Source: Candidatus Latescibacterota bacterium
GTDB lineage: Bacteria; Latescibacterota; UBA2968
Direction of reading: 5' to 3'
DNA length: 64,000 nucleotides
NCBI GenBank assembly: GCA_965204745.1
Contig: OZ242010.1
Location: 3,520,001-3,584,000, forward strand
The translations under genes and the position numbers were made by a program. The notes beneath the pieces are model-generated. The model did not search any database, was not told where the DNA came from, and saw only the letters and a program-made list of their open reading frames with translations. Positions 1 to 64,000 of this stretch are shown here, piece by piece; position 1 is the stretch's first letter, and each line of letters begins with the position of its first letter.

Positions 1-1228
1 TTCGACGATCACCATCGCGGCAGGGCAAACCGCGAACGCGTCGGATACGGTGGTCATCACAGCGGTGGACAACACCCGAGACGAACTTAATCGCGACGTG
101 ACCGTGTCCGTTGTATCAGCCAACGCCCAGGGCAGTGTGGTCCTCCCGACTGCAATAACGATCACCGATGATGACCCGCCGCCGAGGCTCTCGATTAGTT
201 CGCCGAGTGCGGTTGAGGGCACTGCCCTGACGTTCACCGTTAGATTGAATGCAGAAAGCGGCAAGGAGGTGACGGTGGCGTATGCAGACGCGGGCACGGG
301 CAGCGCGACTTCGGGGACCGATTACACCGCGCTTACCGCAGGAACCCTGACCTTCGCGGCGGGCACGACCAGCCAGACCATCGCTGTTTCTGTGAGCGAC
401 GACGGGGATGATGAGCCGAACGAGACCGTGATCGTGACGCTGAGCAGTGCGACCAATGCGACCATAAGCACGGCGCAAGGCACAGGAACGATTATCGATG
501 ACGATGGCATGCCTGCGCTGAGTATCGGTTCGCCAAGCGTGATTGAAGGCGTGACCAGCGCGACCCTGACCTTTCAGGTGTACCTACGCCCGGCGCACAC
601 GGCACAGGTGACAGTGGCGTATGCAGACGCGGGCACGGGCACCGCGACTTCGGGGACCGATTACACCGCGCTCACCGCAGGGACCCTGACCTTCGCGGCG
701 AGCGATACCATCCAGACCATCCCTGTTTCTGTGACCGACGACTCGGATGATGAGCCGAACGAGACCGTGATCGTGACGCTGAGCAATGCGACCAATGCGA
801 CCATAAGCACGGCGCAAGGCACAGGGACGATTATCGATGACGAAACACCGAGTGCCAACTTGGATGTGGATGGCGATGGCCGGGTGAGATTGTTCTCGGA
901 TATAATCCTGGTCATTCGATACGTCCTCTTCTTCCGGAACGAGGCCCTCCTCAGAGGGAACGTCATCGAGCCAACTGCCACGCGCACGACCGCTCAAGAA
1001 ATTGAACCCTACCTCGACACGTTGGTCGATCAGAACATTCTCGATGTGGATGGCGATGGCGATGTGAGGCTGTTCTCGGATATAATCCTGATCATTCGAT
1101 ATGTCCTCTTCTTCCGGAACGAGGCCCTCGTCAGAGGGAACGTCATCGAGCCAACTGCCACACGCACGACCGCTCAAGAAATTGAACCCTACATCCGAAG
1201 CCTCTATCCCGACTCCCACTTCCAATGA
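1..1228 (+). CDS. 3' end of a giant surface protein (Calx-beta domains plus two C-terminal dockerin-like repeats); 5' part lies outside the window
   Basis: Open frame from the window edge to TGA at 1228. Calx-beta motifs (VAYADAGTGTATSGTDY, GTLTFAAG, DDEPNETVIVTLS) and two LDVDGDG..SDIIL.IRY..ATRTTAQEIEPY repeats. Near-identical to 46283-47510 (offset 46282). Confidence 0.9.
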   Translation, partial: STITIAAGQTANASDTVVITAVDNTRDELNRDVTVSVVSANAQGSVVLPTAITITDDDPPPRLSISSPSAVEGTALTFTVRLNAESGKEVTVAYADAGTGSATSGTDYTALTAGTLTFAAGTTSQTIAVSVSDDGDDEPNETVIVTLSSATNATISTAQGTGTIIDDDGMPALSIGSPSVIEGVTSATLTFQVYLRPAHTAQVTVAYADAGTGTATSGTDYTALTAGTLTFAASDTIQTIPVSVTDDSDDEPNETVIVTLSNATNATISTAQGTGTIIDDETPSANLDVDGDGRVRLFSDIILVIRYVLFFRNEALLRGNVIEPTATRTTAQEIEPYLDTLVDQNILDVDGDGDVRLFSDIILIIRYVLFFRNEALVRGNVIEPTATRTTAQEIEPYIRSLYPDSHFQ

Positions 1229-1419
1229 AAGCCTGTTCCCTGACCGCCACAGATGAAGATGGCGATGGCAATGTGAATTTCGCCGACTTCTTGACCTTTG
1301 CGGATAAGTTCGGATCGCGGCTCGGACAGGAGCGATATGACGCCCGGTGCGATGGCGATGGTCAAATTGACTCTGCCGATTGCTTCATCTCCGCCGCCGA
1401 CTTTGGCTCGACAGGCTGA
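1225..1419 (+). pseudogene. Dockerin/EF-hand-like C-terminal module remnant
   Basis: DGDGNVNFADFLTFADKFGS..RYDARCDGDGQIDSADCFISAADFG resembles a degenerate two-motif dockerin-like tail. Starts in an ATGA overlap with the upstream stop. Confidence 0.5.
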
Positions 1420-1455
1420 ACGACGAAGGGGTGCGAAAGGGCACGCATACGATGC

Positions 1456-1502
1456 AAAAAAAGTAAAGCCCGGGTTCCCAGTGAACTCGGGCTTTACTTT
1501 TT
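1456..1502. terminator. Intrinsic terminator, bidirectional form
   Basis: AAAAAGTAAAGCCCGGGTTC-ccagt-GAACTCGGGCTTTACTTTTT inverted repeat with A/T tails. Confidence 0.8.
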
Positions 1503-1507
1503 GGAAT

Positions 1508-2179
1508 TGGGACCTACCCCCTAGCCCCGTTACTCGCTACGCTTCGTTGTAGGCTACGCCTGTGCCTGCGAGGAAGAGGGAACTGTGAGCGGTTTTGCGA
1601 GGGGATTGGGACCTACCCCCTGGCCCCCTTCCTAAGAGGAAGGGGGAATGGCGAGCGGTTTTGCGAGAGATTTACGCGAGCGGTTTTTGGGGTTCATGGC
1701 GTGATCCATTCGCCCAAAGCCATCAGAACAGCCAGGGATGAAAACCTTTCAGAAAGCCATGCGCTCCCCCTTTCCTTGTAGGAAAGGGGGCCGGGGGGAT
1801 AGGTCGCTTTTTCATGGCGTGATCCATTCGCGCAAAGCCATCAAAACAGCTAGGGATCCAAACCATCAAGAAAGCCATGCGCTCCCCCTTTCCTTGTAGG
1901 CACAGGCGTAGCCTACAATGAGCGAAGCGAATAACGGGGGCCGGGGGGATAGGTCTATGGCGGTAGGGCGGTGGGCCGGTCTCGCCTCTTACCTCTTGCC
2001 TCTTACTTGGGGATAGGGCTTGCGGTAGGGCGGTGGGGGTAATCCGCGCAATCCCCTAATCCGTTTAATCCGCGATTCAGACACGACAGGGCGGGGCGGG
2101 GTTGCGAACTGATCGCTGGTTTATTATATACTTAGGACAGGCACGCACGGGCGGCGAGGCGGCGAGGTGAGGCACACAT
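1508..2179. repeat. Composite intergenic repeat built from GGGACCTACCCCC..CCCCTTCCT-N-AGGAAGGGGG hairpin units
   Basis: Same units occur at 11374-11563, 20179-20412, 26762-26953 and, inverted, at 29686-30156. Confidence 0.85.
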
Positions 2180-2194
2180 AAGGAGGAACACGCG

Positions 2195-3052
2195 ATGTTC
2201 AAAAGTTTGACCGCAGGCGCGCTCGGAGTGCGCGGGAGTGTCGAGGAATTGATCGGCTATGCCAAACGCGCTGGTTTTCAGGGAGTCGATGTCAATATCC
2301 AAGAGATCGCTTCTCTCGTCGATACGCAGGGCGCGGCGCATGTGAAAAATCTGTTTGCCGACGCCGGTTTGCGGATTGGCGCGTGGGGCTTGCCCATCGC
2401 TTGGCGCGGCGATGACGCCGAATACGACGCGGACTTGGCGCGGTTGCCCGATCTCGCCGCTACCGGGGCCGCTGTGGGCGCGACTCGGGTTGCCCAGTGG
2501 CTGCCTTCTGCGTCTGATGACCGCAAATTTGGCGACAATTTTAGGTGGCATATCCAACGCTTGAAACCGATTGCCGAAATTTTGGACGCGCACGGCTGTC
2601 GCTTGGGCCTGGAATTTATCGGGCCGCGTACCCTGCGGGTGGATAAGCCCTACGGATTTATCCATTCGATAGATGGCATGCTCGGCCTCGCCCATGCCAT
2701 TGGCACGGGCAATGTGGGCTTGTTGCTCGATTGCTGGCACTGGTACACGGGCTTGGGCACGATATCCGACCTGCTGGCACTGACCGCCGAGGATGTGGTC
2801 CACGTCCACATCAATGACGCGCCCGCGGGCGTGGATGTGGCGGATCAGATCGACAACCGCCGCGCATTGCCGGGCCAAACCGGCATCATCGATCTGGTCG
2901 GATTTTTGAAAGCATTGCAAAAAATCAGCTATGATGGCCCGGTATCGCCCGAGCCATTTAGCCAATCCGTGCGGGAAATGGCCGCGCAAGACGCGGTGCA
3001 AACCACCCACGACGCGCTGGATTCGGCGTGGAAAGCCGCCGATTTACCGTGA
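2195..3052 (+). CDS. Sugar phosphate isomerase/epimerase (xylose isomerase-like TIM barrel)
   Basis: AGGAGG RBS; metal-ligand motifs LGLEF, LLLDCWH, HVHIND, SPEPF. Confidence 0.85.
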   Translation: MFKSLTAGALGVRGSVEELIGYAKRAGFQGVDVNIQEIASLVDTQGAAHVKNLFADAGLRIGAWGLPIAWRGDDAEYDADLARLPDLAATGAAVGATRVAQWLPSASDDRKFGDNFRWHIQRLKPIAEILDAHGCRLGLEFIGPRTLRVDKPYGFIHSIDGMLGLAHAIGTGNVGLLLDCWHWYTGLGTISDLLALTAEDVVHVHINDAPAGVDVADQIDNRRALPGQTGIIDLVGFLKALQKISYDGPVSPEPFSQSVREMAAQDAVQTTHDALDSAWKAADLP

Positions 3053-3062
3053 GGGTCGGCTC

Positions 3063-4142
3063 GTGTCCCAATCCGCGATTTGGCGATCTGCTTGTCTGCT
3101 GCTCGTTCTCGGCATCGTCGTTCTAGGCATACGCTTTGAAGTCGGGTATCTCTATCAACTGGGCAAAGGGCAGATCGCGCTTCTGTGGAAAGCAAAACCC
3201 ATTGACGCGGTGCTCCAGGCGGGTACCCTGTCGCCCGATCAACGCGCGAAATTGGAACTCATCCAGGCGATCCGCGAATTTGCCCAGCGCGAAATCGGTC
3301 TGAATCCCTCGCAAAATTACACCGCGTACGTGGATATCGGACGCGGCCCCGTGTCGTGGAACCTCATTGTTTGTCCCAAAGATCGCCTCGCCCCGCTCGA
3401 ATGGTGGTATCCGATTGTGGGCAGCGTGCCCTACCGCGGGTATTTTGACCGCGCAACAGCCGAAAGCGTGCGCGACGAGTACCTCGCCGAGGGCTACGAC
3501 ACGTACTTGCGGCCCGTGGGCGCGTATAGCACGCTGGGGTGGTTTTCCGATCCGGTTATCAGTCCGATGTTGCGCTATTCCGAAGGCGATTTGGCGGATC
3601 TCATCATTCACGAGTTGACGCACGCGACCGTGTGGGTCAAAGGCGATGTGGCGTTCAACGAGGGCCTGGCGAGTTTTGTCGGCGAGGCCGGCGCCCTGAT
3701 GTGGTTGCAACGCGGCGGCGATGCCCAAGCCGTGCAACAAATGTTGGACGAGCGTGCAGACCGCGTCGTTTTCCGCAACTTCATGCAGGCCATTGCCGCC
3801 CGCCTGACAGCGCTGTATCGATCCAACGCGCCCGACAAATCCACCCTGCGCCAACGGATTTTTGACGACGCCCGCACAGAATTTCACGCCCTTCCCTTAA
3901 AAACCGACCTCTACGCTCGTTTCCCCTCGTGGGAACTCAACAATGCGCGTATGGCTCTGTACCGCGTCTATCGGGAACGCACCGCCGTATTCGCCCGCGT
4001 TCATCGCGCCTGCCAAAGCGATTTGAAAGCAACCGTCAAAATTTTGCGCGAATGTGCAGCGGCCGAGGATCCGACCGCGTGGTTGGAGGAGTGGCTACAA
4101 GCAAGAGGTAAGATCCACCCACCGCCCTGCCGTGTGCGTTAG
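3063..4142 (+). CDS. Putative zinc aminopeptidase (DUF2265-like), membrane-anchored
   Basis: GTG start just after the upstream stop; N-terminal TM helix; VPYRGYF, AYSTLGWFSDP, HELTH..FNEGLASFV motifs. Confidence 0.8.
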   Translation: MSQSAIWRSACLLLVLGIVVLGIRFEVGYLYQLGKGQIALLWKAKPIDAVLQAGTLSPDQRAKLELIQAIREFAQREIGLNPSQNYTAYVDIGRGPVSWNLIVCPKDRLAPLEWWYPIVGSVPYRGYFDRATAESVRDEYLAEGYDTYLRPVGAYSTLGWFSDPVISPMLRYSEGDLADLIIHELTHATVWVKGDVAFNEGLASFVGEAGALMWLQRGGDAQAVQQMLDERADRVVFRNFMQAIAARLTALYRSNAPDKSTLRQRIFDDARTEFHALPLKTDLYARFPSWELNNARMALYRVYRERTAVFARVHRACQSDLKATVKILRECAAAEDPTAWLEEWLQARGKIHPPPCRVR

Positions 4143-4342
4143 CCCCGTCTTATATCCTGCGGTTGGAGATTGCGCGGTTACTCCCCACACCCCTACCGCC
4201 GCTTCATCGTTCCCCCGTTATGTCCTTCGCACACCCCGCCACCATCACCCGGAGGGACAGGCCCCCGTGTCTGTCCTTGACCCCAACCGAAAGCAGTGGT
4301 CAGCGGCTTTGGGAACATCGGCCGCCATCGTTCTATGTACGC

Positions 4343-4393
4343 ACAAGCCCTCGCAACAGGCTCCTACCTTCAGGGGCCGCTACGAGGGCTTGT
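4343..4393. terminator. Long hairpin between convergent genes
   Basis: ACAAGCCCTCG...CGAGGGCTTGT stem between the aminopeptidase and rlpA. Confidence 0.45.
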
Positions 4394-4515
4394 ATCGTTT
4401 CTTCGGACAAAAAGTAAGTAATTCCAAGTCCACCCGTACTGCTGGCTTAGGTCGATAATGACAACCACTTGTCGGCGCCCTTCGCGGTATTATCGCCGCC
4501 GCGTAGATTCGTGGT

Positions 4516-4950
4516 TTACTCCACGGCCTTGACGATTTCGATTTTGACTTGGGCGACGCCCTCGTCGACCATGTCCAACTTTTTCGCCGCGCCCAACGAC
4601 AGGTCGAGGATGCGCCCGCCGACGAATGGCCCGCGGTCATTGACCTTTACGACAACGGATTTGCCATTGCCCAAGTGCGTGACCTTGATGATCGTGCCCA
4701 AGGGCAACTCGCGGTGCGCCGCGGACAAGCCGTTCATGTCAAAAATCTCGCCGCTGGCTGTCGGGCGTCCGTGATACTTATTCGCGTAAAACGAGGAGAA
4801 CCCGATCTGTTCGGCTGGCACGGGCTTGGATGCTTTGGATTGGGGTGCGGCTGTGTTTGCGATGGGTTTGGTGCGGTAGCGCGGATGCGACTTGCAACCC
4901 CATGGGCAGACGCACAGGGCGAGGCAGACGAAAAAGAAAATTTTAGGCAG
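4516..4950 (-). CDS. rlpA: Septal ring lytic transglycosylase RlpA family lipoprotein
   Basis: DPBB motifs GRPTASGEIFDMNGLSAAHRELPLGT and VNDRGPFVGGRILDLS; lipobox-like PWGC. Start uncertain; CTG at 4950 proposed. Confidence 0.85.
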   Translation of the reverse strand: MPKIFFFVCLALCVCPWGCKSHPRYRTKPIANTAAPQSKASKPVPAEQIGFSSFYANKYHGRPTASGEIFDMNGLSAAHRELPLGTIIKVTHLGNGKSVVVKVNDRGPFVGGRILDLSLGAAKKLDMVDEGVAQVKIEIVKAVE

Positions 4951-5884
4951 GGGCTTGCATGTTGCCGATGAGGTCCGCGATGCGGTCGATTTGATGCGTC
5001 TTGCAGTAACTGGCAATGCCATTGAGAACCTCCAAAGCTGCGAAAGGATGGACAAACGTGGCGGTGCCCACCTGAATGGCGGACGCGCCCGCGATGAGAA
5101 ATTCGATGGCGTCTCGCGCCGTGGCGATGCCGCCCATGCCGATGACCGGAACAGAGACCCGGGCGGCGACCTTCCAGACCATCGCCAGGGCGACGGGTTT
5201 GATCGCAGGGCCGGACAACCCGCCCGTGATATTCCCCAAAATCGGGCGGCGCGCGTCGATGTCAATCGCCATGCCCAGCAGGGTGTTGATGAGGGCGATG
5301 CCGTCGGCGCCGCCTTCTTCCACCGCAGCGGCGATGCCGGCGATGTCTGTGACATTGGGGGTGAGTTTGACGATGATGGGCAAGTGCGAGACCGCTTTGA
5401 CCGCGCCTGTGACATTGTGGGCCGCGCGCTCGGAGCAACCAAAGAGCATGCCGCCATCTTTCATGTTGGGCGATGAGATATTGAGTTCGAGACCATCCAC
5501 GCCTTCGATGTCGTTGAAGCGGGCGGCCATGTCTGCAAATTCCCGATCCGATGTGCCCGCGATGCTGACGATGCGTGCGGTGTTGAGCGCGGCCAAGGGG
5601 GGAATTTTTTCCGCGATAAATGCGTCGATGCCCGGGTTGGTCAGGCCAATGGCGTTGAGCATGCCCGCGGGCGTTTCAGCCGTACGCGGCGGCGGATTCC
5701 CCGCTCGGGGATAACGGGTGATGGTCTTGGTCACAACGCCACCGATTTTGCCCACATCAAAGAGATCCGCGTATTCCGCACCGTGCCCAAAAGTCCCCGA
5801 CGCCATCATGACGGGATTCCTAAGCATAAGCCCTTCGGCGATTTTTGTCGAGAGATCGGGGTGTTCGATATTGTCAGTCGTCAT
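4943..5884 (-). CDS. pyrD: Dihydroorotate dehydrogenase B, catalytic subunit
   Basis: ASGTFG, GNPPPR, LNAIGL, ELNISSPN, KLTPNVTDI, GGLSGPAIKP motifs; start MTTDN at 5884. Confidence 0.95.
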   Translation of the reverse strand: MTTDNIEHPDLSTKIAEGLMLRNPVMMASGTFGHGAEYADLFDVGKIGGVVTKTITRYPRAGNPPPRTAETPAGMLNAIGLTNPGIDAFIAEKIPPLAALNTARIVSIAGTSDREFADMAARFNDIEGVDGLELNISSPNMKDGGMLFGCSERAAHNVTGAVKAVSHLPIIVKLTPNVTDIAGIAAAVEEGGADGIALINTLLGMAIDIDARRPILGNITGGLSGPAIKPVALAMVWKVAARVSVPVIGMGGIATARDAIEFLIAGASAIQVGTATFVHPFAALEVLNGIASYCKTHQIDRIADLIGNMQAPA

Positions 5885-5913
5885 ATCAACCTGTTTCCCG
5901 CAAAGCCTCCAAC

Positions 5914-6350
5914 ATACCAATTTGATTTTAAGTTGTCCGTATCCTGCCTCCCATCCGAGATGAATGAGAAACAGACATTCCGTAGAGATTATGCGTTGCT
6001 TGTCTAAAACGTTTGGCCCTAAAGCATCGTTTGTTGCCTTCGATGCCTTCGGCGACTTCTTTTTTGCTTGCCCAAAAAAGAAGCAAAAAAGGGCACTCTC
6101 ATGCGCCGAGAGGCTTGCACAGCGCAAATCGCTTTTGTAACAGAACGATAGGCGTCAGCCTGCAAAGTGGGTTGCAAGATGGACGTTGGTTGCGAGACGG
6201 ACTTGCGCGCTGTGCGTGATGGCTTTAGCTGATGGTCTTTTGCGATGGCATTTTTGCAAGGGCTTCTCTGAATGACTGCGGAATGTCAAGGGGATCGCTT
6301 GCGCTCAGCATATCGCATCATATTAGGCCAACAGAAAATCAATTTGGTAT
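5914..6350. mobile_element. MITE-like element with ATACCAA-type terminal inverted repeats
   Basis: Left end ATACCAATTTGATTTTAAGTTG, right end CAACAGAAAATCAATTTGGTAT; body similar to 8460-8790; no transposase. Confidence 0.7.
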
Positions 6351-7456
6351 TCGGGTCGCCCTCCAAGCACGTTCTTTTCCCACAACTCGGAAAGCGAATA
6401 GTCTTCGAGCCATTCTCCGAGAGCCTCGGCGTCCAGCTGTCTGAAGGCAGAACTGCGACCTTTGCGTTCGACAATGACGATATCCTCTGGCTCAAAGCAA
6501 TCCACGAGTGGCATGGATTGCGTGGCGACGATGACCTGTATTTTGGTCGCTACGGCGCGGATCAGCCCTCCGACAATGTTGATCGCGTAGGGGTGCAACC
6601 CGAGTTCTGGTTCATCGAGAATCAAAACATCCGGCAAATCTTGCTCGGGTTGGAGGAGCAGGGTGACAAGGGCGATGACCCGCAACATGCCATCCGACGC
6701 CTGCGACACGCCGAACACCTGATCGCTGTTTCGCTCGCGCCAGTTCAAAAGAAGGCTACCGTACTGCGGATCCAGTTCAAAGTCCGAAAAGAAAGGCAGG
6801 ATTAGGCGGATGGTATCTACAATTCGCTGGTAGCACCTGCCGTCGCTTTCTCTCAAGCGGAACAAAACGGGCGCGATATTGGCCGCATCTTCCTTCAGCC
6901 AGCGGTTGTCGTCTATATGCCACTTGCCGCGGATACGGGCGGTGTCCGACGTGTTGTGGAATTGATATACGACGATTTTTTGCAGGATGTTCCTAATGAC
7001 GCGGGCGGTCGTATCCTCGGCGGCCCTTGCGAGGAGTTGCGGCGCACGGTGGCCGGCACCCGTTTCCGTCCACGGCGCAACAGTACCGTAGCGTTTGTCC
7101 GAGAACCGGTACCGTTCGTCAGCAAAAATCAACGAGTCTCTAGCTGCAAAAAACAGCCGAAATGCGTATTGATTTTCACCGGACTCGGTTCGCAACGTCA
7201 GTTCGGCTTCGATCTCGCGGGTCTTGGCCGGACCATCGTGCAAAAGCGTGCTAGCCCCGCCTTGTTGACCCACGTAAAGCGGAAAATGGTCTGGGTCTGA
7301 CAACGCCCAACTCAACATGCGAAAAAAGGAGATGAAGTTGGACTTGCCTGCGCCGTTGGGGCCAATGAGTGCCGTTAAAGGACGAGGCTTGAAATTCTCC
7401 AACGCTTGAATGGTTTTGAACCCCTTGAGGGTTATTGCTTCAAGTTTGTTTCGCAT
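6323..7456 (-). CDS. AAA_21/SMC-like ABC-type ATPase
   Basis: Walker A GPNGAGKS, SDG signature, Walker B LILDEPE, ATQS; C-terminal LSELWEKNVLGGRP. Confidence 0.85.
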   Translation of the reverse strand: MRNKLEAITLKGFKTIQALENFKPRPLTALIGPNGAGKSNFISFFRMLSWALSDPDHFPLYVGQQGGASTLLHDGPAKTREIEAELTLRTESGENQYAFRLFFAARDSLIFADERYRFSDKRYGTVAPWTETGAGHRAPQLLARAAEDTTARVIRNILQKIVVYQFHNTSDTARIRGKWHIDDNRWLKEDAANIAPVLFRLRESDGRCYQRIVDTIRLILPFFSDFELDPQYGSLLLNWRERNSDQVFGVSQASDGMLRVIALVTLLLQPEQDLPDVLILDEPELGLHPYAINIVGGLIRAVATKIQVIVATQSMPLVDCFEPEDIVIVERKGRSSAFRQLDAEALGEWLEDYSLSELWEKNVLGGRPEYQIDFLLA

Positions 7457-7468
7457 AGCGTAACTCCA

Positions 7469-8269
7469 TTACCAAACGATTTCATGGGCGTTGAGGACCG
7501 GGCCTTCGAGGCAGACGCAGCGGTAGCGGCGGTCTTCGGACGGGTATGTTTTGTATTCGACCGCGCAACCGACGCACGCGCCAAAGCCGCAGGCCATGTG
7601 GTTTTCGAGGGAGGCAAAGCACGGCGTGTTGAACTCGGCGGCAATCTCCGAGACGCGGGCCATCATGCGGTGGGGACCGCAGGTGAGAATGCTCGTGTGA
7701 TTTGGGATGACGTGTTCGGCAACATGCTCTGTCACCAAACCGCGCTGCCCCGCGCTGCCGTCGTCCGTCGCGATGTGCAGGGGCAGATCAGGGGGCAACA
7801 GCGCGGACATATCGGGTAGCCGGTCGGCATTTGCCGCGCCCATCAAGTAGATCATATCGGACGAGCGGTCGGGATGTTCCCACGCCAAAAACGCGAGCGG
7901 AACCAACCCCACGCCACCTGCGACCAAAAGAACGCGCTTGGAATTGGGGAGATCAAAAGCATTGCCCAACGGGCCGATCACATCGTAGAAATCGCCACAC
8001 CGCGCAGCGGATAATCGCGCAGTGCCGGGGCCGATCACGTCGTAGATCAGGTCGAGCCAACCCGCAGAGCGATCCACGCGCAACACGGAAAAAGGACGGC
8101 GGAGAAAGGGAGACAGCCCCGGATCGGTCAGGATTTGCAGGAATTGCGCGGGGGCGCAGGCAGTTGCGAGCCGAGGAGCAGACAGGCGCATCAGATAAAT
8201 GCCCTGCGCGATGGGTTCATTTTGCTGAACAACGGCAACTTCGCGGATGAAATTTGGGATTGCGGGCAT
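7469..8269 (-). CDS. pyrK: Dihydroorotate dehydrogenase electron transfer subunit
   Basis: LRRPFS, GPLGN, AGGVG, CGP and MACGFGACVGC..C [2Fe-2S] motif; start MPAIP at 8269. Confidence 0.92.
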   Translation of the reverse strand: MPAIPNFIREVAVVQQNEPIAQGIYLMRLSAPRLATACAPAQFLQILTDPGLSPFLRRPFSVLRVDRSAGWLDLIYDVIGPGTARLSAARCGDFYDVIGPLGNAFDLPNSKRVLLVAGGVGLVPLAFLAWEHPDRSSDMIYLMGAANADRLPDMSALLPPDLPLHIATDDGSAGQRGLVTEHVAEHVIPNHTSILTCGPHRMMARVSEIAAEFNTPCFASLENHMACGFGACVGCAVEYKTYPSEDRRYRCVCLEGPVLNAHEIVW

Positions 8270-8273
8270 CGTG

Positions 8274-8790
8274 ATACCAATGGGAATTGCGAATTGGGAA
8301 TGCTCCACCACCCAATGCGTATCGGAGGGTATTTTGCGATGGCACTTGTTGCATTTGAATGAATAAGTAACGTCAAGTGGGATCTCTTACTAGGTCGTGT
8401 TGACATTTCATTTTTTTTTACGCACACAGTAGCAAATGTGTTGCTTGCTCATTTAAGGCGTTTGGTCCTACAACTTCGTTGGTTGCCTCCGATGCCTTCG
8501 GCGACTTACTTTTTTTCAACAGCAAAAAAAAGTAAGCAAAAAATGCCGCTCTCAAACGCCGAGAGGCTTGCACAGCGCAAATCGCTTTTGTAACAGAACG
8601 ATATGCGCCAGCCTGCAAGGTGGGTTGCAAAATGGACATTGGTTGCGAAACGGCCTTGCGCGCTGTGCGTGATGGCTTGATCGGATGGGGTTTTGCGATG
8701 GCACTTGTTGCAATGGTTTCCTGAATGACTGCGGAACGTCAAGGGGGGATCTCTTGCTGGTAGCATATCAACGGAAAATCAATTTGGTTA
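8274..8790. mobile_element. Second ATACCAA-type MITE with a nested GGTCGTGTTGACA-type end
   Basis: Left end ATACCAAT, right end CAACGGAAAATCAATTTGGTTA; about 330 bp similar to 6010-6350; TAGGTCGTGTTGACATTTC at 8391. Confidence 0.6.
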
Positions 8791-11160
8791 CTCGGGCGGT
8801 TCAAAATGGATAGATATGTCATGCCACATATCGCGGGGCACATCTTCGTGGATACCGGGTTCAAACTTGTACTGGATTGCGACCTCAATGGCCGCGCTGT
8901 GAAATAACTCAGGCCCCGAAAGCACCTCGGCCTTGCTCACGCCGCCATCCTTCGAGACCAGCAAACGCAACATAACCGTAGCGGATTTCCCCTCGGCTCT
9001 CGCGGCTTCGGGATATTCGGGTTCAATTTCATCGATCAACTGGGGTTCCTGATCCGCGTCCGTGGCCTCCATCACGCCGCCCCCGATGATCGCATTGGGT
9101 TTGAACGCGGGTTTGGGTTGGATTTGCGGCACGGTTGCGTCGGTCGTATCTGACAGTGACGCGACGGTGGTATCGCGTTGCGAATTTTTAGAGGGATCCG
9201 CCATCATTGTATCGGACAGCGACACGGCGGTCGTATCCGCCAGCGTCGTATCCGACAGCGTGGTTGCGGTCATATCGGATGGCAAGGCGCGGGTTGTGTC
9301 TGCCATCATTGTATCGGATGGCGACACGGCGGTCGTATCCACCAGCGTCGTATCCGACAGCGCGGTTGCGGTCATATCGGATGGCAAGGCGCGGGTTGTG
9401 TCTGCCATCATTGTATCGGATGGCGACACGGTGGTCGTATCCACCAGCGTCGTATCCGACAGCGCGGTCGCGCTTGAATCCGCCATGGTCGAATCCGCGG
9501 GTGGCGGTTTGGGATTGAGAAAATCGCCATCGAGTTTGTCGGTTGCAATTTTGCCGTACTGCGTGAGGGGGTAGCGTTCCTGCACCTGCTCGTAAATCGC
9601 CTTTGCCTGATCGAGTTGATCCAGATCGTTTTCATACGTCCACGCGAGGGCAAACAGGGCTTGTGGGGCAAAGAGGCTTTGGGGATAATCGTCTGCGATT
9701 TGGCGGTAGATGGTCATGACCTCTTCGGTGCCTGCGCCTTCGGCGACGAGATTCTCGGCTTCCAAAAAACGCGCTTCGGCCCGAACGTCATCAGCGCGCG
9801 TTTGATCGAGGCGAGCGCGAGCCTCAAGCGCGTAGGGCGTGTGGGGATACTCATCGATGAGCGACTCGAATTGTTCGCGGCCCGCGGCCTCGTCTTTTAG
9901 GCTATCCGCGTAAATAAGGCCGATGGCATACCGCGCTTTGGGCGCGAAATCAGAACTGTCGGTCATGCCCAAAACGCGCTGATAAATGCCCAAAGCCGAA
10001 TCCGGTTCGCCCAAATTAAAGAGGTACAATTCCGCCAAATTAAAAAGCGGCGCCAATACTTTTTGGGAGTCTTGAACGCTGTCGGCCTGCTTGCGATAGC
10101 GCTCGAGGTCTCGGAGGTCTTTTTGGCGTTGCAGAGCCAGCGCCCCGGCGTCTGAACCGCGGTCTTCGCGCACGGCTTTCTCGAACAATTCTTTGGCCTT
10201 TTCCAAGTCCTTGCGCCCTTTTTGCTCGATGAGGCCCAAGCGATAAAACGCCGCCGCGCTGTATTCGCTGCGGGGATATTTTTTTGCAATCGCGTTGTAA
10301 ATCTCCTCTGCGGTTTCAAGTTCGCCTTTCAGTTCATAAACCCGCGCCTGTTTGAGTTGGGTTTCGGCTTCGTAAATGCGGAGGCGTTTGATTTTTAGGA
10401 TTTGTCGGTATGCGTCAAGTGCCTTGTCAAATTCGCCCTGCCGCTCGAGCGTCTCGCCAATTTTGACGTGCGTTTCAAAATCCGTCTTGGTATCGGGCCT
10501 GGATTTCAGCACGTTTTCGTACGCGTCCAATGCCTCGTCATACCGTCCCAACTCGAGCAAATTATTGCCCACGCCTTGCCACGCCTTGGCGCGCAATTTG
10601 TGCTTTTTGCCGAGCGTGTTGAGCAAGGCGTGATAGGACTTGATGGCGTCTTCCCGGTTGTCTTGGGCCGACTCCATTTCCGCCAAGGCCAGATTTGCCA
10701 AGCCGTACAACTCGGCATCGGCTTTTGGGTCAAACAGGGAAAACGCGCCCCGAGCGTCTGGGATGCGGTTCACGGCCCACAGGGAGAGACCTTGCCAATA
10801 GCGCGACTCGGGGATCAGTTCGCTTTGCGGAAAATTCTTTTGCAATTCTTGAAACTTGGTCAAAGCCTCGGCGTAGTCCTCGCGCCAATAAGACGCTTTG
10901 CCAATGAGCAACAAACAGTCGTCGAACCACTTGCTCTTGGGATGGTATGTGAGCACGATAGACGCTTTGACAATGGCCCGTTGGTAAAGCGCGCGATAGG
11001 TCGCAGGCGTGATGCGACTGCCGGGCGTTTCGGACTCCACGCGCTTTTGTTCGGCGATCAGGTACTTTTGTCTGGCATTGTAAAACGTGTTGTAATACAC
11101 GCTCTTACAAGACGCCAGACAAAAGAAGCAAAGCGATGCGATGTAGAGAAGACGAGACAT
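8788..11160 (-). CDS. TPR-repeat lipoprotein with Asp/Thr-rich linker and C-terminal TonB_C-like domain
   Basis: Lipobox LASC; many TPRs (ALYQRAI..A..YP); C-terminal PEYPEAARAEG.SATVMLRLLVSKDG..YKFEPG. Confidence 0.85.
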   Translation of the reverse strand: MSRLLYIASLCFFCLASCKSVYYNTFYNARQKYLIAEQKRVESETPGSRITPATYRALYQRAIVKASIVLTYHPKSKWFDDCLLLIGKASYWREDYAEALTKFQELQKNFPQSELIPESRYWQGLSLWAVNRIPDARGAFSLFDPKADAELYGLANLALAEMESAQDNREDAIKSYHALLNTLGKKHKLRAKAWQGVGNNLLELGRYDEALDAYENVLKSRPDTKTDFETHVKIGETLERQGEFDKALDAYRQILKIKRLRIYEAETQLKQARVYELKGELETAEEIYNAIAKKYPRSEYSAAAFYRLGLIEQKGRKDLEKAKELFEKAVREDRGSDAGALALQRQKDLRDLERYRKQADSVQDSQKVLAPLFNLAELYLFNLGEPDSALGIYQRVLGMTDSSDFAPKARYAIGLIYADSLKDEAAGREQFESLIDEYPHTPYALEARARLDQTRADDVRAEARFLEAENLVAEGAGTEEVMTIYRQIADDYPQSLFAPQALFALAWTYENDLDQLDQAKAIYEQVQERYPLTQYGKIATDKLDGDFLNPKPPPADSTMADSSATALSDTTLVDTTTVSPSDTMMADTTRALPSDMTATALSDTTLVDTTAVSPSDTMMADTTRALPSDMTATTLSDTTLADTTAVSLSDTMMADPSKNSQRDTTVASLSDTTDATVPQIQPKPAFKPNAIIGGGVMEATDADQEPQLIDEIEPEYPEAARAEGKSATVMLRLLVSKDGGVSKAEVLSGPELFHSAAIEVAIQYKFEPGIHEDVPRDMWHDISIHFEPPE
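9199..9470 (-). repeat. Intragenic 102-bp (34-aa) tandem repeat, about 2.7 copies
   Basis: Period of 102 bp (9299 to 9401); unit ALSDTTLVDTTAVSPSDTMMADTTRALPSDMTAT. Confidence 0.9.
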
Positions 11161-11246
11161 GGGAATACAGTTGTCAGTGGGAAAAGGTGAGATGGGATTT
11201 TAGCCACGAGCGGGGTACAACTGGCGACAGCTAGTTCAAAGGCGAT

Positions 11247-11563
11247 TAGGTTGTGTTGACATTTCATTTTTTTTACAGTTACGCACAGCTTAGCAAATGT
11301 GTTGCTTGCTCATTTAAGGCGTTTGGTCCTTTGATGGCTTATATCTTTAGTTGCTCTGATGGCGTTGCGAGAAGGGACCTATCCCCCGGCCCCTTTCCTA
11401 CGAGGAAAGGGGAGTAAAGCTCCTTTGATGGCTTCTCGCTCTGGGTTGCTCTGATGGCGTGGCGCGAGGGCATAAAGCGATTAAAATCCCTCATCAATCC
11501 CCTCGCAAAACCGCTCACAGTTCCCCCCTTCCTCGCAGGAAGGGGGGTTAGGGGGGTAGGTCC
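11247..11563. repeat. Partial copy of the 26658-27068 MITE
   Basis: TAGGTTGTGTTGACATTTC left end and a body closely similar to 26658-26953; no right TIR seen. Confidence 0.7.
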
Positions 11564-11694
11564 CAATAAACGGACAAGCACGCGATGGATTCAACGCTTA
11601 ATTCGCATCAGGGATCAGTCCCCGCTCATCCCCCCAAAAACCCTACGCCCTTTAATGAACTGCTACGTAGTTGTACCCCGCTTCGCGGTTTTGC

Positions 11695-13515
11695 TTATTG
11701 GCGTGTGCTGTGATGAAAGTCTTGGAGTGAGCGAATGCGAATGGTGCTGTTGTTCTTTAGGGATTGGATGCCGGCAACAGCCGCGTCCGCGCCGGAGAGG
11801 GTGGTCGTATAGGGCAAGCCGTATTGCACCGCGGCCCTGCGAATTTCCGGGTCCGCGGCCTGCGATTGTTCGCCTGCGGGCGTGTTGATCATCAGGGAAA
11901 TTTCGCCGTTTTTGATCGCGTCGAGAATATTCGGCCGGCCCTCCTGGATTTTGAGGATCAAGTCGCAGGCAATGCCGCGGTTGTTGAGGAAAGCGTGCGT
12001 CCCCCGGGTGGCGACAAGGCGGAAGTCCAGCTCGGACAGGTGCTGGGCAATGGGTACGAGGGCTTCTTTGTCGCGGTCATTGACGCTCAAAAACACAGTG
12101 CCCGCTTGGGGCAAGCACACGCCCGCGCCGAGTTGCGCCTTTTGAAAACTGAGGCCAAAGTCCGTGTCGATGCCCATGACCTCGCCGGTCGATTTCATCT
12201 CCGGGCCGAGCACGGTGTCCACCCCGGGAAATTTGTTGAAGGGCAAAACCGCTTCTTTCACGGCAATGTGCTGGATGGGCACTTCGCGGGTAAAGCCCTG
12301 GTCTGCGAGCGTGCGCCCGACCATAGCGCGGGCCGCGACTTTGGCTAAGGGCACGCCAATGGCCTTGCTGACAAAGGGCACGGTGCGCGACGCGCGCGGA
12401 TTGACTTCGATGATAAAAACCTCGCCGTCTTGAATGGCGAATTGAATATTCATCAGGCCGACCACATTGAGCGTGCGGGCCAAGGCATGCGTGTGGCGTC
12501 TCAATACTTCGCGGTTGGCATCGGCGAGTCGATACGGCGGCAACACGCACGCGCTATCGCCCGAGTGAATGCCCGCGCTTTCGATGTGCTGCATCATGCC
12601 GCCGATGACGACCGCAGTGGGGTCCGCCACCGCATCCACGTCAAATTCGTGCGCGTCTTCCAAAAACCGGTCGATGAGTACCGGGTGTTCGGGCGATGCT
12701 TCGATGGCATTGTGCATATAGGCGATGAGGGCCGCGCGGTCGTACACAATCGCCATCGCGCGCCCGCCGAGCACATAAGACGGCCGCACCAAAATGGGAT
12801 AGCCGATGCGCTCGGCTATGGCGATGGCCTCATCGGTGGTCACAGCCGTGCCGTTCTCCGGTTGGCGGATGCCCAATGTTTTGATGAGCGCGCCAAAGCG
12901 TTTGCGGTCTTCGGCGAGGTCGATGGCGTCCGGCGATGTGCCTGCGATCTTCAGCCCGCCGCGCTCGAGGTCGCGCGCGAGATTGAGGGGCGTCTGCCCG
13001 CCGAACTGCACGATGACCCCATCCGGCTGTTCCACATCCGCAATGCCGAGGACGTCCTCGGCGGTAAGGGGTTCAAAATAGAGTTTGTCCGACGTGTCGT
13101 AATCCGTGGACACGGTCTCCGGATTGGAATTGACCATAATCGTTTCAAACCCGTCTTCTTTGAGGGCATACGCCGCGTGGCAACAACAATAGTCGAACTC
13201 GATACCCTGCCCGATGCGATTGGGGCCGCCGCCCAAAATCATGATCTTTTTGCGATTGGAGCGCGTGGCCTCGGTTTCGGCCTCGTACGTGGAATAGTGA
13301 TAAGGCGTGTACGCTTCAAACTCCGCCGCGCACGTATCCACGGTTTTGAAAACCGGCCTGACCCCGAGTTCTTTTCGCAAAGCGCGCACGGTCCACGCAT
13401 CTGCGCGCCACAAATGCGCGAGTTGCGCGTCCGAAAACCCGTGGCGTTTGGCTTTGAGCAGGTCCGCACGCGAGATGCGCGCCCGCAAGTCGTCGAGGGT
13501 GTGCTGTTGGGTCAT
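11695..13515 (-). CDS. carB: Carbamoyl-phosphate synthase large subunit, C-terminal part (606 aa)
   Basis: [43 protein letters not shown] domain; ATG at 13515 overlaps the upstream TGA. Confidence 0.9.
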
Positions 13516-14966
13516 GGGGCGTCCATCAGGGCGGCGAGTTCTCTTTCCACTTCCACGATTCGCCGCATGTTGTCGAGAAACCAAGGGTCGATTTGAGTCG
13601 CGTCAAAAATTTCCCGCACGGACAGGCCCGCGTCATAAGCCGCTTTGAGATAGGCCAACCGCTGCGAGTTGGGTTCGCGCAAGCCGCGCTCTAGGGCCTC
13701 GCGCGAGAGCCTGTCCGGGGGAATGTCCTTGCCATCCGCGCCAAAACCCGCACGCCCGATTTCGAGAGAGCGCAACCCTTTTTGCAGGGCTTCCACAAAT
13801 GTGCGCCCAATGGCCATGGTTTCGCCCACGGATTTCATCTGCGTGCCCAGCGAGTCCGCGGTTTGGGGAAATTTTTCAAAGGTCCAGCGCGGGATTTTGA
13901 CCACGCAATAGTCGATAGTGGGTTCAAACGACGCTGGCGTTTCCCGCGTGATGTCGTTTTGAATTTCGTCGAGGGTGTAGCCAATCGCCAGCTTGGCCGC
14001 GATCTTGGCAATGGGAAAACCCGTGGCTTTCGACGCCAAGGCCGAACTGCGGGACACGCGCGGATTCATCTCGATGACCACGCGCCGCCCCGTAGTGGGA
14101 TCGACCGCGAACTGGATGTTAGACCCGCCGGTCTCCACGCCGATCTCCCGAATGCAGGCGATAGCCTCGTCGCGCATGGCCTGATACTCTTTGTCGCTAA
14201 GCGTTTGCACCGGCGCAACGGTGATGGAATCGCCGGTGTGAACGCCCATCGGATCGAAGTTTTCAATCGAGCAGATGATGACGACATTGTCGTTTTGATC
14301 GCGCATGACCTCGAGTTCAAATTCCTTCCAGCCGATGATCGATTCCTCCACGAGAATCTCGCTCGTGGGCGACAAGGCGAGTCCGTGCGCCGCGGCATCC
14401 CTGAACTCTTCGACATTGTAAGCCGTGCCCGCGCCCGTGCCCCCCAAGGTGTAGGACGGCCGGATAATGGCCGGAAAGCCGATGTCGGACGCGATGTCAA
14501 GCGCCTCTTTGAGGGTGTACGCAAATCGGCCTTTGGGAAAGTCCAAGCCAATTTTGCCCATCGCCTTTTGAAAGGCTTCGCGGTTTTCCGCTTTTTCAAT
14601 GGCGTGCGGTTTCGCGCCGATCATCTCCACGCCGAATTTTTCGAGTGTGCCCCGCTCGTGCAATGCCATCGCCGTGTTGAGGCCCGTTTGCCCGCCCAGC
14701 GTGGGGAGAAGCGCGTCCGGGCGTTCTTTTGCTATGATCGCCGCGCACACCTCGGGGGTAACGGGTTCGATATACGTTTGATCCGCCATCTCGGGATCGG
14801 TCATGATGGTGGCCGGGTTGCTGTTGACCAACACGACTTCGTACCCCTCTTCTTTGAGGGCCTTGCACGCTTGCGTGCCCGAATAGTCAAATTCACAGGC
14901 TTGCCCAATCACAATGGGGCCAGAGCCGATGAGCATGATTTTGTGGAGATCGTTTCGTTTGGGCAT
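13512..14966 (-). CDS. carB: Carbamoyl-phosphate synthase large subunit, N-terminal part (484 aa)
   Basis: [52 protein letters not shown] motifs. Confidence 0.92.
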
Positions 14967-14990
14967 GTTTTTAGAGGTAAGAGGATTTTA

Positions 14991-15084
14991 GCCACAAAAG
15001 GCACAAAAGGCACAAAAGGGGTACAACTGGCGACAGCCCGTTCAAAGGCACAAAAGGGGTACAACTGGCGATAGCCCGTTCAAA
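14991..15084. repeat. GGCACAAAA nonamers plus AACTGGC hairpin units
   Basis: Family also at 11203-11242, 17428-17579, 47611-47650, 51665-51706, 57678-57822. Confidence 0.8.
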
Positions 15085-15193
15085 GATGATAGACATTCGC
15101 CTATCGTCACTCCGGCGCACGCGCAAGCACAGGCATAGCCAACGCAGGCGTCCAGATCGGAACGGGTAGCAAGGTGCTGAAGGGGTGTTTCCG

Positions 15194-15700
15194 TCACTTA
15201 AACAGCAAATAGTAGATCGACAAAAGGGCGGCGACTAAAGACACGTAAAAGCCGACTTTGATGAGATTGTACAGGAATTTCACGGGAATGCGCGTGTAAA
15301 AAGGCGCGGGTATGGGGGGATGGATCGGCGAATCGGGAAACCGCGCTCGCTCAATGCGCGCAACCAAACTGGGGTCGCACTCGGCGATAGCTCCCAGGAT
15401 CACGCGCTTGCTGCGTGCGGCCCGCTCGGCAAGGGGATTGCCCAAGGGCTCCTCTCCGGGAAGCAGAGGCTCGGTCTCCAACGGACTATCGCCATCGCGG
15501 CTCTCGATGAGGCTGATCAACCGCGCATGGGCGAGTTTTTCCGCCAGCAATTTCATGCTTTTTCTGTCGTGGACATGCGTTTGGATCACCCCGATACAAG
15601 TGTCGATAAACCGGTCGAGGTTTTCCAAAATCTCATCGTCGCTCAGGCCGAGAAGATAGGATTCTTCAATGGCTTCTTCGATCAATTCGTTGGTTCGCAT
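15194..15700 (-). CDS. Hypothetical protein with C-terminal TM helix (168 aa)
   Basis: ATG at 15700 overlaps the nnr stop (TGATG); protein-like composition; hydrophobic C-terminus. Confidence 0.7.
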   Translation of the reverse strand: MRTNELIEEAIEESYLLGLSDDEILENLDRFIDTCIGVIQTHVHDRKSMKLLAEKLAHARLISLIESRDGDSPLETEPLLPGEEPLGNPLAERAARSKRVILGAIAECDPSLVARIERARFPDSPIHPPIPAPFYTRIPVKFLYNLIKVGFYVSLVAALLSIYYLLFK

Positions 15701-17286
15701 CACATGAGGGGGTTGGGGTGAACGGTGAAATCGAGATGGTGATTGGGATGGTTGAGAACGCGCTGTGTGGCAGCGGGGAAGTGGTCGATGATGTCGCTGG
15801 CAATCAAGCTCATCTCCCCGGTCTTTTCCACAGCGATGTCGCCGGCCAAGCCGTGAAGATATACCGCTGTGCAAGCGGCTGTTGAACCGTCGAGCCCCTG
15901 CCCGATAAGCGCGACCACGAGACCCGTGAGCACGTCCCCTGTGCCGCCGGTCGCCATGCCCGGGTTGCCCGTCGGGTTGATGTGCGTTTCGCCCGTTGGG
16001 GTTGCGACAAGGGTCGGCGCGCCCTTGAGCACGATGGTCGCCCGCACCTGCACGGCAAAATCAGCGGCGATGGCAATGGGATTGCGGCGAATCTCGGCGA
16101 TGCTACGCTGGGTCAAGCGTGCAAACTCGCCCAAATGCGGGGTGAGCACCACGGGCACTTCGCAGGCGCGAATGGCGTCGATGTCCCCGGCCAGAGCATT
16201 GAGCGCGTCCGCATCGATGACCGCGGGACAAACCAAGTCGCGCACCAAGCGGCGGATGAGTTCAACGGTTTCCCGGTGCGTGCCCAGGCCCGGGCCAATC
16301 GCCACGCTATCGGCATCTCGGAAACGGCGTTGAATCTCGCCGCGGGCGCGAAGGCACAAGCACCGCTGCCGTTTGACTTCTGGAAGCGGATGGGTCATGG
16401 CCTCGGTGACTTTGATTTCGAGAATGTCGTTGAGGCTTTGGGGCGTGCCTATCGTGACCAAGCCCGCGCCCCCTTTGAGTGCTGCGCGCGCCGAGAGCGC
16501 GCCCGCGCCCGTAAGCCCGACGGATCCGGCCAGAATATATACCCTGCCGCAATCGCCTTTGTGGGCGTCGCCCGCTCGTTGCGGGAGCCACCTCGCGCAG
16601 TAGCGATTGTCTATCAAAAATGTGCTGACGCGCTCGGGTTTAAGGGCCGAAGCCGGTATGCCGATGTCGATCAAGTGCAACTGACCGCAATGGGCGCGAC
16701 CGGAAAAAAAGAAATGTCCAATGCGCGGCCAGGCAAATGTAACCGTGCGGGTTGCAACCGCGCAAGGACCGTCAATGCCGCCCGTATCCGCGTTGAGTCC
16801 CGAAGGCACATCCACCGCGACGATGGGACAGGTTGCGCGGTCGAGCGCGTTGATGAGATCCGCATAAACACCCCGCGCTGCGCCGCGAGTGCCCGTGCCC
16901 AAAAGCGCGTCCACCGCGGCATCGGCCCGTGCCAGCGCGCCTTGCACTGTTGCGATGCGGTCAACCGACTGCGCGATATTCGCGGGCAAGCGGTCGAGAT
17001 TGAGTTTGGCATCGCCCGTAATTTCGCTTGCCGAGGTCGCCAAAAACACCTGAACGACTGCGCCGCGTTGGGCCGCATACCGCGCAATGACAAGCCCGTC
17101 GCCTCCGTTGTTGCCCTTGCCACACAGCACGACGAGATGGCGATTTTGAAACCCGCCCAACAGGTCTTCGACGACTTGGGCCGCGCCTTGTCCTGCGGCT
17201 TCCATGAGATCGATACTCGACGCGCCGTTGTCAATTACTCGGCGGTCGATAGAAGCCATCTGGGAGCCGGTGAGAAGTGCGATCAT
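15700..17286 (-). CDS. nnr: Bifunctional NAD(P)H-hydrate epimerase/dehydratase
   Basis: LMEAAG, GKGNNGGDG, DALLGTG, VDVPSG, HKGDCG, DADAL, TPHLGEF, GGTGDVLTG motifs. Confidence 0.93.
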   Translation of the reverse strand: MIALLTGSQMASIDRRVIDNGASSIDLMEAAGQGAAQVVEDLLGGFQNRHLVVLCGKGNNGGDGLVIARYAAQRGAVVQVFLATSASEITGDAKLNLDRLPANIAQSVDRIATVQGALARADAAVDALLGTGTRGAARGVYADLINALDRATCPIVAVDVPSGLNADTGGIDGPCAVATRTVTFAWPRIGHFFFSGRAHCGQLHLIDIGIPASALKPERVSTFLIDNRYCARWLPQRAGDAHKGDCGRVYILAGSVGLTGAGALSARAALKGGAGLVTIGTPQSLNDILEIKVTEAMTHPLPEVKRQRCLCLRARGEIQRRFRDADSVAIGPGLGTHRETVELIRRLVRDLVCPAVIDADALNALAGDIDAIRACEVPVVLTPHLGEFARLTQRSIAEIRRNPIAIAADFAVQVRATIVLKGAPTLVATPTGETHINPTGNPGMATGGTGDVLTGLVVALIGQGLDGSTAACTAVYLHGLAGDIAVEKTGEMSLIASDIIDHFPAATQRVLNHPNHHLDFTVHPNPLM

Positions 17287-17427
17287 ACCATTTGGGGCGC
17301 GAGGTCAATGGGCGTTTTCGGAATATCTAACGATATAAAAATACGGGAACGGCACGGGCAAAGCAAACCCTTTTTGAAAAAAATAAAAATGTCACAAAAG
17401 AGACACAAAATAGATGCGGGCGATTTG

Positions 17428-17579
17428 CCTTTGAACTGGCTACCGCCAGTTGTACCCCGCTCGTGCCTTCTGTGCCTTTGAACTAGCTACTGCCAGTTGT
17501 ACCCCGCTCGTGCCTTTGAACTGGCTACCGCTAGTTGTACCCCGCTCGTGCCTTTTGTGCCTTTTGTGCCTTTTGTGGC
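17428..17579. repeat. Three tandem TTTGAACTGGCTACCGCCAGTTGTACCCCGCTCGTG units plus CCTTTTGTG nonamers
   Basis: Tandem copies read directly; no unique spacers. Confidence 0.85.
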
Positions 17580-17631
17580 AATCAAAAAAATGTCCAAAAC
17601 CATTGTGATGCGCTGAAGTGCCACAAACCCC

Positions 17632-17660
17632 TTGACACAGATAGGGCACTTGTCTATACT
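17632..17660 (+). promoter_or_regulatory. Sigma70 promoter of the tRNA-Ser/gltX unit
   Basis: TTGACA-17 nt-TATACT, 12 nt before the tRNA. Confidence 0.8.
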
Positions 17661-17672
17661 TTTGGGCGATGC

Positions 17673-17760
17673 GGTGGGGTGCGAGAGCGGTTGAATCGGG
17701 CGGTCTTGAAAACCGTTGGCCTTCGCGGGTCCGTGGGTTCGAATCCCACCCCCACCGCCA
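17673..17760 (+). tRNA. tRNA-Ser(TGA)
   Basis: Acceptor GGTGGGG/CCCCACC, G discriminator, CCA end, anticodon loop CT-TGA-AA, long variable arm, GGTTCGAATCC. Confidence 0.95.
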
Positions 17761-17796
17761 AAAGGCGATTGCCGATTGCTTCAACTTGTCGATAGC

Positions 17797-17889
<93 letters not shown>

Positions 17890-17913
17890 ATAATATTTGG
17901 GGACGTGTTTTTG

Positions 17914-19335
17914 ATGTCTGACACCATCCTGCGATTCGCGCCATCCCCCACAGGTGGATTTCATGTGGGCAATGCGCGAACGGCGATTTTCAACTATCTC
18001 TACGCGAAACACCACAACGCAAAATTGTCGTTGCGCGTTGAAGATACGGATCGCGACCGATATACGGAATCGTCGCTTCAAACGATTTTGGACGGTTTGA
18101 ACTGGCTCGGCGTCGAGTTTGACGGCGAGCCAGTCTTTCAATCGCATCGCGCACAAGCGCACAAACGCGCCGCAGAGCGTCTGCTCGCCACCGGCCATGC
18201 GTATTACGGGTACGAAACGCCCGAAGAACTCGCCGCCATGCAAAAGCAGGCCCAAGCCGAGAAGCGGCGCGTGCGCTACAACCGGGATTTGACCCCGGAA
18301 CAGCGGGCGGCTTACGAAGCCGAGGGGCGTCCAAAAGTCGTGCGGTTTAAGGTGCCAGCAGGCGAAACCGCGTGGCATGATCGCATCCGCGGGGTACAGC
18401 GTTGGCGCAATGCCGAGATCGAAGATTTCGTGCTGCTCCGGCCCGATGGGTCCCCGGTCTACAATCTCGCGGTGGTGGTCGATGATCGCGACATGGGCGT
18501 CAACATGGTGTTGCGCTCTGCGGATCACCTGTCGAATACGCCCAAGCAAATCATGCTGTTTCGGGCACTATCATGGGCGGTGCCCGACTACGGGCATTCA
18601 ACCCTGATTTTAGGCCCGGATGGCAACAAGTTGTCAAAACGCCACGGCGCCACCACCATCGCGGAATACCGCACGCGGGGGATTTTGTCAGACGCGATGT
18701 TCAATTACCTCGCGCTGTTGGGGTGGTCGCCCGGCGATGCGCGCGAAGTGTTTGCGCGAGAGGAATTGATCGCGGCGTTTTCGGCTGACGGATTGCTCAA
18801 ACGAGACGCGGTTTTTGACGAAAAGAAATTGATCTGGCTCAATGGCGAACACATGCGTCTCCGCCCGGTGGATGAGATCTTGGACGACGCCATACCGATC
18901 TGGATCGCCGAGGGATGGCTGACAGAAGCCGAGGCGCACGATCAGCGCGATGCGTTGACGCGAATCGCCGAAATGTTGCAACCGCGCTTGCACACGCTTC
19001 AAGACCTGAAACACACCGGTTATTTTTTTTGCGACCCGGAAACCTACGACGCAAAAACCGCCAAAAAACACTGGAAGGCCGATACGCCCATGCGCGTTCA
19101 GATGATGATCGAGCGGTTGCAAAATTTGGATGCGTTCGGCGAAAGCGATATCGAAGGCGCGACGCGCACACTGGCCGGCGAATTGGGCATGTCCGCGTCC
19201 AAACTCATTCACCCAACGCGCCTCGCGCTCTGCGGCGTGGGCTTCGGCCCGGGGTTGTTTGAATTGATGGCCGTGCTCGGGCGCGAAACCTGCATCCGCC
19301 GCTTGCAAAAGGCGCTGAAAACTTTGCGTTGCTGA
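17914..19335 (+). CDS. gltX: Glutamate--tRNA ligase
   Basis: RFAPSPTG, HVGN (HIGH), EDTD, DHLSNTPKQ, KLSKR (KMSKS) motifs. Confidence 0.96.
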   Translation: MSDTILRFAPSPTGGFHVGNARTAIFNYLYAKHHNAKLSLRVEDTDRDRYTESSLQTILDGLNWLGVEFDGEPVFQSHRAQAHKRAAERLLATGHAYYGYETPEELAAMQKQAQAEKRRVRYNRDLTPEQRAAYEAEGRPKVVRFKVPAGETAWHDRIRGVQRWRNAEIEDFVLLRPDGSPVYNLAVVVDDRDMGVNMVLRSADHLSNTPKQIMLFRALSWAVPDYGHSTLILGPDGNKLSKRHGATTIAEYRTRGILSDAMFNYLALLGWSPGDAREVFAREELIAAFSADGLLKRDAVFDEKKLIWLNGEHMRLRPVDEILDDAIPIWIAEGWLTEAEAHDQRDALTRIAEMLQPRLHTLQDLKHTGYFFCDPETYDAKTAKKHWKADTPMRVQMMIERLQNLDAFGESDIEGATRTLAGELGMSASKLIHPTRLALCGVGFGPGLFELMAVLGRETCIRRLQKALKTLRC

Positions 19336-19339
19336 TTTT

Positions 19340-19413
19340 TGCCCCCTCGTCTAATGGCAAGACATGCGGCTCTGGACCGTAGAATCGGGGTTCGAATCCC
19401 TGGGGGGCAACCA
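19340..19413 (+). tRNA. tRNA-Gln(CTG)
   Basis: Acceptor TGCCCCC/GGGGGCA with U1-A72, anticodon loop CT-CTG-GA, GGTTCGAATCC, CCA end. Confidence 0.93.
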
Positions 19414-19459
19414 CACAACCCGTCACCGCCCGCGCCAATGGGCGTGACGCCACATTGCA

Positions 19460-19496
19460 AAAAGGCCGCCAATCGATCATTCGCGGCCTTCTTTTT
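19460..19496 (+). terminator. Probable intrinsic terminator
   Basis: AAGGCCGC...GCGGCCTT stem followed by CTTTTT. Confidence 0.5.
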
Positions 19497-19507
19497 GGAG
19501 GATTTCG

Positions 19508-19849
19508 ATGATTTACGACATGCGAACCTACGACCTGAACCCCGGCGCCTTGCAAGCCTACATGGATGCGGTGCGCGAGGTGGCCCTGCCATTGCGCGAA
19601 GAACACGGCATCAAACTCGCCGGCTGGTATTACACCGACATCGGCAAATTGAATCGCGTCATTCACATTTGGGCCTATCGCGATTACACCCACTTTGACC
19701 ATGCGCGACAAGCCGTGCGCCGCGACCCGCGATGGACAGACGAATATCTCCCGCGCGTCAAAGGTCTCATCGTGCGCCAACGGGATCAAATCATGCTCGC
19801 CGCCGACTTCTTTGAATCGCGCATCCCCGCCCTTTCGCAAAACCCGTAA
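19508..19849 (+). CDS. NIPSNAP family protein
   Basis: GGAGG RBS; MIYDMRTY.L.PG, G.LNRVIHIWAY motifs. Confidence 0.88.
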   Translation: MIYDMRTYDLNPGALQAYMDAVREVALPLREEHGIKLAGWYYTDIGKLNRVIHIWAYRDYTHFDHARQAVRRDPRWTDEYLPRVKGLIVRQRDQIMLAADFFESRIPALSQNP

Positions 19850-19853
19850 TGGT

Positions 19854-20063
19854 TCACGCCCCTGGAGGTTGTACTTCTAATTCTGCCAGAATCTGATCGC
19901 GTGTCACCCGACCAGATTCAACGGCCATGATCGCTCTCAAAACATGCAATTCAAACATCATGTCATCGTTGGGAAACTCAGACCTCATTCGATTGCATAG
20001 TTGATCCAGTTGCACATCTGTGAGGCCGATGCGCCGTGCGGCATTGAGATAGTCAAACATCAT
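19854..20063 (-). CDS. Small hypothetical protein (69 aa)
   Basis: AAGGAG RBS; helical sequence FDY..A...EFPNDDMMFELHVLRA. Confidence 0.65.
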   Translation of the reverse strand: MMFDYLNAARRIGLTDVQLDQLCNRMRSEFPNDDMMFELHVLRAIMAVESGRVTRDQILAELEVQPPGA

Positions 20064-20178
20064 AATCGTGCTCCTTGAAAAACTCGGACAGTCGCTCCTT
20101 CAGCATTCTCGCTTTTGCGACCACGCTCATCGTATTCACTGCCGTTCCGCAGTTCAAAGAAGGCATCACAACGAGATC

Positions 20179-20489
20179 GGGACCTACCCCCCTAGCCCCC
20201 CTTCCTGCGAGGAAGGGGGGAACGAGGATCGGTCTTGCGAGGGATTTGCGCGAGAGGTTTTTGGGGTTCATGGCGTGATCCATTCGCCCAAAGCCATCAA
20301 AACAGCCAAGAAAACAAACCTTCAAAAAGCCATGTGCTCCCCCTTTCCTCGCAGGCACAGGCGTAGCCTACAATGAGCGAAGCGAATAACGGGGGCCGGG
20401 GGGATAGGTCCCCTCGCGCCACGCCATCAGAGCAACCAGAGCGAGAAGCCATCAAATGAGCAAGCAACACATTTGCTAACACGACCTAG
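20179..20489. repeat. Composite hairpin repeat ending in a MITE-type end
   Basis: Units shared with 1508-1955; ends AAATGAGCAAGCAACACATTTGCTAACACGACCTAG, the reverse of the 8391/11247 family. Confidence 0.75.
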
Positions 20490-20524
20490 TATAATCAACC
20501 CGACAACCCGAAATAGGAGACCTT

Positions 20525-21082
20525 ATGGGCACGGAACAAATCATCTTTCGAGACACTTTTGACGGCACGCTCGACATCGGTTGGTCGTGGTTGCGCGAGC
20601 GACCCGATGATTGGCGCGTGCAGAATGGCGGTCTGGAAATTTGCGTGCGCCCGGGCGTCAAAGACACCGTGCAAAACGCCTTGCTCAGACCCGCGCCAGA
20701 CCGCAGCGAAGGCGTGCATGCCATCGAAGTCACCATCACCAACCACACCCATCCCACGCAGCAATACGAACAGGCGGGCATTACGTGGTATCACGATGGC
20801 GAACCCGTGTTCAAAGCGGTCAAAGAACTCATCGACGGCGACTTGTACATCATTCCCGGGAAACGAGCCATGCGGACCCAAAGCGTCCGCCTGCGCCTCG
20901 TCGTCACGGTCAGCACTTGGGAAGCGCAGTATCGCGCCGACGGCGAACCCACATTCCAAACCGCGGCCCAAGGCGAACTCCCGCCACCGGGCGACGATCA
21001 AGTCAGCATCCAATGCTACAATGGCCCGGAAGAAGGCGACCACTGGATACGCTTTTCGGACTTTTGCATCAAACGCCTGTGA
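20525..21082 (+). CDS. DUF1349/concanavalin A-like beta-sandwich protein
   Basis: AGGAG RBS; WSWLRE, QYEQAGITWY motifs. Confidence 0.7.
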   Translation: MGTEQIIFRDTFDGTLDIGWSWLRERPDDWRVQNGGLEICVRPGVKDTVQNALLRPAPDRSEGVHAIEVTITNHTHPTQQYEQAGITWYHDGEPVFKAVKELIDGDLYIIPGKRAMRTQSVRLRLVVTVSTWEAQYRADGEPTFQTAAQGELPPPGDDQVSIQCYNGPEEGDHWIRFSDFCIKRL

Positions 21083-21112
21083 GCGCGGAGACGAGCCGTT
21101 CACAGAAAAAAA

Positions 21113-21146
21113 AACAGCCGCCGAGGTTCAGGTCTCGGCGGCTGTT
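21113..21146. terminator. Bidirectional terminator between convergent genes
   Basis: AACAGCCGCCGAG-loop-CTCGGCGGCTGTT stem with an upstream A-run. Confidence 0.75.
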
Positions 21147-21148
21147 CT

Positions 21149-21499
21149 TCAATCGAGGATGTCGTCCACGGCTTCTGCCGGGCGGGCGATCACGGCGCGG
21201 GTTCCGCGGATACACACCGGGCGATTCATCACTTCCGGGTGTTCCAAAAGCAAATTGACGAGTGCATCGGGCGTATTGTAATCGTCGATATCGCGCCCCA
21301 ACTCTTCAAATGAACTGGGATGAATCAAATCCTTGGGTTCGCAGGAAAGAAGCGCGAGAAAGTTTCTCAACATCGCTTCGGTCAACGGCGTTTTCAGGTA
21401 TTCAACCACGTCGAACTCGACGTTGCGGGCGCGCAAAATATCTATCGCGCCATTGGATTTGCTTCAGTTGGGGTTGTGGTAGATCGTCACATTTCCCAT
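21149..21499 (-). CDS. arsC: ArsC/Spx-family arsenate reductase, probable selenoprotein (116 aa, in-frame UGA at codon 12)
   Basis: AAGGAG RBS; reads MGNVTIYHNPN-TGA-SKSNGAIDILRARNVEFDVVEYLKTP..HPEVMNRP..ARP. TGA (21464-21466) sits at the catalytic Cys of HNPxCSKS. Confidence 0.85.
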
Positions 21500-21522
21500 G
21501 CTCAATCTCCTTTGTGAGGGGG

Positions 21523-22266
21523 TCAAATTCGCCAGCGTTTCCACAAGTCGTCGGGAATTTCGTCCCGAAACACGTCTTGGTCTTTGTGGGGCAGACGGGC
21601 GAAAAGGCCATAGCGGATGTGGTTGCTAATATTGTGCGAGGTTTCGTGCAGGATGTTGCAGTGCCAGAAAATGACGTCGCCTGCTTTGGCGGGCACTTCA
21701 ACGGGTTGAATATCTTCGATCATGGCGAGATATTCGGGGTGTTGCTTAAAGCTGCGGTCGAGGTGATCGGGGTGTTTGCGGAGAAATTTCCACGATGCGA
21801 GGTGGTTGCCCGGCCAAAAGACCGTGCCACCGCCGCGCGCTTCTACGTCGTAAAGATAGGTCGCCAAGCCGAGGAGAAATGGCATGGTTCGCCGCTTGCC
21901 GAGGTACCCGTCAATATGCCCTCGGTCAGGCAAGCGCCATTCGCGGTGCGGTTCGGGCCAAAGCAAGCGCAGGTTGCCGTCTTCGCCACAAAATTGCCCA
22001 CCGCCCACTTGATCGACAATGGCTTTGACTTTGAGCTGTTGGACGAGTTGCGTTTCTCTCGGCGAAAAGCGAAAGCCTCTGAGGATGGCGATGTCTGCGC
22101 GGTGTTGTGGTCGCGATCCAACGGCTTTTTGTGCATCGGACAGGTCGCCGAATTTGGCGCGAATTTGGGCACGCCAGTTGTGCAATACGGATGGCGCGAT
22201 CAGATTGCGGACGACGACATAGCCCGCTGTTTTGAACTCGGCGATCTGTGGGGCTGTGAGGGCCAT
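21523..22266 (-). CDS. Phytanoyl-CoA dioxygenase (PhyH) family protein
   Basis: F...GYVVVRNL, HID triad, WPGNH, AGDVIFWH..LH motifs. Confidence 0.85.
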   Translation of the reverse strand: MALTAPQIAEFKTAGYVVVRNLIAPSVLHNWRAQIRAKFGDLSDAQKAVGSRPQHRADIAILRGFRFSPRETQLVQQLKVKAIVDQVGGGQFCGEDGNLRLLWPEPHREWRLPDRGHIDGYLGKRRTMPFLLGLATYLYDVEARGGGTVFWPGNHLASWKFLRKHPDHLDRSFKQHPEYLAMIEDIQPVEVPAKAGDVIFWHCNILHETSHNISNHIRYGLFARLPHKDQDVFRDEIPDDLWKRWRI

Positions 22267-22282
22267 AGCACCTCCTGAAAAA

Positions 22283-23641
22283 TTAACCGCGTTCTTTGAG
22301 GTCGTAAATCGCGATCATATAGGGGTGGTCATGGGAGAGATGGGTGAGGGTCTCGGGATTTTCGACGCGCCCGGCGGGGCGGATGTTTTCGCCTGTGACG
22401 CCCGCGGCTTCGTCGCCGATGTCCTTGCGACAAGCGTCAATTTTCGCCATGAGGTCCCGCACGATGTCCGGGTGTTGGTCGCTGATGTCGCGGGTTTCCC
22501 CGATGTCCGCTTCGAGGTCGTAGAGTGCCCGGATTTCCAGATCGTCTTTGCGGATGTGGAGTTTCCATCTGCCGCTGCGCACGGCTTCGATGCTGTTGCG
22601 TTTGTAATAAAAAAAGGCTTCGTGTTGCGATTTCGCGCCGGCTTCCGCGACCATGAGCGCGCGAATGTCGTTGCCGTCGATGATGCGATCCGCGGGCACA
22701 TCTGCGCCAGCGAGGGCCGCGAGCGTGGGATAGAAGTCCAGAGACAACGCGAGTTCCCCACACACTTCGCCCGCGGGGATTTTGCCGGGCCAGCGCATGA
22801 GGCACGGGACGCGCTGACCCCCTTCCCAAGTCGTGCCTTTGGTGGCGCGCAACGGGCTGTTGCTACCGCCTTCGTCTCGGGCGCGCGAACCGTTATCGCT
22901 GGTAAAAATGACGAGGGTATCGTCGTCGAGCCCCAGCGCTTTGAGTTCGTGAAAAATGACCGCGGCTGCCCAGTCGATGCAGGCCACCGCCGCGCCGTAC
23001 ACCCCGTTTTCGGATTCGCGGACAAACGCCTCGGGGGGATAATGCGGCAGGTGGACGTGCATGTGCGCGAGGTACAAAAAGAAGGGTTGGTCCTCGTTGT
23101 CGCGCATGAACCGCACGCATTCTTCCACGTAGCGTTCGGTGATCCCGCGCTGGTCGGGTTGCGCCTGAATGACATCTTCATCTCGCAACAAGGGCAACGG
23201 TGGGTATTTATCGCCTTCTTTTTGCCGGCCCATGTCATTGCTGTACGGAATGCCGTAATAGCTGTCGAATCCGTGGCGCGTGGGCAGAAATGCTCGTTGA
23301 TCGCCGCAGTGCCATTTGCCGACAATTTTGGTGGCGTATCCCTGGGTTTTGAGGAGTTTGGCGATGGTGATTTCCCTGGGATTGAGTCCGATGCCCTGAC
23401 CGGGAAAGAGCACCCAGCGCCCATCGAACGCGCCAAAGCCAATGCGCGAGGGATAGCAACCGGTGAGCATGGCCCCGCGCGAAGGCGAACACACCGGAGA
23501 CGCCATGTAAAAGTCGGTGAATCTCATGCCTTCTTCGGCCATTTTGTCGAGTGCCGGCGTTTTGTTGATGCGCGACCCATAACAGCCGAGGTCCCCATAG
23601 CCGAGGTCGTCGCAGTTGATCAAAATGATATTGGGTTGCAT
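22283..23641 (-). CDS. Arylsulfatase (formylglycine-dependent)
   Basis: PNIILINCDDLGYGD, CSPSRGAMLTG, GKWH, FTSDNG, KGTTWEGG motifs. Confidence 0.93.
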   Translation of the reverse strand: MQPNIILINCDDLGYGDLGCYGSRINKTPALDKMAEEGMRFTDFYMASPVCSPSRGAMLTGCYPSRIGFGAFDGRWVLFPGQGIGLNPREITIAKLLKTQGYATKIVGKWHCGDQRAFLPTRHGFDSYYGIPYSNDMGRQKEGDKYPPLPLLRDEDVIQAQPDQRGITERYVEECVRFMRDNEDQPFFLYLAHMHVHLPHYPPEAFVRESENGVYGAAVACIDWAAAVIFHELKALGLDDDTLVIFTSDNGSRARDEGGSNSPLRATKGTTWEGGQRVPCLMRWPGKIPAGEVCGELALSLDFYPTLAALAGADVPADRIIDGNDIRALMVAEAGAKSQHEAFFYYKRNSIEAVRSGRWKLHIRKDDLEIRALYDLEADIGETRDISDQHPDIVRDLMAKIDACRKDIGDEAAGVTGENIRPAGRVENPETLTHLSHDHPYMIAIYDLKERG

Positions 23642-23840
23642 GTGTATGTCCTTTCGCGATATTGTCCGCAATGGGCTTTCGAGATTTTGCCATCTACTAT
23701 ACTTTCTTCTGGCAATGGATGCAAGTTTCAGCTAACTTGTGCTTTTTGCCCCTTTCTTCAAATAAGTGGCAAACCCTGATAACAAAGGGACAACCCCCGC
23801 GTCTGTCCCGATAATTCAATGATGCGGTTGGAGAATTACA

Positions 23841-24440
23841 ATGGATAACTATCGCGAATGGACCTTCCCAGCCAACGCCGCAAAGGACGCGGTAATCGTC
23901 ATCGACGATGATCGTGCGAACATACTCGCCGACCCACTTCGTCAGCATATCCTCGAAATCCTCGGAACCGGGAAGTCCGTTGCGGAAATTTCGCAGACCT
24001 TGGACATTACCGATGCGCGGGTGCTGTACCATTTGAGACAGCTAGCGCAAACGGGTGTCGTACATTTGGAGACGGATAAAATCGCCCCCCGCGAATGGCG
24101 TTGTTTGCCAGCGGCGGGTAAAATTCGCGTTCGGGAAGTCATTTCGGCGAAGAACCCAATTGCCGAAGCCATACCAACTCATGTTGTCAGCCAATTCAAT
24201 CAAGCATTCCGCGAGGCTACCGAGGGCTTATACGGCTCGACATTCCAACTGTCAGTCAATCACAACCGCGCCCGACTATCTGAAGAACAGGCAACCGAGT
24301 TTGGGCGTAGGTTATTGGCACTTCTAAACGAGTACTTCCCACCGGGGCGAGGCGATCCCGCGGGCATCAAATACGGTTTCTACGGGATTCTCACCCCGAT
24401 TGATCTACATCCTCTCGATGACTCCAAAGCCGAAGCGTGA
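23841..24440 (+). CDS. ArsR-like winged-helix transcriptional regulator
   Basis: LADPLRQHILEIL..SVAEISQTL..VLYHLRQL...GVV motif. Confidence 0.75.
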   Translation: MDNYREWTFPANAAKDAVIVIDDDRANILADPLRQHILEILGTGKSVAEISQTLDITDARVLYHLRQLAQTGVVHLETDKIAPREWRCLPAAGKIRVREVISAKNPIAEAIPTHVVSQFNQAFREATEGLYGSTFQLSVNHNRARLSEEQATEFGRRLLALLNEYFPPGRGDPAGIKYGFYGILTPIDLHPLDDSKAEA

Positions 24441-24517
24441 GCCTCGTTATGCCAATTTGAATTGCTACCGCACGAGTGGTCGTAACCGTATATACCTACT
24501 TTTTTGGGGAGACAACG

Positions 24518-24736
24518 ATGCAAATATCTCATGATCGCGAGGTGGATGCTTTATACATTTGTTTTAAGGAAACAACTGTTACAACAAAGCACCTTCAGGA
24601 CGGGATCGCGCTCGATTACGATGGGGCAGATCGCCTCGCTGGCATCGAAATTCTCGACGTCAGGAAGCGATTGGACGATCCAGAGGCGTTTAAGCAGGTC
24701 ATCGAAGACAGAGCACTTGGTGAAATCAGTATTTAG
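24518..24736 (+). CDS. DUF2283 family protein
   Basis: MQISHDREVDALYI..IALDYD..LAGIEILD pattern; GGAG RBS. Confidence 0.8.
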   Translation: MQISHDREVDALYICFKETTVTTKHLQDGIALDYDGADRLAGIEILDVRKRLDDPEAFKQVIEDRALGEISI

Positions 24737-24778
24737 CTAACGGGTTCAATGTGCGCGGTTGCGTCAAAGGAGGCGTAA

Positions 24779-25450
24779 ATGGCTGTTAAACCGAAGGCAT
24801 TGAAATTCATCGCCACGTTAGAAAAAGGCGAGGTGTCGGCTTTGTACGCGCGACCACATGGCGCGAAGGCTGTGTTGGTCTTGGGACATGGGTCGGGCAC
24901 GAATATGCGCCATCAATTCATGCAGGACTTGAGCGATGCGTTGAACGACGTGGGCATTGCGACCTTTCGCTTCAACTATCCCTATTCCGAAAAAGGCGGC
25001 GGTGGCATGGATGGCGAAAAGGTGCGGTTGGCAACCGTGCGCGTGGCTATCGAAACCGCGATGAAACAGGCGCGCGGCTTGCCGGTCTTTGCAGGTGGGC
25101 ATTCGATGAGCGGCAGGATGATCTCTATGGCCTCTGCTGAAGACCCTATAGACGGGCTGAAGGGCATTGTGTTTTTCGCGTTTCCGCTGTACGCGAGCAA
25201 GCCAGACACCGCACGCGCCGAGCATTTGAAGGAGGTCGCCGCGCCCATGCTGTTTTTGTCCGGACAGCGCGACAGGATGGCGGACTTAAACCTGCTGTCG
25301 CCCGTGGTGAAAAACCTCAAACGCGCCACCCTCCATGTGGTGGACACCGCGGACCACGGGTTCAAGGTGCTGAAACGGCGAAACACCGATGAACCCGTGA
25401 TGGAAGAATTGGCCCGGGTCGCGGCCGCGTGGATGGCGAACCCAAAATAA
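24779..25450 (+). CDS. Alpha/beta hydrolase (dienelactone hydrolase-like)
   Basis: AGGAGG RBS; LGHGSG, RFNYPY, GGHSMSGR nucleophile elbow, G.RD, ADHGF. Confidence 0.85.
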   Translation: MAVKPKALKFIATLEKGEVSALYARPHGAKAVLVLGHGSGTNMRHQFMQDLSDALNDVGIATFRFNYPYSEKGGGGMDGEKVRLATVRVAIETAMKQARGLPVFAGGHSMSGRMISMASAEDPIDGLKGIVFFAFPLYASKPDTARAEHLKEVAAPMLFLSGQRDRMADLNLLSPVVKNLKRATLHVVDTADHGFKVLKRRNTDEPVMEELARVAAAWMANPK

Positions 25451-25632
25451 CGGTCAGCCCTCGCCCATCCCCACTGCTGACCGCTTGGGGCCGAGGGAAT
25501 GGGAAAGGACTTTGACCTTTGCCTCTCGGTTCACTATGCCATATCTTTCGTCAATGTGCCCGCCCGATGACGGGGTTGCGAAAAGCGTGAGCGGACGGGT
25601 TAATCCGCGATCCAGACAAAGGAGAGATACCC

Positions 25633-26556
25633 ATGATATTTCCCACATTGACAGAGGCGCGACGCCTCGACAGATTGACGCCGCCATCTGGCAAGGTGCG
25701 GGTGGTGCTCGATACGGATGCGTACAACGAAGTGGATGATCAATTCGCGATTGCACACGCGCTCTTATCGCCCGATCAAATCGAGATCGAGGCCCTGTAC
25801 GCCGCGCCTTTTCACAACCGCCGCTCCAATGGGCCAAGAGATGGCATGGAGCGGAGCTATGAGGAAATCATCCGATTGCTCGACCGCTTGCAACTTCCCA
25901 ACGACAATCTGGTATTTCGCGGCTCGACGGGCTATCTCGAAACACCGCACACGCCGCAAGACAGCGACGCGGTGCGCGACCTCATCGCCAGAGCACTGTC
26001 ATCGCCCGATCCGCTCTACGTCGCGGCTATCGGCGCGATAACCAACGTGGCATCCGCCATCCTCCTCGAACCCGAAATCATCAAACGCATCGTCGTCGTC
26101 TGGCTTGGCGGCCACGAACACCACTGGGCGAACACCCGAGAATTTAACCTGCAACAAGACGTGTTCGCCGCGCGCATCATTTTCGACAGCGGCGTGCCCT
26201 TTGTCCAAATTCCCTGTCGCAATGTCGCGTCTCACCTCCTCACCACAATGCCCGAACTCGAAACCCATGTGGCGGGCAAAAGTGCCATCGGCGATTTTCT
26301 CACGGAAACCGTTCGGGGCTACCACGAAGATCACTATGCATGGGCAAAAGAGATTTGGGACATTTCGGCAACCGCGTACCTCGTCAATCCAACCTGGGTC
26401 ACGACCCGCGTGGTACACAGCCCCATCCTCACGGATCAACTGACGTGGAGCCACGACCCCAGCCGGCTTATGATGCGCGTTGCCGTCCAACTCAACCGCA
26501 ACGCCATTTTCGCAGATCTGTTCAAAAAACTGGAAACAGCCGGCGAGATGGCGTAA
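25633..26556 (+). CDS. Inosine/uridine-preferring nucleoside hydrolase family protein
   Basis: LDTDAYNEVDDQFA, IGAITNVA, WLGG, EFNL.QD, IWD motifs. Confidence 0.85.
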   Translation: MIFPTLTEARRLDRLTPPSGKVRVVLDTDAYNEVDDQFAIAHALLSPDQIEIEALYAAPFHNRRSNGPRDGMERSYEEIIRLLDRLQLPNDNLVFRGSTGYLETPHTPQDSDAVRDLIARALSSPDPLYVAAIGAITNVASAILLEPEIIKRIVVVWLGGHEHHWANTREFNLQQDVFAARIIFDSGVPFVQIPCRNVASHLLTTMPELETHVAGKSAIGDFLTETVRGYHEDHYAWAKEIWDISATAYLVNPTWVTTRVVHSPILTDQLTWSHDPSRLMMRVAVQLNRNAIFADLFKKLETAGEMA

Positions 26557-26657
26557 ACGAATCGATGGAACGGGCTATCGCTCAGGCTCATTCATCTGCG
26601 AAGTGCGTCGGGTTTTGGGGTTGTGCGGGGACTGACTACTGACTACTGACTACTGAC

Positions 26658-27068
26658 TAGGTTGTGTTGACATTTCATTTTTTTCACGTTACGCACAGAG
26701 TAGCAAATCTGTTGCTTCTTGCTCATTTAAGGCGTTTGGTCCTTTGATGGCTTATAGCTATGGGACCTATCCCCCGGCCCCTTTCCTACGAGGAAAGGGG
26801 AGTAAAGCACCTTTGATGGCTTCTAGCTCTAGTTGCTCTGATGGAGTTGCGTGAGGGCATAAAGCGATTAAAAATCCCTTATCAATCCCCTCGCAAAACC
26901 GCTCACAGTTCCCCCCTTCCTCACAGGAAGGGGGGTTAGGGGGGTAGGTCCCGATAAGGCGCGACTGTCCGAATTTCTCAAACCGAGAGAATATTCTGCG
27001 AAAGGGCTTGATTTTCTCGATAAACCGCTCAAGCCAGTTGCTTTGCTCCTAAATGTCAACAGAACCTA
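26658..27068. mobile_element. MITE with 16-bp imperfect TIRs and TA flanks, inserted in a heptamer array
   Basis: TA-GGTTGTGTTGACATTT ... AAATGTCAACAGAACC-TA; flanked by (GACTACT)n and (TGACCAC)n. Confidence 0.75.
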
Positions 27069-27093
27069 CTGACCACTGACCACTGATCCCCAA

Positions 27094-27906
27094 ATGAAAA
27101 AACCACAACCACACGCACAGGGCCGCGTCGCGTCTCTGTTTCTCAAATTGGAAAAGGCATCGCCCTTGTCCAAGCCGCTCGACGAAACCCTCACCTTGCG
27201 CGCTCGGTTTGGCATTGAAGGCGACGTAAATGCAGGCCGCGTCGGCCCTCGGCAGGTGCTTTTGACCTCGCTGGAGACCCTGCACAAATTCACATTGCAA
27301 CCCGGCGATCTGCGCGAGAATATCGTCGTTGCTGGGTTGCCATTGGACGACCTGCCATCCGGTTCGGTCCTGCAACTCGGGGCGTCCGCTGCGGTGCGGC
27401 TGACCTATCACTGCGAAGTCTGCAAATACATCGGCACACTGGGGATAGAACCGATTGCATCATTGGAAAATCAGCGCGGGTTTTTGGCTGTGGTATTGAT
27501 CGGCGGCGCGGTTCGCACAGGCGACCTGGTCGAGCTTCTGCCCGTGCGTTTCGATCCCGTGCCCGACCGCCCGTTTGATCGGTTTTTGTGGGTGGTAAAA
27601 CAGATTCCCTTTGGCAAGGTGATCACGTATAAGCAGATTTTAGACGTTTTGGGGGTGGGGCGTTCGTATTACCGCGTGTTGCCGACCTACATGAAACGCG
27701 CACGGGGCTATCCCCTGCATCGCATTCTGGACTCGAGGGGCTGTCTGATTTCGCATGTGAATGGTCAGCGGGCATTGCTCGAGCGCGAAGGCGTGGAGAT
27801 CGCGGCCCATGAGCGGTCGGTCAGCAACGCCTGGGTCGATGTATCCGCGTTTGGGTGGGATGTCCGTCATATTTATTACCGTGCGGGTGATGGCGATCCC
27901 GCTTGA
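27094..27906 (+). CDS. MOSC domain fused to an MGMT/ATL-like DNA-binding domain
   Basis: GIEGD, RQVLL, PGDLRENI, CEVC, RGFLA.V..GG.VR.GD (MOSC); QIPFGKVITY, PLHRI, QRALLEREGV (ATL-like). Confidence 0.75.
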   Translation: MKKPQPHAQGRVASLFLKLEKASPLSKPLDETLTLRARFGIEGDVNAGRVGPRQVLLTSLETLHKFTLQPGDLRENIVVAGLPLDDLPSGSVLQLGASAAVRLTYHCEVCKYIGTLGIEPIASLENQRGFLAVVLIGGAVRTGDLVELLPVRFDPVPDRPFDRFLWVVKQIPFGKVITYKQILDVLGVGRSYYRVLPTYMKRARGYPLHRILDSRGCLISHVNGQRALLEREGVEIAAHERSVSNAWVDVSAFGWDVRHIYYRAGDGDPA

Positions 27907-27930
27907 CATCGCCCTGTATTTTTGTATCCT
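27903..27930 (+). promoter_or_regulatory. Candidate sigma70 promoter
   Basis: TTGACA-16 nt-TATCCT upstream of 27973. Confidence 0.4.
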
Positions 27931-27972
27931 ATCCCCGCGATAACGTGTTCACCATCCGAGAAAGGAAAGGAA

Positions 27973-28719
27973 ATGGCAAACGAGAAGCACACGCCGGTGG
28001 GGTATGACGACACGCCGATGCTGCCCGATCAACCGTGGCGCGTTCACGACAAAAATCGCCCTGCACCCCGCGTGGTCACGCCAGGGGCCAGCGCGGGAGA
28101 CGCGCCCGCTGATGCCGTGCGCCTGTTCGACGGCACGGACTTGTCCCTGTGGCAGAGCCGAGATGGGGGCGCGCCCACATGGACGGTGGAAAATGGGTAC
28201 GTGGAAGTGAATCCCCGAACCGGGAATATCCAGACCAAAGATGAATTTGGCAGCGTGCAGTTGCACTTGGAATTTGCTTGCCCGGCAGAAGTGCGCGGCA
28301 GCAGTCAGGGCCGCGGCAACAGCGGCGTGTTTTTGATGGGCAAGTACGAAGTGCAGGTGCTGGACGGCTACGACAATCCGACGTACGCCGATGGCACGAC
28401 AGGCGCGATTTACGGCCAGTTTCCGCCGCTGGTGAATGCGACCCGACCGCCGGGCGAGTGGCAGATTTACGACATCGTTTTTGAAGCCCCGCAATACAAT
28501 GGCGATGCGTTGGCATCCCCCGCGTACTTGACGGTGTTTTTGAACGGCGTTGTGTTGCACAATCGCAAAGCCGCGCTGGGCCCAACAGGGCATCGGAATA
28601 CCTCGTCCTACGACGCGACCCAAGGGACGACCGGTCCGCTGATGTTGCAAGACCACGGCGACCCCGTGCGCTATCGCAACATCTGGATCCGTCCGTTTGG
28701 GGGCTATGACGAGGGATAG
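27973..28719 (+). CDS. DUF1080 (3-keto-disaccharide hydrolase-like) protein
   Basis: LFDGTDL, QLHLEF, GNSGVF, YEVQVLD, GAIYGQ, LQDHGDPVRYRNIW motifs. Confidence 0.88.
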   Translation: MANEKHTPVGYDDTPMLPDQPWRVHDKNRPAPRVVTPGASAGDAPADAVRLFDGTDLSLWQSRDGGAPTWTVENGYVEVNPRTGNIQTKDEFGSVQLHLEFACPAEVRGSSQGRGNSGVFLMGKYEVQVLDGYDNPTYADGTTGAIYGQFPPLVNATRPPGEWQIYDIVFEAPQYNGDALASPAYLTVFLNGVVLHNRKAALGPTGHRNTSSYDATQGTTGPLMLQDHGDPVRYRNIWIRPFGGYDEG

Positions 28720-28747
28720 GGCAAGCGCGAAAAAAGAGAGGAACCCC

Positions 28748-28978
28748 ATGCCGATTCCCATTATCGACCCGTCACGAGCCACCACCAACGAAAGACTGGC
28801 AAGGCTTGAAGCGATTGTAGAACAACACACCCAAAGCCTCGATAGGATTGAAAGGCGCGTTGCAAATATTGAAGACAACATGCAAAAGTCCTTTCGTTGG
28901 CTTGTCGGCATCTTCTTTACGATTCTGTTGACGATCTTGGGCGCGACAGTGACCATTTTGTTGAATTTGCCCAAGTAA
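28748..28978 (+). CDS. Small coiled-coil plus TM protein (XhlA/DUF1640-like), copy 1
   Basis: GAGG RBS; ERLARLE coiled coil; FRWLVGI TM tail. Confidence 0.7.
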   Translation: MPIPIIDPSRATTNERLARLEAIVEQHTQSLDRIERRVANIEDNMQKSFRWLVGIFFTILLTILGATVTILLNLPK

Positions 28979-29015
28979 CTCCCAAATGCAAGAAAACAAA
29001 AAAGCGAGGAATCCC

Positions 29016-29219
29016 ATGCCCATCCCAATCATTGAACCACAAACCACCAACGAAAGACTGGCAAGGCTTGAAACAATGGTTGTTCAAATCAATGACCGCC
29101 TGACCAGACTTGAAGATCACATGCAAAAATCCTTTCGTTGGCTTGTCGGTATCCTCTTTACGATTCTGTTGACGATCTTGGGCGCGACAGTGACCATTTT
29201 GTTGAATTTGCCCAAGTAA
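29016..29219 (+). CDS. Small coiled-coil plus TM protein, copy 2
   Basis: Tandem paralog of 28748-28978 with a near-identical 3' half. Confidence 0.7.
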   Translation: MPIPIIEPQTTNERLARLETMVVQINDRLTRLEDHMQKSFRWLVGILFTILLTILGATVTILLNLPK

Positions 29220-29256
29220 TCCCAAACCACACAAAGCCTCTCGTTGGCACCATGAC

Positions 29257-29290
29257 AAAAGCCGATCCAGAAATGGGTCGGCTTTTTTTA
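29257..29290 (+). terminator. Intrinsic terminator
   Basis: AAAAGCCGATCCA-gaaa-TGGGTCGGCTTTTTTT. Confidence 0.8.
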
Positions 29291-29607
29291 TCTCAAGCGG
29301 ATAATGTACCGCCTGACATGACTGCCATCGAGTTTGCGTTGACACCACAGGCATTCCCCTATTTTTTAGCGGGGAACTCAAATCAGGGCAGAGCCGGGGT
29401 TGCCTCACCTCTCCCGTCTTACGTCTCACTGAAGGGGGTTGGGCAGGGTGGGAACTGACAACTGACAACTGACTACTGACAATGCGAATTAAGAGTAGAA
29501 AGCGAGTAAGAAGCAAGCCGCAACCCATCATCCAAAGACATGAACGAGTTTCTGTTGACATTTTGTTTTAGAGCGATGAGCGTGGCCGTCCTTTCCGCCT
29601 CCCACCC

Positions 29608-30156
29608 GTGTCTGAATCGCGGATTAAGCGGATTACCCCACACCGCCCAACCACCCGTGCGTTCCCGTCCCGTCCCTACCCCGCCATGTGCGAGCCTCAC
29701 CGCGCCGCCGCCCGTGCGTGCCCGTCCTTTCCGCCCTGCCGTGTCTGAATCGCGGATTAAACGGATTAGGGGATTACGCGGATTACCCCACACCGCCCAA
29801 CCGCCATAGCCCTATCCCCCCGGCCCCCGTTATTCGCTTCGCTCATTGTAGGCTACGCCTGTGCCTACGAGGAAAGGGGGAGCGCGTGGCTTTCTTGAAG
29901 GGTTGTATCCCTGGCTATTCTGATGGCTTTGGGCGAATGGATCGCGCCATGAAAATGCGACCTATCCCCCCGGCCCCCTTTCCTACGAGGAAAGGGGGAG
30001 CGCATGGCTTTCTTAAAGGGTTGTATCCCTGGCTACTTTGATGGCTTTGCGCGAATGGATAATGCCATAGAAACCCAAACTCCCCTCGCACAATCCCTCG
30101 CACAACCTCTCGCCATTCCCCCTTCCTCTTAGGAAGGGGGCCAGGGGGTAGGTCCC
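29608..30156. repeat. Composite repeat, inverted relative to 1608-2179
   Basis: Same unit order as the reverse complement of 1608-2179. Confidence 0.8.
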
Positions 30157-30197
30157 CCTCGCTTGACTGACCACCGATCCCATCGTCATTTTACCGC

Positions 30198-30227
30198 TTG
30201 ACAAACAATAGCGTGATTCCCTATATT
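30198..30227 (+). promoter_or_regulatory. Sigma70 promoter of the giant protein gene
   Basis: TTGACA-18 nt-TATATT. Confidence 0.6.
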
Positions 30228-30471
30228 TTTCCCGTTCACCATTGCGATTTTGAACGCGAAGAAAAAGTCGCGCCCGGTCTGTGCGACAACTTTTGCAAAG
30301 GAGGCTTCAGATGATTATCGCCATTTTCAGCCGCTGTTTGAACCTCATTTGGCACTATGTTTTTCCCGCCTGTCCCACCGCGAAAAGTGGCGTTCATATC
30401 GCCCATCCTCGTCTTGGAGTGCGGTTCTATTTTATTGCAAAACAGCCTGTTACGATGATCAGTACAGTGTA

Positions 30472-30490
30472 CCCCCCCCCCCCCCCCCCC
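30472..30490 (+). repeat. C19 homopolymer, candidate phase-variation tract
   Basis: 19 consecutive C, ending 16 nt before ATG 30507, inside an upstream ORF 30311-30505. Confidence 0.9.
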
Positions 30491-30506
30491 TCGGAGGGAG
30501 ACTAAA

Positions 30507-33500
30507 ATGGTGCTCTTTATTTTTCGTTTTCTGTCCCTTCCAACATGGATCGCCATGTTGGTCATGCCCTTGCTGGTCGCCCCTGCGACAGCGCAGACGA
30601 CGCCCTCGAATACCGATACGACCCTCAGCGCGCTGACCTTCACGCCGGGCACCCTGCTTTCCACATTCGCATCCGACAAAACCACCTACGCATTTGCCGT
30701 TCAATCCGGCGCGACAGAGATCACCGTGACCGCGACCCCAACCAATTCGGGGGCCTCTGTCACCATCACGCCGGCCGATGCCAGCGCGACCAGCGGCCAC
30801 CAAGTCGACGTGTCCTCCCCGCCGGTCAGCATTCGCATCGTGGTTTCCCCCGCTATGGGAACGACCACGCTGACCTATACGGTCTCGGCCGGCAATTTTA
30901 CCGACTACGACACCGATGGCGACAACCTCATTGAACTCGGTGCTGGGCAAACCGGGCTGGCGCAACTGCATGCCATGCGCTGGGACCTCAATGGCAATGG
31001 TTTCATAGACGCCAGTGCCACGACCAGCGATACGACCGCCTACAATACCGCCTTCTCCAACCGGCCGCCGGGGATGGGTTGCGAGACCACCTGTATCGGC
31101 TACGAACTGACAGCGAACCTAAACTTTGACGAGAACAGCGACAACGAAATTACCGCAACAGACGCCACCTACTGGAACAGCGGCGCAGGCTGGGCGCCCA
31201 TCGGCAGCAGTGCGACGAAATACACCGGCACCTTCCACGGCAACGACTATACCATCTCCAACCTGTTTATCGACCGCTCTGCCGCCAGCAAAACCGGGCT
31301 GTTCGGCTATGCCGAGGGCAACACGATTCGCAATTTGAGTCTGGTGGACGCCAATGTGACCGGCTATGCTGAAACCGCAGTCCTTGTTGGCGAAGGCAAC
31401 AATCTACAGCTCATGCACATCCGCGTCACCGGACGGGTCAGCGGGTCCGCACGAAGCGCCGGCTTGGTGGGCAGGCTGGCGCACGGCAACTCGACCATTA
31501 CCGCCTGTCGTTCCGAGGTGGACGTCACTGGGTCTAATATAAGCATCGGCGGCTTGGTGGGCTGGAGTAGCGGCACGATAATCGCTAGCTATGCTACCGG
31601 TGCAGTCAGCGGCTATTTTTACGTCGGCGGCCTGGTGGGCTTCCACGGCAACACCGGCAACCCAAAGGCCGTCATACGCGCCAGCTATGCCACCGGCGTA
31701 GTCAGCGGCGACACTGACACCGGTGGCCTGGTCGGTGCCAACTTCTATTCCAGCACGATAACCGGTAGCTATGCCATCGGCCCGGTCAGTGCTAATTCAC
31801 GGGTTGGTGGCTTGGTCGGTCTCAACAGTAATTCATCAATTACCCACAGCTACTACGATAGAACCACCACCAGACGTGGCGACACCGGACGCGGTGCTCC
31901 CCAGACCACCGCCGAGCTCCAAGGCCCCACGGGTTATACCACCGGTAGCATCTATGCCAACTGGAACCTGAACCTGGACGGGCAACCGGGCGGCGATGAT
32001 CCGTGGACCTTTGGCAAGACAGATCAGTATCCGGTGTTGAAGTATGCCGGCATGGACACCACCGCGCAGTATAACTTGCAACCGCCGGGCATTCCGACAA
32101 GTGTGACAGTAACGCAAAAAGCGGACACCTTGGACGTGCGTTGGCGTGCGGCGAGTTATGCGACGGGGTACAAGGTGCAGTGGAAAGCCAGCGATCAGAA
32201 CTACGCCGTCTCGCGTGAGGAGACCGTCACGGGGACGCGCTACAAGATCGCCAACTTGATCGGCGGGACGACCTACACAGTGCGTGTCATTGCCACCAAG
32301 ACCGGTACGCGCGATGGCATGCCCTCAGCAGAGCAGACCGGCGTTCCCGTCTTGCTGGGCAGTCCGACTGTGATGGTGGCGGCGAAGGTGGACACGCTGA
32401 CCGTGACTTGGAATGTGGTGAACGGGGCGACCGGGTATAAGGTGCAGTGGAAATCCGGGTCAGAGACTTATCCCGCCGCCGATGAGGAGTCCGCCACGCG
32501 CGGGCAAGCCACTATCGCTGGCGGGGGCACCACGATCCACAAAATTTCTGGGCTGACCGCAGGGACGACTTACACGATTCGCGTCATCGCCACGAATACC
32601 AGTATTAATGTAGCCGACAGTGCCCCCTCGGAGGAAGTCATGGTGACCTTGGCGACAACCAAACCCACCAATGTGCGCGTGACGCCGGGGCATCTCCAAC
32701 TCATTGTGCGTTGGACCGAGGCAACCGGCGCGACGGGATACAAGATACAGTGGAGGTCCGGACAACAGACCTACAACACATCTGATCGCCAGGAGACGGT
32801 CTCTGGAGGAAGCACCACGACCTACACGATAGAGAACCTGACTTTTGGCACGACCTACACGGTGCGCGTCACTGCTACCCTGGCAGGTGGGGCCGATAGC
32901 ACGCCCTCGGACGAGGTCATGGGCACGCCCCAAGGGATCGATTATGATGGCGATGGCGATGGCCTCATCGACATTGAGACGCTGGCACAACTGCATGCCA
33001 TCCGCTGGGATCTCAACGGCGATGGGGTCGTCGCCGATAATGATACCATGACCTACAACGCCGCCTTTCCCAACCGCGACACCACCAGCAATGTCCGAAT
33101 GGGTTGCCCTTCTGGGACCTGCACCGGCTACGAACTGCTCAACAACCTCGACTTTGACGAGAATGGCGACGGCGAAATCACCTCAGCAGACGCCACCTAC
33201 TGGGACAACGGCGCGGGTTGGCTACCCATCGGCACAGCCGCCGCCAGATACACCGGCGATTTCAAGGGCAACGGCTACACTATCGACAACCTGACCATCA
33301 ACCGACCCGCCGTCGTTGAAGTGGGATTATTCGGCAACGCCGACACCGCCTCCCGCATCGAGTCCGTCGGCGTAACCAACGCCAGTGTTGCGGGAGGCGA
33401 ATATGCCGGCGCTCTGGTCGGCGCCCTGCGCGGCGAAGTCGTCGCCTGCTACTCCACCGGCAACGTTTCGGCGACGACTAGGACCGCCGGTGGACTGGTC

Positions 33501-36500
33501 GGATGGACGCCCAACGCGATTACCTCAAGCTACTCCACCGCATCCGTCAGCGGCCCTGAGCACGTCGGCGGCCTGCTGGGAGCAAGCCAAGGCGGCACCG
33601 TAACGAACTCCTACTCCATCGGCACGGTTATCGGCACCGGCAGTTCTCCACTCGTCGGCGGGTTGATAGGCTCCGGCACGGGCGGCACCGCAAGCTACTG
33701 GGACACCCAAACCAGCGGCTGTACATCCGGCGGCAGCAACGGTTGCACAACCAGCGCCGGCGGTGGCGGCGTTACCGGCCAGACGACCAGCGCGCTCCAA
33801 TCCCCCACCGACTACACCCTCATCTTCTCCACTTGGAATGCCAACCTCGACGGACAAGCCGGCGACGATGATCCGTGGACCTTTGGCGCGGCGGATCAGT
33901 ATCCCGTGTTGAAATATGCCGGCATGGACACCACCGTGCAGTATAACTTGCAACCGCCGGGCATACCGACCAGTGTGACCGTGACGCCAAAAGCGGACAC
34001 CTTGGACGTGCGTTGGACTGCGGCGAGTTATGCGACGGGGTACAAGGTGCAGTGGAAATCCGGCGATCAGAGCTACGCCGCCTCACGTCAGGGGACCGTC
34101 ACGGGGACGCGCTACAAGATCTCCAACTTGATCTCCGGGACGTACACAGTGCGTGTCATTGCCACCAAGACCGGTGCGCCCGATGGCATGCCCTCGGCAG
34201 AGCAGACCAGCGAACCCCTGCTGGTCAGTCCGACTGTGATGGTGGCGGCGAAGGTGGACACGCTGACCGTGACTTGGAACGCCGTGGACGATGCCACCGG
34301 GTATAAGGTGCAGTGGAAATCCGGGTCAGAGACTTATCCCGCCGCCGATGAGCAGTCCGCCACGCGCGGGCAAGCCACCATCGCTGGCGGGGGCACCACG
34401 ATCCACAAAATTTCTGGGCTGACCACAGGGACGACCTACACGATTCGCGTCATCGCCACGAGTACCAATAGCAATGTAGCCGACAGTGCCCCCTCGGAGG
34501 AAGTCATGGGAACCTTGGCGACAACCAGGCCCACCAATGTGCGCGTGACGCCGGGGCCGGTCCAACTCATTGTGACTTGGACCGAGGCAACCGGCGCGAC
34601 GGGATACAAGATACAGTGGAAGTCCGGGCAACAGGCCTACAACACCTCTTCTCGCCAGGAGACGGTCTCTGGAGGCAGCACCACGACCTACACGATAGAG
34701 AACCTGACTTTTGGCACGACCTACACGGTGCGCGTCACTGCTACCCTGTCAGGTGGGGCCGATAGCACGCCCTCGGACGAGGTCATGGGCACGCCCCAAG
34801 GGATCAATTACGACAGCGATGGCGATGGCCTCATCGACATTAAGACGCTGGCGCAACTGCATGCCATCCGCTGGGATCTCAACGGCGATGGGGTCGTCGC
34901 CGATAATGATACCATGAACTACAACGCCGCCTTTCCCGGCCGCGACATCACCAGCAATGGCCGGATGGGTTGCCCTTCCGGAACCTGTACCGGCTACGAA
35001 CTGCTCAACAACCTCGACTTTGACGAGAATGGCGACGACCAAATCACCTCAGCAGACGCCACCTACTGGGACAACGGCGCGGGTTGGCTACCCATCGGCA
35101 CAGACGCCGCCAGATACACCGGCGATTTCAAGGGCAACGGCTACACTATCGACAACCTGACCATCAACCGACCCTCCGTCGTTGAAGTGGGATTATTCGG
35201 CAACGCCGACACCGCCTCCCGCATCGAGTCCGTCGGCGTAACCAACGCCAGTGTTGCGGGAGGCGAATATGCCGGCGCTCTGGTCGGCGCCCTGCGCGGC
35301 ACAGTCGTCGCCTGCTACTCCACCGGCAACGTTTCGGCGACGACTAGGACCGCCGGCGGGCTGGTCGGATGGACGCCCAACGCGATTACCTCAAGCTACT
35401 CCACCGCATCAGTCAGCGGCCCTGAGCACGTCGGCGGACTGCTGGGAGCAAGCCAAGGCGGCACCGTAACGAACTCCTACTCCACCGGCGTGGTTACTCG
35501 CTCCAGCGGAACGCTAACAACCATCGGCGGGTTGATAGGCTCCGGCACGGGCGGCACCGCAAGCTACTGGGACACCCAAACCAGCGGCTGTACATCCGGC
35601 GGCAGCAACGGTTGCACAACCAGCGCCGGCGGTGGCGGCGTTACCGGCCAGACGACCAGCGCGCTCCAATCCCCTACCGGCTACACCCTCATCTTCTCCA
35701 CTTGGAACGCCAACCTCGACGGACAAGCCGGCGACGATGATCCGTGGACCTTTGGCGCGGCGGATCAGTATCCCGTGTTGAAATATGCCGGCATGGACAC
35801 CACCGTGCAGTATAACTTGCAACCGCCGGGCATTCCGACAAGTGTGACAGTAACGCCAAAAGCGGACACCTTGGACGTGCGTTGGACCGCGGCGAGTTAT
35901 GCGACGGGGTACAAGGTGCAGTGGAAAGCCGGCGCGCAGAGCTACGCCGCCTCACGTCAGGGGATCGTCACAGGGACGCGCTACAAGATCCCCAACTTGC
36001 TCGCCGAGACGACCTACACAGTGCGTGTCATTGCCACCAAGACCGGTGCGCCCGATGGCATGCCCTCGGCAGAGCAGACCGGCGTTCCCGCCTTGCTGGG
36101 CAGTCCGGCTGTGGTGGTGGCGGCGAAGGTGGACACGCTGACCGTGACTTGGAATGTGGTGAACGGGGCGACCGGCTACAAAGTGCAGTGGAAATCCGGG
36201 GCAGCGACTTATCCCACCTCCGATCTGGCGTTGGCCACGCACGGGCAAGCCACAATCGCTGGCGGGAGCACCACGATCCACAAAATTTCTGGGCTGACCG
36301 CAGGGACGACTTACACGATTCGCGTCATCGCCACGAGTACCAATATCAATGTAGCCGACAGTGCCCCCTCGGAGGAAGTCATGGGGACCTTGGCGACCAC
36401 CAGGCCCACCAATGTGCGCGTGACGCCGGGGCCGGGCCAACTCATTGTGGCTTGGACCGAGGCAACCGGCGCGACGGGCTACAAGGTGCAGTGGAAGTCC

Positions 36501-39500
36501 GGGCAACAGGCATACAACACATCTGATCGCCAGGCGACGGTCTCTGGAGGAAGCACCACGACCTATACGATAGAGAACCTGACTTTTGGCACGACCTACA
36601 CGGTGCGCGTCACTGCTACCCTGGCAGGTGGGGCCGATAGCACGCCCTCGGACGAGGTCATGGGCACGCCCCAAAGGATCAATTACGACAGGGATGGCGA
36701 TGGCCTCATCGACATTAAGACGCTGGCACAACTGCATGCCATCCGCTGGGATCTCAACGGCGATGGGGTCGTCGCCGATAATGATACCATGAACTACAAC
36801 GCCGCCTTTCCCGACCGCGACACCACCAGCAATGTCCGGATGGGTTGCCCTTCCGGAACCTGCACCGGCTACGAACTGCTCAACAACCTCGACTTTGACG
36901 AGAATGGCGACGGCGAAATCACCTCAGCAGACGCCACCTACTGGAATGCCAACGCGGGTTGGCAACCCCTCGGGACTTACACCGGTACGCTCAAGGGCAA
37001 TAACAAGACGATCTCCAACCTGTATATCAACCGTGGCGGTCAGAATGATGTTGGGCTGTTCCGGGATATCACGGGCACTGTTTCCGGTCTTGGGCTCCGC
37101 AATGTGGATGTCAGAGGCAACCTCGCCGTGGGAGGACTCACCGGCAATCAGCGCGGGGGTGCCATCACGGGTTGTTATGTCACCGGTCGCGTTCGGGGGT
37201 CTGGCAGTTACGGCTTGGGCGGTCTGGTGGGGCATTCTCATACCGGTGCCAACCGCCGCATCAGTGCCAGCTATTCTGTTGCGGCCGTGACGGCCTTAGG
37301 GAGTGGGGGCAATTTCTGGGTCGGTGGTCTGGTGGGGTGGCAGAACGGCGGGACGATTATCGCGTCCTATGCGACGGGTGCGGTCACGGTTACTGGGAGC
37401 GGCACGAAAGGCGGGTTGGTGGGGCGCCTCGAGAGCAGCGGTGAAGTGACGGCCAGCTATGCGACGGGTCAGGTCACCGGTGACGGCACGAAAGGCGGGT
37501 TGGTGGGTAGCACATCTGGCACAGTGACCAATAGCTACTGGGACAGTGACCAGAGCGGCATTGCCGGGGGCAAGAGCACCAGCGATCTGCAAAGCCCGAG
37601 CACCTACGGTGCCACCAACAGCGACACCTACTACAACTGGAACCTAAATGTGGACAGCGATACCAACACGGGCGACGCAGTGGGCAGAGACGATCCGTGG
37701 ACCTTTGGCGCGGCGGATCAGTATCCGGTCTTGAAATATGCCGGCATGGACACCGCCGTGCAGTATAACTTGCAACCGCCGGGCATTCCGACAAGTGTGA
37801 CCGTGACGCCAAAAGCGGACACCTTGGACGTGCGTTGGCGTGCGGCGAGTAATGCGACGGGGTACAAGGTGCAGTGGAAAGCCGGCGATCAGAACTACGC
37901 CGCCTCGCGTGAGGAGACCGTCACGGGGACGCGCTACAAGATCGCCAACTTGATCGCCGGGACGTACACAGTGCGTGTCATTGCCACCAAGACCGGTGCG
38001 CCCGATAGTCGGCCCTCGGCCGAGCAGACCGGCGTTCCCGCCTTGCTGGGCAGTCCGACTGTGATGGTGGCGGCGAAGGCGGACACGCTGACCGTGACTT
38101 GGAATGCAGTGTCCAACGCAACCGGGTATAAGGTGCAGTGGAAATCCGGGTCAGCGACTTATCCCAACGCCGATGAGGAGTCCGCCACGCACGGGCAAGC
38201 CACTATCGCTGGCGGGGGCACCACGATCCACAAAATTTCTGGGCTGACCGCAGGGATGACCTACACGATTCGCGTCATCGCCACGAGTACCAATGTCAAT
38301 ATACCCGACAGTGACCCTTCGGAGGAAGTCATGGTGACTGCGGCGACAAACAAGCCCACCAATGTGCGCGTGACGCCGGGGTCGGGCCAACTCATTGTGC
38401 GTTGGACCGAGGCAACCGGTGCGACGGGATACAAGGTGCAGTGGAAGTCCGGTGGACAAAGCTACAACACATCTGATCGCCAGACGACGGTCTCTGGGAT
38501 GAGCACCACGACCTACACGATAGAGAACCTGACTTTTGGCACGACCTACACGGTGCGCGTCATTGCTACCCTGGCAGGTGGGACCGATAGCACGCCCTCG
38601 GACGAGGTCACGGGCACCATAACGGATATCAGTTACGATAGCGATGGCGATGGCCTCATCGACATTGAGACACTGGCACAACTGCATGCCATCCGCTGGG
38701 ATCTCAACGGCGATGGGATCGTCGCCGATACTGATACCATGAACTACAACGCCGCCTTTCCCGGCCGCGACATCACCAGCAATGGCCGGATGGGTTGCCC
38801 TTCCGGGACATGCATAGGCTACGAACTGCTCAACAACCTCGACTTCGACACCGACGGGAGCGGGAGCGTAACCTCTGCCGACACCTACCCCAACTGGTCG
38901 CCCATCGGAGGCACCTACTCAACCACGTTCAAGGGCAATAACAAGACCATCTCCAACCTGCACATCAACCGTGGCGGTCAGAATGATGTTGGGCTGTTCT
39001 CCCGTGTCAGCGGCAACATTTCCGGTCTGGGGCTGAAAAATGTCAATGTAACAGGCCAAAGACGGGTGGGTGGGTTGGTCGGTAATCAGGTGGGTGGTCG
39101 CATCCTGGGCTGTTTTGTCACGGGTCGCGTTGAGGGTACTCATCACGAGGTGGGCGGTTTAGTGGGTTATTCAACCGGCAATAATACCGTCATCGCGGCC
39201 AGCTATGCCAATGCTGTAGTCTCCGGAGGGCATGTTCGTGTAGCGGTCGGCGGTTTGGTGGGCAACCTAAATGCTACGGTGATAGCGTCCTACGCCATCG
39301 GGCCGGTGAGTGGATTCCGTAGGGTAGGCGGTTTGGTGGGGAGGTTGGGCGTTTCTCCTAGTCCGGTTAGTACCAGCTATGCCACGGGGACAGTCACTGG
39401 GCAACGACATGACTCCAGCCACCTAGGCGGATTGATCGGGTCTGCACAATCCGGAGTGTCCCATAGTTACTGGGATAGGGAAAGTAGCGGTATCTCATCC

Positions 39501-42500
39501 AGTTCTGGCGGCACGAGCCAGACCACCAGCGCGTTGCGGTCGGAAACGGATTACAACGGCATCTACGCCAACTGGAATGTGGATGTCGATGGCAGGCCTG
39601 GCAATGACGCTCCGTGGACCTTTGGCGCGGCGGATCAGTATCCCGTGTTGAAATATGCCGGCATGGACACCACCGCGCAATTTGCAATGCAACCGCCGGG
39701 CATTCCGACAAATGTGACCGTGACGCCCAAAGCGGACACCTTGGACGTGCGTTGGCGTGCGCCGAGTAATGCGACGGGGTACAAGGTGCAGTGGAAATCC
39801 GGCGCGCAGAACTACGATGCCTCGCGTGAGGAGACCGTCACGGGGACGCGCTACAAGATCGCCAACTTGCTCACCGGGACGACTTACACAGTGCGTGTCA
39901 TTGCCACCAAGACCGGTGTCCGCGATGGCCGGCCCTCGGCCGAGCAGACCGGCGTTCCCCTGCTGGGTAGCCCGACGGGTGTGGAGGTGAATGCGAAGGT
40001 GGACACGCTGACCGTGACTTGGAATGCGGTGAACGGGGTGACCGGCTACAAAGTGCAGTGGAAATCCGGGTCAGAGACTTATCCCGCCGCCGATGAGGAG
40101 TCCGCCACGCACGGGCAAGCCACAATCACTGACGGGGGCACCACGACCTACGATATTTCTGGGCTGACCGCAGGGACGACCTACACGATTCGCGTCATCG
40201 CCACGCGTACCAATGTAGCCGACAGTGCCCCCTCGGAGGAAGTGACCGGCGTTCCTCTGCTGGGCAGTCCGACTGTGATGGTGGCGGCGAAGGTGGACAC
40301 GCTGACCGTGACTTGGAATGCGGTGTCCAACGCAACCGGGTATAAGGTGCAGTGGAAATCCGGGGCAGCGACTTATCCCACCTCCGATCTGGCGTTGGCC
40401 ACGCACGGGCAAGCCACTATCGCTGGCGGGAGCACCACGATCCACAAAATTTCTGGGCTGACCACAGGGACGACCTACACGATTCGCGTCATCGCCACGC
40501 GTACCAATGTAGCCGACAGTGCCCCTTCGGACGCAGTCATGGTGACCTTGGCGACCACCAGGCCCACCAATGTGCGCGTGACGCCGGGGCCGGCCCAACT
40601 CATTGTGGCTTGGACCGAGGCAACCGGCGCGACGGGCTACAAGATACAGTGGAAGTCCGGTGGACAAAGCTACAACACATCTGATCGCCAGACGACGGTC
40701 TCTGGGATGAGCACCACGACCTACACGATAGAGAACCTGACTTTTGGCGCGACCTACACGGTGCGCGTCACTGCTACCCTGGCAGGTGGGACCGATAGCA
40801 CGCCCTCGGACGAAGTCATGGGCACGCCCTACGCGATCAATTACGACAGCGATGGCGATGGCCTCATCGACATTAAGACGCTGGCGCAACTGCATGCCAT
40901 CCGCTGGGATCTCAACGGCGATGGGGTCGTCGCCGATAATGATACCATGAACTACAACGCCGCCTTTCCCGACCGCGACACCACCAGCAATGTCCGGATG
41001 GGTTGCCCTTCCGGAACCTGTACCGGCTACGAACTGCTCAACAACCTTGACTTTGACGAGAATGGCGACGGCGAAATCACTTCAGCAGACGCCACCTACT
41101 GGAATGGCAGCACGGGTTGGCAACCCATCGGGACTTACACCGGTACGCTCAAGGGCAACAACAAGACCATCTCCAACCTGTACATCAACCGTGGCGGTCA
41201 GAATGATGTTGGGCTGTTCCGGGATCTCACGGGCACTGTTTCCGGTCTTGGGCTCCGCAATGTGGATGTCAGAGGCAACCTCGCCGTGGGAGGACTCACC
41301 GGCAATCAGAGCGGGGGTGCCATCACGGGTTGTTATGTCACCGGTCGCGTTCGGGGGTCTGGCAGTTACGGCTTGGGCGGTCTGGTGGGGCATTCTCATA
41401 CCGGTGCCAACCGCCGCATCAGTGCCAGCTATTCCGATGCGGATGTAACAGCCTTAGGGAGTGGGGCCAATTTCTGGGTCGGTGGTCTGGTGGGGTGGCA
41501 GAACGGCGGGACGATTATCGCGTCCTATGCGACGGGCGCGGTCACGGTTACTGGGAACGGCACGAAAGGCGGGTTGGTGGGGCGCCTCGAGAGCAGCGGT
41601 GAAGTGACGGCCAGCTATGCGACGGGTCAGGTCACTGGTGACGGCACGAAAGGCGGGTTGGTGGGCAGCACGGCTGGCACAGTGACCAATAGCTACTGGG
41701 ACAGCGACCGGAGCGGCATTGCCGGGGGCAAGAGCACCAGCGATCTCCAGAGCCAGACCACCTACGGTGCCACCAATAGCGACACCTACTACAACTGGAA
41801 CCTAAATGTGGACAGCGATACCAACACGGGCGACGCAGTGGGCAACGATGATCCGTGGACCTTTGGCGCGGCGGATCAGTATCCCGTGTTGAAATATGCC
41901 GGCATGGATACCACCGCGCAGTATAACTTGCAACCGCCGGGCAGGCCGACCAGTGTGACCGTGACGGTGCAAATGGACACTTTGGATGTGCGTTGGCGCG
42001 CGGCGAGTTATGCGACGGGGTACAAGGTACAGTGGAAATCCGGCGCGCAGAACTACGACGCCTCGCGTGAGGAGACCGTCACGGGGACGCGCTACAAGAT
42101 CCCCAACTTGATCGGCGGGACGACCTACACAGTGCGTGTTATTGCCACCAAGACCGGTGCGCCCGATGGCCGGCCCTCGGCCGAGCAGACCGGCGTTCCC
42201 CTGCTGGGTAGCCCGACGGGTGTGGAGGTGAATGCGAAGGTGGACACGCTGACCGTGACCTGGAATGCGGTGAACGGGGCGACCGGCTACAAAGTGCAGT
42301 GGAAATCCGGGGCACAGACTTATCCCGCCGCCGATGAGGAGTCCGCCACGCACGGGCAAGCCACAATCACTGACGGGGGCACCACGACCTACAAAATTTC
42401 TGGGCTGACCACAGGGACGACCTACGCGATTCGCGTCATCGCCACGCGTACCAATGTAGCCGACAGTGCCCCTTCGGAGGAAGTGATCACCATTCTCATG

Positions 42501-45500
42501 CTGGGTAGCCCAACGGGTGTGGAGGTGAGTGCGAAGGTGGACACGTTGACCGTGACCTGGAATGCGGTGCCCCTCGCAACCGGGTATAAGGTGCAGTGGA
42601 AATCGGGGTCAGAGACTTATCCCAACGCCGATGTGGCGTCCGCCACGCGCGGGCAAGCCACTATCTCAGGCGGGAGCACCACGACCTACAAAATCTCCAA
42701 TGTGACCGCAGGGACGACCTACACGATTCAAGTCATCGCCACGCACACCACAACGGCCGGCAACAGTGCCCCTTCGGAGGAAGTCATGGTGACCTCGGCG
42801 ACCACCAGGCCCACCAATGTGCGCGTGACGCCGGGGCCGGGCCAACTCCTTGTGGCTTGGACCGAGGCAACCGGCGCGACGGGCTACAAGGTGCAGTGGA
42901 AGTCCGGTGGACAAAGCTACAACACATCTGATCGCCAGACGACGGTCTCTGGGATGAGCACCACGACCTACACGATAGAGAACCTGACTTTTGGCGCGAC
43001 CTACACGGTGCGCGTCACTGCTACCCTGGCAGGTGGGACCGATAGCGATCCCTCGGACGAGGTCACGGGCACGCCCTACGCGATCAATTACGACAGCGAT
43101 GGCGATGGCCTCATCGACATTAAGACGCTGGCACAACTGCATGCCATCCGCTGGGATCTCAACGGCGATGGGATCGTCGCCGATAATGATACCATGAACT
43201 ACAACGCCGCCTTTCCCAGCCGCGACATCACCAGCAACGTCCGGATGGGTTGTCCTTCCGGAACCTGTACCGGCTACGAACTGCTCAACAACCTCAACTT
43301 TGACGAGAATGGCGACGGCGAAATCACCTCAGCAGACGCCACCTACTGGAATGCCAACGCGGGTTGGCAACCCATCGGGACTTACACCGGTACGCTCAAG
43401 GGCAATAACAAGACCATCTCCAACCTGTACATCAACCGTGGCGGTCAGAATGATGTTGGGCTGTTCGTGGATCTCACGGGCACTGTTTCCGGTCTTGGGC
43501 TCCGCAATGTGGATGTCAGAGGCAACCTCGGCGTGGGAGGACTCACCGGCAATCAGAGCGGGGGTGCCATCACGGGTTGTTATGTCACCGGTCGCGTTCG
43601 GGGGTCTGGCAGTTTCGGCTTGGGCGGTCTGGTGGGGCATTCTCATACCGGTGCCAACCGCCGCATCAGTGCCAGCTATTCCGTTGCGGCTGTGACGGCC
43701 TTAGGGAGTGGGGGCAATTTCTGGGTCGGTGGTCTGGTGGGGTGGCAGAACGGCGGGACGATTATCGCGTCCTATGCGACGGGTGCTGTCACGGTTACTG
43801 GGAGCGGCACAAAAGGCGGGTTGGTGGGGCGCCTCGAGAGCAGCGGTGAAGTGACGGCCAGCTATGCGACGGGTCAGGTCACTGGGAACGGCACGAAAGG
43901 CGGGTTGGTGGGTAGCACATCTGGCACAGTGACCAATAGCTACTGGGACAGTGACCGGAGCGGCATTGCCGGGGGCAAGAGCACCAGCGATCTCCAGAGC
44001 CAGACCACCTACGGTGCCACCAATAGCGACACCTACTACAACTGGAACCTAAATGTGGACAGCGATACCAACACGGGCGACGCAGTGGGCAAAGACGATC
44101 CGTGGACCTTTGGCGCGGCGGATCAGTATCCGGTCTTGAAGTATGCCGGCATGGATACCACCGTGCAGTATAACTTGCAACCGCCGGGCATTCCGACCAG
44201 TGTGACCGTGACGCCAAAAGCGGACACCTTGGATGTGCGTTGGCGTGCGCCGAGTAATGCGACGGGGTACAAGGTGCAGTGGAAATCCGGCGATCAGAAC
44301 TACGACGCCTCGCGTGAGGAGACCGTCACGGGGACGCGCTACAAGATCTCCAACTTGCTCGCCGAGACGACCTACACAGTGCGTGTCATTGCCACCAAGA
44401 CCGGTGTGCCCGATAGTTGGCCCTCGGCAGAGCAGACCGGCGTTCTCGCCTTGCTGGGCAGTCCGACTGTGATGGTGGCGGCGAAGGTGGACACGCTGAC
44501 CGTGACATGGAATGCGGTGAACGGGGCGACCGGCTACAAAGTGCAGTGGAAATCCGGGGCAGCGACTTATCCCACCTCCGATCTGGCGTTGGCCACGCAC
44601 GGGCAAGCCACCATCGCTGGCGGGGGCACCGCGACCTACGATATTTCTGGGCTGACCGCAGGGACGACCTACACGATTCGCGTCATCGCCACGAGTACCA
44701 ATATCAATGTAGCCGACAGCACCCCCTCGGAGGAAGTCATGGTGACCTTGGCGACCACCAGGCCCACCAATGTGCGCGTGACGCCGGGGCCGGTCCAACT
44801 CATTGTGGCTTGGACCGAGGCAACCGGCGCGACGGGCTACAAGATACAGTGGAAGTCCGGTGGACAAAGCTACAACACCTCTTCTCGCCAGGAGACGGTC
44901 TCTGGAGGAAGCACCACGACCTACACGATAGAGAACCTGACGATAGGGACGCCCTACACAGTGCGCGTCACTGCTACCCTGGCAGGTGGGACCGATAGCA
45001 CGCCCTCGGACGAGGTCATGGGCACGCCCCCGGGGATCAATTACGACAGCGATGGCGATGGCCTCATCGACATTAAGACGCTGGCACAACTGCATGCCAT
45101 CCGCTGGGATCTCAACGGCGATGGGGTCGTCGCCGATAGTGATACCATGAACTACAACGCCGCCTTTCCCAACCGAGACACCACCAGCAATGTCCGGATG
45201 GGTTGCCCTTCCGGAACCTGTACCGGCTACGAACTGCTCAACAACCTCGACTTTGACGAGAATGGCGACGGCGAAATCACCTCAGCAGACGCCACCTACT
45301 GGAATGCCAACGCGGGTTGGCAACCCCTCGGGACTTACACCGGTACGCTCAAGGGCAATAACAAGACGATCTCCAACCTGTATATCAACCGTGGCGGTCA
45401 GAATGATGTTGGGCTGTTCCGGGATATCACGGGCACTGTTTCCGGTCTTGGGCTCCGCAATGTGGATGTCAGAGGCAACCTCGCCGTGGGAGGACTCACC

Positions 45501-47510
45501 GGCAATCAGCGCGGGGGTGCCATCACGGGTTGTTATGTCACCGGTCGCGTTCGGGGGTCTGGCAGTTTCGGCTTGGGCGGTCTGGTGGGGCATTCTCATA
45601 CCGGTGCCAACCGCCGCATCAGTGCCAGCTATTCCGTTGCGGCTGTGACAGCCTTAGGGAGTGGGGCCAATTTCTGGGTCGGTGGTCTGGTGGGGTGGCA
45701 GAACGGCGGGACGATTATCGCGTCCTATGCGACGGGTGCGGTCACGGTTACTGGGAGCGGCACGAAAGGCGGGTTGGTGGGGCGCCTCGAGAGCAGCGGT
45801 GAAGTGACGGCCAGTTATGCGACGGGTCAGGTCACGGGTGACGGCACGAAAGGCGGGTTGGTGGGTAGCACATCTGGGACAGTGACCAATAGCTACTGGG
45901 ACAGTGACCGGAGCGGCATTGCCGGGGGCAAGACCACCCGCGATCTCCAGAGCCAGACCACCTACGGTGCCACCAACAGCGACACCTACTACAACTGGAA
46001 CCTAAATGTGGACAGCGATACCAACACGGGCGACGCAGTGGGCAAAGACGATCCGTGGACCTTTGGCGCGGCGGATCAGTATCCGGTCTTGAAGTATGCC
46101 GGCATGGACACCACCGTGCAATTTCAACTCCAACCCGCGGTAGTGACGTTGACCCTGACGCCCTCGTCGATCTCGGAAAGCGGCGGGATGAGTACCGTGA
46201 CCGCGACGCTGACACGGTCGTGGAGCACGGCGACGACGATCACGGTGCGCCCTGTGACCGGTGCTTACACGGTGGGGATGGATTCGACGATCACCATCGC
46301 GGCAGGGCAAACCGCGAACGCGTCGGATACGGTGGTCATCACAGCGGTGGACAATACCCGAGACGAGCTTAATCGCGACGTGACTGTGTCCGTTGTGTCA
46401 GACAACACCCAGGGCAGTGTGGTCCGCCCGATCAAGATAACGATCACCGATGATGACCCGCAACCGAGGCTCTCGATCAGTTCGCCGAGTGCGGTTGAGG
46501 GCACTGCCCTGACGTTCACCGTTAGATTGAATGCGGTGAGCGGCAAGGAGGTGACGGTGGCGTATGCAGACGCGGGCACGGGCACCGCGACTTCGGGGAC
46601 GGATTACTCCACACTTACCGCAGGGACCCTGACCTTTGCGGCGGGCACGACCAGCCAGACTATCGCTGTTTCTGTGAGCGACGACGGGGATGATGAGCCG
46701 AACGAGACCGTGATCGTGACGCTGAGCAGTGCGACCAATGCGACCATAAGCACGGCGCAAGGCACAGGGACGATTATCGATGACGATGGCATGCCTGCGC
46801 TGAGTATCGGTTCGCCAAGCGTGATTGAAGGCGCGACCAGCGCGACCCTGACCTTTCAGGTGTACCTACGCCCGGCGCACACGGCACAGGTGACGGTGGC
46901 GTATGCAGACGCGGGCACGGGCACCGCGACTTCGGGGACCGATTACACCGCGCTCGCCGCAGGGACCCTGACCTTCGCGGTAGGCGATACCATCCAGACC
47001 ATCCCTGTTTCTGTGAGCGACGACGGGGATGATGAGCAGAACGAGACCGTGATCGTCGAGTTGAGCAGTGCGACCAATGCGACCATAAGCACGGCGCAAG
47101 GCACAGGGACGATTATCGATGACGAAAGCCCGAGTGCCAACTTGGATGTGGATGGCGATGGCCGGGTGAGATTGTTCTCGGATATAATCCTGGTCATTCG
47201 ATATGTCCTCTTCTTCCGGAACGAGGCCCTCCTCAGAGGGAACGTCATCGAGCCAACTGCCACGCGCACGACCGCTCAAGAAATTGAACCCTACCTCGAC
47301 ACGTTGGTCAATCAGAACATTCTCGATGTGGATGGCGATGGCGATGTGAGGCTGTTCTCGGATATAATTCTGATCATTCGATATGTCCTCTTCTTCCGGA
47401 ACGAGGCCCTCGTCAGAGGGAACGTCATCGAGCAAAATGCTACGCGCACGACCGCTCAAGAAATTGAACCCTACATTCGAAGCCTCTATCCCGACTCCCA
47501 CTTCCAATGA
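30507..47510 (+). CDS. Giant secreted adhesin-like protein (5667 aa): signal peptide, cadherin-like domain, 8 GLUG-type modules, about 23 FN3 domains, Calx-beta domains, 2 dockerin-like repeats
   Basis: ATA-Q signal cleavage site; GGLVG/ASYATG repeats; FN3 W...ATGYKVQWK...L..GTTYTVRV.A; Calx-beta and C-terminal repeats as in 1-1228. Confidence 0.92.
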   Translation: MVLFIFRFLSLPTWIAMLVMPLLVAPATAQTTPSNTDTTLSALTFTPGTLLSTFASDKTTYAFAVQSGATEITVTATPTNSGASVTITPADASATSGHQVDVSSPPVSIRIVVSPAMGTTTLTYTVSAGNFTDYDTDGDNLIELGAGQTGLAQLHAMRWDLNGNGFIDASATTSDTTAYNTAFSNRPPGMGCETTCIGYELTANLNFDENSDNEITATDATYWNSGAGWAPIGSSATKYTGTFHGNDYTISNLFIDRSAASKTGLFGYAEGNTIRNLSLVDANVTGYAETAVLVGEGNNLQLMHIRVTGRVSGSARSAGLVGRLAHGNSTITACRSEVDVTGSNISIGGLVGWSSGTIIASYATGAVSGYFYVGGLVGFHGNTGNPKAVIRASYATGVVSGDTDTGGLVGANFYSSTITGSYAIGPVSANSRVGGLVGLNSNSSITHSYYDRTTTRRGDTGRGAPQTTAELQGPTGYTTGSIYANWNLNLDGQPGGDDPWTFGKTDQYPVLKYAGMDTTAQYNLQPPGIPTSVTVTQKADTLDVRWRAASYATGYKVQWKASDQNYAVSREETVTGTRYKIANLIGGTTYTVRVIATKTGTRDGMPSAEQTGVPVLLGSPTVMVAAKVDTLTVTWNVVNGATGYKVQWKSGSETYPAADEESATRGQATIAGGGTTIHKISGLTAGTTYTIRVIATNTSINVADSAPSEEVMVTLATTKPTNVRVTPGHLQLIVRWTEATGATGYKIQWRSGQQTYNTSDRQETVSGGSTTTYTIENLTFGTTYTVRVTATLAGGADSTPSDEVMGTPQGIDYDGDGDGLIDIETLAQLHAIRWDLNGDGVVADNDTMTYNAAFPNRDTTSNVRMGCPSGTCTGYELLNNLDFDENGDGEITSADATYWDNGAGWLPIGTAAARYTGDFKGNGYTIDNLTINRPAVVEVGLFGNADTASRIESVGVTNASVAGGEYAGALVGALRGEVVACYSTGNVSATTRTAGGLVGWTPNAITSSYSTASVSGPEHVGGLLGASQGGTVTNSYSIGTVIGTGSSPLVGGLIGSGTGGTASYWDTQTSGCTSGGSNGCTTSAGGGGVTGQTTSALQSPTDYTLIFSTWNANLDGQAGDDDPWTFGAADQYPVLKYAGMDTTVQYNLQPPGIPTSVTVTPKADTLDVRWTAASYATGYKVQWKSGDQSYAASRQGTVTGTRYKISNLISGTYTVRVIATKTGAPDGMPSAEQTSEPLLVSPTVMVAAKVDTLTVTWNAVDDATGYKVQWKSGSETYPAADEQSATRGQATIAGGGTTIHKISGLTTGTTYTIRVIATSTNSNVADSAPSEEVMGTLATTRPTNVRVTPGPVQLIVTWTEATGATGYKIQWKSGQQAYNTSSRQETVSGGSTTTYTIENLTFGTTYTVRVTATLSGGADSTPSDEVMGTPQGINYDSDGDGLIDIKTLAQLHAIRWDLNGDGVVADNDTMNYNAAFPGRDITSNGRMGCPSGTCTGYELLNNLDFDENGDDQITSADATYWDNGAGWLPIGTDAARYTGDFKGNGYTIDNLTINRPSVVEVGLFGNADTASRIESVGVTNASVAGGEYAGALVGALRGTVVACYSTGNVSATTRTAGGLVGWTPNAITSSYSTASVSGPEHVGGLLGASQGGTVTNSYSTGVVTRSSGTLTTIGGLIGSGTGGTASYWDTQTSGCTSGGSNGCTTSAGGGGVTGQTTSALQSPTGYTLIFSTWNANLDGQAGDDDPWTFGAADQYPVLKYAGMDTTVQYNLQPPGIPTSVTVTPKADTLDVRWTAASYATGYKVQWKAGAQSYAASRQGIVTGTRYKIPNLLAETTYTVRVIATKTGAPDGMPSAEQTGVPALLGSPAVVVAAKVDTLTVTWNVVNGATGYKVQWKSGAATYPTSDLALATHGQATIAGGSTTIHKISGLTAGTTYTIRVIATSTNINVADSAPSEEVMGTLATTRPTNVRVTPGPGQLIVAWTEATGATGYKVQWKSGQQAYNTSDRQATVSGGSTTTYTIENLTFGTTYTVRVTATLAGGADSTPSDEVMGTPQRINYDRDGDGLIDIKTLAQLHAIRWDLNGDGVVADNDTMNYNAAFPDRDTTSNVRMGCPSGTCTGYELLNNLDFDENGDGEITSADATYWNANAGWQPLGTYTGTLKGNNKTISNLYINRGGQNDVGLFRDITGTVSGLGLRNVDVRGNLAVGGLTGNQRGGAITGCYVTGRVRGSGSYGLGGLVGHSHTGANRRISASYSVAAVTALGSGGNFWVGGLVGWQNGGTIIASYATGAVTVTGSGTKGGLVGRLESSGEVTASYATGQVTGDGTKGGLVGSTSGTVTNSYWDSDQSGIAGGKSTSDLQSPSTYGATNSDTYYNWNLNVDSDTNTGDAVGRDDPWTFGAADQYPVLKYAGMDTAVQYNLQPPGIPTSVTVTPKADTLDVRWRAASNATGYKVQWKAGDQNYAASREETVTGTRYKIANLIAGTYTVRVIATKTGAPDSRPSAEQTGVPALLGSPTVMVAAKADTLTVTWNAVSNATGYKVQWKSGSATYPNADEESATHGQATIAGGGTTIHKISGLTAGMTYTIRVIATSTNVNIPDSDPSEEVMVTAATNKPTNVRVTPGSGQLIVRWTEATGATGYKVQWKSGGQSYNTSDRQTTVSGMSTTTYTIENLTFGTTYTVRVIATLAGGTDSTPSDEVTGTITDISYDSDGDGLIDIETLAQLHAIRWDLNGDGIVADTDTMNYNAAFPGRDITSNGRMGCPSGTCIGYELLNNLDFDTDGSGSVTSADTYPNWSPIGGTYSTTFKGNNKTISNLHINRGGQNDVGLFSRVSGNISGLGLKNVNVTGQRRVGGLVGNQVGGRILGCFVTGRVEGTHHEVGGLVGYSTGNNTVIAASYANAVVSGGHVRVAVGGLVGNLNATVIASYAIGPVSGFRRVGGLVGRLGVSPSPVSTSYATGTVTGQRHDSSHLGGLIGSAQSGVSHSYWDRESSGISSSSGGTSQTTSALRSETDYNGIYANWNVDVDGRPGNDAPWTFGAADQYPVLKYAGMDTTAQFAMQPPGIPTNVTVTPKADTLDVRWRAPSNATGYKVQWKSGAQNYDASREETVTGTRYKIANLLTGTTYTVRVIATKTGVRDGRPSAEQTGVPLLGSPTGVEVNAKVDTLTVTWNAVNGVTGYKVQWKSGSETYPAADEESATHGQATITDGGTTTYDISGLTAGTTYTIRVIATRTNVADSAPSEEVTGVPLLGSPTVMVAAKVDTLTVTWNAVSNATGYKVQWKSGAATYPTSDLALATHGQATIAGGSTTIHKISGLTTGTTYTIRVIATRTNVADSAPSDAVMVTLATTRPTNVRVTPGPAQLIVAWTEATGATGYKIQWKSGGQSYNTSDRQTTVSGMSTTTYTIENLTFGATYTVRVTATLAGGTDSTPSDEVMGTPYAINYDSDGDGLIDIKTLAQLHAIRWDLNGDGVVADNDTMNYNAAFPDRDTTSNVRMGCPSGTCTGYELLNNLDFDENGDGEITSADATYWNGSTGWQPIGTYTGTLKGNNKTISNLYINRGGQNDVGLFRDLTGTVSGLGLRNVDVRGNLAVGGLTGNQSGGAITGCYVTGRVRGSGSYGLGGLVGHSHTGANRRISASYSDADVTALGSGANFWVGGLVGWQNGGTIIASYATGAVTVTGNGTKGGLVGRLESSGEVTASYATGQVTGDGTKGGLVGSTAGTVTNSYWDSDRSGIAGGKSTSDLQSQTTYGATNSDTYYNWNLNVDSDTNTGDAVGNDDPWTFGAADQYPVLKYAGMDTTAQYNLQPPGRPTSVTVTVQMDTLDVRWRAASYATGYKVQWKSGAQNYDASREETVTGTRYKIPNLIGGTTYTVRVIATKTGAPDGRPSAEQTGVPLLGSPTGVEVNAKVDTLTVTWNAVNGATGYKVQWKSGAQTYPAADEESATHGQATITDGGTTTYKISGLTTGTTYAIRVIATRTNVADSAPSEEVITILMLGSPTGVEVSAKVDTLTVTWNAVPLATGYKVQWKSGSETYPNADVASATRGQATISGGSTTTYKISNVTAGTTYTIQVIATHTTTAGNSAPSEEVMVTSATTRPTNVRVTPGPGQLLVAWTEATGATGYKVQWKSGGQSYNTSDRQTTVSGMSTTTYTIENLTFGATYTVRVTATLAGGTDSDPSDEVTGTPYAINYDSDGDGLIDIKTLAQLHAIRWDLNGDGIVADNDTMNYNAAFPSRDITSNVRMGCPSGTCTGYELLNNLNFDENGDGEITSADATYWNANAGWQPIGTYTGTLKGNNKTISNLYINRGGQNDVGLFVDLTGTVSGLGLRNVDVRGNLGVGGLTGNQSGGAITGCYVTGRVRGSGSFGLGGLVGHSHTGANRRISASYSVAAVTALGSGGNFWVGGLVGWQNGGTIIASYATGAVTVTGSGTKGGLVGRLESSGEVTASYATGQVTGNGTKGGLVGSTSGTVTNSYWDSDRSGIAGGKSTSDLQSQTTYGATNSDTYYNWNLNVDSDTNTGDAVGKDDPWTFGAADQYPVLKYAGMDTTVQYNLQPPGIPTSVTVTPKADTLDVRWRAPSNATGYKVQWKSGDQNYDASREETVTGTRYKISNLLAETTYTVRVIATKTGVPDSWPSAEQTGVLALLGSPTVMVAAKVDTLTVTWNAVNGATGYKVQWKSGAATYPTSDLALATHGQATIAGGGTATYDISGLTAGTTYTIRVIATSTNINVADSTPSEEVMVTLATTRPTNVRVTPGPVQLIVAWTEATGATGYKIQWKSGGQSYNTSSRQETVSGGSTTTYTIENLTIGTPYTVRVTATLAGGTDSTPSDEVMGTPPGINYDSDGDGLIDIKTLAQLHAIRWDLNGDGVVADSDTMNYNAAFPNRDTTSNVRMGCPSGTCTGYELLNNLDFDENGDGEITSADATYWNANAGWQPLGTYTGTLKGNNKTISNLYINRGGQNDVGLFRDITGTVSGLGLRNVDVRGNLAVGGLTGNQRGGAITGCYVTGRVRGSGSFGLGGLVGHSHTGANRRISASYSVAAVTALGSGANFWVGGLVGWQNGGTIIASYATGAVTVTGSGTKGGLVGRLESSGEVTASYATGQVTGDGTKGGLVGSTSGTVTNSYWDSDRSGIAGGKTTRDLQSQTTYGATNSDTYYNWNLNVDSDTNTGDAVGKDDPWTFGAADQYPVLKYAGMDTTVQFQLQPAVVTLTLTPSSISESGGMSTVTATLTRSWSTATTITVRPVTGAYTVGMDSTITIAAGQTANASDTVVITAVDNTRDELNRDVTVSVVSDNTQGSVVRPIKITITDDDPQPRLSISSPSAVEGTALTFTVRLNAVSGKEVTVAYADAGTGTATSGTDYSTLTAGTLTFAAGTTSQTIAVSVSDDGDDEPNETVIVTLSSATNATISTAQGTGTIIDDDGMPALSIGSPSVIEGATSATLTFQVYLRPAHTAQVTVAYADAGTGTATSGTDYTALAAGTLTFAVGDTIQTIPVSVSDDGDDEQNETVIVELSSATNATISTAQGTGTIIDDESPSANLDVDGDGRVRLFSDIILVIRYVLFFRNEALLRGNVIEPTATRTTAQEIEPYLDTLVNQNILDVDGDGDVRLFSDIILIIRYVLFFRNEALVRGNVIEQNATRTTAQEIEPYIRSLYPDSHFQ

Positions 47511-47909
47511 AAGCCTGTTCCCTGACCGCCACAGATGAAGATGGCGATGAGAACACCCTGAGTTTCTTCCTCACCGTCAGCGCGAATCTGATGCTGTCCT
47601 GGGGATTTTAGCCACGAGCGGGGTACAACTGGCGACAGCCAATTCAAAGACGCAAAAGGTGAGCAATGTGTGCAGGGGCGATGCCCCCGTGCTCGCCCAA
47701 AGATGCAAGATGTAGCGGTCAGTAGTCAGTGGTCAGTGGTCAGTCCCCGCCCATCGCCGCCCAAAGGCGGTTCGCAGATAATGCAGAAGACGCAGATGTA
47801 GAGGCGATGCCCCGTGCTTGAAGATACAAGAAGTAAGACGCGAGACATCCGCCCATCGTCATTTTGTAATAATTGTTTAATTGTTTTCCATTAAACTGGT
47901 AATTTTTCC

Positions 47910-47938
47910 TTGACACCTGTTCTTTTGTTTAGTATTAT
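47910..47938 (+). promoter_or_regulatory. Sigma70 promoter
   Basis: TTGACA-17 nt-TATTAT with an AT-rich upstream region. Confidence 0.75.
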
Positions 47939-47980
47939 TGCATCGAGCATTGAAACGCACTTTTCGACAGGAGGTATCCC

Positions 47981-48277
47981 ATGGCGAGCATGATGCTTCA
48001 AAACGAGCACGGAATTGAGGAAATTCAGTTGTCCGATTTGAGTCGGGATTTGCTCAAAGTTGCTGACCGCATTCAGGCCGAGATGCCGCAAGTGCCTTTT
48101 GACGCCATTCGCCCCGAAGCGATGGCGCGAGTCGAAGCCGCTGAACGGGCTGTCGATACGCTTGCCCGAGATTTGAGCCAAGGGCAGGGGGAACTCATCG
48201 AGTGGCACGGCGCGCTCACGGCTTACGAATCGGCGTGGTTCCAAGTCATTGAGTCTTTGGGTGCTCGCAACAATTAA
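47981..48277 (+). CDS. Acidic alpha-helical hypothetical protein (98 aa)
   Basis: AGGAGGT RBS directly after the promoter; no recognised family. Confidence 0.75.
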   Translation: MASMMLQNEHGIEEIQLSDLSRDLLKVADRIQAEMPQVPFDAIRPEAMARVEAAERAVDTLARDLSQGQGELIEWHGALTAYESAWFQVIESLGARNN

Positions 48278-48360
48278 ATCGCAACGCACACAGACACATC
48301 TGTCGTCGGCGAAAGGCCCGTTGTGTCGCCGATTTTTACAAAACAATTCAGCGAGGAGAG

Positions 48361-49077
48361 ATGATCATGGCCAATCCCATTGACCGCGTGTCCGAAAGGG
48401 CAAAGCAGATCGCGGAATCCGAAGGTTTTCCCATCGAGAAGATCGATGAGTTCGTGGTGTTCATCCAAAATGAGTCCTACATCACGTCCACGGGCTTGCA
48501 ATACAAAATGTTGCAAACCTACAAGGCAGGCAAATTCGCCGTGCAAGCCGTGATGCCGTCAAAAGAAGAATACGGCCTTTTGCGCCGAATGATGGGGTTG
48601 AAAGACGAAGAGCCTCTGGTGGTCATGCGCGGCGAGGTGTGGGTCGATGGCCTCGACCGGCCCTTTGTGGATTACGGCACCACCACGCCCAAAAATCTCA
48701 AGGGGTTTATCCGATTTTCCGATTATCCGCTCGAAATGGCGACCCGCCGCGCCACCAACCGGGCAATGCGCTTGGCAACCGCGACCGGGATGTGTTCCGT
48801 CGATGAGATACCGAACACCCCCCCAAACAGTTCCGTGGGAGACATGCGCGATGCATGCGCCGAGAGGGCGTCACGTAGTGATCAAGCGACTCAAGGGCAG
48901 ATCGATTTGATCAAAAATTTGGGGCGAAGCCCGTTGCTGTCCAACAAAGAGCGCGAACATTTGGAAACCCAGATCCACGGCGGGTTGGGCAAACGCCAAG
49001 CATCCAAATTGATCGACAAAATAAAAGTGAGGTTAGACACGCGGCGAAAAGCCGAAGCACAACCCATTGCCGCCTAA
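48361..49077 (+). CDS. Putative ssDNA-annealing protein (Red-beta/RecT/Rad52 superfamily-like)
   Basis: GAGGAG RBS; YITSTGL, DYGTTTPKN, EMATRRATNRAMRLATATGMCSVDEI; C-terminal ATQGQIDLI..LGKRQASKLIDK domain. The ORF is firm, the family call is less so. Confidence 0.6.
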   Translation: MIMANPIDRVSERAKQIAESEGFPIEKIDEFVVFIQNESYITSTGLQYKMLQTYKAGKFAVQAVMPSKEEYGLLRRMMGLKDEEPLVVMRGEVWVDGLDRPFVDYGTTTPKNLKGFIRFSDYPLEMATRRATNRAMRLATATGMCSVDEIPNTPPNSSVGDMRDACAERASRSDQATQGQIDLIKNLGRSPLLSNKEREHLETQIHGGLGKRQASKLIDKIKVRLDTRRKAEAQPIAA

Positions 49078-49159
49078 TGCAACCGAGTCTCGCGCCGGTT
49101 GTAGCGCGTTCTTTCGTCAGGGGAGAAGGGAAAGACCGAGCGCGCAACCGGCCAATCAG

Positions 49160-49197
49160 AAACGGAGATTCCTTTTGGAATCTCCGTTTGCTTTTTT
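49160..49197 (+). terminator. Intrinsic terminator
   Basis: AAACGGAGATTCC-tttt-GGAATCTCCGTTT followed by a T-run. Confidence 0.8.
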
Positions 49198-49496
49198 CGA
49201 TCTTAATCCCGGAGCGGGGTATCAAAGGCGAGTAGCGTGTAGGAGCGATTCTCCCCGCCCCGACGCTTCAGCACGGGGTGATCTGACAAGTCAATGGCTT
49301 GTGTTTTCCATTGCTTTTGTGTATCATGCAGATTGAACACGGGCAACCAAAACGAGGGGGCTTGTTGTGAAATGGATGATACTCGGGCTTTTGGATATGT
49401 CCCGCTCTGAACTAAAAAACATGGAAATTGAGGTCGATACCGCAAGCGCGACCACAACGCTTGCGATTCAATTCCGATTCAATAAGGAGCAATGCA

Positions 49497-50846
49497 ATGG
49501 GTATTTTTGACGTGACGACCATGCGGGCGCATGCGCGTGAGATTTTTGATGCTGCGGTCAAAGCGGTCGATGCCGAGCAATGCGTGCGGCAATTCGTCTC
49601 GTTGGAGGGCGATCAGTTGCGCGTGGGAGATCGACAGTACGATTTGGGCACGTATCGCCGCATTTTGGTCGTGGGAACGGGCAAGGCGTCTCCGCAAATG
49701 GGCGTTGCACTCGAAGATATATTGGGCGAGCGCATTTCCGGCGGGTCCATGAATACCAAATACGACCATGCCCTGCCCCTCAAACACATCGACATCGTGG
49801 AATGCGGTCATCCCGTGCCCGACGAAGCCGGCGTCGCAGGCGTTGCGCGCATGGCGCGGTTGTTGGAAGAAGCAGACGAAAACACGCTGGTGATCTGTTT
49901 GATTTCCGGCGGTGGCTCTGCCCTCGCGCCCGCGCCTGCGGAGGGCCTGACCCTTGAGGACAAGCAAGCGACCACGAGTTTGTTGCTGGCCTGCGGCGCG
50001 AATATCGTGGAACTCAACGCGATTCGCAAACACCTGTCGCGCTTAAAAGGCGGCGGCTTGGCGCGTGCGGCATTTCCCGCCACTGTGGTTGCCCTGATGT
50101 TGTCAGACGTGATTGGCGATCCCCTGGACGTCATCGCCTCTGGCCCCACCGTGCCGGACACCGCGACTTTTCAGACGTGCATGGACATTTTAGACAAGTA
50201 CGACCTGGTCGCCCAAGTGCCCGACCGCGTGCGGTCTCGCCTCGAAGCCGGCGTCGCTGGCGAAATTGAGGACACGCCCAAGCCGGGGGATGTGGCTTTG
50301 TCTAAAGTGCAAAATCTCATCGTGGGCAGCAATGGTCTGGCCGTGGCCGCGGCAAATGACAAGGCCAACGCCTTGGGCTACCGCACGTTGGTGTTATCGA
50401 CCCGCATTGAAGGCGAGGCGCGAGAAGTCGCTTATGTGTACGCGGGCATTGCCAAAGAAATCGCCACGTCTGCACAGCCCATCGCGCCGCCGGCCTGCGT
50501 GATTGCGGGCGGCGAAACAACCGTGCTGGTGCGCGGCAAGGGCAAGGGCGGGCGCAACCAAGAAATCCCCCTGTCCGGCGCGATTCAGTTGGCCGGCTGG
50601 GACGATGTAGTGCTCTTCAGCGGCGGCACGGATGGCACGGATGGCCCAACCGATGCGGCGGGCGCAGTCGCCGACGGACGGACCCTTGCGCGAGCAGAAG
50701 CCCTGGGCCTGTCCGCTATCGCCCATCTGAAAAACAATGACGCCTACCACTTTTTTAAGCCATTGAACGACTTGATCATCACCGGCGCCACCGGCACCAA
50801 TGTCGCCGATGTCGCGCTCGTGATGGTGGGGAACGCATCGGCGTGA
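49497..50846 (+). CDS. Glycerate 2-kinase (DUF4147/MOFRL, TtuD/GckA type)
   Basis: GTGKA, GHPVPD, LISGGGSAL, KGGGL, SDVIGD, GGET, GGRNQE, TDGTDG, TGTNVAD motifs. Confidence 0.92.
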   Translation: MGIFDVTTMRAHAREIFDAAVKAVDAEQCVRQFVSLEGDQLRVGDRQYDLGTYRRILVVGTGKASPQMGVALEDILGERISGGSMNTKYDHALPLKHIDIVECGHPVPDEAGVAGVARMARLLEEADENTLVICLISGGGSALAPAPAEGLTLEDKQATTSLLLACGANIVELNAIRKHLSRLKGGGLARAAFPATVVALMLSDVIGDPLDVIASGPTVPDTATFQTCMDILDKYDLVAQVPDRVRSRLEAGVAGEIEDTPKPGDVALSKVQNLIVGSNGLAVAAANDKANALGYRTLVLSTRIEGEAREVAYVYAGIAKEIATSAQPIAPPACVIAGGETTVLVRGKGKGGRNQEIPLSGAIQLAGWDDVVLFSGGTDGTDGPTDAAGAVADGRTLARAEALGLSAIAHLKNNDAYHFFKPLNDLIITGATGTNVADVALVMVGNASA

Positions 50847-50868
50847 TCTCTTTTGAGGAACTACTTCC

Positions 50869-51642
50869 ATGTCCAAAATTACCGAACCCATTCTCAACGA
50901 AGTCGAGGTCGATTATTTTCGGCGTCATGGGTATATCGTCCGCACGGACTTGCTCGGGGAGGGCGAGTGCGAGGAATTTCTCGCGCTGTTTGACCGCGAC
51001 CGGGATCGGTGCGCGTTTCGCTGGCACCCTTATGGCCATCACCAGCGGGCGAATTACGACGCGTTGGTCACCACGCCCGAATTTGACCGCGTCATTCGGC
51101 ATCCCAAAATCCTCGCGGCTGTCGAACAAGTGATGGGGGGCGCGGTGTGCTTTGGCGAAATCGGCGCGCGCTACATGCCGCCTTATCAGGGGGACTTGCA
51201 CCGCAGTTGGCACCGCGACCGCCCCCACTGGGTCGAGCATCCCTTTCGCATGGACTACATCCAACTCATGCTCTACCTCACCGACGTGGGCGCAAACACG
51301 CATTGCTTTTCCCTGTCGCCCGAGTCCATCTACGAACCCGTGCTCGCCGACAATGACGCGCAACTCAACCGCGGGGGCATCACCGATATCCACGGACCAG
51401 CGGGCACGGTTTGCCTGTTCAACGTGGCACTGCTACACACGGCCACCACGCGGCCCACAACGCACGACCGCAAAACCCTGCAAATTTACTACGGGCACCG
51501 CGACCACAAATACCTGGCCAATGACTCGGTCATCCCGCCGATCTTTTGGCGCGACCACAAAGCCCCGGAAGTGCGCGCGTTTTACGGCAATCTCAACGAA
51601 GTCTCCAACATCTACAACAGAGCTTATGGCATCGCGCCATGA
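50869..51642 (+). CDS. Phytanoyl-CoA dioxygenase (PhyH) family protein
   Basis: F.RHGYIV, WHRD, MLYLTD, GPAGT..LFN..LLH motifs. Confidence 0.85.
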   Translation: MSKITEPILNEVEVDYFRRHGYIVRTDLLGEGECEEFLALFDRDRDRCAFRWHPYGHHQRANYDALVTTPEFDRVIRHPKILAAVEQVMGGAVCFGEIGARYMPPYQGDLHRSWHRDRPHWVEHPFRMDYIQLMLYLTDVGANTHCFSLSPESIYEPVLADNDAQLNRGGITDIHGPAGTVCLFNVALLHTATTRPTTHDRKTLQIYYGHRDHKYLANDSVIPPIFWRDHKAPEVRAFYGNLNEVSNIYNRAYGIAP

Positions 51643-51780
51643 CCTTGCCCCTACACACTGCTCGCCTTTGAACTAGCTGTCGCCAGTTGTACCCCGCTCG
51701 TGGCTAAACTCCCATCTCGTAATCGCGCTATTGTTTGTCAAGTGGTAAAATGACGATGGGATCGGTACCGACAGAGATAA

Positions 51781-51870
51781 GGACAGGCACAGGGGCCTGT
51801 CCCTACGACGGGGATTGGGCGGGGCGGACTGACAACTGACAACTGACAACTGACAACTGACAACTGACAA
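51781..51870. repeat. GTAG-type REP-like palindrome plus (CTGACAA)n heptamer array
   Basis: GGACAGGCACAGGGGCCTGTCCCTAC followed by about 6 CTGACAA units. Confidence 0.8.
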
Positions 51871-51929
51871 CTTGAGAGGGATAGCGCGGTGACCGTCTCC
51901 CCTCTCCCTATCGTTGGGTTGCGAAGGGA

Positions 51930-53003
51930 TTAAAACCGGTAAAACGCCTTTGCGTTTTCGTACAGGATTTTGCCCAGCAGCGAATCCGATAGGCCCTTGG
52001 GCAGTGCGTCTGTGGGCGCGTCAAAGTGCCAGTGGGGATAGTCGGTCGAAAACATCAGCATCTCGTCCGAGTCCAGATGCCCCAGGACTTGCAACAAGTA
52101 ATCGGATTCGGACGGCGCATCTATCGGTTGCAGGGTCATCCGAATGTGTTCGCGGATGTAGTCCGATGGCGGTCGCTTGACCCACGGAATGTCGCGGCGC
52201 AAGCCCTTCCACTCCTTGTCCAATCGCCACATCCACGCGGGCATCCACGTCCAGCCGCCCTCGATGAGCACCACGCGCAACTCGGGAAACCGATCAAACG
52301 CGCCTTCCACGACCAAGCTCATCACCTGCGACTGAAACACCTGCGCCATATCGGCCATTTCCTCGACATAAGTCGAAGGCCATCCCACCGGCGTGGGCGG
52401 CAACCCCGACGCGCCCCCGTAGTGAATCCCAATCGCCAAATCGCGTTTGACTGCCGCGTCGAACATCGGGTCGTACACGCGCTTGCCATAAGGTTCGTAC
52501 GACCTAACCGGGAGGATGATCTGCACAAAACCCGGATGATCGCCGAACCGCTCGATCTCGCGCGCGGCGAGCACCGGGTTTTGACTCGGCAGGACCAGGG
52601 ATGCGCGCAACCGGTCGTCCTCGTCGAGCCACGAGTCGATTTGCCATTGGTTGATCGCGGTTGCGAGAGACGCGGCCAAGTCCTCGTTGTGTACGCTTTG
52701 CACGCGGTACGCACACGTCAAAATCCCGACCTCGACATCCCACGCATCCAATGTCTGTGCCTTGAGCAATTCAAAATCCGACCCAGACGGCCCGCCTTTC
52801 GGCTTTGTGCCTTCCCGTGCAGACGTGGGCGCGCGCGGCGGATAATCGCTCGCGTTGGGCCCTACAAATGCCGATTCATCGATGTAAGCGACCCAGTGGT
52901 CTTCCAAATACGGAATCAGGGTTTCCAAACCGGGCAACTCGTTGTGAATATCACAATCGATGATCGGATGGTAAAATGGATTATTCGCTCTGCCCTGCGC
53001 CAT
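51930..53003 (-). CDS. Amidohydrolase_2 family protein
   Basis: IDCDIH, IGIH, FDRFPELRVVLIEGG, FSTDYPHW motifs. Confidence 0.9.
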   Translation of the reverse strand: MAQGRANNPFYHPIIDCDIHNELPGLETLIPYLEDHWVAYIDESAFVGPNASDYPPRAPTSAREGTKPKGGPSGSDFELLKAQTLDAWDVEVGILTCAYRVQSVHNEDLAASLATAINQWQIDSWLDEDDRLRASLVLPSQNPVLAAREIERFGDHPGFVQIILPVRSYEPYGKRVYDPMFDAAVKRDLAIGIHYGGASGLPPTPVGWPSTYVEEMADMAQVFQSQVMSLVVEGAFDRFPELRVVLIEGGWTWMPAWMWRLDKEWKGLRRDIPWVKRPPSDYIREHIRMTLQPIDAPSESDYLLQVLGHLDSDEMLMFSTDYPHWHFDAPTDALPKGLSDSLLGKILYENAKAFYRF

Positions 53004-53031
53004 GTCAATCCGTCCAAAAAATATTGTGCAG

Positions 53032-53436
53032 TTAGCGGTTAGCGGTTAGCCCGTCTAATCCACCGTCATTGACGGAAACAATCTCCACCAAACCGCCTGT
53101 CTGCACGCGCATTCGCAAATCGCAATTCGTCAATAAGCGCATTCCCAAAAGCGGCTTTGTTTCCACTGACGATACCAAAATAGAACGCGGTACACCATCC
53201 CAAATAATCGCGGCAGAGTGGATATCGAACGTCTCTATGGACCCGTCGGCCAATTCCGCACTGCCGCGAGTTCTCCAAGGCAACTGCAAGTGGCCGATCA
53301 CTTCGGAAGACAAAGTCAACGAACCATTAAATCCCGTATCCAATACCGCTTCAAACTCGTGAACTGCGCCTGATATATCCCGAAGGTGAATGGGGATTAT
53401 CGCTTCGGAAAACGCATTGATATATCCGGCAATCAT
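53032..53436 (-). CDS. Clan AA aspartic protease (retropepsin-like)
   Basis: AVLDTGFNG, LADG, PLLGM motifs. Confidence 0.85.
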   Translation of the reverse strand: MIAGYINAFSEAIIPIHLRDISGAVHEFEAVLDTGFNGSLTLSSEVIGHLQLPWRTRGSAELADGSIETFDIHSAAIIWDGVPRSILVSSVETKPLLGMRLLTNCDLRMRVQTGGLVEIVSVNDGGLDGLTANR

Positions 53437-53693
53437 GAGATCATTCCCACGCGATAGGTCGTTTTTTGGCCCACTCGACAAAGCCAAATTTGCGCGTGTG
53501 GCTGGCGATTTAACAAGCGTTCTGTCGCTGTATAATCATCGGCATCAATTTCAAAAGAACCGGTATCGATATCGATGGCGACAAATTTTCCCGCGTCGCG
53601 ATCTGTGATGCGCGAACGAATGACGCGCTCATAGCAAGTTTGACCCCGCTGGGCAAATTCACGCACACCATATCGAGGTTTTCGCGCTTCCAT
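53433..53693 (-). CDS. Small protein coupled to the aspartic protease (DUF5678-like, 86 aa)
   Basis: GGGAG RBS; GKFVAIDIDTG..E.D..P.AQIW..RVG; ATGA overlap with the protease. Confidence 0.75.
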   Translation of the reverse strand: MEARKPRYGVREFAQRGQTCYERVIRSRITDRDAGKFVAIDIDTGSFEIDADDYTATERLLNRQPHAQIWLCRVGQKTTYRVGMIS

Positions 53694-53719
53694 GCTATGT
53701 CTCCCTCTCGTTCCTCGTC

Positions 53720-54532
53720 TCAATACCCCGCGTCGCGGCAGTATTGGTACATCTTCGCGCTGCGGGTTGCTTCGTGGAGCGCGTCTTCGCCTTCGTAGGG
53801 CGGCGCGCCCGGGCACGCCGTGACCCAGCGGTCGTAGCCCATGTCGCTGAGCACGGTTGCCAGCGCGGGGAAATCCAATGCCTCGGCAACGCCCACGGAA
53901 ACCCATTTGGGCATGAACCGTCCGTCCTCGTCGCGCGTGATATTCTCGTCTGCCCAATCCTGCAAATGCACGTAATTGAGTTGAACTTGAAAGTCGCGCA
54001 GGGACTGGGCCGCGTCATACCCCCAAAGTTGCGCGTGGGACACGTCAATGCACAGCTTGGCCTTTTCCAAATGGCGCGTGTACAACTGCCAGTCCTCTTT
54101 TGAATCGACCAGCAAATTGGTGTGGATGTGATAGCTCAATTCCAAATCGTATTGCGCCGCGTACTCGGCCCAAGCGTCCGCGGCTTCGGCGGATCGTTTG
54201 ATATCGTCTGCGTTGACGGAACGACCTTCGGGCTTGCGGCCACTCATGTACATAAAGCAGTCCACGCCCATCTCAGCGGCGAAATCGATGCGGCGCATGT
54301 TGCGCTCTCGGTGTTCCCGCCCCGGGGTTTCGGGCGACCCCTGCGCTGTGTACACCGCCATGGGCAGGCCCACATTCTCGCAAATTTTCCGCACCCGACC
54401 CGCCGGCCCCAACCAGTCCAAGGGCAAGCGGCACTCCCAACCGTCCCAACCCGCTTTTTTGAGGGCCTCGAGCGACCGCTCCAAGTCTGGATTTTTCCAT
54501 CGCAATGCACAGTATCCGAGCTTAAATGCCAT
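53720..54532 (-). CDS. Sugar phosphate isomerase/epimerase (IolE-like TIM barrel)
   Basis: AAGGAG RBS; GWDGWE, SYHIH, CIDVSH, YVHLQD motifs. Confidence 0.78.
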   Translation of the reverse strand: MAFKLGYCALRWKNPDLERSLEALKKAGWDGWECRLPLDWLGPAGRVRKICENVGLPMAVYTAQGSPETPGREHRERNMRRIDFAAEMGVDCFMYMSGRKPEGRSVNADDIKRSAEAADAWAEYAAQYDLELSYHIHTNLLVDSKEDWQLYTRHLEKAKLCIDVSHAQLWGYDAAQSLRDFQVQLNYVHLQDWADENITRDEDGRFMPKWVSVGVAEALDFPALATVLSDMGYDRWVTACPGAPPYEGEDALHEATRSAKMYQYCRDAGY

Positions 54533-54618
54533 GACGATCTCCTTTGAAAAGGTAAGAAGGCAGAGGCAAGACGTGAGAAGGCCACCCCTCTTGCCTCTTG
54601 CCTCTTGCCTCTCCCCTC

Positions 54619-55893
54619 TTACGTCTCCCCTCTTGCCTCTCCCCTCTTACCGCTCTTCCCAAACAGTTCCCGATAGGCGCGGTCGAACGCCTCTGAGCCA
54701 TCGTCCAATTTCAGTTCCAGCCGAATGCCTGGCAAAAATCCCGTCAGTCGCCCGGCCAAAAAATCGTCGCGATAGCGACCATCGGCATAATGCGTCTCGC
54801 GGTCATCGGGCCAGCATATCGTGTGAATCTGACGCTTTTCTTCGACCTTAAAATCCGGATCGACCCGATACCGCTCGATCACATCCCAATCCAGTTCGAC
54901 GCCCAATCCCGGCGCGTTGGGCACGCGGATGTGCCCGCCTTCCACTTTGAAATTTTTAATGAGTGGATGCGCCCAGATATTCACGCACGGAATCGCGGGC
55001 CAGCGCGCATGGGACAGCACCGCGCCCAAATGCACGCCCCACATCGTAGTCAGGCCCGATCCCACCAGTTGCAACCAGAACGGCAAATTCGCCTCGGCGG
55101 CCAGCGTGCCCTGTTTGATCACGCGACTCGCGCCGCCGCCTATCACAAACCCGTCGCACACGCCCTCGCGCACCGCAGTCATGAAGGGCGGGTTGCCGAA
55201 ATGCATGGCGATTGGACTGGCGATCTTTTGGCGCAACAGCGCGTTGCCCGCCACATCGTTTTGCGGAATGGGCGTCTCGACCATCGCCAACTGGCGGTAC
55301 TCGTCTTCCAAGTTCCGAATCAAGGGCGCGGCTCGATCCACGCCCAGCAACAGGGAATTGAAATCCGTGTCGATCTTGAAATACGCGGGCACGGCTTGCG
55401 CCATAGCCTCAAATTGTTCTTCCGGATAAAACCACGGGCGCGCCTTGACTTTCATCGTCGTAAATCCTTGATCCACTGCGGCCCGCGCTTCTAGTGCCCA
55501 TTCTTCGGGCGTGCGGTCTTGCGCCCACCACGACACCGGACAAGCCGTGCGGTATTGCACGCCGAGCAATTTGTGACACGGCACGCCGAGGGTTTTGCCC
55601 GCCGCGTCAAAAAGGGCCATTTGCAACCCCGCGCCCAAGGTGTCATCCCACAAAAAGTCGAACGGGTTTTTCCCGCGCACCCGGGCAAATTGCCTTTCGT
55701 TGGACTGCCCCCACGTATAGCGCGTCAAGGTCTCGCCATACCCGGTCACGCCTCCCTTGGTCGTCACTTTGCACACATCTACGAGCGACCAAAACGGCAC
55801 GCGAATCTGTTTCACCTTGGCACACCGCGGATGAAACGGAACGTGCAACAAGATGTGTTCGACCTCTGCGATTTCGCAATTTCGAGCGGTCAT
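54619..55893 (-). CDS. Mandelate racemase/muconate lactonizing enzyme family protein
   Basis: GYGE, ALFDAAGK..GVP, KVK, IDTDFN, VETP, P..PGLG motifs; AAGGAG RBS. Confidence 0.85.
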   Translation of the reverse strand: MTARNCEIAEVEHILLHVPFHPRCAKVKQIRVPFWSLVDVCKVTTKGGVTGYGETLTRYTWGQSNERQFARVRGKNPFDFLWDDTLGAGLQMALFDAAGKTLGVPCHKLLGVQYRTACPVSWWAQDRTPEEWALEARAAVDQGFTTMKVKARPWFYPEEQFEAMAQAVPAYFKIDTDFNSLLLGVDRAAPLIRNLEDEYRQLAMVETPIPQNDVAGNALLRQKIASPIAMHFGNPPFMTAVREGVCDGFVIGGGASRVIKQGTLAAEANLPFWLQLVGSGLTTMWGVHLGAVLSHARWPAIPCVNIWAHPLIKNFKVEGGHIRVPNAPGLGVELDWDVIERYRVDPDFKVEEKRQIHTICWPDDRETHYADGRYRDDFLAGRLTGFLPGIRLELKLDDGSEAFDRAYRELFGKSGKRGEARGET

Positions 55894-55968
55894 GAAAAAC
55901 GCTCCTTTGTTTTGTCCATTCCCGGACACGGGGCATCGCCCCTACGGTCTCGCGTCTCGTCCATTCGC

Positions 55969-56643
55969 CTACGCCACGATCAACCGACCGATAGCCCGGT
56001 TATGGGCATCGCAGTACCACAGGACGCCGTCGTGCATGGTCATCCCGTGGACTTCGTCAGGGGCTTGCACGCGGATGACATGATACACCCGCCCATCTGC
56101 GGTATCCAGCAAATTCACCGTGCCCGCTGACGTGTCTGCCACCCACAACTTGTCTCCTTCCCATGCCAAGCCGTGGTTGCGGAGGCCCGGCGTTCTGAAT
56201 GCGTGTTCCTCGGTCCAAGTTTGGGCATCCACCACATGGACGTGTTGAGACGGGGGAGACGCGATGTAAATTTTGCCGTCGCGCCATTCCAAGCCGTGTG
56301 CGCCGGTCGCTGTCGCGCCCGGCATACCCTCGCGCCATGAGGCGATGCGGACGCCTGGGGAATCGTATTTTGCAATGGTTTTCCCGGTTGCCATGTCCAG
56401 CTTGGCGATCTGCAATTCAAAGGTGGATGCGACCCACACATACCCGCCGCCGAGCGTGATCCCGCTCGAGTGATTCGTATCCGTCTGCGCTTCAAACAGC
56501 ACATCGCCCGTTTCCCAATCCACTTTGTAGATTTTCAAATCCACTTGATCGATGATCCACAAGCCATCTGCCGCGGCCTGCAAGCCATTGGGCTGGGGTC
56601 CGGGACTCTTAAACCGCTTCTCGACTCGCGCTATTTTGATCAT
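55969..56643 (-). CDS. Beta-propeller protein (glutaminyl cyclotransferase/Vgb-like)
   Basis: Repeated HGL.W/PNGL/HGMT blades; AGGAG RBS. Confidence 0.7.
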   Translation of the reverse strand: MIKIARVEKRFKSPGPQPNGLQAAADGLWIIDQVDLKIYKVDWETGDVLFEAQTDTNHSSGITLGGGYVWVASTFELQIAKLDMATGKTIAKYDSPGVRIASWREGMPGATATGAHGLEWRDGKIYIASPPSQHVHVVDAQTWTEEHAFRTPGLRNHGLAWEGDKLWVADTSAGTVNLLDTADGRVYHVIRVQAPDEVHGMTMHDGVLWYCDAHNRAIGRLIVA

Positions 56644-56846
56644 GGTATGGCTCCTATTTTGTGGTAAATGGTTTGCCCGCTCGTATCTTCGGACAGGCAC
56701 GGGGCATCGGCCCTACATCCACTTGTGGCTAATGCCTTTCCGCGCTGAACGCTCCTTTAATGTACTAGATCTTTTGCGGAATGCAAGCCATTGCAATGCC
56801 CGCATTTTTCTTTGACTTGGCGTGGGAATGCCATTTTATTTTTTTT

Positions 56847-57605
56847 ATGAGTCGAGTTCTCGAACACCTCAACGCGCTGTTTCGCAGGCGACGCCTTGTC
56901 GTAGCAGTGCTCGTCGTCCTGTTCTGTGCGGGTGTGGTTTGGAGCGAGCACCGCACCTATTGGTTTGCGCGTCAATTAGGGGCGTATCTGCTTTTGACCA
57001 ACGCGCTGCGCCCACAAACAGGCGCGGTTTGGCAACGCATTCACGCGAGGACGCAAACGCAACAGAACTTGGACGCGACCAATCCCATGCCCATCCCGCT
57101 ATCGGGCTTGCCCGTCGCGGTTGCGCGCAATCGGTTTGAATGCTCTCGCGTGCCCGAGATCGGGGAGGCGAGCTATGTCGCCATTTACAAAACGCCATTG
57201 CCCGATAGCGATCCCAACGCCCAACCCCTCGGCGACGTGATCGCGAGTTTGCGCGCCTATCGGCAAGGGCTGAGCATCGTCAAAGCACTGCATTTGCCCG
57301 ATGTCCATTTTCACGCGCGAGTACGCAACCGGTTTGAGCATCTCTACGCGGAATTTGGCGATGGCGCGTCCGATCCCGATTCGCTCAAAGCCGCTGTTTT
57401 TGCCGAACTCGCAACCGATCTCATTCCCGCCCTGCGACAGCGCGAACGCGCCGCCTTGATCGACGCGTATCAAAACGGACGGATCGCGCAAATTCTTTTG
57501 TTCCGGGATCTCGGGCATTTCCGCGGCGAACTCTACCGAGACGATGACCATGTCCCCATCGCCTTTGAAATTGACGCAAAGGCCGTTTCCGAGATTGTGA
57601 AGTGA
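56847..57605 (+). CDS. Hypothetical membrane-anchored protein
   Basis: RRRR followed by a TM helix; open frame with plausible composition. Confidence 0.6.
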   Translation: MSRVLEHLNALFRRRRLVVAVLVVLFCAGVVWSEHRTYWFARQLGAYLLLTNALRPQTGAVWQRIHARTQTQQNLDATNPMPIPLSGLPVAVARNRFECSRVPEIGEASYVAIYKTPLPDSDPNAQPLGDVIASLRAYRQGLSIVKALHLPDVHFHARVRNRFEHLYAEFGDGASDPDSLKAAVFAELATDLIPALRQRERAALIDAYQNGRIAQILLFRDLGHFRGELYRDDDHVPIAFEIDAKAVSEIVK

Positions 57606-57677
57606 GCGTTACCTACCCCCCTTGTATCTTATATCTTCGGCCGGGCACAGGGGCACCGCCCTTACACATATCGCTCA

Positions 57678-57880
57678 CCTTTGAACTGGCTATCGCCAGT
57701 TGTACCCCGCCCGTGCCTTTTGTGCCTTTGAACTGGCTGTCGCCAGTTGTACCCCGCTCGTGCCTTTTGTGCCTTTTGTGCCTTTGAACTGGCTATCGCC
57801 AGTTGTACCCCGCTCGTGGCTAAACTTCCATCTCCCTCCCCGCACAGGCATAGCCTACAACGGAGCGGAGCGAGTAATCT
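57678..57880. repeat. Three AACTGGC hairpin units plus a CACAGGCATAGCCTACAA unit
   Basis: Same families as 17428-17579 and 1900-1935. Confidence 0.8.
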
Positions 57881-59956
57881 ATGTCCAGAAACCTCATCCC
57901 ACATCGCGGTGTTTTGCTCGCGGTCTTGCTCGTTGCCGATGGGCTGATCATCGTCTTGGCCGCGGCGGTTTGGATCGCGCTCACGTTGCCCAGGCTACCC
58001 GATGATCCCGATGACTTGTTGGCGGAATCCGGCATTAACATTTACGCGGCATCCGGAGAATTGCTCTACACGGTGAATCAGCGCGTAGATCGAGTCGGCC
58101 TCGACGCCGTGCATCCGCACTTTGTGCAAGCCGTGCTGGCGATAGAGGACGCGGAGTTTTATCGGCACCGCGGGTACAGCCTCAAAGCCTTCCTCGGCGC
58201 GGTTTGGGCGAATATCCGCCATTGGGACAAGGTGCGCGGCGGCAGCACGCTCACGCAGCAAATCGTGAAAAACATCTTTCTCACGCGGGAAAAATCCTAT
58301 TTGCGGAAGTTGAAAGAACTCTGCCTCGCAACGCAACTCGAAGCCCTTTTTGAACGCCACTACGGCGCGGATTACAAGCACCGCTTGCTCGAACTTTACA
58401 TCAACGGCAGTTTTTACGGCGCGAATGCACATGGCATCGCAGACGCAGCGCGCACCTATTTTGGCAAACGCCCCGCGGACCTCACCCTGCTCGAATCCGC
58501 TGTGCTCGCCGGCCTGCCCAACGCGCCGAGTGTGCTCAACCCCTTTCGGAAAGACCAATCGCGCGTGATAGCCCGCACCGAACTCGTGTTGCACCGCATG
58601 CGCGCCGCGGGGTATATCACCTTAGAAGACGCCGAAAATGCCCTGGCCGAGGGCCTTCAACTCGTCGCTGAACGCACGCCCCAAAACCGCACGCCGCATT
58701 TTGTGGAAACCATCAAAGCCGAGGTGACAAAACTGTGGGGGCCGTCCGCATTGAACTTTGGCGGCCTGACCATTCACACCACCCTCGACCTGTCCATGCA
58801 ACGCGCCGCAGAACGCGCGATGGGCCAGGGCTTGGCCGATCTCGACGCGCGGCTCGGGTTCTCGGATTACGAACGCGCATCGGTCGAACAGCGCGCCGAT
58901 TACGTGCAGGGCGCGTTGATCTGCTTGGATTCGCGCACGGGTCACGTCAAAGCAATGGTGGGCGGGCGCGATATTTTTGTCAGTTTTTACAACCGGGCCA
59001 CGCAAGCCCGGCGCCAGCCCGGTTCGGGTTTCAAGCCCTTTGTCTATCTCGCGGCTTTTGAAACCGGCGGCATATCTCCGGTTTCGCTTTTTGATGACGA
59101 ACCGCGCACCTATCGCGTGAACAACGCGGATTGGACGCCGAAAAATTTTGCAAACCAATACCTTGGCCTCACCACTGTAGCCCGAGCTCTGATCAAATCC
59201 GCGAATGCGACCAGCGTGCAAATCGCCATGCTCATCGGCCCTCAACGCATCGTGGATCTCGCCCGACGCTTGGGGATTCAGAGCGAACTCTACCCCTATC
59301 CGAGCATTGCTTTGGGCGCGCAAGAAGTCACGGTGCTCGACATGGCCGCGGCTTATGGCGCGATTGCGCGGTATGGCTTTCGCATCGCCCCGACATTTAT
59401 CGCGCGCATTGAAGACGCCGCAGGCGAATCCCGGTACGCGCATCGCCCAAACCCCGTGCCTGCGGTCGATCCCGAATACGCTGCGGTTGTGATCAACCTG
59501 ATGCAACACATCGTCAATCGCGGCACGGGACGAGCGGTTCGCGCCCTGGGCTTTCGGGGCCCCGTTGCCGGCAAGACGGGCACGACCAACGACAACACAG
59601 ACGCCTGGTTCACGGGCTTCACGCCCGAGCTGGTGGTCAGCGTTTGGATCGGCTTTGACAACTGCGAAGGTCGCCGCCGACTCATCGAAAAAGCGAGCGG
59701 ACGCCAGATCACCGGCGGCAATGGCGCCGCACCGATCTGGACCGCGTTCATGAAAAGCATCCAGGCAGACAAACCCGCAACCGCCTTTATCACGCCCACG
59801 GGCATCGCCGAACACCCTGTGGACTTACGCACCGGCATCGCCGACACCTCGGCCCACGCCATCACCCTCGCCCTACCCGCAGGCACTCCGCCCAATACAC
59901 CCGCAGATACGCTGAGATTTTTAACGAGAAAAGCAACCGCGGATGAACACAGATGA
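57881..59956 (+). CDS. Penicillin-binding protein 1A family (transglycosylase/transpeptidase)
   Basis: AIED.FY.H.G, GGSTLTQQ, RKLKE; SGFK (SxxK), SAN, KTG motifs. Confidence 0.92.
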   Translation: MSRNLIPHRGVLLAVLLVADGLIIVLAAAVWIALTLPRLPDDPDDLLAESGINIYAASGELLYTVNQRVDRVGLDAVHPHFVQAVLAIEDAEFYRHRGYSLKAFLGAVWANIRHWDKVRGGSTLTQQIVKNIFLTREKSYLRKLKELCLATQLEALFERHYGADYKHRLLELYINGSFYGANAHGIADAARTYFGKRPADLTLLESAVLAGLPNAPSVLNPFRKDQSRVIARTELVLHRMRAAGYITLEDAENALAEGLQLVAERTPQNRTPHFVETIKAEVTKLWGPSALNFGGLTIHTTLDLSMQRAAERAMGQGLADLDARLGFSDYERASVEQRADYVQGALICLDSRTGHVKAMVGGRDIFVSFYNRATQARRQPGSGFKPFVYLAAFETGGISPVSLFDDEPRTYRVNNADWTPKNFANQYLGLTTVARALIKSANATSVQIAMLIGPQRIVDLARRLGIQSELYPYPSIALGAQEVTVLDMAAAYGAIARYGFRIAPTFIARIEDAAGESRYAHRPNPVPAVDPEYAAVVINLMQHIVNRGTGRAVRALGFRGPVAGKTGTTNDNTDAWFTGFTPELVVSVWIGFDNCEGRRRLIEKASGRQITGGNGAAPIWTAFMKSIQADKPATAFITPTGIAEHPVDLRTGIADTSAHAITLALPAGTPPNTPADTLRFLTRKATADEHR

Positions 59957-59985
59957 ACTTTGCGCGAGGGGACCTATCCCCCGGC

Positions 59986-60254
59986 CCTGTTACCGGCAAA
60001 TAACAAACGCCCACCGCCAAACCGAGCGCGAAGACGCCCCAAACATCCCGCCGAGTCAGTTCGCGCCCTGACGCTCGCTCCTGCGAGGACGGAGACTGGG
60101 CGAGGCGACGTTTGTCGCGCAATTCGTCGCGCCCTGACGCTCGCGCAACCGAGGACACTGACCGCCGCGCCCTCGCCTCCTCCCTCGCCACCCGCCGCGC
60201 CCTCGCAGTTGACTTACTCCTGCGCGGATTGTTTGTCTTTCTCTTCTTCGCCAT
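59986..60254 (-). pseudogene. Truncated N-terminus of a membrane protein, possibly a TPR/TMTC-type glycosyltransferase
   Basis: Basic leader MAKKRK.. then TM helix LALGLAVGVCYLP-like segment, running into a GGGACCTATCCCCCGGCCC repeat unit at about 59969. Confidence 0.4.
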
Positions 60255-60630
60255 TGTTGTACCAATGTGATTTTTCGTTGTCCTAATTTTTCTAATACAC
60301 GACAAAAGCGCGCACAGGCGTAGCCTACAACGGAGCGGCGAGTAATAGACGGAGCGGGGTACAACTGCAATAGCAGTTCATCGTAGGGACAGGCCCCCGT
60401 GCCTGTCCGAAGCAGTGATAGTTGAAGTGTTCCAGTATAGCGGTCATGTATCTGAAAGAGAGGCATATCTACGGCTCGGGATTTGCGTGTTGCAACTCTC
60501 ACGCAGGTGCCACCTCGAATTGCCTCTTGCCTCTCGCCTCTTGCCTCTCGCCTCTTGCTTCTTGCCTCTTGCTTCTCGACTCTTGCCTCTTACCTCTCCC
60601 CTCTTGCCTCTCCCCGCTGTATTGCAACTT

Positions 60631-62178
60631 TCACGCAGGTGCCACCTCGAAAGCCACCAAGTTGCGGGTCTTTTTGCTGAATGTCGTTGCGATGAGATGA
60701 ATCGGAAGGCCAGCGTCTCGATACTTATCCGCGTAGTGCCGCGCTCGCAGTTGCGTCAGGCCGATGCCCTCGGAGTCCGATTCGACCACTTTGAACTCGA
60801 ACAAGTAGATGTTGTCGTTGAAGCGCACCGCCATGTCCAAACGCCCGTGGCTACTGCTGTCCTCTACGGTGATGTCTAGCCCCAGCGACGCAAAGTAGGA
60901 GTAAAACACACTGGCGTAGTAACCTTCGTAGTCGGCGATGTCGTTTTTCGTGTGCCACTGGTAGGGGATGCTGGCGAAGAATGCCTTGAACAAGTTCTCC
61001 AGACCGCCGAAGTCGTTGACCAACAACAAGTCGTACAGACGGGCAATGTACTCCACCTGTTGCGCCGGGCTTTTCGTCAAGCGATTCAGCAAACTCTCGT
61101 TCAGGCTCTGGCGCACTTCTTGGTTCGGGTAGCCCAACCGGTAGTAGGTCCTGCTACCGCGTGGTTCTGTCTGGTGGATGGTCAGATAGCCCGTTTGGAA
61201 CAGCAGGGCTTCGGTAGCCATGTGGTCGATGTCGAAGGCCGATAGCAACTCGTCGGTGCCCAGCATATTGTCTAAAGCCAATGAACCGACCCCGCGTGTC
61301 ACTAGGGTCTCGATCAGAAAGGTCGGCGTGGCGGTCTCGAACCAGTAGGCGCCGAACCGGCGGCGGCGAAAGAGCAGCAACACATCGAAGGGGTTATAGA
61401 CCCGCTCGTTCCCCAGCCAGTTGTAGCCATTGTACCAGCGGCGGATTTCGTCGCGATCCAAGCCGGGAAGTTCCGGCGCAAACACCGCGTCCAGGTCCGC
61501 GTCCGTGTACCCGCACAGCGCGGAGTAGCGCGGTTCGAGGGTGATGTCGATGAGATTGTTGAGCCCAGAGAACAGGCTGACCTTGGAAAACTTGCTCACG
61601 CCGGTGAGGAACGCAAACTTGATATGTGCGTCGCTATCCTTGATCGTGGCGTATAGGCCGCGCAGAAAGTCGCGGTTGGCACGGGCGATTTCCGGCTCCT
61701 CGAGCGCGTCTAAAATCGGCTTGTCGTACTCGTCAATCAACACCACAACCCGCTGTCCCGCACGCTCGTGCAATGCCTCGATCAGAAAGGCAAAACGCCC
61801 CGGTTCTGTCGCGTACTCGGACTTCATGCCCGCCCGACGTTCCACCGCGTCTAATTGTGCCATCAGATTCGCTTGCAGATAGCCCGGTTCCTTGAAGTTG
61901 CCGCTACCAAAACTCAGGCGCACCACCGGATAGCGAACCGACCAATCCCAGTGGTCGTGGATGTCGAGCCCCTCAAACAGCGGCGCGTTGCCCTCGAACA
62001 ATTCCTTCAACGTGTCGAGGAACAGACTCTTGCCAAAGCGGCGCGGGCGAGAGAGGAAGTAGAGCTTGCCTTCATCGACCAACCGCCGGATGTAGGCGGT
62101 CTTATCGACATAGTAATGGTTCTGCTCGCGAATCTCGCGGAAGGTCTGAATGCCAATGGGCAGTTTGCGTTTATCCAT
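60631..62178 (-). CDS. AAA-ATPase-like domain plus PD-(D/E)XK nuclease (DUF1703-type), copy 1
   Basis: LPIGIQTF, YVDKT, SRPRRFGKS, LIDEYDKP, YNGY, GRLD..FEFK..Q..Y motifs; AGGA RBS. Confidence 0.92.
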   Translation of the reverse strand: MDKRKLPIGIQTFREIREQNHYYVDKTAYIRRLVDEGKLYFLSRPRRFGKSLFLDTLKELFEGNAPLFEGLDIHDHWDWSVRYPVVRLSFGSGNFKEPGYLQANLMAQLDAVERRAGMKSEYATEPGRFAFLIEALHERAGQRVVVLIDEYDKPILDALEEPEIARANRDFLRGLYATIKDSDAHIKFAFLTGVSKFSKVSLFSGLNNLIDITLEPRYSALCGYTDADLDAVFAPELPGLDRDEIRRWYNGYNWLGNERVYNPFDVLLLFRRRRFGAYWFETATPTFLIETLVTRGVGSLALDNMLGTDELLSAFDIDHMATEALLFQTGYLTIHQTEPRGSRTYYRLGYPNQEVRQSLNESLLNRLTKSPAQQVEYIARLYDLLLVNDFGGLENLFKAFFASIPYQWHTKNDIADYEGYYASVFYSYFASLGLDITVEDSSSHGRLDMAVRFNDNIYLFEFKVVESDSEGIGLTQLRARHYADKYRDAGLPIHLIATTFSKKTRNLVAFEVAPA

Positions 62179-62464
62179 CCTTTCCTCCTTCAAGAGCCGA
62201 ATCCCGCGCCAATCGGTCTTGGCGTGGCGGCGTTTTGTTTCCGCGGTTGTGTTTCCCGCTGATCCTTTTTTCTGCTCATATTGCAAGCGGTTAATGCCCA
62301 AGCCGAAGATACCACAACATATACGGTCATGTATCTAGCGGGTGGTCATATCTACGGCTCGGGGTTTGCGTGTTGCAACTCTCACGCAGGTGCCACCTCG
62401 AATTGCCTCTTGCCTCTTGCCTTTTGCCTCTTGCCTCTTGCCTCTCCCCGCTGTGTTGCAACTC

Positions 62465-64000
62465 TCACGCAGGTGCCACCTCGAAAGCCACCAAGTTGCG
62501 GGTCTTTTTGCTGAACGTCACCGCGATGAGATGAATCGACAGGCCAGCGTCTCGATACTTATCCGCGTAGTGCCGCGCTCGCAGTTGCGTCAGGCCGATG
62601 CCCTCGGAGTCCGATTCGACCACTTTGAACTCGAACAAGTAGATGTTGGCGTTGAAACGCACCGCCATGTCCAAACGCCCGTGGCTGCTGCTGTCCTCTA
62701 CGGCGATGTCTAGCCCTAACGACGCAAAGTAGGAGTAGAACACACTGGCGTAGTAGCCTTCGTAGTCGGCGATGTCGTTTTTCGTGTGCCACTGGTAGGG
62801 GATGCTGGCGAAGAATGCCTTGAACAAACTTTCCAGCCCAACGAAGTCAGCGGTCAACAGCAAGTCGTACAGCCGGGCACTGTGCTCTGCCTGCCGCGCT
62901 GGGCTTTCCGTCAAGTGATTCAGCAAGCTCTCGTTCAGGCTCTGGCGCACTTCTTGGTTCGGGTAGCCCAACCGGTAGTAGGTCCTGCTACCGCGCGGTT
63001 CTGTCTGGTGGATGGTCAGATAGCCCGTCTGGAACAGCAGGGCTTCGGTGGCTATGTGGTCGATGTCGAAGGCCGATAGCAACTCGTCGGTGCCCAGCAT
63101 ATTGTCCAAAGCCAATGAACCGACCCCGCGTGTCATTAGCGTCTCGATCAGAAAGGTCGGCGTGGCGGTCTCGAACCAGTAGGCGCCGAACCGACGACGG
63201 CGAAAGAGCAGAAGCACATCAAAGGGATTATAGACCCGCTCGTTCCCCAGCCAGTTGTAGCCATTGTACCAGCGGCGGATTTCGTCGCGATTCAAGCCGG
63301 GAAGTTCCGGCGCAAACACCGCGTCCAGGTCCGCGTCCGTGTACCCGCACAGGGCGGAGTAGCGCGGTTCGAGGGTGATGTCGATGAGATTGTTGAGGCC
63401 AGAGAACAGGCTGACCTTGGAAAACTTGCTCACGCCGGTGAGGAACGCAAACTTGATATGCGCGTCGGCGAACTTGATGGTCGCATACAACCCGCGCAGA
63501 AAGTTGCGGTTGGCGCGGGCGATTTCCGGCTCTTCCAGCGCGTCTAAAATCGGCTTGTCGTACTCGTCGATCAGCACCGCGACGGGTCGCCCGGTCTGAC
63601 GATGCAATGCCTCTATCAGATGGGCGAAACGCCCCGGCGCCGTGGCGTATTCGGAGGTTATTTGTTCTCGACATTCAATGGCGGTCAGTTGTTCCATGAC
63701 GTTCGCCTGGAGGTGCCCCGGCACCCCATAGTCTCCGTTGCTGAAGTCGATCCGCACCACCGGATAGCGAACCGACCAATCCCAGTGGTCGTGGATGTCG
63801 AGCCCCTCAAATAGCGGCGCGTTGCCCTCGAACAATTCCTTCAGCGTGTCGAGGAACAGACTCTTGCCAAAGCGGCGCGGGCGCGACAAAAAGAAATGGC
63901 TACCCTCATCCATCAGTTGCCGCATGTAGGCGGTCTTATCGACATAGTAGCAGTTTTCCTCTCGCATCTTGCGAAAGGTCTGAATGCCAATGGGCAGTTT
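62465..64000 (-). CDS. AAA-ATPase-like plus PD-(D/E)XK nuclease, copy 2 (start just outside the window)
   Basis: Frame is open to the window edge (KLPIGIQTFRKM); close paralog of copy 1. Confidence 0.92.
   Translation of the reverse strand, partial: KLPIGIQTFRKMREENCYYVDKTAYMRQLMDEGSHFFLSRPRRFGKSLFLDTLKELFEGNAPLFEGLDIHDHWDWSVRYPVVRIDFSNGDYGVPGHLQANVMEQLTAIECREQITSEYATAPGRFAHLIEALHRQTGRPVAVLIDEYDKPILDALEEPEIARANRNFLRGLYATIKFADAHIKFAFLTGVSKFSKVSLFSGLNNLIDITLEPRYSALCGYTDADLDAVFAPELPGLNRDEIRRWYNGYNWLGNERVYNPFDVLLLFRRRRFGAYWFETATPTFLIETLMTRGVGSLALDNMLGTDELLSAFDIDHIATEALLFQTGYLTIHQTEPRGSRTYYRLGYPNQEVRQSLNESLLNHLTESPARQAEHSARLYDLLLTADFVGLESLFKAFFASIPYQWHTKNDIADYEGYYASVFYSYFASLGLDIAVEDSSSHGRLDMAVRFNANIYLFEFKVVESDSEGIGLTQLRARHYADKYRDAGLSIHLIAVTFSKKTRNLVAFEVAPA

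Follow-up and report, generated by a model that had tools for sequence, protein, structure and literature searches.

A poly-C tract at the end of a leader ORF as a candidate three-state contingency element ahead of giant surface-protein genes in Latescibacterota

Simple-repeat phase variation has, to our knowledge, been described almost exclusively in cultured animal pathogens and commensals. In the opa (CTCTT) and pilC (poly-G) genes of Neisseria, the repeats lie in the signal-peptide coding region of the sole ORF, which is either ON or OFF. Proline and EF-P dependence is known for mgtP. PMC3745409 mentions the opa family, and PMC12360218 names mgtP of mgtCBR among uORFs and presents uORF-dependent Rho attenuation and stochastic Rho-based phase variation as established. 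In pil1 of Streptococcus gallolyticus, a GCAGA repeat lies in a leader ORF whose ribosomes destabilise an intrinsic terminator (Danne et al. 2014, PMC3894217). In licA of Haemophilus influenzae, the number of CAAT repeats aligns initiation codons of two frames with the ORF (PMC2212159), and termination-reinitiation coupling is described at ATGA and TGATG overlaps (PMC6728339).

The locus analysed here lies on the + strand of a 64-kb window, by which we mean the whole stretch of DNA that was analysed. A sequence-only reading of this DNA had placed a promoter at 30198, and a promoter scan (2 sites vs 0.5 expected) gave a sigma-70-like site there, TTGACA-18-TATATT with 11/12 matches (30198..30227), for a leader-adhesin transcript; CTTGACAA of the promoter region is kept across the paralog alignment. 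When the sequence was re-read, that reading proved right in all its details, and the remaining elements were located as follows: the leader-ORF Shine-Dalgarno (SD) AAGGAGG (30298..30304), the leader start ATG 30311, the C19 tract (30472..30490), the leader stop TAA 30503-30505 and the giant-gene ATG 30507. The leader ORF (30311..30505) is an open frame of 64 codons plus TAA, in agreement with the 64-aa ORF proposed, and in the C19 frame its stop ends 1 nt before the ATG, which forms the coupling junction (30503..30509). Its product would read MIIAIFSRCLNL...FYFIAKQPVTMISTVY-PPPPPP-SEGD, with the tract supplying proline codons in the leader frame. C19 is the presumed slippage site and the sole run of at least 10 nt in the 64-kb window (10 overlapping C10 matches vs 0.24 expected), which greatly exceeds chance. 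Between the tract and the second start stands the G-rich SD of the giant gene, GGAGGGAG (30493..30500), which is predicted to pair with the C tract.

The gene behind this start (30507..47510) encodes, according to the ORF list and a domain search, a giant secreted repeat protein of 5667 aa with a signal-peptide-like N-terminus, Cadherin-like, GLUG, fn3 and Calx-beta domains and a dockerin-like C-terminal repeat. No terminator-like sites were found within 29900-30700, including the interval between leader and gene, no Rfam covariance model matched within 29600-30800 at E up to 1, and RNAalifold gave no consensus structure for the 5' UTR from the promoter to the leader SD. In the conserved 3' part of the leader, candidate sigma-70 and sigma-54 promoters (TTGCAA...TAGGAT/TACAGT) were rejected because their spacings, judged by eye, do not fit.

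The locus is not the single case as which it had been treated: it is one of about 37 cassettes heading giant surface-protein genes in the genome of this sponge-associated bacterium, 24 with long tracts and 13 decayed. There are 30 C/G runs of 12-25 nt genome-wide, and 24 of them sit in this cassette, with the poly-C always on the sense strand. Against an iid model, C/G runs of 8-11 nt are depleted across the genome (19 observed vs about 319 expected) and runs of at least 12 nt are enriched (30 vs about 2). The cassette consists of a sigma-70-like promoter, a strong SD, an ATG, a leader of 49-53 codons running into Cn (poly-Pro) and, after 14-19 nt, a G-rich SD and a second ATG, that of a giant secreted repeat protein gene. 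In 24/24 tract-bearing copies, as in the G018 and G016 copies, an SD-like motif stands 6-9 nt ahead of the leader start, and the G-rich motif between tract and ATG is kept in all sequence types. At 22 of the 24 tract-bearing loci the cassette heads an ORF of 838-6292 aa with a signal-peptide-like N-terminus, and together the 24 main ORFs make up 61,537 codons, or 3.4% of the genome. The cassette counts are not independent, because the copies are paralogs open to gene conversion.

A second member of the family reaches into the window, where the 3' end of a 3285-aa paralog occupies 1..1228 (+ strand). The sequence-only reading had suggested looking for poly-C at the 5' end of this gene, and the same leader was indeed found there, in a cassette of its own at genome 3511179-3511370, 8.6 kb upstream of the window, with C15 at 3511340-3511354 and in the fused frame as assembled. 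Cassettes with long tracts also occur in two other species of the genus (11 loci in independently assembled genomes). The lineage is found as well in sequencing runs labelled sponge and marine metagenomes. A metagenome scan with a pattern built from the motif of this genome returned 0 loci; a looser pattern gave more than 120 stretches and was discarded, since 0 cassette members were among the 80 examined and the stretches belonged to an unrelated repeat, GGGGGTACAATGTA-C7-20-TGTCCCCATAGTTCCGACGCCACTG.

Judged by its sequence, the leader ORF is coding. Across 34 copies from three species its frame contains 0 stops and is open in 34/34, whereas the other two frames contain 95 and 46 stops and are open in 0 and 2 of 34. 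Leader lengths before the tract are 92, 145, 149, 152, 155, 161 and 182 nt, equal to 2 mod 3 in 33/34 copies, and all internal indels are multiples of 3. The N-terminal dodecapeptide, M-(I/L)-T-A-I-F-(S/R)-R-C-(L/S)-N-L, is conserved; for codons 1-13, dN/dS is 0.20 among copies of this genome and 0.23 between species. It is neutral-like in the middle of the leader (about 0.8-1.2), and the last 15 codons give 0.18 within the genome and 0.81 between species. Taking the leader as a whole, variability does not peak at the third codon position: the extra states number 65, 58 and 52 for positions 1, 2 and 3.

What the tract does to this frame was followed in silico. Shortening it to C18 joined leader and giant gene in frame, as the sequence-only reading had claimed (..PPRRETK-MVLF type), and C20 reproduced its out-of-frame claim, carrying the leader 130 nt into the gene to a listed ORF end at 30636; the giant-gene stretch read out of frame with C17 or C20 is 30510..30636 (+ strand). 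Across the family, one-base tract changes gave three outcomes in 20/24 loci, and two coupled frames plus one fused frame in 4/24. As assembled, the 24 loci of the genome are fused in 10, coupled in 9 and overlapping in 5 cases, and the 11 loci of the relatives are overlapping in 4, coupled in 3 and fused in 3, with one stop ending 10 nt before the ATG. The 10/9/5 split is also what random tract lengths would give. In 24/24 loci at least one frame, under in-silico tract change, ends within 6 nt of the ATG. However, among 2200 control starts an off-frame stop falls within 6 nt in 46% (ATGA in 35%), and therefore the coupling junction alone is no evidence of design; it was dropped as an independent sign after this baseline had been obtained.

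Tract lengths range over 12-25 in this genome and 16-31 in G018, and they are unequal in 9/10 pairs of paralogs with a flank identity of at least 90%. C19 has the repeat length of an SSR contingency locus and is so placed that unit changes shift the frame. Leaders carry 4-8 or more consecutive Pro codons, and homologues of the '...SEGD*' type, to which the window's leader belongs, carry 6, 5 and 4, other assemblies included. Assembled lengths and per-locus states may carry homopolymer error or represent a population consensus. A 181-nt contig from another sample (run X3) covers 30454-30638, showing 8 gaps and 2 deviating letters, and would fit a tract about 8 nt shorter; it is absent from the indel table and was given no weight. 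Mismatch-repair loss, for which MutS alone was looked for, was set aside, as MutS is present in the genome.

On balance, we consider it probable that C19 serves as the hypermutable element in a conserved cassette that regulates the giant surface-protein family, with three frame states. A sigma-70-type promoter would produce a transcript that opens with a translated leader ORF ending in poly-C (poly-Pro), and slipped-strand length changes at replication may reset the frame of the leader relative to the adhesin start, gene by gene. In the coupled frame, the leader stop would fall at the start, as an ATGA overlap or as TAA-N-ATG, the form seen in the window; terminating ribosomes would therefore open the SD:poly-C pairing, whose role would be SD sequestration, and could re-initiate. 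In the fused frame, the product would be a precursor extended at its N-terminus by about 60-70 aa in front of the signal peptide. In the third frame, leader ribosomes would cross the start and translate 70-185 nt out of frame; the most likely result is reduced or silenced expression, with the start occluded and the long mRNA left untranslated. We infer that tracts switch within a population and which states are ON, and stalling at the poly-Pro codons may have an effect. Long C runs can themselves make ribosomes and RNA polymerase slip, which would blur the three states. The three-state model put forward by the sequence-only reading is partly supported: it keeps its anatomy, which is conserved, its coding leader and all three of its frames, which occur among assembled copies of three species, and its expression states are plausible.

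The decayed copies bear on where translation starts. In thirteen further cassettes the tract is short, interrupted or deleted, as is usual where contingency loci decay, and these copies are locked in the fused (7), coupled (4) or overlap (1) frame or at an early stop (1). If the true start were the leader ATG, the leader extended the signal peptide, only the fused frame were ON and the internal SD and ATG went unused, the locus would be an in-ORF ON/OFF switch like Neisseria opa and pilC. We regard this as unlikely, though it has several observations on its side. Fused is the commonest state among locked copies (7/13) and long-tract copies (10/24), and the leader N-terminus is under purifying selection, as for part of a protein. 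Permanent fusions without an internal start also keep intact giant ORFs: at genome 4580245 and 183254 a deletion took the tract, SD and ATG, leaving the leader ATG as the sole start of intact ORFs of 1760 aa and 6938 aa, and such leader-adhesin fusions recur, in diverged sequence, in P0020 and P0027 of other assemblies.

However, an in-ORF switch would turn five locked copies with intact ORFs into dead genes, four of them in the coupled frame (1540-3765 aa) and one in the overlap frame. It would also leave without a use the Met that follows a G-rich SD-like motif at the canonical signal-peptide start in 24/24 loci here and 11/11 in the relatives, although the fused-frame peptide is unconserved: the residues encoded over the SD differ by family (REGDK, GRSDK, RRETK, REESD), and the G-rich SD and ATG are kept regardless. 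The neutrally evolving leader middle speaks against it too, as does the domain content: no Pfam family matched the leader at E up to 0.001, 0/14 leaders carry an extended-signal-peptide or other family, and hmmscan of the 14 at E up to 10 gave no ESPR and just two unrelated weak families, with HMMER filters dropping most weak matches.

Within the three-frame cassette, the fused leader-adhesin form is probably functional, a working precursor, because permanent fusions exist, two copies here and two database homologues. In the fused frame, 55-70 aa precede the signal peptide; their middle part evolves neutrally, and they include the poly-Pro stretch. The sequence-only reading had taken the fused state as the addition of a leader and no more, whereas the permanent fusions suggest a working precursor.

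A further possibility is that the tract acts physically, with poly-C RNA as an anti-SD clamp or Rho loading site or template poly-G as a roadblock, so that length tunes expression gradually and the frames are incidental. Pairing of the C run with the GGAGGGAG ribosome-binding site, which had been suggested from the sequence, was predicted by ViennaRNA at the window locus with a probability of about 1.0 for five G residues. Of the 24 loci, 14 have at least 3 positions between tract and ATG in predicted pairing with the tract and a further 4 have exactly 2 (P >=0.8), so that 18/24 loci have at least 2; with any partner, at least 3 SD-region G residues are predicted to be paired in 23/24. For a G-rich SD beside a C run, such pairing is almost unavoidable in a folding program. 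This pairing, on which the three-frame reading draws too, the Rho encoded in the genome and lengths of 12-31, far beyond what a frame switch needs, all fit a physical role. Nevertheless, we consider a purely physical tract quite improbable, since it leaves unexplained the 34/34 open leader frames, the indels in multiples of 3, the conserved N-terminus and the constant position of the tract at the 3' end of the leader ORF, and since the predicted pairing partner of the SD in the MTSR subfamily is not the tract but codons 2-4 of the gene that this SD serves. That the tracts are an assembly or sequencing artefact, or neutral junk without regulatory meaning, is hardly credible: long homopolymers are error-prone in long-read assemblies and the records are metagenome-assembled chromosomes, but 24 tracts share the same cassette position, two genomes assembled independently add 11 more, there is a strong depletion of runs of 8-11 nt, and short-read assemblies of other origin also encode poly-Pro leaders, with 2-10 consecutive Pro.

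Returning to the three-frame cassette, we tentatively hypothesize a more specific version, possible but less probable than its general form. The poly-Pro leader and the C tract could form a three-position translational selector (re-initiation, extended precursor, occlusion) before about 37 giant adhesin genes, with which an uncultured sponge symbiont would shuffle, cell by cell, the display and precursor form of proteins within a set of about 180 kb (24 tract-bearing genes). The length of the poly-Pro stretch could add graded control dependent on EF-P or Rho; the genome has one match above cut-off for EF-P, and Rho is present.

If the general reading is true, Latescibacterota, an uncultured phylum, would possess a large contingency-gene repertoire, and a symbiont would vary its giant adhesins in a stochastic way, for instance to evade host recognition, phagocytosis or phages. 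The layout would be one in which a repeat ends a separate conserved leader ORF right before a second start, and one base picks re-initiation, fusion or overlap. Our literature search did not find this repeat-at-leader-end, second-start layout, nor a link of Latescibacterota or sponge symbionts to homopolymer phase variation. There are consequences for annotation as well: gene callers will split some of these loci into a small ORF and a giant gene and join others into one fused gene, an inconsistency that shows among the database matches, and long-read assemblies will fix arbitrary states of them.

Taken together, the locus looks like one case of a contingency cassette shared by the whole family, a variant of phase variation by leader peptides and SSRs. 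It resembles the Neisseria opa and pilC genes in that every member of a surface-adhesin family has its own slippery repeat in the 5' leader coding region and could switch independently, which would give combinatorial surface variation, and it differs in having a second SD and ATG after the repeat and a separate conserved leader ORF of about 50 codons. The fused frame and the permanent fusions have a conserved extension directly ahead of the classical signal peptide of a very large surface protein, which may recall the ESPR (extended signal peptide region, Pfam PF13018); unlike ESPR, the extension here has a neutral middle and poly-Pro. As in Pro-rich leaders and arrest peptides, consecutive Pro codons stand just before the regulated gene, and EF-P is encoded; here, however, the number of Pro codons is itself variable, and this analysis gave no sign of sensing.

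As in licA, more than one of three frames may give a product; there, however, all starts lie upstream of the repeat, no leader ORF ends at a start, the repeat is a tetranucleotide and the locus is a single LPS locus. The coupled frame is like known termination-reinitiation systems, in that leader stop and start share bases (ATGA) or lie next to each other (TAA-N-ATG, TGA-N-ATG), but the overlap occurs here in only one of three frames, picked by a hypermutable tract, and such junctions are common by chance. With pil1, the locus shares a simple repeat in a translated leader ORF upstream of an adhesin, where slippage alters how far leader ribosomes travel and would thereby set the expression of a surface structure. 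In contrast to the GCAGA repeat, attenuation and single locus of pil1, we find C12-C31 encoding poly-Pro, 0 terminator-like sites and about 37 genes, and a leader that ends at, fuses with or overlaps the start codon.

All the elements that the sequence-only reading had placed around the C19 homopolymer (30472-30490) were found in the sequence. The promoter, TTGACA-18-TATATT, lies where it had been reported (30198-30227; 11/12 matches) and is followed by a Shine-Dalgarno (SD) sequence, AAGGAGG (30298-30304), and a 64-codon leader ORF, which opens at ATG 30311 and terminates at TAA 30503-30505, one base ahead of ATG 30507. The latter codon, preceded by its own SD GGAGGGAG (30493-30500), starts a giant gene of 5667 aa (30507-47510 in the ORF list), and the alternative leader frame ends at 30636. 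Scripted changes of the tract reproduced the three outcomes proposed for a slippage switch: a stop 1 nt before the ATG with C19, in-frame fusion with C18, and out-of-frame reading to 30636 with C20. C19 is the only homopolymer of at least 10 nt in the window, and no terminator-like sites were found in 29900-30700. The 5667-aa protein has a signal-peptide-like N-terminus, Cadherin-like, GLUG, fn3 and Calx-beta domains, and a dockerin-like C-terminal repeat.

The ORF list also places long near-identical internal repeats in the giant gene (a GLUG region plus three fn3 domains, period ~2.1 kb); at its 3' end come two Calx-beta domains and then a dockerin-like segment in duplicate, for which Pfam gave nothing at an E-value cut-off of 0.001. 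The region 5' of the promoter (29700-30190) consists of high-copy repeats common to many paralog loci, such as the palindrome CCCCCTTCCTCTTAGGAAGGGGG near 30119-30141, and other copies have repeats rich in GGATTA; over this region the contigs sum to a depth of up to 48,000 in sequencing run X1, versus ~400-700 at the gene start. Between promoter and leader SD lies a hairpin, GAACGCGA-AGAAAAAG-TCGCGCC (30250-30275). Two leader classes carry different stems at this place (GCGCGG/CCGCGC versus GCAGGC/GCCTGC), and RNAalifold on the mixed-class alignment gave no consensus for the promoter-to-leader-SD hairpin region.

The source genome is a single 5.48-Mb contig (56.5% G+C) that contains the window, and its C/G run lengths are bimodal: runs of 8-11 nt number 19 against ~319 expected from composition, whereas 30 runs of 12-25 nt were observed against ~2 expected. 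The same flanks occur at 24 of these 30 long runs, in every one of which the sense strand is poly-C. Alignment of 600 nt of upstream sequence from the 24 loci revealed a common leader region of ~270 nt, comprising a CTTGACAA-N17/18-TAnnnT promoter, a class-specific hairpin, the SD AAGGAGG with an ATG (23 copies) or GTG (1 copy), a 49-53-codon ORF entering the tract, a spacer of 14-19 nt that holds a G-rich SD, and the ATG of a large ORF whose product begins like a signal peptide (MMPRYAHLLALV..., MTSRSAHLL... or MVLFIFRFLSL...). The 24 main ORFs sum to 61,537 codons and occupy 3.4% of the genome; 22 encode 838-6292 aa and two are truncated (59 and 128 aa). The paralog ending at 1228 had been named as a place to look for poly-C, and it does have the cassette, with C15, upstream of the window.

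The two truncated ORFs belong to tract-bearing cassettes at genome positions 276197 and 4491927, which are probably pseudogenes or frameshifted copies. Depletion of C/G runs spans 7-11 nt genome-wide (9 observed versus 230 expected at length 8), which suggests selection against unintended slippery runs. Six long runs outside the window have flanks unrelated to the cassette: C21 at genome 732472-732492, C18 at 1578675-1578692, C19 at 1833000-1833018, C16 at 4540232-4540247 and a C13 pair at 3250395-3250407 and 4295687-4295699. The C19 run is ~45 nt ahead of an ATG opening a signal-peptide-like ORF, the C18 run is followed by (GGTCAGT)n-like repeats, and the C13 runs lie within a near-identical repeat pair. 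These six may represent additional contingency loci of a different type.

We compared 34 leaders from three species (24 from the source genome, 9 from G018 and 1 from G016), which are paralogs, so that counts are not independent. The leader frame contains no stops and is open in 34/34, versus 95 and 46 stops in the other two frames, open in 0/34 and 2/34. Pre-tract lengths (92, 145, 149, 152, 155, 161 and 182 nt) are 2 mod 3 in 33 leaders, so that indels of 3, 6, 12, 33 and 57 nt leave the reading frame unchanged; the sole exception has a 4-nt deletion adjoining the tract. Within the source genome, mean NG86 dN/dS is 0.20 over the first 13 codons, 0.80 in the middle and 0.18 over the last 15 codons; the corresponding between-species values are 0.23, 1.18 and 0.81. 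Across the whole leader, extra states at codon positions 1, 2 and 3 number 65, 58 and 52, so the third position is not the most variable. On the open frame, the frame-keeping indels and the dN/dS pattern, we take the leader to be coding, constrained for being translated and for its N-terminal M-(I/L)-T-A-I-F-(S/R)-R-C-(L/S)-N-L and, less clearly, for the residues ahead of poly-Pro.

We scored a leader as coupled when TGA lies within ATGA or the stop ends 1 nt before the ATG, as fused when in frame with the giant gene, and as overlapping when it ends 70-119 nt inside the gene. The 24 long-tract loci comprise 10 fused, 9 coupled and 5 overlapping; the 11 loci of G018 (10) and G016 (1) comprise 3, 3 and 4, plus one in which the leader stop finishes 10 nt short of the ATG. 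All three outcomes are reachable by one-base changes at 20/24 source-genome loci, and at the remaining four, two frames are coupled and one fused. The coupling junction is unremarkable by itself, because, among 2200 control starts from the same genome, 35% are ATGA and 46% lie at most 6 nt from the end of an off-frame stop. Tract lengths, which may be consensus values or carry homopolymer error, are 12-25 in the source genome, 16-31 in G018 and C17 in the G016 copy. They differ by 1-10 nt in 9/10 paralog pairs whose 100-nt flanks on either side are at least 90% identical, and leaders of the window's ...SEGD* type have 6 Pro here, 5 in the database homologue P0029 and 4 in P0030. As compared across copies, these differences are the pattern of a fast-evolving repeat, which falls short of proof of in-population switching.

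Pairing of the C run with the downstream SD, also suggested previously, is predicted by ViennaRNA for most of the family: at least 3 positions between tract and ATG pair with the tract (P at least 0.8) in 14/24 loci and two positions in 4 more. It does not extend to the MTSR subfamily, whose SD GGGAGG is predicted to pair instead with codons 2-4 (CCUCCC). Counting any partner, 23/24 loci have at least 3 SD-region G residues predicted to be paired. The folding fits an SD that leader ribosomes would have to open, but any G run beside a C run is bound to fold so in silico.

We lean, at somewhat better than even confidence, towards a dual-start contingency cassette, wherein slippage of the C tract sets the fate of leader ribosomes among three. 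In the coupled frame, they would end at the adhesin start, open the SD:poly-C pairing and re-initiate. In the fused frame, they would continue into the adhesin, giving a lengthened precursor whose export would be retained. In the overlap frame, they would cross the start out of frame, depressing initiation and leaving a message of 3-19 kb free of ribosomes and exposed to Rho. Long C runs can cause slippage of both tRNA-Pro and RNA polymerase, and the states may therefore be leaky. MutS, EF-P and Rho each have one homologue above the Pfam cut-off.

DNA and peptide searches identified 13 further source-genome cassettes with short (C4-C6), interrupted (C4TC4, C4TC3) or deleted tracts, of which 7 are fused, 4 coupled, 1 overlapping and 1 stopped early. 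The downstream ORF is intact in 12/12 measured copies (~1520 to ~6900 aa), the early-stop copy at genome 1080099 being outside this count. At genome 4580245 and 183254, a deletion has removed tract, SD and ATG and fused the leader in frame to the signal-peptide hydrophobic core, so that no start but the leader ATG is left for ORFs of 1760 and 6938 aa; both fusion types recur, in diverged sequence, in P0020 and P0027 from other assemblies. We read these frames and permanent fusions as evidence that the leader-fused precursor would be functional and the overlap frame the disfavoured one, the numbers being small and some copies of shared ancestry. The fusions also favour the main rival, a plain ON/OFF switch in which the fused frame alone counts, which we hold to be unlikely given the invariant SD and ATG behind the tract and the genes that are intact although fixed in the coupled frame. 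A role for the tract independent of frame is more doubtful still, and we give almost no credence to the tracts being artefacts.

Sequencing runs containing parts of the window are labelled sponge and marine metagenomes. Leader DNA matched 3/30 relatives (14 matches in G018, 2 in G016 and a weak one in G010, rejected as merely another C run). The leader peptide profile matched 3/20 other genomes of the genus (15 in G018, one strong in G016 and one weak with an internal stop in G006), with no match in the remaining 17. Against 1.84 billion representative proteins, it gave 26 matches at E up to 0.001; 23 begin at residue 1 of the protein, comprising 15 short ORFs (48-122 aa) and 8 long proteins (306-2446 aa) that represent fused forms. 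A word-based search yielded, among the matches listed, 20 short homologues, 16 of which end in the coupled frame as judged by reading their C-termini, a count uninformative on state frequencies because gene prediction would seldom report leaders of the overlapping form. Metagenome contigs L046-L125 carry an abundant unrelated repeat, ...GGGGGTACAATGTA-C7-20-TGTCCCCATAGTTCCGACGCCACTG, which has an 11-nt motif in common by chance and a C run that is also variable.

Neither the extended signal peptide family (ESPR) nor any other Pfam family matched the leader, the window leader region matched no Rfam family, and a literature search combining Latescibacterota or sponge symbionts with homopolymers, phase variation or contingency loci turned up no pertinent work. 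At the family level, the logic of the cassettes is similar to that of Neisseria opa and pilC. The closest known counterpart is the leader-peptide switch pil1 of Streptococcus gallolyticus, in which a repeat in a translated leader controls an adhesin (PMC3894217). The cassette likewise has its repeat inside a leader ORF, with proposed control of an adhesin, but the terminator that defines pil1 is missing from it. With H. influenzae licA (PMC2212159), the cassette would share the possession of more than one productive frame.
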